DNA from: Candidatus Velamenicoccus archaeovorus
GTDB taxonomy: Bacteria; Omnitrophota; Gorgyraeia; Velamenicoccales; Velamenicoccaceae
NCBI RefSeq assembly: GCF_004102945.1
Contig: NZ_CP019384.1
Coordinates: 150,001 to 182,000 of the forward strand
Direction of reading: 5' to 3'
Length of the DNA: 32,000 nucleotides
The notes below the pieces were generated by a model. The model was not told where the DNA came from. It searched no databases and saw only the letters and a list, made by a program, of their open reading frames with translations. Positions 1 to 32,000 of the stretch are shown here, piece after piece. Each line of letters starts with the position of its first letter. Within the stretch, counting starts at the first letter, position 1. The translations under genes and the position numbers were made by a program.

Positions 1-187
1 GGATTACGTCATCGATCATCATCCGCAGCAGCTCAGGGAACGCTGGTGGCAGGGGGTTTAGGGACAGTCAGGCAGGTTTTTAGGGGATTTCCGGATAGAT
101 TTTAGAAGCGCACGAGAAGAGGCTTTTGTTTTCCCGCCGTGATATTTTTTACCCTTTTTCCGCACGCTAAATTTGCATAAGTATTTC

Positions 188-215
188 TTGACTTTTACCT
201 TGCTTATGATAAACT
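188..215 (+). promoter_or_regulatory. candidate sigma70-type promoter upstream of type-1 leader copy A
   Basis: TTGACT (188-193), 16 nt, TAAACT (210-215), with TG at 207-208 (extended -10). The block tttcTTGaC..TTATGATA recurs at 17983-18011. A second TATAAT at 235-240 lies closer to the leader, so the real start site is ambiguous. Confidence 0.4.
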
Positions 216-249
216 TTTTAAACATATTTTTATCTATAATTATCAATAG

Positions 250-635
250 GTTAGGTGAAGGCATAACTTACAGAGCAAAGCGATGTAAGTTATCGGCCTG
301 AACCTGACTCCGCACCAACTTTTCCCATAAGCTTGGCTTTTAAGAGAAGGAATGGAATTGCAGACAGGCGTTTGTCATTAAGACAACCTCTTTAGAAAAG
401 TTGATGCGGGGTTTAATTCCTGTCTGGCGGCAGGCAGGCGCGACGGCCGAGCGCAAAAGCTCCAGCCCAGCAAGGGCGGAGTTTCCTCTTCCGATGAAGG
501 AAAGCTCCAGCCCAGCAAGGGCGGAGTTTCCTCTTCCGATGAAGGAAAGCTCCGGCCTACACTTTATGTCGCCTGTCATAAGGCGACGGTTCCATAAAGT
601 GTCTACTCATTAAAAAAGGAGAAGAGACAAAGCAC
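250..635 (+). promoter_or_regulatory. structured 5' leader RNA, type-1, copy A (upstream of GH94 gene)
   Basis: P1 250-256/302-308. Internal loop GAA(257-259)/UGA(299-301), read as tandem sheared G.A. P1b 260-271/285-298 with a 2-nt bulge (294-295). P2 310-323/396-409 (one C.A mismatch). Unpaired GGGUUUAAUUCC 409-420. P3 559-568/593-602 with a nested hairpin 569-574/581-586. CUCAUU 606-611, SD AAGGAG 616-621. The same architecture occurs at 18135-18290 with compensatory substitutions. Confidence 0.55.
456..555. repeat. 45-bp tandem repeat, about 2.2 copies, each unit a hairpin
   Basis: Unit aaagctccagcccagcaagggcggagtttcctcttccgatgaagg at 456-500 and 501-545 (identical), with a partial third copy at 546-555. 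Within a unit, GGAAAGCUCC pairs with GGAGUUUCC and GCCC with GGGC. Confidence 0.9.
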
Positions 636-3071
636 ATGAAGTACGGACATTTTTCATCTGACGGGCTCGAATTCATTATTTCTCATCCCGTAACACCCAC
701 CCCTTGGATCAATTATCTGACGAACGACAAATATTGCGCGATCATCTCCCAGTGCGCCGGCGGATACAGCTTCTACCGCGACTGCCGCACAGACCGGATC
801 CTGCGGTGGGCCCCGGACTACAAGAATTTCGACAGGCCCGGCCGCTACATTTACGCCCGGGAAGAGCGCGCCGGCAGCAAAAGATCCAAAGTTTGGTCTT
901 TGACATATCAACCGATCAGGGTTGAGCCGGATACCTACGAATGCCGTCACGGCCTCGGCTATACGACGATCGCGCAAAAATACAACGGCGTTGCGTCGCG
1001 GATCACCTATTTTGTCCCTGTCGACGACGATTGCGAACTTTGGCTCGTCTCTTTGACGAACGAGACGAACAAAGAGAAGAAGCTGGAGCTCTATCCTTAT
1101 GTCGAATGGCTCGTCGGCGACTATCACGAAGAGCTGCGTTACCGCAACATCATGAATCTTTATAACCGGATGTGGTTCGACGAGAGCCACAAATTGATCT
1201 TCGGATGGAAGACCGCCTTCTGGCAGGGGATGAATATCAAAGAATTCAAGAATTTCAGCTTTTTCGCCTCCAGCCTTGACGTCAAGGGATATGCCACGAG
1301 GAAGACGGAATTCCTGGGACGTTACAACACCGAGGAGAAGCCCGAGGCCATCCTGGGAGGCAAGTTCAGGAATACGGCCTTATGTTCCGGCGAGGACGGG
1401 ATCGCCTGTTTCAAGCACACCGTGAAGCTCGCGCCCCGGCAGACAAAGGAATTTGTGGTGATCCTGGGCGAGACGGAAGGGCAGTCGAGCGCCATCAGGC
1501 TCGTTGAAAAATACAGGGACCTGGCGCAGGTCAAGAAGGCGCTTGAAAGCACGCGGGATCTCTGGAAGAAGCGCATCGCCGGCAATATCCTTGTCAAGAC
1601 ACCGGACAGCGATTTCGACACCATGGTCAACACTTGGGTGAAATACCAGGTGTATATCTGCAATCTCTGGTCGCGTTCCCCGTCGTTTTATCACGAGGGT
1701 TCCGGCGGCCGCGGGTATCGCGATTCAGCCCAGGATTCGGAGGCGATCGTTTCCATCAACCACGAGGTGACGCGCAAGCGCATCCTGCAGATCGCAGCCT
1801 TGATCCGTCGGGATGGGACGTCTGCGCCCGGCTGGTCTGACACGTCGGGCCCCAATCAGCACCGTCCGAACAAGGATCATCAGGTCTGGCTGACGGCGAC
1901 CGTACGCGCCTATATCCAGGAAACGGGGGATAAGAGCATTCTTGAGGCCTATGTGCCATATCTCAAGGACAAGTGGGTGGGCGGTTGGGACATCGATCTT
2001 CAGCATAAGGGCGGCACAACGACAGACGGGGAAGGCACGCTCTTTGAGCATCTGGAGAAGAATCTCAATTTTTGTTTCAACGACGTCGGCGAGCGCGGCC
2101 TGCCGAAAATAGGCCACGCGGACTGGAACGACGCGATCGATGCCGCGGGCAAGAGGCACAAGGGCGAGAGCGTCTGGCTGGCCCAGGCGTTGGTGCGCTC
2201 TTTGAAATATTTTGTCGAACTCTGCGAGCTGACGGGCGATGCGGCCAAGGCTGAGGAATTCAGCCGCAAGGCCAAGACCATGACCGACAGGATCAACGAG
2301 GCGGGCTGGGACGGCGAGTGGTATAAGAGGGGGTTCACCGACGACGGGATCGCTTACGGCACGAAAGATTACGACGGCGGCAAGATCTTTTTGAATACGC
2401 AAGCATGGGCCCTTTTGGGCGGCGTGGCCGACGCAGGAAGGTCGGATAAGATCCTCAAGAGCACCGCCAAATACCTTGACGGCAAACACGGCCTGGCGCT
2501 TTTTTACCCGGCTTTCAGCCATTTCAGGCCGGAGCTGGGCCGCATCAGCATGTTCTCCGAGGGAACGAAAGAGAACGCGGCGGTCTTTTGCCACGCGGCG
2601 CATTTCATGATCGTTGGGCTTTGCATGGCGGGCCGCGGCACGTGGGCTTACGAGTCCATGTGCAAGCTGATGCCGAACAAACAAAAAAATTACGATCTTT
2701 ATAAAGCTGAACCGTATGTCTATGCCGAATATCTCGTCGGGCCGGAGAATCCTTACCGTTACGGCGAGGGCCAGTTCACGTGGATCACAGGGACGTCGGG
2801 CTGGGCGTTCATGGCGGCGACCGAATGGATCCTCGGCGTGCGCAGGGATTATGCGGGTCTGCGCATCGACCCCTGCCTGCCGTCGGCCTGGAAGAGATGC
2901 TCCGTCCGCCGCCTGTTCCGCGGGGATGTGTATGAGGTCGAGATCGAAAATCCCAACGGCGTTGAGAAGGGCATAAAAGAAATTTACGTCGACGGCACCA
3001 GGATCGAAGGGACGCTGGTCAAGCCGTTCGGCGACGGCAAAGAACATAGGGTTCGTGTGGTGATGGGATGA
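636..3071 (+). CDS. GH94 glycoside phosphorylase (cellobiose/chitobiose/laminaribiose phosphorylase-like), 811 aa
   Basis: The N-terminus MKYGHFSSDGLEFIISHPVTPTPWINYL.. resembles cellobiose phosphorylase. Collinear motifs: AGGYSFYRD, RHGLGYTTI, GRGYRDSAQD, GHADWNDAID (catalytic Asp region), EPYVYAEY, WITGTSGWAF, LGVRRDYAGLRIDPCLP. The length fits the ~800-aa disaccharide phosphorylases. No signal peptide. Confidence 0.9.
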   Translation: MKYGHFSSDGLEFIISHPVTPTPWINYLTNDKYCAIISQCAGGYSFYRDCRTDRILRWAPDYKNFDRPGRYIYAREERAGSKRSKVWSLTYQPIRVEPDTYECRHGLGYTTIAQKYNGVASRITYFVPVDDDCELWLVSLTNETNKEKKLELYPYVEWLVGDYHEELRYRNIMNLYNRMWFDESHKLIFGWKTAFWQGMNIKEFKNFSFFASSLDVKGYATRKTEFLGRYNTEEKPEAILGGKFRNTALCSGEDGIACFKHTVKLAPRQTKEFVVILGETEGQSSAIRLVEKYRDLAQVKKALESTRDLWKKRIAGNILVKTPDSDFDTMVNTWVKYQVYICNLWSRSPSFYHEGSGGRGYRDSAQDSEAIVSINHEVTRKRILQIAALIRRDGTSAPGWSDTSGPNQHRPNKDHQVWLTATVRAYIQETGDKSILEAYVPYLKDKWVGGWDIDLQHKGGTTTDGEGTLFEHLEKNLNFCFNDVGERGLPKIGHADWNDAIDAAGKRHKGESVWLAQALVRSLKYFVELCELTGDAAKAEEFSRKAKTMTDRINEAGWDGEWYKRGFTDDGIAYGTKDYDGGKIFLNTQAWALLGGVADAGRSDKILKSTAKYLDGKHGLALFYPAFSHFRPELGRISMFSEGTKENAAVFCHAAHFMIVGLCMAGRGTWAYESMCKLMPNKQKNYDLYKAEPYVYAEYLVGPENPYRYGEGQFTWITGTSGWAFMAATEWILGVRRDYAGLRIDPCLPSAWKRCSVRRLFRGDVYEVEIENPNGVEKGIKEIYVDGTRIEGTLVKPFGDGKEHRVRVVMG

Positions 3072-3090
3072 TTTTAAAAATGACAGAAAG

Positions 3091-3140
3091 ATAACAGAGA
3101 ACACCTGCCTGCCGGCAGGCAGGGAGTACAGAGAACAGAG
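3091..3140. repeat. CAGAGAAC word repeats flanking a 20-nt perfect GC palindrome
   Basis: ataaCAGAGAACac (3091-3104), the palindrome cctgcctgccggcaggcagg (3104-3123), then ggagtaCAGAGAACAGAG (3123-3140). The reverse-complement words (GTTCTCTG) recur at 3249-3290 inside the next gene. Confidence 0.8.
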
Positions 3141-3151
3141 ATGGAGGAAAG

Positions 3152-4549
3152 ATGATGGAGAGACAAAAAAATCAGAAATGTTCAGGCGTCCATTCTTGGT
3201 TTTCAATGCCCCCTTCTTTTGACTTTTCCGTCCTTCGGTCTTTCGGCCTCTCTGTTTTTCTGTTTTCCGTTCTCTGTTTTTTGTTCTCTGGACTAAGCGG
3301 CTGCGGCACCCAGGGCGCCCAGACGCCCCAGGCCGCCGGCAAAAAGATCGTCGTCTGGCACTGGATGACGGACCGCGAAGAGGCCTTCCAGGAACTGGCC
3401 AAAAGATATGAGGCCAAGACCGGTATCAAGGTCGTCTTCGAGTTGTACGCCCCTTCCGATGCCTATTCGCAGAAGGTCCGGGCCGCCGCGCAGGCGCGCG
3501 CGCTGCCGGACATCTTCGGCCTTCTCGGCGAAAAGCGGGATTTTGCGGCATTCATCAAAGCCGGCCATGTGGCCAACCTGACAGGCGCGATGGACGAGCA
3601 GGGGGGAGCCTGGAAGAACCTCTTGTATGAAAAGGCCCTGGCGGTCAACGAATTCAGGGCGGACAATCCTTATGGCGTCGAGGCGGGCATCTACGGCGTG
3701 CCGATAGACGTCATGGATATTCAGATGGTCTACAATAAAAAGCTTTTCCAGAAGGCGGGACTGGACCCGGCGCGCCCGCCGAAGGATTGGGCGGAATTTG
3801 TCGCCGATTGCCAGAAGCTGAAGGATGCCGGCATCCAGGGGCTTGTCAGCGGCTGGGGCGAGATCTGGATGATCGATTGTCTGGCATCGAACTTTGCTTT
3901 CAATATCATGGGGCCGGACAAGGTTTTTGCCACTATCCGCGGCGAGGTCCCTTACACGGATCCCGACTGGGTCAAGGTGTTCGGTCTTTTTAAGGAAATG
4001 GCCGACCGCGGCATGCTGGCGTCGGGTATCGTGACCATGGTGAACAAGACAGCCGAGCAGAATTTCGCTAATGAGCGTTCGGCATTTGCCTTTAACGGCT
4101 CCTGGTGCGTCAATGTCTATCACGGCATGAATCCGTCTTTGGATTACGGCGTGATGCTTCCGCCGAAGGTCAATCCTAAAAACCCCATGTATATCTGGGG
4201 TGGGGCCGGCTCTTCGCTTCTGGTCAACGACCGCTCGGCGGTGAAGGAGGAGGCCATCGCATTCCTGAAATGGCTGACAGCGACCGAGCAGCAGGCATAT
4301 CTCTCGGAGACGACCCGCAACCTGCCTTCCAACAGGAAGGTGTCCGGGTCGATCTCGGAGATCCTGGCGGACTTTTCCAAAGGGATGGATAATGTGACGC
4401 ACCCGAACATCTGGCCGGTGAACGAGCTTCCCAAGGTCATCGAGCGTTTCGACAAGGGCATCCAGTCGATCATCATCGGGGAGAAGACGCCGGAAGGCCT
4501 GGCCGAGGAACTGGCCAAGCTCAAGGCCGAAGAAATGGCGAAACAGTAA
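3152..4549 (+). CDS. ABC transporter sugar-binding lipoprotein (family 1 extracellular solute-binding protein)
   Basis: SD GGAGGA at 3143-3148. Signal peptide ending in the lipobox L-S-G-C (..FLFSGLSGCGTQ). The mature part (KIVVWHWMTDREEAFQELAKRYEAKTGIKVVFE.., PDIFGLLG, GVPIDVMDIQMVYNKKLF, WGGAGSSLLV) is typical of CUT1 sugar SBPs. An alternative start at 3206 is possible. Confidence 0.85.
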   Translation: MMERQKNQKCSGVHSWFSMPPSFDFSVLRSFGLSVFLFSVLCFLFSGLSGCGTQGAQTPQAAGKKIVVWHWMTDREEAFQELAKRYEAKTGIKVVFELYAPSDAYSQKVRAAAQARALPDIFGLLGEKRDFAAFIKAGHVANLTGAMDEQGGAWKNLLYEKALAVNEFRADNPYGVEAGIYGVPIDVMDIQMVYNKKLFQKAGLDPARPPKDWAEFVADCQKLKDAGIQGLVSGWGEIWMIDCLASNFAFNIMGPDKVFATIRGEVPYTDPDWVKVFGLFKEMADRGMLASGIVTMVNKTAEQNFANERSAFAFNGSWCVNVYHGMNPSLDYGVMLPPKVNPKNPMYIWGGAGSSLLVNDRSAVKEEAIAFLKWLTATEQQAYLSETTRNLPSNRKVSGSISEILADFSKGMDNVTHPNIWPVNELPKVIERFDKGIQSIIIGEKTPEGLAEELAKLKAEEMAKQ

Positions 4550-4566
4550 AAGCAGTATCAAAGAGC

Positions 4567-4680
4567 CAGAGTATCAGAGCGTCAAAGAGAAAGACAAGGG
4601 GACAGATGGAAAAGAGGGGATAAAAAACTGATTATTTCCGAAAAGTCTAAAAAACAGGATGTCTTTACTCTGATACGGTG
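4567..4680. repeat. spacer inverted repeat (GTATCAGAG words)
   Basis: GTATCAGAG (4571-4579) pairs with CTCTGATAC (4668-4676), and AAAGAC (4590-4595) with GTCTTT (4661-4666). There is also a direct word repeat agtatcaaag/agtatcagag at 4553-4579. Confidence 0.6.
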
Positions 4681-4707
4681 ACACTATGATGCTATGACAC
4701 TTATCTT

Positions 4708-5772
4708 ATGATTGCTGACAAGATCAAACAATTCTACAACCTGTTGCACAATGCGACGCCTAAGCAGAAGGTGATCGGCACCGTCTTGCTTCTGGCGGCC
4801 CTGGAAACGTTCTTTTTGCTTTTTCACGATTCTGCCGTCTTCTGGGTCCTGGCTTACGGTTCTGTAACGCTGGCCCTTCTTTTCCTGGTCCTGGCCAATC
4901 TTATCAAGAAGAGCCTGTCGGCGTTCTTCTTCGTCGTGCCGGCCCTGTTGATCTTCTCGATCTTTTATATCTATCCTTTTTTCAAAGTCCTTCAGCTGTC
5001 GCATCACGCATGGGACGGTATCTCGCCCAAGATGACCTTTGTGGGTTTGTCCAATTTCTTCGAGATCATGAAGGACAGGATCTGGTGGGTATCCATGGGC
5101 AATGCCGGCTACATCACGCTGATCGCCCTCACGTTCCAGAATGCGCTGGCCCTGGCCTTGGCGTTGGCTTGTGACCGTCAGATCAGGGCAAAGAATTTCT
5201 ATCGCGTGATCTTTTTCATCCCGCCGGTCCTCTCTGAGGTCGTTGTAGGTCTCATCTGGCGCTGGATCTACGACGGCGATTACGGTTTCCTGAACTATAC
5301 GCTTGGCCTTTTGGGGCTGCAACATCTGGCGCATAACTGGTTGTCAGATCCTAACACGGCCCTGACGTGCGTCGCCATCATCCACAGCTGGAAGGGTTTC
5401 GGCTGGGGGTTCATGATCCTTTTGGCCGGCCTGCAGACGATCCCGAAGGAATTGTACGAGGCGGCCAGGGTTGACGGCGCCAATGTCTGGCAAAGCTTTA
5501 AGAATGTGACGATCCCGCTCATGATCCCCGTCTTCGTCCTGGTCATGATCCTGACCATCCTGGGGTCCATGCAGGCCTTTGTCTTGATCTTGTCGATGAC
5601 CGGCGGAGGTCCCGGTTATCATACGGAAGTGCCGGTGACGAGGATCCTGGCGTCCATGCAGGGGTCTTCGATGTTCGGCTACGCCTGCGCCCAAGGGCTG
5701 ACGTTCGGCGTGATCCTGATGATGGTTTCTTTCGCGCAGATGGGGATATCGCGGAAATTGAAACAGGCATAG
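4708..5772 (+). CDS. ABC sugar permease (MalF/UgpA-like, CUT1)
   Basis: Polytopic membrane protein with the EAA loop EAARVDGANVWQSFKNVTIPLMIP and the typical IFFIPPVLSEVVVGLIWRWIY. It has an N-terminal extension of about 60 aa with extra hydrophobic segments. No clear SD, so the start is uncertain. Confidence 0.85.
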   Translation: MIADKIKQFYNLLHNATPKQKVIGTVLLLAALETFFLLFHDSAVFWVLAYGSVTLALLFLVLANLIKKSLSAFFFVVPALLIFSIFYIYPFFKVLQLSHHAWDGISPKMTFVGLSNFFEIMKDRIWWVSMGNAGYITLIALTFQNALALALALACDRQIRAKNFYRVIFFIPPVLSEVVVGLIWRWIYDGDYGFLNYTLGLLGLQHLAHNWLSDPNTALTCVAIIHSWKGFGWGFMILLAGLQTIPKELYEAARVDGANVWQSFKNVTIPLMIPVFVLVMILTILGSMQAFVLILSMTGGGPGYHTEVPVTRILASMQGSSMFGYACAQGLTFGVILMMVSFAQMGISRKLKQA

Positions 5773-5775
5773 GCA

Positions 5776-6110
5776 TAAATAACCAAACACCAAGATACAA
5801 TGACCAAATAATTATCAATAAATCAATAACCAAACAAAAAATCACGATTGAATAACGATGAACGGGGAATTTGATTTTTAGAGAGGCGAACAACAGATTT
5901 TGCCAAAACGGTCATAAGAATATACAGAGATTTGTCGAGAGGTCCAATCAACGATAGGATCGCAGGACAACAACTGTTTAAAGAAGCAGGAGAATTAAAA
6001 AGTATTTTATCGGCCGTTATTTCTAGGTCTGAGTAACGCTTGATGATTGGTTATTGAATATTGGAATTTGTTTGGTGCTTGTTTCTTGGTCATTGGTGAT
6101 TTTTTCATAC
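5776..6110. repeat. AT-rich spacer bounded by imperfect ~70-nt inverted repeats
   Basis: The left arm 5776-5845 has the words ataaccaaaca, caatgaccaa, tcaataacca, aaaaaatcac. The right arm 6040-6106 has their reverse complements (tggttattga, ttggtcattg, gtgatttttt). No ORF of meaningful length lies inside. The spacer is markedly more AT-rich than the flanking coding DNA. Confidence 0.55.
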
Positions 6111-6120
6111 GGGGTTTGGC

Positions 6121-7062
6121 ATGAGACTTAACAAATACACGGCTGCGCAGCACGCATCGGGGTTCTTCATTAATATTTTCCTCATTATCGTCTCCGTGAC
6201 ATGCGTATTCCCGCTTTTGTGGATGTTCGGTTCTTCTCTCAAGACCCAGAGCACGATCTTTTCCGATATGAGCGTCATTCCGGCCTCCATGCATTGGGAG
6301 AATTTTTACCTGGCCTGGACCAAGGGCGGCTTCGGCGTTTATTTCCTGAACAGCCTTTTTTATACCACCATCGTTGTTTTCGGTATCGTCATGGTCTCGT
6401 CCCTGGCGGCCTACGCGTTCTCGCGCATGAACTTCCCCGGCAAGAACCTTTTGTTCTTCATGTTCCTGGCGGCCATGATGATCCCCTTGCCCGGCAGTTT
6501 CGTCCCGCTCTATGTCCTGGTCAACAATGTCCGCAATGTCCTTTTGAACGCGATGGCCGCCTCGACACCGTTTTTGCTCAAGGTCTTTCCGCAGAGCGTG
6601 GTGATCGGGCTCACTTCTTTTATCGAGGACCAGTTTTATCCGCGCACGGCCTACATCCTCTGCATGATCAACGTAGGGCTTTCTTTCAGCATCTACATGC
6701 TCAAGACGTTTTTCGACAGGATGCCCAAGGAATTGGAGGACGCCGCGCGCATCGACGGATGCTCGCGCCTCGGGATATGGCGCCATGTGGCCCTGCCTTT
6801 GGCCAAACCCGCCATCGCTGTCATCATCATTTATAACGCCCTCAACGTCTGGAACGAATACATTCTGGCGAACCTGATTTTGTCGTCGAAGAACCTGATG
6901 CCCCTGCAGAGGGGTCTCATGGTCTTCCAAGGCGAGCACATCACGCAATACCCGTTGCTCATGGCCGGCATGACCATCACCGTTGTGCCCATCCTTATCA
7001 TTTATCTGGTCATGCAGCGGTTCATCATCAAAGGGATCACGGCCGGCGCGGTGGTCGGTTAA
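6121..7062 (+). CDS. ABC sugar permease (MalG/UgpE-like, CUT1)
   Basis: Polytopic membrane protein with the EAA loop EDAARIDGCSRLGIWRHVALPLAKPA and the N-terminal pattern FPLLWMFGSSLK typical of MalG-type permeases. Confidence 0.85.
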   Translation: MRLNKYTAAQHASGFFINIFLIIVSVTCVFPLLWMFGSSLKTQSTIFSDMSVIPASMHWENFYLAWTKGGFGVYFLNSLFYTTIVVFGIVMVSSLAAYAFSRMNFPGKNLLFFMFLAAMMIPLPGSFVPLYVLVNNVRNVLLNAMAASTPFLLKVFPQSVVIGLTSFIEDQFYPRTAYILCMINVGLSFSIYMLKTFFDRMPKELEDAARIDGCSRLGIWRHVALPLAKPAIAVIIIYNALNVWNEYILANLILSSKNLMPLQRGLMVFQGEHITQYPLLMAGMTITVVPILIIYLVMQRFIIKGITAGAVVG

Positions 7063-7100
7063 TCGCCGACAGCAAAGAGACGTAGAAGGATAAACGAGAA

Positions 7101-9599
7101 ATGGATAAAACAACTCGAAAAGCTATGGGTGGATATGCGGGGTTTCCTATGAGCGTAACGCGTCGTTTTTTTAGCCTCCAGTTTTTAAGCTCTTTTATTT
7201 TTCTGTTTTCTGTTCTCTGTTTTCTGACTTCCGGTGTTTCCTGCGCCCAGGATGAGCCCGTTCAAAACCAGGAGACTGTGGCAGAGGCTCCGGTGGCAAC
7301 TAATATGATTCAAGAGGAGACAGGAGCTCCGGTTGCTGCAGCCGTTGCCGAACCGGGTCAAAAGGCGTCTGAGACGGCCCCGGCGGAAGTCTCATTGGAA
7401 GAGATGGTGACCGTGGCCAGAAAGGCCAAGGATGAGGGCGATTTCGCGAAGGTCTATGCGACGGTGGACGAAGTGATGCGGCGTTTCGGTCGCGAGGCGG
7501 CCAAGGAGCAGGCGTCGTTGAAAGATTTTCCTCCTACCGAGCAAATCAACAGCTATGCGGTCCTGAATAACGTCGCACAGGCCCAGTTCATCAAAGGCGA
7601 GGCCCTGAAAAAAGAGGGCAAGAAAGACGAGGCGATCGCCGCTTTCGGCGTGATCGTCAGCGATTACGGCTATGCCCAGGCCTGGGACCCTCGGGGATGG
7701 TTTTATAAGACAGCCGAGGTCGCCAAGGAGGCCATCGATCGCCTTCAGGGCAAAGACCCGAACGCCGAAAGGTGCGGGGCGATTCCGGCGACGAAGATCG
7801 AGCTGTCCGATCCCGGCAAGGAAGAGATCGTGGATTACGAAAAGTACGGGGAGTTCGTCGATCCCGGCACAAAAGATTATAAGTATGTCGTCAAGTCCCA
7901 AGACGGGCTTTCCGAGGCCGTCGGCGAAGGGATCTATCCCAACACAACGAGCGTGCGCTGGGATCCGGCATTCCAGGAGGTCAAGAAAGAGAAGCGTCTG
8001 GAAGGCAGCCATTGGGATTTTGTCCGTTCCCCCGACCTGGAGGCCGCTTTCATCAAGTGGGCCATGGCGCCCGAGCCGCCGGGTATCCGGCAGTATTACA
8101 CGGCCATGATCCTTGAAAAATCTGGCCTGATCAAGCACGCGATCAAGGCGTATTATGCCGTTGTCGTTCATTTTCCTCAGACGGTGGGCTGGACGTATTG
8201 GCATACGCCGTGGTACGTCGGGCCGGCGTCCATCGCGCGCATCAAATATCTCTGCAAAAAATATCCGCAGGTGAACATGAAACTCGTGGGCGCCTCCATC
8301 AGGGTCGACAACGGTTTCGACAACGATATCCGCAACGACGTCTTCATCGTGAACCCCGGCCGTATCGTGAAAAACCACATCCCGGAGACGATCTCGGACA
8401 AGGTCAGGAAATACGTCGACATGAAGATCATGCAGCGCCGGATCAAGCGCCGCCTGGGCAACGGACAGGTGCGCCTGGTGCAGTATGAGAACGGCGATTG
8501 GCAGATGCTCGTCGACAGTAAGCCCTACGTCATCAAGGGCATCACCTATCAGCCCGTGAAGGTCGGCCAGAGCCCGGACGACGGCTCGCTGGTGAGCTGG
8601 ATGGAATATGATTACAACCATAACGGCAAGTGCGACGGTCCTTACGATGCGTTTGTGGACGCCAACTGGAACAACGTGCAGGATCCCGGCGAGAAGGCCG
8701 TCGGTGATTTTGAGCTGATGAAACGCATGGGGATCAATACCCTGCGCATGTATCATCAGCCGACGCCTTTGAAAAAGGAGATTTTCAGGGATGCATTCAA
8801 AAGATACGGCATCCGCGTCGTCATCGGCGATTACCTGGGTAAATATGCGCTGGGTTCCGGCGCCAGCTGGCACGAAGGCACGGATTACGATAATCCCGAG
8901 CATCAGAAGAACATGTTGGAATCCGTCCGCAAGATGGTCATGGAATACAAGGATGAACCGTTCGTGCTCATGTGGCTCCTGGGCAATGAAAATGTCTACG
9001 GCGTTGCCTGTAACGCCGACAAAAAACCGGACAGTTTCTTTAAATTTGCCAATGAAGCGGCCAAGCTCATCAAGTCTCTCGATCCCAATCATCCTGTCGC
9101 GATCGCCAGCGGCGACGTGCTGTACCTGGACCGTTATGCCGCCAACGCGCCGGATATCGATGTGTTTGGCGCCAATGCATACCGGGGCGATCAGGGGTTT
9201 GGTTCTTTCTGGTCGGACGTCAAGCGGTTGACGGACAGGCCGGCGATCATCACGGAATACGGTTGCGGCGCCTATGCGTACTGTTATACGCGCGAGCAGG
9301 CCGAGGAAGCGCAGATGGAATATCTGACGGGCTCCTGGGGCGATATCGCGGATAATGAAGCCTTCGGCGACGGGGCAGGCAATGCCATCGGCGGTTTTCT
9401 TTTTGAATATTTAGATGAGTGGTGGAAAGGCTATGAACCGGCCATTCACGATACAAAGGGTTTGTGGATAGGGCCTTTCCCCGACGGCTTCATGCATGAA
9501 GAATGGCTGGGTGTCGCCGGCCAGGGGGACGGGAAATTGAGTCCGTTCTTGCGTCAGCTGCGCAAGAGCTATTATGCGTTCGAGAAGCTGTGGAAATAG
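7101..9599 (+). CDS. secreted fusion protein: N-terminal helical/TPR-like region + C-terminal clan GH-A (beta/alpha)8 glycosidase-like domain
   Basis: Signal peptide ..FLSSFIFLFSVLCFLTSGVSCA/QDE. The C-terminal ~360 aa (from ~nt 8480) carry KPYVIKGITYQP, GINTLRMYHQP, LLGNENVYG (putative acid/base Glu), IDVFGANAYRGD, AIITEYGCGAYA (putative nucleophile Glu), GGFLFEYLDEWWKG and EEWLGV. This domain is paralogous to the 10977-12323 product. The start could instead be 7125 or 7149. Confidence 0.65.
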   Translation: MDKTTRKAMGGYAGFPMSVTRRFFSLQFLSSFIFLFSVLCFLTSGVSCAQDEPVQNQETVAEAPVATNMIQEETGAPVAAAVAEPGQKASETAPAEVSLEEMVTVARKAKDEGDFAKVYATVDEVMRRFGREAAKEQASLKDFPPTEQINSYAVLNNVAQAQFIKGEALKKEGKKDEAIAAFGVIVSDYGYAQAWDPRGWFYKTAEVAKEAIDRLQGKDPNAERCGAIPATKIELSDPGKEEIVDYEKYGEFVDPGTKDYKYVVKSQDGLSEAVGEGIYPNTTSVRWDPAFQEVKKEKRLEGSHWDFVRSPDLEAAFIKWAMAPEPPGIRQYYTAMILEKSGLIKHAIKAYYAVVVHFPQTVGWTYWHTPWYVGPASIARIKYLCKKYPQVNMKLVGASIRVDNGFDNDIRNDVFIVNPGRIVKNHIPETISDKVRKYVDMKIMQRRIKRRLGNGQVRLVQYENGDWQMLVDSKPYVIKGITYQPVKVGQSPDDGSLVSWMEYDYNHNGKCDGPYDAFVDANWNNVQDPGEKAVGDFELMKRMGINTLRMYHQPTPLKKEIFRDAFKRYGIRVVIGDYLGKYALGSGASWHEGTDYDNPEHQKNMLESVRKMVMEYKDEPFVLMWLLGNENVYGVACNADKKPDSFFKFANEAAKLIKSLDPNHPVAIASGDVLYLDRYAANAPDIDVFGANAYRGDQGFGSFWSDVKRLTDRPAIITEYGCGAYAYCYTREQAEEAQMEYLTGSWGDIADNEAFGDGAGNAIGGFLFEYLDEWWKGYEPAIHDTKGLWIGPFPDGFMHEEWLGVAGQGDGKLSPFLRQLRKSYYAFEKLWK

Positions 9600-9611
9600 A
9601 TGGAACAAGGG

Positions 9612-9817
9612 TTGCTCCTTGCTTATGCGCTTGTAAATTTTTTTCCAGGGTAGGCCGTCGGCCTGGCGCAGCCGGCCAGGACGGCCATCCGGAAAAAATT
9701 TCCTGCGCAGGTTGCCGCAGAGAGCGGCACACTGGCTTTTCCAATTAAGCCAGGTGCGCGGAGTTGGTTTTGGAAGGAAAAGTTGCCTGGTTAAGGGCAA
9801 AACCAAGGAGGTGCGGT
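9612..9817 (+). promoter_or_regulatory. conserved 5' leader, type-2, copy A
   Basis: It shares with 21798-22035: TTGCTCCTyGCTTA..CTTGnAAATTT..CCAGG at the 5' end; twin hairpins GCCGC-AGArA-GCGGC plus CTGGCTy-(nTCCAATn)-rAGCCAG (9714-9755); and a hairpin abutting the SD (9764-9772/9798-9806) whose sequence differs but whose pairing is kept. SD AAGGAGG at 9805-9811. Confidence 0.55.
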
Positions 9818-10984
9818 ATGAGGAAGTGGATCGTTGGTTTGGCGGTTCTTCTGGCTGTGGGCTGGAACGTATGCGCCGCAGAAGAGAAGGCCGCAGAAGA
9901 AAAGGCGACGGGTGAGGTCAAGAGTTTTCCTGTCTATACGGATGCGAAATCGCCGGATAATCATTACATTCCCTCGGGATGGATGGGGGATTTCGGAGAT
10001 CTTTCCATGGACGATAAGTATATGGGAGATCCGCATTCGGGTTCGACCTCGATCAAGTTTGTTTACACGGCCAAAAAGACGCAGAACCAGGGATGGGCAG
10101 GTGTGTATTGGCAGAACCCGGCGAACAACTGGGGTTCCAAAAAGGGCGGTTTTGATCTGACGGGGCTGAATAAGCTGACCCTGTGGATGCGCGGCGATAA
10201 AGGCGGAGAAGTCATCGATAAGATCGCTGTCGGCGGCATCAAGGGGACGTATCCGGACACGACGGAAGTCTCTGTCGGGCCGATCGAGTTGACGACGACA
10301 TGGACGCCGTACACGGTCAACCTGGCGGGCAAAGACCTGTCTTATATCAACGGGGCTTTGTGCTGGGTCGCCAACGCGGATTCCAATCCCAATGGCGCGA
10401 CGTTCTATATCGACGATATCAAGTTCGAATATGACCCGGCGCTCAAACCGGCCGGCAAGAAGACGCAGGAAATGCCCTTCTACATTTATGCGGATAAGGG
10501 CTCGATCCAGAACCATTTTATTCCCTCGGGATGGATGGGGGATTACAGCGATCTGAAGATCGATGTGGGTTCGACGGACAATCCATATTTCGGCAAGACC
10601 TGCATCAAGATCACCTACGACAACAAGGCCACCAACGGCGCGCGCTGGGCAGGGATGTACTGGCAGTATCCGGCGAACAACTGGGGTGGTGTCGACGGAG
10701 GATTCGATCTTTCCCGCGCCAAAAAACTGACCTTTTGGGCCAGGGGCGAGAAGGGCGGCGAGAGGATCGAGGAGTTCAAAGTCGGCGGGATCATGGGAGA
10801 ATATTCCGATTCCGATACGGCCGGTATCGGTCCGGTTGTCCTGGATAAGGAATGGAAGCAATACACCATCGATCTGACAGGCAAGGACCTTTCCTATATT
10901 ATCGGAGGGTTTGCCTGGGCGACGAACCTGGATGTCAATCCGGACGGCGCCGTGTTCTACCTTGATGAAATAAAGTATGAGTAA
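9818..10984 (+). CDS. secreted protein with two tandem ~170-aa beta-sandwich (carbohydrate-binding-module-like) repeats
   Basis: Start moved to ATG 9818 (SD AAGGAGG 6 nt upstream; the ORF-track start 9764 lies inside the leader). Signal peptide MRKWIVGLAVLLAVGWNVCAAEE. Repeat 1 has ..HYIPSGWMGDFGDL..GWAGVYWQNPANNWG..GGFDLTG..LTLWMRGDKGGE..FYIDDIKFEY. Repeat 2 has ..HFIPSGWMGDYSDL..RWAGMYWQYPANNWG..GGFDLSR..LTFWARGEKGGE..FYLDEIKYE. The sugar-binding function is inferred only from aromatic-rich motifs and context. Confidence 0.6.
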   Translation: MRKWIVGLAVLLAVGWNVCAAEEKAAEEKATGEVKSFPVYTDAKSPDNHYIPSGWMGDFGDLSMDDKYMGDPHSGSTSIKFVYTAKKTQNQGWAGVYWQNPANNWGSKKGGFDLTGLNKLTLWMRGDKGGEVIDKIAVGGIKGTYPDTTEVSVGPIELTTTWTPYTVNLAGKDLSYINGALCWVANADSNPNGATFYIDDIKFEYDPALKPAGKKTQEMPFYIYADKGSIQNHFIPSGWMGDYSDLKIDVGSTDNPYFGKTCIKITYDNKATNGARWAGMYWQYPANNWGGVDGGFDLSRAKKLTFWARGEKGGERIEEFKVGGIMGEYSDSDTAGIGPVVLDKEWKQYTIDLTGKDLSYIIGGFAWATNLDVNPDGAVFYLDEIKYE

Positions 10985-12323
10985 TACAGAGCACAGAGAA
11001 CAGAGTGCGGAGTACAGAAAACGGGGCGGAAGAAACAGGCTTTTCCCTGTTCTCTGTACTCTGTTATCTGTTCTCTGTCTTTGCGGCATGGCCCCTGCGG
11101 CCAGGAAGAAGGCCTACGTCAAGACCCTGAAGGACGGCCAGTATCAGCTCATGGTGGCCGGCAGGCCTTTTATCGTCAAAGGCGTCTGCTACAACCCGAT
11201 TCCCGTCGGGGAATCGCACGACTACGATTTCTGGAATGACCCGGCCCAGCCGTGGCTCGTGGACGGCCAGCTCATGAAGAAGATGGGCATCAACACGGTG
11301 AGGTTCTATCAGCCGGGAGAAGATATGGCGGCCGTCCGCCGGGTGGTCTCCGACCTTTACAAAAAATTCGGCATCCGCACGATGATGGGGCATTGGCTGG
11401 GATTCTGGAATTATCCGGCCCCTTTTTATGACGATGAAGATTTCCGGAAAAAAGTCAAAGCCGATGTCCTGGCGATGGTCGAAGCCCTGAAAGACGAAGA
11501 GGGGATCCTTTTCTGGGTCCTGGGCAACGAAAACAATTATTCTTTCAGCGGCAAGATCAATTCATGGTCGAGCGAACGCATCGACAAGATACAGGACCCG
11601 CGCCAGTGCCTTTTGGCCAGGGCCGAGACGTATTACACGCTGGTCAATGAGATCGCGCAGGAGATCCACAAGATCGATCCTGCTCACCCCGTGGTCATGG
11701 GCAACGGCGAGCTCATCTGTCTCGATGTGGCCAGCACATTCGCCAAGGACGTGGATATCGTCGGATGTATCATTTATCGCGGCAAGACATTTGGGAATAT
11801 TTTCAAGACCCTGAAGAATACCTTTGACAAACCGCTCTTGTTCGTCGAATTCGGCGCCGACGCCTACAACGCCTACGAAAAGAAGGAAGACGAGGACATG
11901 CAGGCGTATTTCCTGGAGTACCAGTGGGCGGAGATTTATCGTAATCTCGGCGGAACCGCAGCCGCGGGCGACGGCGTCGGCAATTGCATCGGCGGTGTCA
12001 TGTTCGAGTGGACGGACGAATGGTGGAAACACGACGAATGGGATGCGAATGGTTTGTCCGTCCATGATACGGAATCCAACTGGTCGAACGGCGCCTATTA
12101 TTTCGATATCAAGGCCGATCGCAACATGAACATGAACGAAGAGTGGTTCGGTCTCGTGAAGCTCCTGCCTGAAGAGGAGAAAACATCTTCCGGACAGGTT
12201 TTGAACAAGCGCGTGCCGCGCAAGGCTTACTATGCCATACGCGAATTCTGGAGACATCCTTCTAAGTCATCTTCGATCAAGAGCCCGGAGCGTCCTGCGG
12301 CCGCCGGAAAAAACAAACGTTAA
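10977..12323 (+). CDS. secreted clan GH-A (beta/alpha)8 glycosidase-like protein, paralog of the 7101-9599 C-terminal domain
   Basis: Motifs collinear with gene 7101: RPFIVKGVCYNP, GINTVRFYQPG, VLGNENNYS, VDIVGCIIYRGK, PLLFVEFGADAYN, IGGVMFEWTDEWWKH, NEEWFGLV. The putative signal peptide ..LFPVLCTLLSVLCLCGMAPA/A is encoded by the repeat at 11046-11079. There is an 8-nt overlap with the upstream gene. An alternative start at 11088 would remove the signal peptide. Confidence 0.65.
   Translation: MSNTEHREQSAEYRKRGGRNRLFPVLCTLLSVLCLCGMAPAARKKAYVKTLKDGQYQLMVAGRPFIVKGVCYNPIPVGESHDYDFWNDPAQPWLVDGQLMKKMGINTVRFYQPGEDMAAVRRVVSDLYKKFGIRTMMGHWLGFWNYPAPFYDDEDFRKKVKADVLAMVEALKDEEGILFWVLGNENNYSFSGKINSWSSERIDKIQDPRQCLLARAETYYTLVNEIAQEIHKIDPAHPVVMGNGELICLDVASTFAKDVDIVGCIIYRGKTFGNIFKTLKNTFDKPLLFVEFGADAYNAYEKKEDEDMQAYFLEYQWAEIYRNLGGTAAAGDGVGNCIGGVMFEWTDEWWKHDEWDANGLSVHDTESNWSNGAYYFDIKADRNMNMNEEWFGLVKLLPEEEKTSSGQVLNKRVPRKAYYAIREFWRHPSKSSSIKSPERPAAAGKNKR
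10985..11079. repeat. long imperfect inverted repeat of CAGAGAAC-family words
   Basis: The left arm 10985-11021 (acagagcacagagaacagagtgcggagtacagaaaac) is largely complementary to the right arm 11046-11079 (cctgttctctgtactctgttatctgttctctgtc). Both arms lie inside the annotated 5' end of the 10977 CDS. Confidence 0.8.
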
Positions 12324-12373
12324 TCCCTCGGCAGAATTCTCCGGGCCCGGCCCTTTGTCTCGGAACCGGGGGA

Positions 12374-12415
12374 TCGGAGGGATGTTGCTAAGAAGAAAAA
12401 AGGAGTCTCGGACTT
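12374..12415 (+). repeat. conserved ~40-nt motif (copy 1) just upstream of the 12435 gene
   Basis: TCGGAGggaTGTTgCtAAGAagAAAAAAGGAGTCTCGgACTT matches 17814-17852 (TCGGAGaatTGTTcCaAAGAAAAAAGGAGTCTCGaACTT). GTCTCGGAACCGGGGGATC at 12357-12375 also resembles GTCTCGAACTTAAAGTCCGGGGGGATTC at 17842-17869. Confidence 0.6.
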
Positions 12416-12434
12416 TGTTCCAGGAGGTTCGTCC

Positions 12435-14099
12435 ATGACTTTCAGGTGTCCCGTGTCCCAGCGTATCATTTTTTTGACGGTTTGCGGATGGCTATGCTTT
12501 TGGACCTTCGCCCCTGTCTTGGAGGCGTCAGAAACGGGGGTGTCGGCGGCCGCCCCTTCGGTCGAAGCGCTCAAAACTGCTGTTACTCCCGATGACCCTC
12601 AGGGCTTGGTAAACCTCAGGTCCATCGTCGCCTGGTATGTGGGGGACGGAAAATTTGACGAGCTGATCGCCTACCTGGATTCTCTCTTGAAAAAAGGGTT
12701 TGAGCGGCTGCCTGACGTCTATTTTTACCGCGCTTATGCGCGCCAGGCACAGCTGGATTCTTGGAAAAAGACCAAGAATTGGGAAGGGGTCTATGACCAG
12801 GGGCCGCAGCTTGAAGCAGCCATGGAAAAAGACCTGGCGAAGGCCGAGAAGTTCGTTTCGAACCGGCAGGACATGGCGCTGCGTATCGCTTATTTAAGGT
12901 GGCTCATCGCCTCGCAAGACGATCCTGAGGCAGCCGTCGGACTGTTCAACGATGTGGTCAACAAGGCGCAGGGCGCTCTTGCGCAGCCGGAGACGATGAC
13001 CCTCGTCAAGGAGATGGCCGATTCCCTGGCTTCTTATGAAGACAAGAATCTTTCCCGCAGGCTTTATGAGGTATACGCCGCAGCGCTCAAGGCGTCTCAT
13101 CCGGAGCCCGAAGAACTAAGGAAAGCAGGCCTGGCTTTTGTTGAACAAAAGAATATTTATCTGGCGAAAACACTTCTTGAAGGATATCTTGAGCAATTCG
13201 CCGGTAATCCCGAAGTTTTGGCCAAAGAGACCGTCCTTATCGCCGACAAATTCGCTGCTCACGGCTATGAAGAAGCCCTTGATCCTGTTTATGCCGAAGA
13301 TCTTTACAAAAAGGCGTTTGGTCTTGCCGGTCAGAAGGCCTTTGCGGCGCCATCGCAATATACCAGGGCATTCAACCTTGAGCGCATAAAAGATTTCGAG
13401 GGGGCGCTCAGGGAATACGGCAAGGTCCTTTCGGAATATCCGGATTTTCCCGATCGGGCCGGCGTCGAGTTCCGCATAGGAGTGTTGAGCGCTTATGCCG
13501 CCAAAGACATTAAAGGGGCGATGGCGTCTTTTGAGCATATCAAGACCGCTTATCCCGGCGATCGTCTGGTTCTTTCCGCGCTTTACCAGTCGGGGTTGTT
13601 GAGCCAGTGGGGAGATCAGCTTGATGCGGCAAAGGCTTATTATGGAGAGCTGATCACGGCCGCGACGTCCCAGGGGGCCGATATAGAAAAGGATGAGCTT
13701 GTGCTTTTGTGCCGCGAGCGCCTCCAGGAGATCGAAGAGAAGAAACCCATGAAGTATGCCCTGCGGTTGTTTTTTGAAGGGATCTTCGGCCGGTCCGCCG
13801 ATGGTAAAACGCAGGATATGTCTTTGAATGTGGATCTGACGGGCCGGCCGGCCAAGGCGTCGGCGAACGACGACATTGTTTTTACCGTCACGACATCCAA
13901 TCCCGTAACAGGCTGCATGATGCCTGTTTATGCCTATGAATGGTCCGGCGAAACAGGCGCCGTCGCCAATATCCCCAACAGCGCCACCTTGACGACGTCA
14001 TACGGGATGCAAGGCATCAAAGTGACGCACGTGGCTGTGGTGGGGAATAACGGCCTGGAAGGCGTCGGCTTTGAGATGGTGCAAGTTCAGAATGAGTAA
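12435..14099 (+). CDS. secreted TPR-repeat protein with C-terminal Ig/PKD-like domain
   Basis: SD AGGAGG at 12422-12427. Signal peptide ..CGWLCFWTFAPVLEA/SE. Helical repeats of YbgF/TPR style (ALREYGKVLSEYPDFPDRAGVEFRIGVLSAYAAKDIKGAMASFEHIKTAYPGD.., AAKAYYGELI). The last ~100 aa are beta-rich (IVFTVTTSNPVTGC..YEWSGETG..GIKVTHVAVVGNNGLEG). Domain calls come from pattern only. Confidence 0.55.
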   Translation: MTFRCPVSQRIIFLTVCGWLCFWTFAPVLEASETGVSAAAPSVEALKTAVTPDDPQGLVNLRSIVAWYVGDGKFDELIAYLDSLLKKGFERLPDVYFYRAYARQAQLDSWKKTKNWEGVYDQGPQLEAAMEKDLAKAEKFVSNRQDMALRIAYLRWLIASQDDPEAAVGLFNDVVNKAQGALAQPETMTLVKEMADSLASYEDKNLSRRLYEVYAAALKASHPEPEELRKAGLAFVEQKNIYLAKTLLEGYLEQFAGNPEVLAKETVLIADKFAAHGYEEALDPVYAEDLYKKAFGLAGQKAFAAPSQYTRAFNLERIKDFEGALREYGKVLSEYPDFPDRAGVEFRIGVLSAYAAKDIKGAMASFEHIKTAYPGDRLVLSALYQSGLLSQWGDQLDAAKAYYGELITAATSQGADIEKDELVLLCRERLQEIEEKKPMKYALRLFFEGIFGRSADGKTQDMSLNVDLTGRPAKASANDDIVFTVTTSNPVTGCMMPVYAYEWSGETGAVANIPNSATLTTSYGMQGIKVTHVAVVGNNGLEGVGFEMVQVQNE

Positions 14100-14100
14100 A

Positions 14101-14166
14101 GATAACAGTTAACAGAGGACAGAACGATTTTTTCTGTTATCTGTACTCCGTTCTCTGTTTTTTCTG
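14101..14166. repeat. CAGAGAAC-family inverted repeat in the spacer before the GH116 gene
   Basis: gataacagttaacagaggacagaac (14101-14125) faces ttctgttatctgtactccgttctctg (14132-14157), followed by a T-run at 14158-14163. Pairing is imperfect: ACAGAA/TTCTGT plus ACAGA/TCTGT. Confidence 0.65.
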
Positions 14167-14176
14167 TGGAGCAGAC

Positions 14177-16381
14177 ATGCCCATATACACATCCGACCAA
14201 AACGTAAAATCAGGGGTTCCGCTGGGAGGTCTCGGCGCCGGCAAGATGGAGATTTTGCCTCACGGCGGCTTGGATCATTTCACGTTTCTCAACAGCCTCC
14301 ACAGGCCTGTTTGTTCTTCTGATCTATCGGGACGAAAAGGCATCCTTGGTTTTCACTTCGGTATTTTTGCGGCCACCAAGAAGAAAAGAGTTGCCAAGCT
14401 TCTTGAGACCAATGTCCCTGTCGGCTGCAGCGGCATTTCGTCGATCGTCTTTGACGGCAAATATCCTTTTGCCCATCTGGACTACAAAGATGATGAGCTT
14501 CCTGTCCGGTGCGAGTTGGAGGCATTTTCCCCATTAATTCCTCAGGACGAAAAAAGATCAGGCACGCCGGCCGCCATTTTTCGTTTCAAGATTACGAATC
14601 CTACCTCTCAGACGGCGGCTGTTTCGCTTTTGGCCTGCGGTCGCAACATCATCGGGGATTGGATGGTGGGTCGGTTTAACCAGGTGCACGAAACGCCGGA
14701 ATGCCTTTGCGTGAATTTCTTCAATAAGAAAACGCAGGGCGCCGCAGATCCTTTGTCCGGAGAGATGGCGTTGGGAGTGGTCAAAGACAAAAAACTCGTT
14801 TGCACGTATCTGGGTGAGTGGAACATGCAGTCGCGGCCCTTTGTTTTCGACAGGAACGGTTTTTCGCTCCAGGAGGCGTGGACCGCCTTCAGCCGCGACG
14901 GGATGCTGCCTAATACGAATACCGAGCGTGTCGTGGCGTCCGAAAGCGTGCAGTTGGGCGGGGCGCTGGCAGCCCAGACCGTGCTTAAGCCAAAAACGTC
15001 GGTCACGATCACTTTTTTCTGGACATGGTTTTTCCCGGCATATGCCGAAGGCAAGATGTATGAGAATTGGTTCCGCGGCGTCCACGACTTGAGCTTGTAC
15101 ATTTCAAAAAACGCCGCCGGCCTTTATGCCGCCACGCGGGGATGGGTGAAAGATCTCCTGGGCCTTAAAATGGACGCGTGGATCAAGGACGCCCTGTTGA
15201 ACAATCTTTATCCTTTTTCTTCGGGCAGCCACTGGACCAAGAGGGAGCGTTTCGGGTTTTTTGAGGCGCCGGAGATATGCCCTCTTTTGGGGACCCTCGA
15301 TGTCAGGTTTTTTGCGTCCGTCGCCCTTGCTATGTTTTTTACGCAGCTCGACCTCAAGGAGATCACGCAGTTTGCCGAAGCCCAGAGGCCCCAGGGGTAT
15401 GTCCCGCACGACTTGGGTAACAAGCGCAGCGACTTGCCGTCTAACAGCACCAACGGCCTGCTCTGGAAAGACCTGAACGCCAAGTTTATCCTTTTGGTCT
15501 GGCGAGGGTATCTTTTGACAGGCGATGAGGCGTTTTTAAAACGAATGTATCCTTTTGTCAAGAAAGCCTTTTACTGGCTTGCGGCCACGGACAAAAACAA
15601 GGATTTTCTGCCTGACAGCGAGGGGGCGGATACGACTTTCGACCTTTGGCAGCTTTACGGCGTGACGGCATATACGGGTGGCGTGTTCTTGGCGGCCCTC
15701 CTGGCCTTGGAAAAGATGGGTATGCACCTGCAGGACGAAGAGTTTGTGCGCGAGGTCAAAAACTGGCTCAAGAACGGCCGTGCCCAGTTCGAAAAAAAAT
15801 TGTGGCACAAGGGTTATTTTATAGCTTATAATGATAGTAAGAAGGATTTGTCAGAACAGCAACTCTCCCATCAACTTCGCTTTCAGAAAGTCAACATTTC
15901 TTGTACGGCATCTCAGCTGGTGGGGCAGTGGATCGCGCATCTCTTGGGGCTGGGGTATATTGTTTCCCCTGAAAAAGTCAAAAAGGCGCTTGCGACTATT
16001 TTCGAACTTAATGGTTCGGCCTCTAGATACGGGGTGGTGAACGCTGTCTTGCCCTCAGGCGAAAAAGACAAGTCAAACGGACACGCGGAGAACGTCTGGA
16101 TCAGCATGACCTATATCCTGGCGGCCTTGGCCATCTATGAAGGGATGGAGAAGGAAGGGTGCGCCCTCGCCAGGAAGGCCTGGGACAACGTTTCGATGAA
16201 TGCCCTGAATGCCTGGAACCAGCCGGACATGGTGTCGTCGGTCGACGGCAGTTTTATGTTCGGCGACCATTATATGCGCAACATGAGTTTCTGGGCGTTT
16301 GCGATCGCCTACGCGCACAAACGTAAAGATGTTTCTGCATTTTTAAAACGGATCAGAAATGATGAAAGAATCTTATTTTAA
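14177..16381 (+). CDS. GH116-family beta-glucosidase / glucosylceramidase-like enzyme (cytoplasmic)
   Basis: N-terminal GVPLGGLGAGKMEILPHGGLDHFTF.. is typical of the GH116 N-domain. The large C-terminal (alpha/alpha)6-like region has ..PHDLG.., WKDLNAKFILLVWRGYLLTGDEAFLKRMYP, TFDLWQLYGVTAYTGGVFLAAL. The size (734 aa) fits. No signal peptide. Confidence 0.8.
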   Translation: MPIYTSDQNVKSGVPLGGLGAGKMEILPHGGLDHFTFLNSLHRPVCSSDLSGRKGILGFHFGIFAATKKKRVAKLLETNVPVGCSGISSIVFDGKYPFAHLDYKDDELPVRCELEAFSPLIPQDEKRSGTPAAIFRFKITNPTSQTAAVSLLACGRNIIGDWMVGRFNQVHETPECLCVNFFNKKTQGAADPLSGEMALGVVKDKKLVCTYLGEWNMQSRPFVFDRNGFSLQEAWTAFSRDGMLPNTNTERVVASESVQLGGALAAQTVLKPKTSVTITFFWTWFFPAYAEGKMYENWFRGVHDLSLYISKNAAGLYAATRGWVKDLLGLKMDAWIKDALLNNLYPFSSGSHWTKRERFGFFEAPEICPLLGTLDVRFFASVALAMFFTQLDLKEITQFAEAQRPQGYVPHDLGNKRSDLPSNSTNGLLWKDLNAKFILLVWRGYLLTGDEAFLKRMYPFVKKAFYWLAATDKNKDFLPDSEGADTTFDLWQLYGVTAYTGGVFLAALLALEKMGMHLQDEEFVREVKNWLKNGRAQFEKKLWHKGYFIAYNDSKKDLSEQQLSHQLRFQKVNISCTASQLVGQWIAHLLGLGYIVSPEKVKKALATIFELNGSASRYGVVNAVLPSGEKDKSNGHAENVWISMTYILAALAIYEGMEKEGCALARKAWDNVSMNALNAWNQPDMVSSVDGSFMFGDHYMRNMSFWAFAIAYAHKRKDVSAFLKRIRNDERILF

Positions 16382-17573
16382 AGGGGAGAATCTTTCGGAA
16401 AGGTCCAGGAAAAATCTCTTCATCCTGGACGCTATCCGCCGCCGCGGGCCCATCAGCAAGACGGACATTTCCAGCCTGATCGGTCTCAACGTCGTCACCG
16501 TCTCCAACTATGTCGACGAATTCCTGCGGCAGAAGATCGTTTTCGAAAAGGAATTTGACGTTTCCAAGGGCGGTCGCCGGCCGTTGCTTCTGGATTTGAA
16601 TACATCCGCCGGCTATGCGGTGGGTGTCGGGGCCAACCTCTTGGGGACGATCGGTGTCGTGACGGACCTGAGCGGCAAGATCCTGCATAAGGTCAAGAAT
16701 GGAAAGTCCGGATCCGGTTGCCGCGAGGTCGTGGATTCTCTTTTGACGACGACAGCGGAGCTGCTGGACGAGGTGAAAGGCTGCAGGCAGCGGATCAAGG
16801 GTATCGGTATCGGTATCGGCGGCATCGTTGACGCGGCCAAAGAAAAAGTGCGCTGGCCGGAAAAGATAGAGAACGGCTATCATTATCTGGACGTTACTGT
16901 TCCCTTGAAAGATATTCTGGAAAGGGAGTTCCGGCTTCCCGTCGTCATTGAAAATGACGCGACGCTTGCCTGCTTCGGCGAGCAATGGCTGGCGCTGGAT
17001 TCGGACATCAGGAATCTCTTGTACATGTTCTCCGGCGTGGGCTGTGGCCTGATGATTAATAGCGAGATTTACCGCGGCACAAGCGGTTGCGCCGGCGAAG
17101 TGGCCGTCCATAGCGACAGGAAAGAGGCGCCGTATTTCTTGGAAAGATGGGAGGCGGACTTAGGGATAGGCGCGGAATACGTCAAACGTCTCCAATGGAA
17201 GAAAGGCCACGGCTCCGGCGGGAGCAGAGCGTCGAAGGAAGCCGTTGATACGAGCCTGGGCGGGATCTTCGAGGCGTGCCGCAGAGGAGAGGCCCCGGCT
17301 GTGGACGTCGTGCGCGAAGCCGGACGGCGCCTGGGGCTGCGTGTCGCCTATCTGGTTAATCTTCTGAATCCGGAAATGGTCGTGATCGGCGGCGGCATCG
17401 AAGAGGCCGGTATTGTTTTGATCGAAGAGGTCAAGAGCGCTGTGAGCGAATGGTGTTTTGAGGAATCCGCCGGGGCCGTCAAGATCGTTCCGACCCGCTT
17501 GGGCGAAAACGGCGTGGCCCTTGGCGCTGCGAGCCTTGTCACGCGTCAGCTTTTCGCCGCCCTTAACGACTGA
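16359..17573 (+). CDS. ROK-family transcriptional regulator (NagC/XylR-like)
   Basis: N-terminal winged-helix (NLFILDAIRRRGPISKTDISSLIGLNVVTVSNYVDEFLRQKIV) plus a ROK sugar-kinase fold (GVGANLLGTIGVVTDLSGKIL, IGIGIGGIVD, VVIENDATLACFGEQW, GVGCGLMINSEIYRGTSGCAGEVA, VVIGGGI). It overlaps the GH116 gene by 23 nt. Confidence 0.85.
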   Translation: MMKESYFKGENLSERSRKNLFILDAIRRRGPISKTDISSLIGLNVVTVSNYVDEFLRQKIVFEKEFDVSKGGRRPLLLDLNTSAGYAVGVGANLLGTIGVVTDLSGKILHKVKNGKSGSGCREVVDSLLTTTAELLDEVKGCRQRIKGIGIGIGGIVDAAKEKVRWPEKIENGYHYLDVTVPLKDILEREFRLPVVIENDATLACFGEQWLALDSDIRNLLYMFSGVGCGLMINSEIYRGTSGCAGEVAVHSDRKEAPYFLERWEADLGIGAEYVKRLQWKKGHGSGGSRASKEAVDTSLGGIFEACRRGEAPAVDVVREAGRRLGLRVAYLVNLLNPEMVVIGGGIEEAGIVLIEEVKSAVSEWCFEESAGAVKIVPTRLGENGVALGAASLVTRQLFAALND

Positions 17574-17813
17574 TTTTTTTCTTCTTAACTCCCTGAAAAA
17601 AAAGAAGTAATATGATCCGTGGATGAAAAAATCCAGCCTTCGCGGGCTGCGCCCGCAGGACAGACAGGATTCTCCGTTCAGGATTCCGCCCCCCAGAAAA
17701 GAAACCTCGCCTTTTATTTTTCTTTTATCAACCCCATCTTTTTTAATCCCACGGCCGTGAATGGCGGTTGCCTTTGGGAGGAAACCCCCTCAGAGGATAG
17801 CCGATAGGATTAT

Positions 17814-17852
17814 TCGGAGAATTGTTCCAAAGAAAAAAGGAGTCTCGAACTT
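17814..17852 (+). repeat. conserved ~40-nt motif (copy 2) in a gene-free region
   Basis: See 12374-12415. Here no convincing CDS follows it. Confidence 0.6.
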
Positions 17853-17986
17853 AAAGTCCGGGGGGATTCCACAGAGTTTCGAGGTTTGGCTGTCTTTCCG
17901 TCGACAAAAGGCCATTTCATTTCTCTCTCGGCGTCGTAACTCCTGTACTTTCTCCCGCTTAGGTCATGCGATCGTTTAAATTTTTC

Positions 17987-18015
17987 TTGCACATGCGTCT
18001 TTATTATGATATATC
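17987..18015 (+). promoter_or_regulatory. candidate sigma70-type promoter upstream of type-1 leader copy B
   Basis: TTGCAC (17987-17992), 17 nt, TATATC (18010-18015), with TG at 18007-18008. The block tttcTTGcA..TTATGATA is shared with 184-211. A second candidate is TTGGCC (18080-18085), 16 nt, TATATG (18102-18107). Confidence 0.4.
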
Positions 18016-18134
18016 TAAGTTCAAATGAGAGCATCATCCGGCAAAAACACTTAACTTGTGGGCTGGGTTGATGTTCGGATTGGCCCTCTTTTATTTTTTT
18101 ATATATGGGCCGGTCCCCTCGATGTGACGGCGGG

Positions 18135-18291
18135 GTCAAATGAAGGCATAACTTAGCGAGTGCCAACGAGCTAAGTTATATGCCTGAATTTGACTCAGCA
18201 CGAATTTTAGATAAAATTTGTGCTGGGTTGAATTCGCGCATACAACTTATGTTCATAGCGTTCCATAAGTTGTGCGCTCATTCAAGGAGGT
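18135..18291 (+). promoter_or_regulatory. structured 5' leader RNA, type-1, copy B (upstream of coiled-coil gene)
   Basis: P1 18135-18141/18188-18194. Loop GAA (18142-18144)/UGA (18185-18187). P1b 18145-18157/18170-18184 with a 2-nt bulge (18180-18181). P2 18196-18208/18213-18225. GGGUUGAAUUC 18225-18235. P3 18236-18251/18264-18277. CUCAUU 18277-18282. SD AAGGAGG 18284-18290. Confidence 0.55.
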
Positions 18292-18294
18292 GTG

Positions 18295-19500
18295 ATGAAC
18301 AATAAAATAAAAATATTGCTCGTTGGACTTGCCGTCGTGTGCGCTGCTTCGCTTGTCATCGCCTTCCAGCTCAATACCGTTAACAAAGCCCTCCGTAACG
18401 AATTTTCCGTCAAGGAACAGGAATTTGTTTCTGAACGCCAGAGTTTGTCCAATCAGCTTAACAATCTGCAGATCGCCAAGAAGAAGTTGGAATCGGAGCT
18501 CAGCGAGTTGCGCGGGAAATTCGACGTCGCCGTCAAGGAGCGAGATGATGTCAAATCCAAATTTGACCTCGTGACCAAAGAGCGGGCGAGCGCCGTCGAC
18601 CGTCTTCAGGAGCTGATCAAGGAGAACAAGTCTTTGACGGAAGAGGTGGCCAAGCTGAAGGAAACGGGGGGCGTCTCTTATACCGTTTCCACCACCGCCT
18701 CCCAGGACGATGCTTATTGGGCGAAGCTCGTGAAAGACAAGGCCGCTTTGGAGATCGAGGTCCAGAATTTGAAGTCCCAGTTGTCGGATGCGCAACTGAA
18801 GGGCGAGAATGCCATGGAGGAGGGGCGCAAGCTTGACCTCCAGTTCAAGACCATTAACCAGGCCCGGATGGACCTGGAGAGAAAACTGATTTATAACGAA
18901 AAGCTGGCGGAGAGCCTCTCCGAAGATCTTGTCCGGGAAAAACGCGACAAGAAGGCCATTGCCGATCAGCTGGAATCGATCCGGCAGGAAAATTTTGAGC
19001 TCAAGAGCCGTCTCATGGCCTTGGGCGATAAGAAGACGTCGCTGGAAGGTAAGCTTGTTGATCTCCAGCAAGAGCGTGAAATCCTCTCCAAACGCCTTGC
19101 CGAACTGGACCAGATCTTGCAGGAGCGTGTGGATCAGATCATTCAGGTGAAGGATGACCTGAAGGCCGCCAGGACCGAAGCCAAAGAAGCCAGCACCAAG
19201 GATGCCAGGGTTGTTCAGCTGCAACCGATCGTCGTCAAGGCGGCGGAGCCGCAGGTCGCATCGCCGGCCGGCAAACCCGGGGCCGGACAGATCCTGGCCA
19301 TCAATGAAGAGAATAATTTCGTGATCATCGACATGGGCGAACAAGACGGCGTCAAGGTCGGCCAGACATTCAACGTCTACAGGAACACGGAAAAGATTGC
19401 AAGCCTAGAGGTGATCCAGATCCGCAAAGAGATCTCGGCGGCCGACATCAAGTCGGTGACCCCGGGGTCCAAACTCAAGATCGGCGATCTCGTCAGTTAG
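18295..19500 (+). CDS. membrane-anchored long coiled-coil protein with small C-terminal beta domain
   Basis: ATG 18295 lies 4 nt after SD AAGGAGG; the ORF-track GTG 18292 is too close. N-terminal TM helix KILLVGLAVVCAASLVIAFQL. About 300 aa of heptad-like E/K/L/Q-rich sequence follow. The C-terminal ~70 aa are GQILAINEENNFVIIDMGEQDGVKVGQTFNVYRN..LKIGDLVS. I recognise no family. Confidence 0.6.
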   Translation: MNNKIKILLVGLAVVCAASLVIAFQLNTVNKALRNEFSVKEQEFVSERQSLSNQLNNLQIAKKKLESELSELRGKFDVAVKERDDVKSKFDLVTKERASAVDRLQELIKENKSLTEEVAKLKETGGVSYTVSTTASQDDAYWAKLVKDKAALEIEVQNLKSQLSDAQLKGENAMEEGRKLDLQFKTINQARMDLERKLIYNEKLAESLSEDLVREKRDKKAIADQLESIRQENFELKSRLMALGDKKTSLEGKLVDLQQEREILSKRLAELDQILQERVDQIIQVKDDLKAARTEAKEASTKDARVVQLQPIVVKAAEPQVASPAGKPGAGQILAINEENNFVIIDMGEQDGVKVGQTFNVYRNTEKIASLEVIQIRKEISAADIKSVTPGSKLKIGDLVS

Positions 19501-19503
19501 CTT

Positions 19504-19625
19504 AGGTTAAGGTTAAGCCTGTTTTTGGAGTTTGCCTTTCGGCAAGCCCGCCAGGACAGGAAGGGTTAAGGTTGAGAATTGCCAAATTTTCTTAACCTCA
19601 GCTTGAACCTTAACCTTTATTTTTT
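19504..19625 (+). terminator. long nested hairpin (GGTTAAGG words) followed by a U-tract
   Basis: The outer stem is 19504-19518/19601-19616 (15 bp, one bulge). The inner stem is 19569-19578/19589-19598 (10 bp including one G.U). TTATTTTTT follows at 19617-19625. It starts 4 nt after the coiled-coil gene stop. Confidence 0.55.
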
Positions 19626-19650
19626 GAAGCTTTCCCGTCGGGAAAGCTTC
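19626..19650. promoter_or_regulatory. perfect 25-nt palindrome upstream of the LacI-family gene
   Basis: GAAGCTTTCCCG-T-CGGGAAAGCTTC. The following 11-mer CTTCCGATGAA (19647-19657) is identical to 488-498 and 533-543 in the 45-bp tandem repeat. The arms resemble the GGAAAGCTCC/GGAGTTTCC arms of that repeat. Confidence 0.5.
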
Positions 19651-19697
19651 CGATGAAACAGATCCCAAAAAGATGATGCAGGTCATTGAAGGTGGTT

Positions 19698-20717
19698 ATG
19701 ACAGCAAGAAAAAAAGTTGTCAGCATTGAAGATGTCGCCCGCGCGGCCGGCGTTTCCATCACGACAGTTTCCCGCGTTATCAATAAATTTCCTACCGTAA
19801 AAGAAGATAACCGCAGGAAGGTCGAAGAGGTGATCCGCCGCTTGAATTTCAAGCCGAATCTGGCTGCGCAAAGACTGGCCAGCGGGTCCAATTACACGAT
19901 CGGCCTCGAGATCCCGCGCTACGAAGGCATCTTCTATTCTTTCTACGCCATGGAAGTCTTCCGCAGCGTCGGTATCGCCTGCGACAACCTCCGCGTCGAT
20001 TTTTTATTGCATCTGACGGACGGAAAGACGTCCGTGAATGCCGCGGCCGTCGGAGGCGTTGTCTTTGCCGATGTGATCAACAACCGTCAGCATGTCGAAG
20101 ATTTCCTGAAAGCGGGGACCCCCGTGGTTTTGATGAATTATCTGGCGGCGGACATGGATGTTTCCAGCGTCAGCGTTGACAATGCCGCCGGGGCCAAGAC
20201 GGCTGCGGAGCATTTGATCCATTTGGGTCATAACCGGATTGCTTTTGTCACCGGGGACATGGCGACGCAGGCAGCCCAGGATCGCCTGGAGGGTTATAAG
20301 ACCGCCTTGAAAGATGCGGGCTTGGCGATGACCGAAGAATGGGTGTTGCGCGGAGATTATTCACGCAAGTCTGCGCGTGCGGCCGCCGAAAAAATTCTGG
20401 GGATGGCGGCGGCCAGGCCTACGGCTATCCTGGTTTCTTCCGATGACATGGCCATGGAGATGGTTTCGGCCTTTATCGAGGGGGGCCTCAAGGTACCCGA
20501 AGATATATCCATCATAGGCTTTGACGATGATCCCGTCTGTCTTTACGGTCCCGTCGCCCTGACGACGGTCCGCCAGCCCATCAAGGAGATGGCCCAGGAA
20601 GCGGTGAAAGAGCTTTATTTGCGCATGCAGGATCCCGATCGCCAGATCAACAAGATCATCTTGTCGACAGAGCTTATCATCAGGGATTCCGCGCGAGCGC
20701 CGAAAAGATCCCCCTAG
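19698..20717 (+). CDS. LacI-family transcriptional regulator
   Basis: N-terminal HTH VSIEDVARAAGVSITTVSRVINKFPTVKEDNRRKVEEVIRRLNFKPNLAAQRLASG, plus a periplasmic-binding-protein-like sugar-binding core (..AFVTGD.., ILVSSDDMAMEM.., ISIIGFDD..). I prefer ATG 19698 (GAAGGTGG upstream) to the ORF-track TTG 19686. Confidence 0.9.
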   Translation: MTARKKVVSIEDVARAAGVSITTVSRVINKFPTVKEDNRRKVEEVIRRLNFKPNLAAQRLASGSNYTIGLEIPRYEGIFYSFYAMEVFRSVGIACDNLRVDFLLHLTDGKTSVNAAAVGGVVFADVINNRQHVEDFLKAGTPVVLMNYLAADMDVSSVSVDNAAGAKTAAEHLIHLGHNRIAFVTGDMATQAAQDRLEGYKTALKDAGLAMTEEWVLRGDYSRKSARAAAEKILGMAAARPTAILVSSDDMAMEMVSAFIEGGLKVPEDISIIGFDDDPVCLYGPVALTTVRQPIKEMAQEAVKELYLRMQDPDRQINKIILSTELIIRDSARAPKRSP

Positions 20718-20748
20718 GGCGCGGGCCGCTGTTGGAACAGTTGATCTC

Positions 20749-21789
20749 ATGAGCCTGATCTTAAAAGACCTCCACAAGAACTTTCTGGCGACAGGTGTCG
20801 GAAGCCTTTCGATCGTCGAGCCGCAGGCCGCCGTGGACAGCGTCTTGGGGAGTTTTCAGCGGCAGATCCCGTTCTGGCCGCAGCTGCCCCGCCGTTCTTT
20901 TTGTGAAAACATGTATGTTCAGTTCACGGAGAACCTTCCGGGCATCTGCGTGGACGAGGTAAAAAAAAGCGTCTGGGTGGATACACAGAAAGACGACTAC
21001 CTGGAAAAATTTGAGCAGTGCTTCCATAACATCCAGGCGTCCGAAGTGGATTATTTTTCCATCAGCCGGCCGTATGCCGAAGGGTTGTATGTTTTGACGG
21101 AACGGCTCATGGCTGCAGGATGGGATCAGTGGGTCAAGGCCCAATTGATCGGCCCTGTCAGCCTGGGGCTTACGCTCCTGGATGAAAACAAGAATCCGGT
21201 TGTATATAACCCGGATTTTTTTGAGATGCTGGGCGGTTTTTTGGCGCTCAAGAGCGCCTGGCTGATCCGTCAGCTCCGCGTGACGGACCGGACAAAAGTC
21301 ATTATTTTCATCGATGAGCCGTATCTGGTCGCCGTAGGGACAAGCCAGTGCGCGTTGCCCAAGGAGAAGATCACGGAAAAGATCAATCAGGTCGTTGCCG
21401 TGATCCATGAGAACGGCGCCTTGGCGGGGCTGCATTGCTGCGGCAATACCGATTGGGAATTGGTCCTCGACAGCAACATCGACATCCTGAATTTCGATGC
21501 CTACGGCTATTTGGATAAGTTGCTTTTGTATGAGAAGGCCGTCAACAGGTTTTTGAAGAGGGGCGGTATTCCTGCCGTCGGGATCGTGCCTAACAATGAG
21601 GATATCGAAAGCCCCGGGCTTCTGGACCGTATATGGCAGGAGCTCATGGCCCGCCGGGAGCTGCTGGCCAATGGTGCCCTCGTGACGACCAGCTGCGGTT
21701 GCAGCGGACTTTCGGTCGCCTTGACGGCCGAGGCGTTTACGGCCTGCACGCAGCTCGCCGAAAGGCTGAATACATATTTTAATGGATAG
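20749..21789 (+). CDS. UROD/MetE-like (beta/alpha)8 superfamily protein, function unknown
   Basis: The pattern resembles cobalamin-independent methyltransferase/URO-D folds: FIDEPYLVAVG, GLHCCGNTDWELVL, ILNFDAY, VTTSCGCSGL (possible His/Cys metal ligands). The assignment is from motif resemblance only. Confidence 0.45.
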   Translation: MSLILKDLHKNFLATGVGSLSIVEPQAAVDSVLGSFQRQIPFWPQLPRRSFCENMYVQFTENLPGICVDEVKKSVWVDTQKDDYLEKFEQCFHNIQASEVDYFSISRPYAEGLYVLTERLMAAGWDQWVKAQLIGPVSLGLTLLDENKNPVVYNPDFFEMLGGFLALKSAWLIRQLRVTDRTKVIIFIDEPYLVAVGTSQCALPKEKITEKINQVVAVIHENGALAGLHCCGNTDWELVLDSNIDILNFDAYGYLDKLLLYEKAVNRFLKRGGIPAVGIVPNNEDIESPGLLDRIWQELMARRELLANGALVTTSCGCSGLSVALTAEAFTACTQLAERLNTYFNG

Positions 21790-21797
21790 AGGAAACA

Positions 21798-22035
21798 TTG
21801 CTCCTCGCTTAACCACTTGAAAATTTATGCCAGGAGGGCTTGGTTAGCTTCGCTAGCCGAGCCACTCGGCATAATTTTTCTGCGTAAGCTCGGAGTTAAC
21901 CCAGAAAGGGTAGGCCTCCGCATGCCGCAGAAAGCGGCATACTGGCTCATCCAATGGAGCCAGGTAATCCACATAGCGGAGGGCCTAACTTTGTAAGGAA
22001 ATAACCTATTAGGAGCAAAGTTAAGGAGGTGCGGG
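21798..22035 (+). promoter_or_regulatory. conserved 5' leader, type-2, copy B
   Basis: TTGCTCCTCGCTTA at 21798-21811. Twin hairpins at 21924-21965. The pre-SD hairpin is 21986-21993/22016-22023. SD AAGGAGG at 22023-22029. See 9612-9817. Confidence 0.55.
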
Positions 22036-22893
22036 ATGCTCATTATGAAAAAATGGAGTGTCGGTTTGGCGGCGGTTTGTTTTGTTTTTGCCGCGGCGGC
22101 TGCCGCGCAGGCGCAACAGAATGCCGAAGAGGCGGCCCCGATGGATAACGCGGCAGAGGTTGTTGAGAATGCGATGCAGGCCCCGGTTGTCATGAATGAG
22201 GCGCCGGCCCCCGCCGTCATGAACGAGACGGCAGTCCCGGCTGGAGAAGGGGCGCCGGCCCAGGCGCCGGCAGAAGGCGCGCCGCAGACGACGGCGGCGC
22301 CGGCGGCCGCGGCAGCATCGGCGGTTCCTATGACCGCGGCAGTCTCGGCAGGGGCCGATCAGAAGGCTGTGCAGGCCATTGCGGAGACAGCGCCGCAGGC
22401 CAAAGTGATGGAGATCAAGGACGAAGAGGCCCCGACGGAATGGGTGTGGGGCGAGGTCGTCAGCACGGACAAGGAAGTGCCGTCGGTGACGATCAAGCAC
22501 TTGGATTATAATACGTATGAGGAAGTCAAAACGACGCTGCTGTTGACCGGCAAGACATTGTTTGAGAATGTTAAAGATCTTTCAGAAATCAAGGCCGGTG
22601 ACCGGATTACGGCGGATTACAGGGTGCAGGATGGAAAGAGCGTTGCCGAAATGATCGTCGTGGACAGGCCGGCTGTTGAAAAATCGAAAGATACCTCTTC
22701 CTCAGCTGCCGAAACTTCTTCCGCATCGCAGGGAGAGGCGGCTTCGGCAGATGTGACGGTGGATACGACGGCAGAGCCTTCGGTGGATGTGATGGATCAA
22801 GGCGATACAGCCGTTGATCAGGGGCAGGTGGATGAGGAGGTTGCGGCGATGAACGCCGTGACAGAAACGGATAACGCGCAGAACCCGTCCTGA
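22036..22893 (+). CDS. secreted Ala/Pro-rich protein with small central beta domain and acidic tail
   Basis: Signal peptide MLIMKKWSVGLAAVCFVFAAAAAAQA/QQ, similar to that of the 9818 gene. A low-complexity A/P/V/Q region follows, then EWVWGEVVSTDKEVPSVTIKHLDYNTYEEVKTTLLLTGKTLFENVKDLSEIKAGDRITADY.., then a D/E/S/T-rich C-terminus. Confidence 0.55.
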   Translation: MLIMKKWSVGLAAVCFVFAAAAAAQAQQNAEEAAPMDNAAEVVENAMQAPVVMNEAPAPAVMNETAVPAGEGAPAQAPAEGAPQTTAAPAAAAASAVPMTAAVSAGADQKAVQAIAETAPQAKVMEIKDEEAPTEWVWGEVVSTDKEVPSVTIKHLDYNTYEEVKTTLLLTGKTLFENVKDLSEIKAGDRITADYRVQDGKSVAEMIVVDRPAVEKSKDTSSSAAETSSASQGEAASADVTVDTTAEPSVDVMDQGDTAVDQGQVDEEVAAMNAVTETDNAQNPS

Positions 22894-22950
22894 GCGGCAG
22901 TCCCGGTCTTTTGAAGAAAGAATGCGGTGAAAGTTCGGAGATATGACCCG

Positions 22951-22988
22951 GCCCCGTTAAGCCCGGCACCTTAACGGGGCTCTTTATT
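22951..22988 (+). terminator. rho-independent terminator-like hairpin
   Basis: GCCCCGTTAAG (22951-22961), loop cccggcac, CTTAACGGGGC (22970-22980), then TCTTTATT (22981-22988). Confidence 0.7.
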
Positions 22989-22990
22989 CC

Positions 22991-23677
22991 ATGACGAGAA
23001 AAAAGATATTTATCTTTGACCTGGACGGGACCCTCATAGACGCGTATCCCGCCATTGTGAAAAGTTTTAACAGCTGCATGCGTGCGGAAGGTTGTCCGTC
23101 ACGGCCGGCCGCCGTCATCAGGAGGGCCGTCGGATGGGGCGATAGGAAGTTGTTGGAACCTTTTGTGCCGGCTGCCCGATTGCCGTATGTCCTGGCCTGT
23201 TACAGGAAGAGACATGCCGTTGACCTCAAAAGATACGTCCGCTGGATGCCTTACGCCAGGCAGCTTCTTTGTGACCTTAAAAAAAGAGGGATCCGGACGG
23301 CGGTTGCCAGCAACCGGCCGACACGCTTTACACGGATTATCATCAGGCATCTGGGTGCAGGGCGCCTGTTCGACAAGATCCTGTGTGCTGACAAGCTTTC
23401 ATCTGCCCGTGGAAGGAAGTATTATAAGCCTCATCCCATGATCCTTCGCAGGATCCTCAAAGCCCTGAGGGGTCGCAGGTCTGAGGCGGTTTATGTCGGA
23501 GATATGGCGATCGACATCCAGACGGGCAGGCGCGCCGGCATCTCGACCGCCGCCATCGCTACCGGCTCGAGCAGTCTTCAAGAGTTGAGACGCGAGAAGC
23601 CGGATTATCTTTTTGCCAGCCTTAAAGCACTCAAGAAAAGCCTGGGCCATCCGCCTTCACAGGAGGCGAAGGCCTAA
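22991..23677 (+). CDS. HAD-superfamily hydrolase (phosphoglycolate phosphatase-like)
   Basis: Motif I IFIFDLDGTLIDA, motif II VASNRP, a conserved Lys region (YYKPHP), and motif IV YVGDMAIDIQTGRRAG. Confidence 0.85.
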   Translation: MTRKKIFIFDLDGTLIDAYPAIVKSFNSCMRAEGCPSRPAAVIRRAVGWGDRKLLEPFVPAARLPYVLACYRKRHAVDLKRYVRWMPYARQLLCDLKKRGIRTAVASNRPTRFTRIIIRHLGAGRLFDKILCADKLSSARGRKYYKPHPMILRRILKALRGRRSEAVYVGDMAIDIQTGRRAGISTAAIATGSSSLQELRREKPDYLFASLKALKKSLGHPPSQEAKA

Positions 23678-23727
23678 GGGCCAATCCGGGGAGTGCCATA
23701 AGTCCTGAATTCGTGACAAACGGGGTC

Positions 23728-23756
23728 TTGACCGTCCCCGGCGGATTTGTTATAAA
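23728..23756 (+). promoter_or_regulatory. candidate sigma70-type promoter for the yggT cluster
   Basis: TTGACC (23728-23733), 17 nt, TATAAA (23751-23756), with TG at 23748-23749. Confidence 0.5.
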
Positions 23757-23785
23757 CATTACATGGTCAAGGGGGGTTAAGCCAG

Positions 23786-24091
23786 GTGTTTGCCGTTTCA
23801 AATCTATTGTCTGCGGCCGCGCAGGTACTCGACATGGCCTTGACGGCCTATTACTGGATCATCATCGTCCGGGCTCTGATCAGCTGGGTCAGCCCCGATC
23901 CTTTCAATCCGATCGTTCAGTTTCTGCAGACGGTGACGGAACCCGTGCTGGCCCCTATCCGCCGCATCTTGCCGCCGATGTTCCGTTTTGGAATCGATAT
24001 TTCTCCTGTCATCGCGATCTTCCTTGTGATTTTTTTGAAGTCTTTTCTTGTCCGGACATTGTTCGATCTGAGCCTGCGGCTGCGCCTTTAA
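23786..24091 (+). CDS. yggT: YggT-family small membrane protein
   Basis: GTG start. YYWIIIVRALISWVSPDPFNPIVQFLQTVTEPVLAPIRRILP..GIDISPVIAIFLV matches the YggT/Ycf19 signature as I recall it. Confidence 0.8.
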   Translation: MFAVSNLLSAAAQVLDMALTAYYWIIIVRALISWVSPDPFNPIVQFLQTVTEPVLAPIRRILPPMFRFGIDISPVIAIFLVIFLKSFLVRTLFDLSLRLRL

Positions 24092-24094
24092 ACC

Positions 24095-25330
24095 ATGACA
24101 GTGTCTCTGGTTATTCTTAAATTCGGCCTGCTTGTTGTTTTTTTGTCCTTCTCGGCCTTTTTCTCCGCCTCCGAGACGGCCCTGTTCTCTTTGGATTCCA
24201 TCAAGATCAAAAGGCTCGGCCAGGGCGGCAGGGACACATCCAGGATCATCAGGCTCATGGAGAACCCCCTGCGGTGTCTCACGACCATCCTGGCCGGGAA
24301 CACCCTTGTGAATATCGCGATCGCCGCGCTCATGACATCCCTCTTGATGGATCTTCTGGGGCAGCCGGGTGTCAGCGTTTCGATCGGCGTGACGACCTTC
24401 GTCCTTCTCTTGTTCGGCGAGGTGACGCCCAAGACCATTGCCATCCACAACAATGAGCGATTGAGCTATGTCCTGTCCCGCCCCCTCTATGTCTTTGAGC
24501 GTCTTTTTCGTCCTTTCCTGTTTTTGTCGACGAAAATCTGCGATGCGATCATCTCTGCCATGGGGTGGCAGCCGAAAAAGGAGCCGACCCTGACAGAAGA
24601 AGAGTTCAAGACCGTCATCGAAGTCGTCCATAAGCACGGTATCGTCGGCAAAAACGAGAAGGAAATGGTCGTCTCGATCCTGGAGTTGACCACGACGACG
24701 GCCCAGGAGATCATGACGCCCCGCATGGACATCAAGGCGATCTCTATGGATTGGGACGCTCCGAGGGTCCGGGACGCGGCCCGCGCAGGCCTGCATTCCA
24801 GATTTCCCGCCTACAAGGACTCCTTCGATAATATCCAGGGTTTCGTGGCCGCCAAAGACCTGTTCCTCGATACCGAAAAACCCCTGGCAGAGCTGGTCAG
24901 GCCTGTCATGTTCGTGCCGGCCACAAAGAAGATCAGCGTCCTGATCAAGGATTTTTATAAGCAGGACGCCAGGCTTGCCGTTGTTGTCGACGAGTACGGC
25001 GGGACCTCAGGGCTTGTGACGCTGGAGGATATCCTAGAGGAGATCTTCGGGGAGATCAACGACGAATTCAAGGCGCCGGAGAGGATGATCGAGTCGCTGG
25101 GCAAGGGCGTTTTTCGCTTGAACGGAAAGGTTCCGGTGGAAGAGGCTGTCCGGATATGCGGCCTGCGCATCAAAAAAGGGGATTACGAGACTATGGCAGG
25201 TTTTCTTCTTGATATCTTCGGCAAGATCCCGTCTGAAGGCGAGAGTATCCAGACGCAGGACGGCGAGTTTACGGTGGAGAAGGTCGCAGGCCGCCGCATC
25301 AAAAGCATGATCCTTAAAAAATGGGCTTAG
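24095..25330 (+). CDS. CNNM/CorC-HlyC family transporter (DUF21 + CBS pair + CorC_HlyC domain)
   Basis: DUF21 membrane domain (FFSASETALFSL, LAGNTLVNI), a CBS pair (AQEIMTPRMDIKAI.., RFPAYKDSFDNIQGFVAAKDL, VVVDEYGGTSGLVTLEDILEEIFGEI) and a C-terminal CorC_HlyC-like domain (ETMAGFLLDIFGKIPSEGESI..FTVEKVAGRRI). Confidence 0.9.
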   Translation: MTVSLVILKFGLLVVFLSFSAFFSASETALFSLDSIKIKRLGQGGRDTSRIIRLMENPLRCLTTILAGNTLVNIAIAALMTSLLMDLLGQPGVSVSIGVTTFVLLLFGEVTPKTIAIHNNERLSYVLSRPLYVFERLFRPFLFLSTKICDAIISAMGWQPKKEPTLTEEEFKTVIEVVHKHGIVGKNEKEMVVSILELTTTTAQEIMTPRMDIKAISMDWDAPRVRDAARAGLHSRFPAYKDSFDNIQGFVAAKDLFLDTEKPLAELVRPVMFVPATKKISVLIKDFYKQDARLAVVVDEYGGTSGLVTLEDILEEIFGEINDEFKAPERMIESLGKGVFRLNGKVPVEEAVRICGLRIKKGDYETMAGFLLDIFGKIPSEGESIQTQDGEFTVEKVAGRRIKSMILKKWA

Positions 25331-26289
25331 GTATCCTTCTTTTTTTCATCGGTCTGGCATTGATGGGCGAGGCCTTCTTTTCCGGCGCAGAGACGGCTTT
25401 CACGTCCGTGAATTTTTTGAAGCTCATGCATCTGATTGAAAAAAAGAACAAGAGGGCCATTCTCGTCCATGACCTTCTCAAGAAACCGGACCGTCTTTTG
25501 GCGACGACGCTCGTCGGGACGAACCTTTGTGTCGTCGTCTCTTCCGCCTGCGCGACGGCCGTTTTCGCAGAATTCCTGCCTCTCTATGCGGCCCTGGCAA
25601 CGACGCTGGTCATGACGCCCTTGTCGTTCATTTTCGCCCAGTTGTTGACAAAGACCGTGGCGCGGTATCATGCCAACAGACTTGTTTTGGCCGTCGCCGG
25701 CCCTGTCGAATTCTTCTCGAGGGTCCTTTTGCCTCTCGTGGCTTTTTTCAGCTTTCTGGCCTCGACGATCGCGCGCTTGGTCAGCCCGACGGGTCTGAAG
25801 AAGAATCCGTTCCTGACCAAAGACGAGATCAAATCCCTGATCAAGGATATCTCCCGCGAAGGGATCCTGGAGCCTCAGGAAAAGGAGGCGATCGACAAGA
25901 TTTTCGACATGACCTTGACGCGCGCCGCAGACATCATGATCCCGCTGAAAGATGTCATGAGTTTTGATATCGGCGAAGATGCCGTTTCCTTGAAACAGAA
26001 GATCCGCGCTTCGTCTTTTACGCGTTTCCCGGTTTTCAGCGGCAAGGAGCTCAAGGGCATGGTGAACATTTTCGATATTTTTTATGCGCAGTTCCGCGAT
26101 TGGCCGTCTTTGGTCCGTCCGATCGTCCGGGTGGAGCAGGAGGAGAGCCTGGACAAAGTCTTTTCGCGTCTCCAGCCGCAAAAGGAGAATATGGCGGCCG
26201 TCTATAAGGGGACCGAGCTTGTGGGGATCCTCGCCATGGAAGACCTGATGGAGGAGATCACTTCCAGATTGACTTCGGCTGAAAGATAG
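25321..26289 (+). CDS. second DUF21 + CBS-pair protein lacking the CorC_HlyC domain
   Basis: FFSGAETAFTSV, LVGTNLCVV, and a CBS pair (AADIMIPLKDVMSF.., RFPVFSGKELKGMVNIFDI, AAVYKGTELVGILAMEDLMEEI). It ends right after the CBS pair. There is a 10-nt overlap with the upstream paralog. Confidence 0.8.
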   Translation: MGLGILLFFIGLALMGEAFFSGAETAFTSVNFLKLMHLIEKKNKRAILVHDLLKKPDRLLATTLVGTNLCVVVSSACATAVFAEFLPLYAALATTLVMTPLSFIFAQLLTKTVARYHANRLVLAVAGPVEFFSRVLLPLVAFFSFLASTIARLVSPTGLKKNPFLTKDEIKSLIKDISREGILEPQEKEAIDKIFDMTLTRAADIMIPLKDVMSFDIGEDAVSLKQKIRASSFTRFPVFSGKELKGMVNIFDIFYAQFRDWPSLVRPIVRVEQEESLDKVFSRLQPQKENMAAVYKGTELVGILAMEDLMEEITSRLTSAER

Positions 26290-26310
26290 GGTTTTAAACG
26301 AGAGGGAGCC

Positions 26311-27489
26311 ATGAGATACAAGACCGTGTTGGTTCTGGCGTTGGGATTTTGGATGTTTTTGTCTTTCGGCGGACGTCTGGCTGCTTTTGATGCGCCTGAA
26401 GGCGGAGTTGTGGAGGTCAAGATTTTTCATCAGCCTCACTGCGGGGCCTGTGTGAGACTGCTTCATGATGTCATCCCGCCGCTGGCGGAGAAATTCGGCA
26501 ATCGCGTCCGCTGGACGTATCTGGATATCCTCCAGAGGGAGAATTACGAGATTTTTTTACAGCTGGAAAAGGATATAGGCAAGAAGCTGGGGACGCCGAC
26601 CGTTGTGGTCGGCAAGCGGGTCTTGATCGGTTTGGCGGATAACGCCGACCACCTGGAATCCGCCATCGAGGGGCAGCTTCGCGGCGGCGGGGTGGAGGTT
26701 TTGCCCTTGCGGCCCGGTGTCGACATCCTGGAGCACTTCCGGTCTTTCGGTCCGCTCGCCGTCATCGGAGCGGGTCTGGTCGACGGGATCAACCCTTGCG
26801 CATTCACCGTGATCGTATTTTTTGTTTCTTTCCTGAGCCTCATGGGCTATCGCCGCAGGGAGATGTTTTTGATCGGCAGCGCCTATATCCTGGCGGTCTT
26901 TTTGACGTATCTGGCCATCGGCCTGGGTCTCTTCAATATCCTCTACAGGATTGATGCGATCTTCTGGTTGTCCAAGGCGCTGTATTTCCTGGTGGGGGCG
27001 CTCAGCATCTTTTTGGGATGCCTGGCGGTCCGGGACTACCTTTATTATAAGAAGACAGGCCGGACGGATGATATGGCTTTGCAATTGCCCCGCATTGTCA
27101 AAAACAAGATCCATGCCATTGTGGGAGAGTATTATCGCAAAGGCACCGGCGAAAAAAGAAAGGCCATGGGCGGCCTCTTTATCAGCGCCCTGGTCGTGGG
27201 GTTCCTGATATCGGTGCTTGAGGCCGTCTGCACAGGGCAGCTTTATCTTCCGACGATCGTCATCGTCCTGAGGGAAGGCTCGATGCGCATCAGGGCCCTG
27301 TTCTATCTTTTCGTCTACAACTTCATGTTTATCATTCCCCTGATTGTCGTTCTGGTCCTCGCTCTCATCGGCGCCACCTCAAGGGATTTTGAGGCTTTTG
27401 CCAAAAAGCGCCTGGGGTTGATCAAGCTGGCCATGGCCGCCGTCTTTTTGGGGCTGGGCGCTGCGCTTTGGAGCGGGCTTCTCTGGTAA
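26311..27489 (+). CDS. thioredoxin-like (CxxC) domain fused to a DsbD/CcdA-like membrane thiol-disulfide transfer domain
   Basis: A signal/anchor is followed by VKIFHQPHCGACVRL (a CGAC redox motif in a Trx-like context). A polytopic membrane part follows, with GINPCAFTVIVFFVSFL and LEAVCTGQLYLPT (one Cys in each half, as in CcdA/DsbD-type proteins). Confidence 0.6.
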   Translation: MRYKTVLVLALGFWMFLSFGGRLAAFDAPEGGVVEVKIFHQPHCGACVRLLHDVIPPLAEKFGNRVRWTYLDILQRENYEIFLQLEKDIGKKLGTPTVVVGKRVLIGLADNADHLESAIEGQLRGGGVEVLPLRPGVDILEHFRSFGPLAVIGAGLVDGINPCAFTVIVFFVSFLSLMGYRRREMFLIGSAYILAVFLTYLAIGLGLFNILYRIDAIFWLSKALYFLVGALSIFLGCLAVRDYLYYKKTGRTDDMALQLPRIVKNKIHAIVGEYYRKGTGEKRKAMGGLFISALVVGFLISVLEAVCTGQLYLPTIVIVLREGSMRIRALFYLFVYNFMFIIPLIVVLVLALIGATSRDFEAFAKKRLGLIKLAMAAVFLGLGAALWSGLLW

Positions 27490-27504
27490 CATCTAAATAA
27501 ACGC

Positions 27505-27533
27505 TTGCCAAAACAGGCGCATTGTATTATAGT
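27505..27533 (+). promoter_or_regulatory. candidate sigma70-type promoter for hppA
   Basis: TTGCCA (27505-27510), 17 nt, TATAGT (27528-27533). An AT-rich leader follows, and SD GGGGGAGG precedes ATG 27598. Confidence 0.5.
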
Positions 27534-27597
27534 AAGGGAAAAATTTTTATTTTTTATATAAGAACATCTTTTTGATCAAAACAAAAGGGGGAGGAAC

Positions 27598-29694
27598 ATG
27601 TTTGACTTGTTGTATTTGGCGCCCGCAGGATCTCTTTTGGCGCTGGGTTTCGCCGGATTTTTGGCGTGGACCGTCGTCAGGCGGGATGAGGGTACACCGC
27701 GGATGCGCGAGATCGCGCAAGCCGTCAAGGTAGGCGCAGCAGCCTATCTGAAACGCCAGTATACCATTGTCGCTGTTTTTTTTGTCGTCGTTTTCGTCAT
27801 TTTGAACATATTGGTTAAGCTCGGGAACCTGGCTCCGGTTGTTCCCTTTGCCTTTTTGACCGGTGGTTTCTTCTCGGGTCTTTGCGGTTTTCTCGGGATG
27901 AAGATGGCGACCAATGCCAGTGCCCGCACAACGAACGCCGCCCAGAAGAGCCTGAACTCAGGGCTTCGCGTGGCGTTTTCCGCAGGCGCGGTCATGGGGT
28001 TGCTCGTTGTCGGCTTCGGCCTTTTGGATTTGAGTATTTGGTATTTCGGTCTGAACTGGTGGTACAACATGCATCCGTTGGCGCCGGGGCAGGATAAGAT
28101 TGCCGTTATCACCTCCACCATGCTTTGTTTCGGCATGGGCGCCAGTTCCCAGGCGCTTTTCGCCAGGGTCGGCGGCGGGATCTTCACCAAGGCCGCGGAC
28201 GTGGGCGCAGATTTGGTCGGTAAGGTCGAGGCTGGCATCCCTGAAGACGATCCGAGGAACCCCGCCGTCATCGCGGATAATGTCGGCGATAACGTGGGTG
28301 ATGTGGCAGGGATGGGCGCGGATCTTTATGAATCCTATGTCGGCTCCATCGTTGCAACGTCAGCTCTCGGCGTCGCCGCAGGTTTAGGCGTGGCCGGCGT
28401 GACGGTCCCCATGGTCATGGCGGCTGTCGGCGTCTTGGCATCGGTTATCGGGACGTTCTTTGTCAGAAGCAAAGAAGACGCGTCCCAGGGGGCGCTCCTC
28501 TGGGCTTTGAGGAAAGGTGTTTTTACGAGCGCCATCCTAATCTTGATCGCGTCCTATCCTCTCGTGAAATATACTTTGGGCCCGGGGCACATGGGCGTTT
28601 ATTGGGCGATCCTGTCGGGCTTGATCGCCGGCGTCCTTTTAGGAATTTCGACGGAATTCTACACTTCGAGCGGTTACGGCCCGACTAAAAAGGTGGCTGA
28701 TGCCGCCATCACAGGTCCTGCGACCGTGATCATCGGCGGCATGGCCGTCGGAATGCTGTCAACGGCCGTTCCAATCATCGTGGTCTGCATTGCGATCCTG
28801 GCCAGTTATTACCTTGCCGGCGGTGCGACAAATTTCAATGCAGGTCTCTACGGCGTGGCGATTTCAGCGGTAGGCATGCTGTCTACCTTGGGCATTACAT
28901 TGGCGACGGATGCTTATGGTCCGATCGCAGACAATGCCGGCGGCAATGCCGAGATGTCCAAACTTGACCCGAGTGTACGCAAGAGGACAGATGCCCTCGA
29001 TTCTTTAGGGAATACGACTGCGGCCACAGGCAAGGGCTTCGCCATCGGATCGGCGGCATTGACGGCCCTGGCTTTGATCGCCGCGTATAATGATCAGGTT
29101 GTTATGTTCGGAAAGACCGTGGACTTGTCGCTGATGAACCCTAAGGTCATCATCGGTTTGTTTATCGGCGGTATGCTGCCGTTTGCGTTCTGCGCGTTGA
29201 CCATGCAGGCCGTGGGCCGCGCGGCGTCGGGCATTGTCGTGGAAGTCCGCCGTCAGTTCAAGGAGATCGTCGGACTGATGGAAGGCAGGGTTAAACCCGA
29301 TTACGCGGGGTGCGTCATGATCGCGACAAAGGCCGCGCAGAAAGAAATGATCCTGCCGTCGTTGCTTGCGATCATCTCTCCTATTGTGGTAGGTTTATTG
29401 GCCGGGCTTGAGGCGCAGGCGGGCCTTCTCATCGGCGCGACTGTTACGGGTTTCGTCCTGGCTGTTATGATGGCTAATTCCGGCGGCGCCTGGGATAACG
29501 CCAAGAAATATATCGAAGAAGGCCATCACGGCGGCAAAGGGTCTTTCGCCCATAAGGCCGCTGTCGTGGGCGATACGGTCGGCGATCCGTTCAAGGACAC
29601 GTCAGGCCCGTCGTTGAACATCCTGATTAAGCTCATGTCCATGGTCTCCATCGTTTTTGCTTCGTTTGTCATCAGCAATACCTTGATGAAATAA
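27598..29694 (+). CDS. hppA: membrane-integral ion-translocating pyrophosphatase, K+-dependent type
   Basis: Hallmark motifs: [105 protein letters not shown]. Confidence 0.95.
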
Positions 29695-29702
29695 AACGAT
29701 TA

Positions 29703-29718
29703 CCTGCCGGCCGGCAGG
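29703..29718. repeat. GC-rich palindrome related to 3104-3123
   Basis: cctgccggccggcagg is a perfect 16-nt palindrome. It shares CCTGCCGG..CCGGCAGG with the 3104-3123 palindrome and with the degenerate copy at 418-439. Confidence 0.7.
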
Positions 29719-29755
29719 CGCAGATTAGAATAAAAGAATAGCGCAGGTTACAAAA

Positions 29756-29786
29756 GCCCCCGCTTCGCAAGAGCGGGGGCTTTTTA
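29756..29786 (+). terminator. rho-independent terminator of hppA
   Basis: GCCCCCGCT (29756-29764), loop tcgcaag, AGCGGGGGC (29772-29780), then TTTTT (29781-29785). Confidence 0.9.
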
Positions 29787-29826
29787 TCCCGCGTCGTCCT
29801 GCGGTGAGATATTCATCGACGGAATA

Positions 29827-29835
29827 TGGTATAAT
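29827..29835 (+). promoter_or_regulatory. extended -10 element TGgTATAAT immediately upstream of ygiQ
   Basis: TG at 29827-29828 and TATAAT at 29830-29835. There is no good -35. The ATG of ygiQ is only 9 nt downstream and has no SD. Confidence 0.5.
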
Positions 29836-29844
29836 GCAAAGACC

Positions 29845-31542
29845 ATGGAACATCTATTGCCTACGAACAAGGAGGAGATGCGTGCGCGCGGCTGGAGCGC
29901 CTGCGATGTGATTTTTGTCATGGCCGATGCCTATTGCGACCATCCGAGCTTCGGCGTTGCCCTTCTGGGGAGGTTCTTGGAATCTCTGGGGTACAGGGTC
30001 GGCATCATCGCACAGCCGGACTGGAAGAAGGACGCAGATTTTCTGAAGCTGGGGCGGCCGGAGCTTTTTTTCGGGGTGACGGCCGGCAACCTGGATTCAA
30101 TGCTGGCCATCTACACATCGGGCATGAGCCTGCGCAAAGAAGACAAGTATTCCCCGGGGGGCGCCAGGGGGCTGAGGCCCAGGCTGCCGACGATCGTTTA
30201 TACCCAGAAATTGCGTCAACTCTTTGCCGGGACGCCCGTCGTGATCGGCGGCCTGGAGGCTTCCCTGAGGCGATTGAGCTATTACGATTTTTGGACGGAT
30301 GCGGTGAGGCGCTCCATTCTTTTTGACGCCAAGGCCGATATGCTCGTCTATGGGATGGGGGAGCGTCCGGTGACTGAGATCGCTTCCAGGCTCAAGGCCA
30401 AAGAAAAAATAGACCGGATGGACGATATCCGCGGCACGGTGATCGTCCGCAAGACCTGTGACGGTTTTGATCGTCCGGTCGTCCTGCCGTCGTTCGAAGA
30501 GGTGCGGTCTGATAAAAAGAAATTCGTCGAAGCCTTCAATCTTTACAGCAAGGAATCCAATCCTTTTACGGCGCGCGTCGTTGCGCAAGAGACGGACACG
30601 CGTTTTTGTATCCAGCTGCCGCCGGCCCTGCCTTTGACGCAGGACGAGATGGACAGTCTTTATAGCCTGCCGTTCAGCCGGCGCTGCCACCCGGACTACA
30701 TGCGTTATGGCGGCGTGCCGGCGCTCAAGACCGTCGAGGCCTCCATTGTCAGCCACAGGGGTTGCCTGGCGGCGTGCTCTTTTTGTTCCTTGTCCCTGCA
30801 TCAGGGTAAGGTGATCCAGGGCCGCAGTGCGGCTTCTCTCGTGCAGGAAGCGTCAAAGATCGCTGGCGACAGGAAGTCCAAGGGGGTTATCACGGACGTG
30901 GGAGGGTCGACAGCGAATATGTATGCTGCCTCTTGCAGCCGGGGATACCGGTGCAGCCGCACCGATTGTCTTTGGCCGGAGGTCTGTCCGAATCTGGAGC
31001 TGGACTTTAAAAAACAGGCGCAGATGCTGGAATCCGTGCGTCGGGCGTCCGGCGTCAGGCAGGTGCATATCCAGAGCGGGATGCGCTATGAACTTCTTCT
31101 GCTGCCACAGGCACGGGAATATTTTCGTCTTTTGTGCCGGTATTTTATCAGCGGCCAGCTCAAGATCGCGCCGGAGCATGTCGCAGATGCTATCTGCGAT
31201 CTGATGCATAAGCCGCGCAAGAACATCCTGCAACAGTTTTCCAGGGAATACGCGGCCTTGAATAAAGAGCTTGGGAAGAAGCAATATTTGGCCCAGTATT
31301 TCATCACAGCCCATCCCGGCTGCGGTCCGAAAGAGGCCGAAGAGTTGGCGGCATTCACCAGGACCATGGGATATACGCCGCGGCAGATCCAGGATTTTAT
31401 TCCTTTGCCCATGACGCGATCGTCCTGCATGTATTACACGGGATTGGATCCGGAAACAGGCAGGCCTCTCTACGTCGCCCGCTCGAGGCACGAAAGGCTC
31501 CAGCAGAGACGGATGGTTCAGGGGGCGAAGCTCCTTGACTAA
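29845..31542 (+). CDS. ygiQ: YgiQ-family radical SAM protein (UPF0313)
   Basis: N-terminus ..LLPTNKEEMRARGWSACDVIFVMADAYCDHPSFGVALLGRFLESLGYRVGIIAQPDW is typical of YgiQ. The radical-SAM cluster motif is HRGCLAACSFCSL (CxxxCxxC). The length fits at 565 aa. Confidence 0.9.
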   Translation: MEHLLPTNKEEMRARGWSACDVIFVMADAYCDHPSFGVALLGRFLESLGYRVGIIAQPDWKKDADFLKLGRPELFFGVTAGNLDSMLAIYTSGMSLRKEDKYSPGGARGLRPRLPTIVYTQKLRQLFAGTPVVIGGLEASLRRLSYYDFWTDAVRRSILFDAKADMLVYGMGERPVTEIASRLKAKEKIDRMDDIRGTVIVRKTCDGFDRPVVLPSFEEVRSDKKKFVEAFNLYSKESNPFTARVVAQETDTRFCIQLPPALPLTQDEMDSLYSLPFSRRCHPDYMRYGGVPALKTVEASIVSHRGCLAACSFCSLSLHQGKVIQGRSAASLVQEASKIAGDRKSKGVITDVGGSTANMYAASCSRGYRCSRTDCLWPEVCPNLELDFKKQAQMLESVRRASGVRQVHIQSGMRYELLLLPQAREYFRLLCRYFISGQLKIAPEHVADAICDLMHKPRKNILQQFSREYAALNKELGKKQYLAQYFITAHPGCGPKEAEELAAFTRTMGYTPRQIQDFIPLPMTRSSCMYYTGLDPETGRPLYVARSRHERLQQRRMVQGAKLLD

Positions 31543-31562
31543 ACGTCGCCTTCCTCTATAAT
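31535..31562 (+). promoter_or_regulatory. near-consensus sigma70 promoter for feoAB
   Basis: TTGACT (31535-31540, overlapping the ygiQ stop), 16 nt, TATAAT (31557-31562). The feoA ATG lies at 31573, 10 nt after the -10, with no SD. Confidence 0.6.
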
Positions 31563-31572
31563 CTAACGTAGC

Positions 31573-31830
31573 ATGCTTAAGCTTTCTCTGACTCAGCTGA
31601 AAAAAGGATCGAAAGCCAGGATCGTGGAGCTCGCTGGCGGCAAAGAAGTGGCGCACAGGCTTTCGATGATGGGGTTACGGCCTGGCGAACAACTGGTGAA
31701 GTTGAGCGCCTTTGCGCTGCGCGGCCCTGTCGCCGTCCGGATCGGGCATACGACCCTGGCCCTTGGGCATGGCATGGCTGAAAAAGTAATCGTTGAAGTC
31801 AGCGCTGAACCCCCCGTCAAGCCTTCATGA
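31573..31830 (+). CDS. feoA: FeoA-family ferrous iron transport protein
   Basis: An 85-aa SH3-like FeoA pattern: LTQLKKGSKARIVELAGGKEVAHRLSMMGLRPGEQLVKL..GPVAVRIGHTTLALGHGMAEKVIVE. Confidence 0.85.
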   Translation: MLKLSLTQLKKGSKARIVELAGGKEVAHRLSMMGLRPGEQLVKLSAFALRGPVAVRIGHTTLALGHGMAEKVIVEVSAEPPVKPS

Positions 31831-32000
31831 AAAAGATCATCCTTATCGGTAATCCCAATGTCGGCAAAAGTGTCATTTTCGCGCGCCTGACAGGCGTGCG
31901 CGTCATCACGTCCAATTATCCTGGAACGACGGTGGAATACCGCAAAGGGATCATGAGCGTCGGCGAGGAGACCTATGAAGTCATCGACATGCCGGGTACC
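31827..32000 (+). CDS. feoB: FeoB ferrous iron transporter, N-terminal GTPase domain (truncated by window end)
   Basis: There is an ATGA start/stop overlap with feoA. MKKIILIGNPNVGKSVIFARLTG..NYPGTTVE..VIDMPGT carries the G1 (GNPNVGKS), G2 (T) and G3 (DxPG) motifs of FeoB. Confidence 0.9.
   Translation, partial: MKKIILIGNPNVGKSVIFARLTGVRVITSNYPGTTVEYRKGIMSVGEETYEVIDMPGT

Follow-up and report, generated by a model that had tools for sequence, protein, structure and literature searches.

Two structured leaders of Candidatus Velamenicoccus archaeovorus are probably copies of a dispersed mosaic repeat of Omnitrophota

In the 32,000-nt stretch of the Candidatus Velamenicoccus archaeovorus genome analysed here (the window), the leaders of a GH94 operon and of a coiled-coil gene carry the same ordered set of paired elements, referred to as copies A and B. 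The original prediction, made from the letters of the window, described them as a duplicated promoter plus leader and took structure kept despite sequence change as a sign of a functional RNA, such as a riboswitch-like or protein-binding leader of no known family. The question raised by the locus is whether this structure belongs to a regulatory leader or to an element of another kind. We conclude that copies A and B probably belong to an Omnitrophota family of dispersed intergenic repeats, palindromic, mosaic and non-autonomous, similar in kind to REPIN, BIME and ERIC sequences.

All of the ordered elements common to the two copies were found in place (Table 1), and helices P1 and P2 differ in sequence between the copies yet stay paired through compensatory changes, apart from one mismatch in P2 of copy A. 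Both regions fold much more stably than shuffled sequences, with z = -6.9 for copy A and z = -8.3 for copy B. The resemblance exceeds chance: a covariance model detected this architecture in numerous further Omnitrophota contigs (designated here by L numbers), and these homologs covary. Rfam 15 returned no match to the window at gathering thresholds, in agreement with the prediction, and searches of both regions at E up to 10 yielded only sub-threshold miRNA-type matches, which reflect the long hairpins.

Table 1 Features of copies A and B in window coordinates
Feature	Position	Strand	Remarks
Copy A, native sigma-70-type promoter of the GH94 operon: TTGACT, 16 nt, TG-n-TAAACT	188-215	+	Outside the repeat
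Copy A, HP1 (module H, forward)	250-308	+	R2 model 69.6 bits at 248-310; covariation of H
Copy A, P1 outer stem: GTTAGGT / ACCTGAC	250-256 / 302-308
Copy A, tandem GA/GA	257-258 and 300-301
Copy A, P1b: AGGC-ATAACTTAC / GTAAGTTAT-cg-GCCT	259-271 / 285-299		4-bp stem AGGC/GCCT; 2-nt bulge on 3' strand
Copy A, central hairpin HP2 (P2): CCGCACCAACTTTTC / GAAAAGTTGATGCGG	310-409	+	Structured 73-nt interior; one C.A mismatch
Copy A, GGGTTTAATTC	409-419
Copy A, HP3 outer frame, 5' half: TTTAAT + TC	412-419	+	Pairs with ATTAAA 609-614; helix P4 n/n' covariation
Copy A, nested extra DNA within HP3	420-558	+
Copy A, HP3 inner stem (terminal hairpin): ACACTTTATG / CATAAAGTGT	559-568 / 593-602	+	Loop ends GGTTCC
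Copy A, 3' of inner stem: CTAC-TC-ATTAAA	to 614		CTCATT at 606-611
Copy A, native SD AAGGAG (616-621) and ATG (636) of GH94	616-638	+	L001 homology resumes exactly at AAGGAG
Copy B, native promoter-like block: TTGCAC, 17 nt, TG-a-TATATC, then ~125 nt of native leader	17987-18138	+	Promoter read by eye; not listed by the promoter scan of the region
Copy B, hairpin then T-run in native leader	18065-18096		Terminator-like
Copy B, HP1 (module H, forward)	18135-18194	+	R2 model 72.7 bits
Copy B, P1 outer stem: GTCAAAT / ATTTGAC	18135-18141 / 18188-18194
Copy B, promoter-like site: TTGACT (P1 3' arm), 16 nt, TAAAAT (HP2 loop)	18190-18217	+	10/12 matches; consensus match only
Copy B, HP2: CTCAGCACGAATTTT-agat-AAAATTTGTGCTGGG	18195-18227 (P2 18197-18224)	+
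Copy B, GGGTTGAATTC	18225-18235
Copy B, HP3 (module H, reverse): TTGAAT-TC-GCGC-at-ACAACTTATG ... CATAAGTTGT-GCGC-TC-ATTCAA	18228-18285	+	R2 model 62.7 bits on minus strand at 18225-18288
Copy B, terminal hairpin	18242-18251 / 18264-18273		CTCATT at 18277-18282
Copy B, native SD GGAGG (18286-18290) and start codon (ATG, 18295) of the coiled-coil protein (401 aa; 100% identical to one from Ca. V. archaeovorus)	18286-18297	+

Architecture and covariation

The core of the element consists of three adjacent hairpins, HP1-HP2-HP3. HP1, or module H, spans 60-65 nt and combines an outer stem, tandem GA/GA, a 4-bp stem, a 2-nt bulge, a 9- to 10-bp AACUUA stem and a GA-rich distal loop, while HP2 is a variable central hairpin. 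A covariance model built from 19 HP1 hairpins only (R2) gave scores of 41-66 bits at HP3 sites, on the opposite strand, compared with only 20-30 bits for the reverse strand of HP1 itself. Because a model of the 5' hairpin recognizes the 3' hairpins on the other strand, the core reads H(forward)-HP2-H(reverse), and the ends of the element are therefore long terminal inverted repeats in DNA, each of them a hairpin. An alignment of the two modules (A8) shows that HP1 and inverted HP3 have the GA frame, the bulge side and the GGAAC..GUGAAC loop in common. HP3 of copy A (559-614) did not reach E<0.1 with R2; its alignment to the other copies assigns it to module H, degenerate and reversed. The DNA nested in this hairpin includes CCTGTCTGGCGGCAGGCAGG, a mini-palindrome rich in GC (419-438), as well as 45 nt that are perfectly duplicated in tandem (456-500 and 501-545). 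The mini-palindrome recurs at 3104-3123 of the window and is also nested in a copy from another contig (L008:1892-1911).

Across nine copies, 97.1% of cells in the local pairings were paired; shuffles reached 85.3%, and sliding of the partners 44% at most. Double changes were seen in 24 of 52 pairs. An additional helix overlooked in the original prediction, P4, pairs U-n-AAU of GGGUUnAAUUC with AUU-n'-A of CUCAUUn'A, and its n/n' positions covary (UA in six copies, CG in two and GC in one). Cross-pairings that the symmetry of the DNA would allow lacked covariation support (77.8% paired versus 75.7% in shuffles), as did an extended P2 in which GAAUUUGAC pairs with GUUnAAUUC, present in the minimum free energy fold of copy B, and a four-way fold through the outermost arms. 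By these percentages, the conserved unit is the set of local hairpins; the SD is unpaired in the consensus structure. On the sense strand of HP1, G.U mismatches outnumbered A.C by 13 to 3, which points to a strand-specific constraint, either on RNA or on one DNA strand; the corresponding count in HP3 (1 to 0) involves too few mismatches to show whether selection acts on the mRNA or on the strand of the module itself. A mini-ORF at the start of HP1, (A/G)TG AAG GCA TAA, was rejected as a feature of the element, being lost in diverged copies (AAGCAC, GAGGAC and GAGAAC variants).

Distribution, mosaicism and empty sites

A strict search for the core pattern gave matches in Omnitrophota contigs; two further matches in viral contigs (L018 and L019) had pattern letters only in common with the element and were discarded as chance. 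Model R1 identified about 25 distinct copies in 216 kb of Omnitrophota contigs, with four copies in 13.6 kb of L015, three in 8 kb of L008 and three each in L014 and L005. In carrier loci, extra copies occurred at ~1 per 10 kb. The 32-kb window has two copies, 77 kb from its closest relatives have none, and several lineages had few or no copies in 77-85 kb.

The genes just downstream of copies include metK, clpP, rimO, argB, ilvD, a leuB-like gene, mazG, a gatB/yqeY-like gene, a response regulator and GH94, among others. All 11 full or partial copies outside the training set were oriented in the sense of the downstream gene, and tandem arrays of module H in L009 and L012 had the opposite orientation. 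The 3' end of the element lies within 0-3 nt of the SD or, where the gene has no SD (rimO, argB, mazG and the leuB-like gene), 4 nt before the ATG, and in most operon-internal copies the stop codon of the upstream gene falls within the first helix. The element also alters protein C-termini (FNK* to FNQVKA* in L008), and at L005:510 a sigma-70-like promoter is predicted to start the transcript at the foot of HP3.

Copies differ in composition. At the same locus in L014 and L017, the sole difference is an unrelated HP2, which identifies HP2 as a swappable module, and HP2 types are common to different genomes (that of copy B was found in L005, L007, L008, L010 and L015). Partial copies consist of HP2 and HP3 or of HP3 only, with HP2+HP3 beside the RBS preferentially kept; the frame of the element encloses other inner hairpins in L020, and several points of the element accept insertions of 70-140 nt.

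Comparison of orthologous sites revealed presence/absence polymorphism. Copy A is absent from L001 (GH94 94% identical) and L004 (82%), both of which have the same promoter sequence and an SD..ATG region homologous to that of the window, with ~92% identity over 76 nt in L001; the insertion took the place of 77 nt of leader. Copy B is absent from L024 (95% protein identity), L026 (86%) and L027 (80%), where the empty site reads ..GGTCAT(A/C)AAGGAGG.. and the native promoter block and leader are conserved. At its left junction GGTCA is native and inserted DNA begins at ~18139. The three L008 copies at the metK-ilvD locus are likewise missing from L028 (MetK 98%), L029 and L030. What had been described as a duplicated promoter plus leader is therefore a pair of native promoter blocks, along with ~125 nt of native leader in copy B, that relatives keep without the element; only the hairpin block was inserted.

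In the five filled/empty comparisons, no direct target-site duplication was found, copy B offering at most an ambiguous TCA. In four of the five, flanking DNA native to the site supplies the 5' arm of the first helix, and its complement lies at the foot of the hairpin, inside the insert; in copy A this arm, GGTTAGGT, is present in the empty site of L001. The native arm often consists of the last codons and stop codon of the upstream gene. These observations qualify the argument from preserved structure to functional RNA. Conserved structure with compensatory changes was confirmed, but part of the sequence change stems from the swapping of hairpin modules and part from the native 5' arm of P1, and for that part slow compensatory evolution of an RNA is not required.

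Readings of the element

The dispersed repeat that we favor would spread or recombine in DNA, entering the gap between an upstream stop codon (or within a 5' UTR) and the SD or ATG. Two 5' UTRs of Ca. V. archaeovorus would have been entered recently, once its lineage had separated from relatives whose proteins are 94-95% identical. The element lies between a native promoter and a start codon and should therefore be transcribed with the mRNA, in which it is probably also folded. Three local hairpins would then form rather than a global fold-back, with a generic effect on expression: a stable structure beside an unpaired SD, possibly giving 5' protection or insulation, and sensing no ligand. Copy B may supply an internal promoter as well; a start at its promoter-like site, if real, would make the mRNA begin with HP3. 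The sense orientation and SD-adjacent 3' end are unpredicted by purely selfish DNA and therefore suggest either a role in expression or strong selective filtering.

A sugar-sensing leader is the alternative closest to the original prediction. It would be a riboswitch-like or regulator-binding RNA responding to a sugar or sugar phosphate (cellobiose, laminaribiose or glucose-1-phosphate) and co-regulating the GH94 operon and the downstream coiled-coil/LacI operon. Two copies within 18 kb of one carbohydrate locus, ahead of neighboring operons, are consistent with it, as are the conserved, covarying structure and the lack of an Rfam match, which would allow for a new class. Gene context and phylogenetic distribution already contradict it, however: copies of the element also stand ahead of unrelated housekeeping genes, no relative examined has it in the orthologous GH94 or coiled-coil leader, and none was found upstream of GH94 in L001-L004 or L020-L023, which include six other lineages. 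An expression platform is also missing, with no terminator-like site in positions 1-700 of the window and no SD-sequestering helix. Conservation is best in helices and not in junctions or loops capable of forming a pocket, and large insertions are tolerated. We regard this reading as extremely improbable. A functional site at the DNA level, either a portable promoter cassette with the P1 3' arm and the HP2 loop as -35 and -10 or a set of nucleoid- or recombination-protein sites on the double-stranded H palindrome, is also very unlikely. It would account for the promoter-like hexamers of copy B and two L008 copies (TTGACT in copy B and TTGACC in L008, 16 nt, TAAAAT), and a protein that binds DNA as a dimer would fit the inverted, symmetric H modules; IHF and gyrase bind to the BIMEs of E. 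coli. Yet the hexamers accompany one HP2 type only, most copies, copy A among them, lack them, and a double-stranded site has no need of intra-strand compensatory changes that include G.U.

A further alternative is a dedicated RNA for generic operon punctuation. A protein or nuclease would recognize its tandem-GA hairpins, making it a processing, stabilizing, insulating or termination-reinitiation module for which DNA mobility is secondary, and it would give the upstream gene its stop codon and the downstream gene a clean, unpaired RBS. In its favor are the stop codon within the first helix, the last helix ending just before the SD or ATG, the consistent sense orientation, the retention of HP2+HP3 beside the RBS, the excess of G.U over A.C in HP1 and the predicted transcript start at L005:510; tandem GA and GNRA-like loops are, in addition, typical RNA motifs. 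In the right-hand module, however, the GA/GNRA-type motifs are on the antisense strand and HP3 of the mRNA has UC/UC loops, so conservation lies with the module on its own strand and not with the mRNA. Further evidence against this explanation, which we consider rather unlikely, comes from five orthologous sites where close relatives lack the element, from lineages with few or no copies and from the reversed H arrays of L009 and L012. Somewhat more doubtful still is an intergenic cassette that moves as a portable unit, is directed to its insertion site by base pairing and then serves as a phylum-specific punctuation unit (stop codon, structured spacer and clean RBS). The foot of the hairpin would select the target, in the manner of guide sequences of IS200/IS605 transposases or bridge RNAs, or insertion would copy the flank in inverted form; if so, the 'compensatory' changes of P1 come straight from the insertion chemistry.

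Recognizing a dispersed repeat removes a tempting false positive, as a covarying, Rfam-negative, multi-helix leader beside a sugar operon resembles a new riboswitch. Covariation alone cannot tell a riboswitch from a repeat, whereas gene context and empty orthologous sites can. To our knowledge, Omnitrophota are uncultured apart from enrichments such as Ca. V. archaeovorus. In some of their lineages the element appears to take a sizeable share of intergenic spacers and sits on the ribosome-binding regions of housekeeping genes, offering a natural test case of stable hairpins beside an RBS, tolerated or exploited. The family could also serve as a strain-typing marker and may cause breaks in metagenome assemblies.

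Comparison with known repeats and elements

No description of these elements was found in the literature searched on Omnitrophota repeats and RNA motifs or on V. archaeovorus, and the family is absent from Rfam.

Two classes of element were rejected on structural grounds. Integron attC sites need an inverse core, RYYYAAC, on the 5' side and a core, GTTRRRY, on the 3' side, which is opposite to the order of P1 (GTTAGGT ... ACCTGAC); the long stretch of conserved sequence inside does not resemble attC either. IS200/IS605-type elements need subterminal hairpins on the same strand at both ends, and the two H modules are on opposite strands. Riboswitches and Rfam cis-regulatory leaders resemble the window copies in 5' UTR location and covarying multi-helix structure; unlike them, the element has no Rfam match, coherent regulon, orthologous conservation or expression platform, and tolerates large insertions.

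REPINs are doublets of REP sequences mobilized by RAYT transposases (PMC3116915, PMC3337134). The Omnitrophota element resembles them in its inverted module pair, its extragenic position, an apparently high density in some genomes, the hairpin pairing kept across copies and the presence/absence differences between related genomes. It differs in that the H unit measures 60-65 nt, with two GA-rich internal loops and a bulge (20-40 nt for REP), has no GTAG-type head and flanks a spacer that is an exchangeable hairpin. Moreover, the local hairpins covary rather than a long fold-back of the REPIN type, and copies occupy the space from stop codon to SD, whereas REPINs lie mainly 3' of genes.

The BIMEs of E. 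coli and the BOX elements of Streptococcus pneumoniae are mosaic intergenic repeats. A small set of modules in variable combination, the defining property of such repeats, was also found here: a few hairpin-forming units vary in number and order, form tandem arrays and occur as partial copies, in intergenic positions of co-oriented gene clusters where transcription would occur. The Omnitrophota element has no sequence similarity to either, is dominated by a fixed H-HP2-H' core and lies in the sense of the downstream gene, directly beside its RBS. With ERIC/IRU, Correia (NEMIS) and MITE-like repeats, it shares the form of an imperfect 100- to 170-nt palindrome with long terminal inverted repeats, placement within operons or 5' UTRs, internal insertions at preferred points, promoter-like hexamers in some copies and boundaries that may abut or overlap stop and start codons. 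Correia and ERIC sequences duplicate TA on insertion; no direct target duplication was seen here, and in four of five comparisons the native 5' arm of the first helix instead finds its complement inside the insert.

Two leaders and their relatives

Both leaders in the window, copy A ahead of the GH94 operon and copy B ahead of a coiled-coil gene, contain the ordered elements of the original prediction, and both fold much better than shuffled sequences (z = -6.9 for 215-640 and z = -8.3 for 18010-18300, respectively). The original prediction recognized no known RNA family, and Rfam 15 likewise gave no match anywhere in the window at gathering thresholds; with E relaxed to 10, the two regions returned only sub-threshold miRNA-type matches, which reflect the length of the hairpins. 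Literature searches found no description of these elements. Copy A is followed by a GH94 phosphorylase, an ABC sugar transporter, GH2-like and GH116 genes and a ROK regulator, and copy B by a 401-aa coiled-coil protein (100% identical to a Candidatus Velamenicoccus archaeovorus protein) and a LacI-type regulator. Relatives of the GH94 protein were Omnitrophota without exception.

Using a strict core pattern, we retrieved Omnitrophota contigs from genome and metagenome collections; two viral matches were chance matches. When applied to 216 kb of retrieved loci (L numbers, mostly from other Omnitrophota genomes), a covariance model of nine copies (R1) identified about 25 distinct copies, including four in 13.6 kb of L015, three in 8 kb of L008 and three each in L014 and L005, and none in the 77 kb that came from the window's closest relatives. 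Across the nine copies, 97.1% of cells were paired compared to 85.3% in shuffles and at most 44% with slid partners, and 24 of 52 pairs had double-sided changes. Homologs beyond the window thus exist and covary, bearing out the proposal of a structure kept through compensatory changes. RNAalifold revealed an additional helix that had been missed, formed by U-n-AAU within GGGUUnAAUUC and AUU-n'-A within CUCAUUn'A, with covariation at n/n' (UA six times, CG twice, GC once). The core therefore consists of three adjacent hairpins, HP1, HP2 and HP3, with an unpaired SD directly 3' of HP3.

Copy A also has a 73-nt HP2 interior and, within HP3, a 139-nt insert containing a GC mini-palindrome and a perfect 45-nt tandem duplication. 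The duplication is not an accident of assembly in a single record, because L006 and L013 have it too. L006 (CAYYFL010000002.1), the GTDB representative contig containing the window, is labeled 'uncultured Planctomycetia'; this is probably wrong, because its proteins are 99-100% identical to those of Ca. Velamenicoccus archaeovorus (Omnitrophota). A 20-nt GC-rich palindrome, with no matches expected by chance in the window, occurs both alone and nested in elements of two genomes.

Two further features of the window were recorded. Inverted blocks of a second repeat family (heptamer ACAGAGA / TCTCTGT) flank several gene starts of the GH94 operon and could pair across start codons. A 406-aa ORF without a Pfam match contains an internal duplication (blocks 75-88% identical, 552 nt apart) and may encode a two-repeat protein of unknown family.

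Features of the window and related loci (window positions unless a locus is named; a slash in junctions separates native DNA from insert)
Feature	Position	Sequence	Basis
End of last PilZ gene	1-60		
Palindrome nested in copy A	419-438	CCTGCCTGCCGGCAGGCAGG	
Palindrome alone, GH94-SBP spacer	3104-3123	CCTGCCTGCCGGCAGGCAGG	
Palindrome nested in HP3 loop	L008:1892-1911	CCTGCCTGCCGGCAGGCAGG	
Tandem duplication, copy A	456-545	AAAGCTCCAGCCCAGCAAGGGCGGAGTTTCCTCTTCCGATGAAGG x2	
Heptamer blocks	3072-3300, 7184-7242, 10985-11090, 14100-14165		
Heptamer example, right before SD	3123-3149	GGAGTACAGAGAACAGAG	
Heptamer example, signal-peptide region	3250-3290	CTCTGTTTTTCTGTTTTCCGTTCTCTG	
406-aa ORF	9764-10984		
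Duplicated blocks in ORF	9935-10135, 10487-10687		
Native coiled-coil/LacI leader	18012-18132		
Hairpin then T-run in that leader	18065-18096		
Promoter-like site in copy B	18190-18217	TTGACT-16-TAAAAT	
R2 match at HP3, copy B	18225-18288, minus strand		R2, 62.7 bits
Promoter, copy A locus		TTGACT-16-TGaTAAACT	promoter scan
Promoter-like block, copy B locus		TTGCAC-17-TGaTATATC	read by eye
Junction, copy A		GGTTAGGT / GA	
Junction, copy B		GGTCA / aatGA	
Junction, L008a		CAAGT / GA	
Junction, L008b		TAAG / cGA	
32-codon ORF	L012:2255-2353	MPCGRKKKKAKISKHKRKKRKRRDRHKKKRIR (peptide)	
Spacer palindromes	L028:14982-15084, L029:15085-15148, L030:9610-10000		

Orthologous sites and mosaic structure

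In L001 (GH94 94% identical), the promoter matches that of the window up to CAATAGGTTAGGT, and AAGGAGAAGAGACAAAGCACATG is likewise shared; the two are separated by a different leader of ~77 nt, with homology to the L004 leader (82%), in place of which the window has the 353-nt element. At the copy B locus, the promoter block and ~125 nt of leader are common to the window, L024 (95%), L026 (86%) and L027 (80%), with empty sites ending ..GACGGCGAGGTCAT(A/C)AAGGAGGTGTAATG and the filled site reading ..GGTCA, insert (AATGAAGGC...GCGCTCATTC) and AAGGAGGTGTGATG. L008 has three copies, located 5' of metK, fba and ilvD, that the syntenic loci L028 (MetK 98% identical), L029 and L030 lack; at metK, the insertion gave the upstream ORF a new C-terminus, ..FNQVKA* in place of ..FNK*. 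Because outgroups are empty at all five sites, gain is the parsimonious direction of change. No element was found upstream of GH94 at the loci of six other lineages (L001-L004, L020-L023). The promoter blocks, originally taken as part of the duplication, are instead native to each locus, and their likeness is that of a sigma-70 consensus with an extended -10.

L024, L026 and L027 (80-95% protein identity) share the conserved native leader of the coiled-coil/LacI operon, whose hairpin and T-run mark it as a possible attenuator or small RNA; Rfam has no match to it. Colonization of spacers by hairpin repeats seems common in Omnitrophota, because L028 (for example, repeated GTCACAA ... TTGTGAC blocks), L029 and L030 hold unrelated palindromic sequences in the spacers that the element occupies in L008. 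In L001, L004, L020, L022 and L023, GH94 is preceded by a giant gene (10,377 to 31,567 residues in the products as called) and then one to three PilZ genes, and is followed by a sugar-uptake/GH2/GH116 cluster, an order conserved across Omnitrophota.

No direct target duplication was evident in five filled/empty comparisons. In four of the five, native DNA supplies the 5' arm of the first helix, and the arm complementary to it is part of the insert each time. The outer stem of HP1, P1, had been described as fully different between the copies but still paired; the pairing is present, and slow compensatory evolution is unnecessary, since a native arm with its complement in the insert can explain it. 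The matching arm may derive from selection of the target through pairing with the foot of the hairpin, from a flank copied in inverted form or from later quasi-palindrome correction.

At the rimO site, the HP2 sequences of L014 and L017 are unrelated, whereas their flanks, HP1 and HP3 are near-identical; individual types of HP2 are found at more than one locus and in more than one genome. We also observed partial copies (HP2 and HP3 only, or HP3 only), outer frames surrounding different GC-rich hairpins (L020) and, in L009 and L012, tandem arrays of the 60- to 65-nt hairpin module H without HP2, of opposite orientation relative to the downstream gene. In L012, two reverse-oriented H modules and an SD precede an ORF for a very basic peptide, which we presume to resemble ribosomal protein bS22.

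Inverted hairpin modules

HP1 comprises, in order, an outer stem, GA, a 4-bp stem, a 9-10-bp stem, loop, return strand, 2-nt bulge, 4-bp stem, GA and outer stem; HP3 has the same order, but with UC replacing GA and the bulge on the opposite strand. A covariance model trained on 19 HP1 hairpins and no HP3 (R2; 88% paired versus 73% in shuffles, double changes in 19 of 25 pairs) gave opposite-strand matches of 41-66 bits at HP3 positions, compared to only 20-30 bits on the reverse strand of an HP1. When 34 modules were aligned on their own strands, HP3 and HP1 rows had in common the GA..GA frame, the bulge side and a GGAAC...GUGAAC distal loop (tandem GA and GNRA-like loop). Based on these matches and shared features, the element is H(forward)-HP2-H(reverse), with long terminal inverted repeats at the DNA level, each a hairpin. 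In the right-hand module, it is the strand antisense to the downstream gene that carries the conserved motifs. Cross-pairing permitted by the inverted symmetry was unsupported (77.8% paired versus 75.7% in shuffles); what is maintained is the local hairpins. On the module's own strand, excluding the outermost column, HP1 had 13 G.U versus 3 A.C cells (one-sided binomial p of about 0.01, our own calculation), which indicates a strand-specific pairing constraint; for HP3 (1 G.U versus 0 A.C), mismatches were too few to tell the mRNA from the module's own strand.

Gene context and nature of the element

The best-supported reading is that the elements form a new repeat family of Omnitrophota, mosaic and palindromic in the manner of REPIN, BIME and ERIC, and that two of its members recently entered 5' UTRs of this genome. 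REPINs have been described (PMC3116915, PMC3337134). The riboswitch or regulon-leader reading fails because orthologous sites are empty, there is no expression platform and the gene contexts are unrelated, with metK, clpP, rimO, argB, ilvD, leuB-like, mazG, gatB/yqeY-like, response regulator, PilZ and GH94 genes directly downstream of copies.

Room must be left for the main rival, transcribed hairpins with a generic role in expression, which is favored by strict sense orientation: all 11 copies outside the R1 training set score higher in the sense of the downstream gene. Also in its favor is the fit from stop codon to RBS. The majority of copies lie between co-oriented genes, where the stop codon of the upstream gene is located in the first helix, inside GGCATAA or at the UGA of the GA motif, and 0-3 nt separate the last helix from AAGGAGG. 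Starts without an SD point the same way, the last helix ending 4 nt before ATG at the rimO, argB, mazG and leuB-like loci. One HP2 type makes a promoter-like site, and a transcript begun there would carry HP3 at its 5' end. As mosaic palindromic repeats, the elements can be likened to BIME, BOX, ERIC and Correia elements.

Follow-up and report, generated by a model that had tools for sequence, protein, structure and literature searches.

A conserved block of four exported proteins in Omnitrophota as a candidate module for beta-glucan capture and depolymerisation

Results

Four consecutive genes for exported proteins

We examined a stretch of 32,000 nucleotides (hereafter the window; NZ_CP019384.1, positions 150,001 to 182,000) from Candidatus Velamenicoccus archaeovorus (Omnitrophota), in which four consecutive ORFs on the + strand, lying between an ABC importer and sugar-type regulators, raise the question of what their products do outside the cytoplasm. 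The locus has already been mentioned in the literature, without being dissected there. Here we refer to the four genes as O1 to O4.

7101..9599, + strand: O1, signal peptide, low-complexity linker, TPR-motif N-terminal domain and clan GH-A barrel
9818..10984, + strand: O2, signal peptide and two CBM-like beta-jelly-rolls (about residues 33-205 and 218-388)
10977..12323, + strand: O3, exported clan GH-A barrel, paralog of the O1 barrel
12435..14099, + strand: O4, signal peptide, TPR superhelix (residues 43-451) and C-terminal Ig/PKD-like beta-sandwich (465-552)

An alternative start of O1 is possible at 7146, and the mechanical ORF of O2 begins at a TTG at 9764. N-terminal signal sequences are present on all four proteins and retained in their orthologs, and the products are predicted to be Sec-exported. 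O1, O2 and O4 look like substrates of signal peptidase I; in O3 a long n-region precedes a hydrophobic anchor, to which some lineages add a lipobox, and the protein is probably membrane-anchored or a lipoprotein. The original prediction of four adjacent signal-peptide genes at 7101-14099 was confirmed in both coordinates and export signals, and profile searches and models showed its domain assignments to be largely correct.

The same prediction had treated the four genes as a unit and proposed neighbourhood conservation in relatives as a check. The order O1-O2-O3-O4 was intact in 59 of 60 related Omnitrophota loci; the block was thus kept rather than dispersed. Median identities to the window proteins in related loci were 71.5% for O2, 60% for O3 and 58% for O1, and more than 1000 homologs of O1 were found in Omnitrophota, with full-length identities of 58-97%.

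Paralogous barrels related to GH158

The barrels of O1 and O3 showed 30% identity to each other (E=1e-58) and both matched PF02836 (7.6e-15 and 2.2e-5), as expected from the predicted pair of paralogous clan GH-A barrels. In O1, where the TPR-motif domain covers about residues 100-470 and the barrel about 470-832, the acid/base Glu630 lies within GNEN (nt 8982-8993) and the nucleophile Glu719 within TEYG (nt 9252-9263); in O3, GNEN is found at nt 11523-11534 and the nucleophile in VEFG at nt 11844-11855. The two glutamates (NEN for the acid/base, TE[YF]G for the nucleophile) are invariant in every aligned O1/O3 ortholog.

When a profile of 38 barrel sequences was compared with solved structures, the top two matches were GH158 beta-1,3-glucanases (9oro, 5.9e-15; 6pal, 6.8e-14). 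Like BuGH158 (6PAL) and GH158(Pro) (9ORO/9P25), O1 and O3 have a retaining clan GH-A (alpha/beta)8 barrel, and both catalytic glutamates, including the acid/base in the NE motif, align. However, the alignment is confined to the middle of the barrel, strands beta3 to beta7 (about 58 bits), and neither O1 nor O3 has the C-terminal Ig-like domain that forms the active-site tunnel in GH158(Pro). Moreover, O1 carries an N-terminal extension of about 420 residues, and O1 and O3 have conserved motifs of their own, FEWxDEWWK and EEWxG. In GH158 enzymes the linkage at subsites -2/-1 must be beta-1,3, and mixed-linkage glucan is cleaved too (PMC13195107), but since the match is distant and partial and the Ig-like domain is absent, this specificity is not safely transferable. 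A secondary Pfam match to GH72 beta-1,3-glucanosyltransferase remained below the cut-off (20.4 vs 25.9 bits).

A tandem jelly-roll protein

The internal duplication predicted for O2 is evident, the two halves being 52% identical (E=2e-65), and its AlphaFold2 model (pLDDT 78) consists of two beta-jelly-rolls. Foldseek matched them to the type-B modules CBM30, CBM8, CBM11 and CBM4 with target-normalised TM scores of 0.55-0.68, at only about 15% sequence identity, while the best whole-chain match was SGBP-B of Bacteroides (1.5e-7). No Pfam CBM model was matched by O2 itself; the NCBIfam choice-of-anchor J model, which describes a surface-protein domain, matched at 9.5e-9. The description of O2 as aromatic-rich holds only modestly: its W+Y+F content of 13.4% is near that of the neighbouring proteins, although it has 16 Trp.

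O2 is the most conserved protein of the locus, with orthologs 65-85% identical across the phylum, and a relative is present at no fewer than 563 places in a collection with one genome per species. Among 20 multidomain relatives, a GH17-type catalytic domain precedes the O2-type domain in 7, and the O2-type domain reaches the Pfam CBM30 model, weakly, in 4. O2-related domains are hence appended to glycoside hydrolases, as type-B CBMs are, whereas O2 itself is a free-standing tandem pair. The original prediction had recognised no characterised depolymerase set in the exported part, which no longer holds, as GH158 enzymes are the nearest, though distant, solved relatives of both barrels and O2-type domains are joined to GH17-type enzymes.

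The TPR-containing parts

The AlphaFold2 model of O4 (pLDDT 87.6) showed a TPR superhelix followed by a sandwich of about 90 residues, which is the best-conserved part of the protein. Foldseek matches were TPR superhelices, and profile matches were to TPR_6, TPR_14 and a YbgF-like model (1.9e-7). The predicted TPR::PKD-like architecture therefore stands for the superhelix, but for PKD only in fold and motif, since Pfam PKD models did not match the sandwich. With periplasmic TPR scaffolds (YbgF/CpoB, BamD, NlpI and the TPR regions of PelB, AlgK and BcsC), O4 shares an exported superhelix with YbgF- and BamD-like motifs; it differs in having a conserved Ig-like C-terminal domain and neither porin nor lipid anchor, and in lying in a catabolic locus, whereas those scaffolds belong to biosynthetic or envelope-maintenance loci.

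The N-terminus of O1 had been described as a second TPR-like scaffold. TPR_6 was indeed matched in 18 of 21 orthologs, but just one or two hairpins could be detected. A highly conserved domain at residues 235-470 had no recognisable relative, and no homology connects the helical part of O1 to that of O4.

Flanking genes and the constant frame of the locus

The genes and structured regions around the block, in which the flanking genes are as originally described, are as follows.

2..58, + strand: 3′ end of a second PilZ gene (19/19 C-terminal residues identical to the near-identical contig L005, tblastn)
636..3071, + strand: cytoplasmic GH94 phosphorylase (PF17167, 2e-106; PF06165, 1e-66)
3075..3300, + strand: structured 5′ region around the ribosome-binding site and start codon of the SBP gene (-81.8 kcal/mol, z=-4.25)
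3152..4549, + strand: lipoprotein SBP of a CUT1-type ABC importer (SBP_bac_1, SBP_bac_8)
4708..5772, + strand: ABC permease 1 (PF00528), conserved in position
6121..7062, + strand: ABC permease 2 (PF00528), conserved in position
10987..11083, + strand: long RNA hairpin where O2 ends and O3 begins (-59.2 kcal/mol, z=-9.1)
14177..16381, + strand: cytoplasmic GH116, beta-glucosidase type (PF04685, PF12215; TxGH116 beta-glucosidase, 6e-64)
16359..17573, + strand: ROK-family protein (PF00480; NagC model over its full length, 1.4e-31), in 46 of 50 loci
18292..19500, + strand: coiled-coil protein with a membrane anchor and, C-terminally, a small beta domain, in 46 of 50 loci
19686..20717, + strand: LacI-family regulator (PF00356, PF13377), in 45 of 50 loci

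The constant frame across loci comprises the ABC importer, O1-O4, the ROK protein, the coiled-coil protein and LacI. In contrast, GH94 was found in 14 of 51 loci and GH116 in 13 of 50, and most loci have no cytoplasmic glycosidase in the operon. Of the predicted beta-glucoside import and phosphorolysis operon, the import part is thus general, whereas the two cytoplasmic enzymes are lineage-specific accessories. Among solved structures, GH94 came closest to cellobiose phosphorylase (3qde, 4e-148), then to chitobiose phosphorylase (1v7v, 4e-130), with only 6e-44 for laminaribiose phosphorylase. The SBP has the lipobox LSGC, and most of its orthologs have a lipobox; its best solved relative, a weak one, was a chitin-oligosaccharide binder (4e-22), and no NCBIfam equivalog was found for it. 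The ROK protein is probably a sugar-responsive regulator, likelier than a kinase, judging by its end-to-end alignment with NagC/Mlc-type regulators, including the N-terminal region. According to a repeat scan, the structured region 3075..3300 consists of repeated heptamers, CAGAGAA upstream and TTCTCTG inside the signal-peptide codons. Upstream, 37 of 41 related loci carry a PilZ gene, and many show a long ORF that extends past the 5′ end, a giant gene where a gene was called.

Expression and the O2/O3 junction

O1-O4, the SBP, GH94 and GH116 were all detected in the published metaproteome of the V. archaeovorus enrichment culture (PMC12583861 supplement), whose accessions we mapped to the window genes. 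O2 (QAT16271, BU251_00210) was the most abundant protein of the locus at 1106-4045 ppm; the other ranges were those of the SBP (623-1337 ppm), O4 (QAT16273, BU251_00220; 56-468 ppm), O1 (QAT16270 by gene order; 43-443 ppm), GH94 (QAT16267; 75-372 ppm) and O3 (QAT16272 by gene order; 25-81 ppm). The gap between O2 and O3 reached about 80-fold. Most related loci have a stable hairpin at the O2/O3 junction, often followed by a T-run, and this hairpin or terminator-like element 3′ of O2, whose position is conserved throughout the phylum, fits the excess of O2 over O3. In the window one arm of the hairpin codes for the polar n-region of the O3 signal peptide and the other for its hydrophobic h-region. 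Of 77 O3 orthologs, 73 keep the O3 frame open over 35 or more codons before the mature motif, compared with 14 and 22 for the other two frames.

Discussion

We propose, with a probability of roughly 55%, that O1-O4 form an extracytoplasmic module, conserved in all sampled Omnitrophota loci, which captures and depolymerises beta-glucan for the importer. The abundant, free-standing jelly-roll pair O2 would capture the glucan chain, and the anciently diverged, retaining GH158-related barrels of O1, soluble with its TPR-motif domain, and O3, membrane- or lipid-anchored, would cut it into short oligosaccharides, with O4 as an adaptor that may hold enzymes, binder or an envelope partner together. 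Uptake would go through the lipoprotein SBP and the two permeases, and the Velamenicoccus lineage would complete the breakdown of the products in the cytoplasm by phosphorolysis (GH94) and hydrolysis (GH116). The ROK- and LacI-type regulators would govern the locus, and the hairpin would keep O2 far above O3. In favor of such harvesting, the block lies directly 3′ of a CUT1-type importer and 5′ of sugar-type regulators, and the cytoplasmic GH94 and GH116, where present, are of beta-glucoside type; the flow of carbon would be inward.

Related designs are known. In the beta-glucan loci of Bacteroidota (GH158/GH16 with surface glycan-binding proteins and SusC/D), exported endo-glucanases and a non-catalytic binder likewise feed an importer, and a Bacteroides SGBP-B is the best whole-chain structural match of O2. 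The Omnitrophota locus, however, has no SusC/SusD, relies on a lipoprotein-SBP ABC importer for uptake, includes TPR proteins and is fixed across the phylum, whereas the Bacteroidota loci are patchy. The GH94 ABC loci of Firmicutes and Thermotogae (cellobiose, laminaribiose, sophorose) similarly have a CUT1-type SBP and two permeases without an ATPase gene in the locus, together with cytoplasmic GH94, a beta-glucosidase and a LacI/ROK regulator; in Omnitrophota, by contrast, GH94/GH116 are optional (about 27% of loci), and what stays constant is the set of four exported proteins.

Whether the four proteins assemble is a separate matter. A complex is suggested by the TPR content and the co-conservation, but they could instead be independent exported proteins sharing an operon, the TPR parts serving folding, envelope tethering or unrelated partners, a possibility that we take seriously though we doubt it. 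The O2/O3 abundance gap argues against a fixed equimolar complex, and the unrelated helical parts of O1 and O4 point the same way; against independent action stand the strictly co-conserved gene order and the fact that TPR domains are typically interaction modules. Speculatively, the conserved Ig-like end of O4 could even stand in for the GH158 Ig-like domain that the barrels do not have.

As to the substrate of the proposed module, beta-1,3- or mixed-linkage beta-1,3/1,4-glucan is most likely, and prey or host surfaces or the environment are candidate sources. A beta-1,4-linked or GlcNAc-containing substrate is possible, because GH94 is nearest to cellobiose and chitobiose phosphorylases, the SBP to a chitin-oligosaccharide binder, and the ROK protein is NagC-like. 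The same architecture might accordingly act on a non-glucan polymer of the prey or host surface, such as a GlcNAc-containing glycan, as the digestive part of a predation apparatus encoded nearby by the giant gene together with type II secretion-like genes. GH116 includes beta-N-acetylglucosaminidases, and GH94 is almost as near to chitobiose as to cellobiose phosphorylase. Giant and PilZ genes lie upstream in many Omnitrophota (bioRxiv 10.1101/2023.11.21.568195), and a role in breaking down the surface polysaccharides of target cells has been suggested for the giant protein (PMC10066038). We nevertheless regard a non-glucan substrate as unlikely, since two independent hints from the exported proteins, GH158 for the barrels and the GH17/CBM30 association for O2, point to beta-glucan, while the similarities of the SBP and of the ROK protein are weak and of a general kind.

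The barrels, being retaining, could also transglycosylate. GH72 and GH17 enzymes are transglycosylases in fungal walls, and TPR periplasmic scaffolds are known from Pel, alginate and cellulose systems. The module might hence remodel or recycle a self-made glucan (capsule, attachment matrix or periplasmic glucan), with the barrels mainly transglycosylating, the TPR proteins as periplasmic scaffolds and the importer salvaging trimmings. The very high and uniform conservation across the phylum, the GH72 match, the envelope-scaffold character of YbgF/BamD-type TPR proteins and the upstream PilZ (c-di-GMP) genes would agree with this, as would the strong expression in an enrichment culture fed limonene only, where any beta-glucan must be a product of other microbes or of the organism's own making. 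It is quite improbable all the same, as the window and the inspected related loci have no glycosyltransferase or synthase gene, the position between importer and LacI/ROK regulators is the signature of a catabolic locus, and the GH72 match is under the Pfam cut-off. A depolymerase is therefore favoured over a transglycosylase, given the importer and the sugar-responsive regulators.

Some observations weigh against harvesting. CAZymes for nutrient acquisition are seldom as similar throughout a phylum as these proteins, whose identities of 55-72% would fit a housekeeping role in the envelope as well; most loci, moreover, lack a cytoplasmic glycosidase in the operon, and the culture with high expression receives no glucan. 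Probably, the O1-O4 block is nonetheless the beta-glucan harvesting route of these tiny bacteria.

Organisation of the locus and its flanking genes

The locus genes form one array in the window, all on the + strand, with an ABC importer followed by four consecutive genes at 7101-14099 (O1, O2, O3 and O4). As the original prediction held, all four encode proteins with signal peptides, and the signals are found in the orthologs too.

Genes of the locus (coordinates, strand, product) with protein abundance, where available, as riBAQ ppm in the order 10 kS cells / 100 S aggregates / 100 S cells (PMC12583861)
2-58, +, PilZ gene, 3' end
636-3071, +, GH94; 274 / 75 / 372
3152-4549, +, family-1 substrate-binding protein (SBP); 816 / 623 / 1337
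4708-5772, +, permease 1; 39 / 5 / 26
6121-7062, +, permease 2; not detected
7101-9599, +, O1, 832 aa; 376 / 43 / 443
9818-10984, +, O2, 388 aa; 1106 / 1431 / 4045
10977-12323, +, O3, 448 aa; 25 / 81 / 52
12435-14099, +, O4, 554 aa; 246 / 56 / 468
14177-16381, +, GH116; 77 / 21 / 101
16359-17573, +, ROK protein, 404 aa
18292-19500, +, coiled-coil protein
19686-20717, +, LacI regulator

The importer is of the CUT1 type, having a family-1 SBP and two MalF/MalG-type permeases. No ATPase gene for it was found in the window; importer loci without an ATPase gene of their own are common in the CUT1 family. Residues 26-399 of the 404-aa ROK protein aligned with the NagC and Mlc regulator models, and the kinase-only architecture of ROK sugar kinases, with no DNA-binding domain, was not found in it. 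The ROK protein is thus regulator-like rather than kinase-like and, since the alignment runs end to end, the operon seems to hold two regulators, one of the ROK and one of the LacI type, and no sugar kinase.

Two non-coding gaps are unusually long, one of about 349 nt between the permease genes (5773-6120; 88 nt in the related locus L003) and one of about 719 nt between the ROK and coiled-coil genes (17574-18291), and no element was identified within either of them. The coiled-coil protein (18292-19500) is membrane-anchored, with a small C-terminal beta domain and a faint FlgT_C match. After the LacI gene, a 346-aa protein (20749-21789) with no Pfam or NCBIfam match is encoded; it was detected as well, at 38-99% identity, in 13 related loci among those analysed.

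Conservation across Omnitrophota

More than 1000 homologs of O1 were found, the top 120 of which were full length, 58-97% identical, and from Omnitrophota wherever the source was named. O2 searches gave over 4000 hits, with identities of 65-85%, and at least 563 stretches encoding an O2 relative were present in a collection where each species is represented by one genome.

We searched 85 fetched loci by tblastn with the window proteins, counting for each gene those loci with enough flank. The proposed check on the four-gene neighbourhood came out clearly, with O1-O2-O3-O4 in this order in 59 of 60 loci; that the four proteins act independently of each other is less likely than not. The SBP and both permeases lay upstream in 48/51 loci, and the ROK protein (46/50), the coiled-coil protein (46/50) and LacI (45/50) downstream. 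The beta-glucoside operon in which the module had been placed held up only in part, as GH94 was present in 14/51 loci and GH116 in 13/50, about a quarter, chiefly where O2 is most similar to the Velamenicoccus protein; elsewhere the ROK gene mostly comes directly after O4. Median identity to the window was 71.5% for O2, 60% for O3, 58% for O1 and 28% for O4.

PilZ genes were detected upstream in 37/41 loci, and an ORF of at least 2 kb ran off the 5' end in 22/41; where the upstream gene was called, it was a giant gene of 15,000-29,000 codons. Several public MAGs that bear the locus (L007, L011, L012, L015, L020-L022, L026 and L074) have record titles naming Planctomycetia/Planctomycetales, Deltaproteobacteria or Margulisiibacteriota, and one O1 homolog carries the label of a Thermoproteota archaeon. 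Otherwise the locus was seen in Omnitrophota only; the deviating labels probably reflect errors of taxonomy or binning.

The O1 and O3 barrels

The clan GH-A-like barrels proposed for the C-terminus of O1 and for O3, which consists of the barrel only, are indeed paralogous, being 30% identical (E=1e-58). In an alignment of 38 O1/O3 barrels from 19 genomes, the GNEN acid/base, TE[YF]G nucleophile, FEWxDEWWK and EEWxG motifs were invariant. Both single-sequence and profile searches gave the GH158 structures 9oro (5.9e-15) and 6pal (6.8e-14) as the top solved relatives, with both catalytic glutamates aligned to theirs; 9fz9 was the third-best PDB relative, and GH2 enzymes ranked behind the GH158 structures at 1e-9 and weaker. 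Members of GH158 cleave beta-1,3-glucan with retention of configuration and accept mixed-linkage glucan as well; their barrel is joined to an Ig-like domain, one loop of which can turn the active site into a closed tunnel (PMC13195107). The alignment with GH158 spans profile positions ~85-296 of 371 only (~58 bits), and the C-terminal eight-stranded Ig-like domain is absent from both proteins: the O1 barrel runs to the end of the protein at residue 832, and O3, with 448 aa, is too short to hold one. We therefore refer to the barrels as GH158-like and not as members of GH158; what the locus points to is a GH group on the margin of that family or outside it.

The barrels also match the GH2 TIM-barrel model PF02836 (55.3 bits, 7.6e-15, for O1 and 24.2 bits for O3, cut-off 21), over profile positions ~38-235 of 302. 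No Pfam match to the N-terminal sugar-binding jelly-roll or Ig-like domains of GH2 was found ahead of either barrel, where O1 has TPR motifs only and O3 a signal sequence only. It is this partial match, without the other GH2 domains, that accounts for the 'GH2' labels of databases and of a 2026 preprint (bioRxiv 10.64898/2026.06.07.730766). For the GH72 model PF03198, O1 did not reach the curated cut-off (20.4 vs 25.9 bits), and two orthologs scored 28.6 and 23.6 bits.

O2 and its domain family

O2, which is 100% identical to BU251_00210 of Candidatus Velamenicoccus archaeovorus LiM, was predicted to be an internally duplicated beta-sandwich protein, and so it proved: its halves are 52% identical (E=2e-65) and its AlphaFold2 model (pLDDT 78) folds into two beta-jelly-rolls. 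No Pfam match was obtained for O2 itself and its sequence search against solved structures gave nothing useful; the NCBIfam 'choice-of-anchor J' surface-protein domain was matched. By Foldseek, the jelly-rolls are similar in fold to known carbohydrate-binding modules (CBMs) at target-normalised TM 0.55-0.68, the neighbours being 2c24 and 1wmx (CBM30), 7t7y (CBM8), 6r31 (CBM11) and 1k42 (CBM4), with CBM16 also among the single-domain matches, while the best whole-chain match was a Bacteroides surface glycan-binding protein.

A profile of the O2-type domain, searched against 1.84 billion representative proteins, found it in 2960 proteins (representatives at 50% clustering). In 7 of the 20 multidomain relatives scanned (P0331, P0335, P0345, P0348, P0349, P0353 and P0364), a GH17-type catalytic domain is followed by two or three O2-type domains, and in 4 of the 20 these domains reach Pfam CBM30 (PF21582) with 26-38 bits. 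GH17 is a family of beta-1,3-glucanases and transglycosylases. These GH17-type domains were considered as relatives of the O1/O3 barrels and are not. From the fusions and the CBM30 matches, the O2-type domain looks like a CBM that accompanies enzymes acting on beta-glucan, and it probably represents a CBM family so far undescribed.

O4 and the N-terminal region of O1

The TPR scaffolds claimed for both O1 and O4 were borne out fully for O4 only. Its AlphaFold2 model (pLDDT 87.6) shows a TPR superhelix at residues 43-451, in agreement with Pfam TPR_6 and TPR_14 matches and with Foldseek matches to TPR superhelices, followed by a beta-sandwich of about 90 residues. In O1, a signal peptide and a low-complexity linker precede a conserved N-terminal region of about 370 residues and then the barrel, and just one or two TPR repeats are detectable in that region, with TPR_6 in 18/21 orthologs and weak hits only in the window copy. 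Residues 235-470 of O1 are very strongly conserved; nothing known matches them, and the profile of the N-terminal domain found no relative among solved structures. We also considered O1 and O4 as two paralogous TPR scaffolds, and BLASTP and hhalign returned only one TPR-like hairpin at 44% probability; judged by these comparisons, the helical parts of the two proteins are not homologous.

The end of O4 had been called PKD-like, which stands for the modelled beta-sandwich fold and for a YEWSGExG motif, and fails at the family level, as the C-terminal 119 residues match no Pfam family, PKD included, at E up to 1. The resemblance is thus one of fold and motif only. O4 is fast-evolving overall, the sandwich being its best-conserved part, and its sequence search against solved structures gave nothing useful.

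Hairpins, export signals and expression

Fifteen copies of the heptamer TTCTCTG or its complement CAGAGAA were counted in the window vs 0.05 expected, all of them at gene boundaries within the operon (3085-3290, 7199-7227, 10986-11078 and 14100-14158). Opposite orientations pair into a hairpin of about 97 nt (10987-11083; -59.2 kcal/mol, z=-9.1) at the O2 stop and O3 start, and a second, long-range structure surrounds the SBP ribosome-binding site (z=-4.25). Most related loci (L003, L021, L035, L053, L080, L085 and others) also have a strong hairpin at the O2/O3 junction; the sequence is not conserved, and many of these hairpins are rich in GC with a T-run behind them, as in an intrinsic terminator. 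Rfam searches found no known RNA family, and a consensus promoter/terminator scan stayed at chance level.

Signal-peptidase-I-type signals were found in O1, O2 and O4, in the window and orthologs alike, and nearly every SBP copy carries an unambiguous lipobox. O3 combines an extended polar n-region with a hydrophobic segment and, in certain lineages, also bears a lipobox. As its signal-peptide coding region lies partly in the hairpin, the purine arm encoding the polar n-region and the pyrimidine arm the hydrophobic core, we checked whether the signal peptide is real. In 73/77 orthologs the O3 frame extended, without a stop, 35 codons or more ahead of the mature motif, compared with 14 and 22 for the other frames, which rules out an artefact of hairpin or T-rich sequence.

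Transcript and metaproteome values for V. archaeovorus were taken from the supplement of Lonsing et al. 2025 (PMC12583861), with accessions mapped by exact sequence and O1 and O3 assigned from gene order between mapped neighbours. All of O1-O4 were present in the metaproteome and are thus real, expressed proteins. The coiled-coil protein is very abundant (648-1947 ppm) if its gene-order mapping to QAT16277 is right. O2 was in 14- to 80-fold excess over O3, which fits a hairpin directly after O2; acting as a partial terminator or 3' stabiliser, it would explain the ratio of the two proteins. Intercistronic hairpins are known in other sugar-transport operons, and the O2/O3 hairpin resembles these.

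Discussion

The locus is an ABC-type glycan utilisation locus, which differs from others of its kind in having two GH158-like barrels without an Ig domain, a free tandem CBM-like protein and a TPR-Ig adaptor, and in being fixed across the sampled phylum and adjoining giant genes. The most economical reading, held with moderate confidence, is that the module is a catabolic front end for beta-1,3- or mixed-linkage glucan, in which O2 would capture the glucan, O1 and O3 would cleave it, O4 would organise the components and the ABC system would import the products. Confidence is moderate since the link to GH158 is distant, the operon of most loci lacks a cytoplasmic glycosidase, and the affinities of GH94, SBP and ROK also suit beta-1,4- or GlcNAc-containing sugars; a non-glucan polymer of prey as the substrate seems to us unlikely. 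It is further tempered by a conservation unusually high for nutrient-acquisition enzymes and by strong expression of the module in a culture fed limonene only. The remodelling of the organism's own glucan, which the original prediction had offered as an option, is unlikely.

The catabolic front end could belong to something larger. It would then be the digestive and uptake arm of an Omnitrophota host-attack apparatus, coupled to the giant 'archaeovorin'-type protein, the PilZ proteins and a type II secretion-like system, and built of a new GH family (O1/O3), a new CBM family (O2) and the TPR-Ig adaptor O4, which would give in trans the Ig-like element that GH158 has in cis; such an assembled extracellular or periplasmic machine would strip a specific host or prey glycan. 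We regard this extension as speculative and rather unlikely.

Omnitrophota are widespread, uncultured and ultra-small, and whether they feed by predation, epibiosis or free fermentation is debated. For the genes beside their record-size giant genes, earlier accounts go no further, to our knowledge, than 'carbohydrate import and glycosyl hydrolases' or 'GH2', and we found no dissection of the four genes in the literature examined. The locus presents a hairpin, internal to the operon, that overlaps the coding region of a signal peptide, and its two soluble barrels, small binding protein and SBP lend themselves to expression and assay with no need to culture the organism. Being present in nearly all sampled lineages and highly expressed, it gives a concrete, clonable handle on the diet of Omnitrophota.
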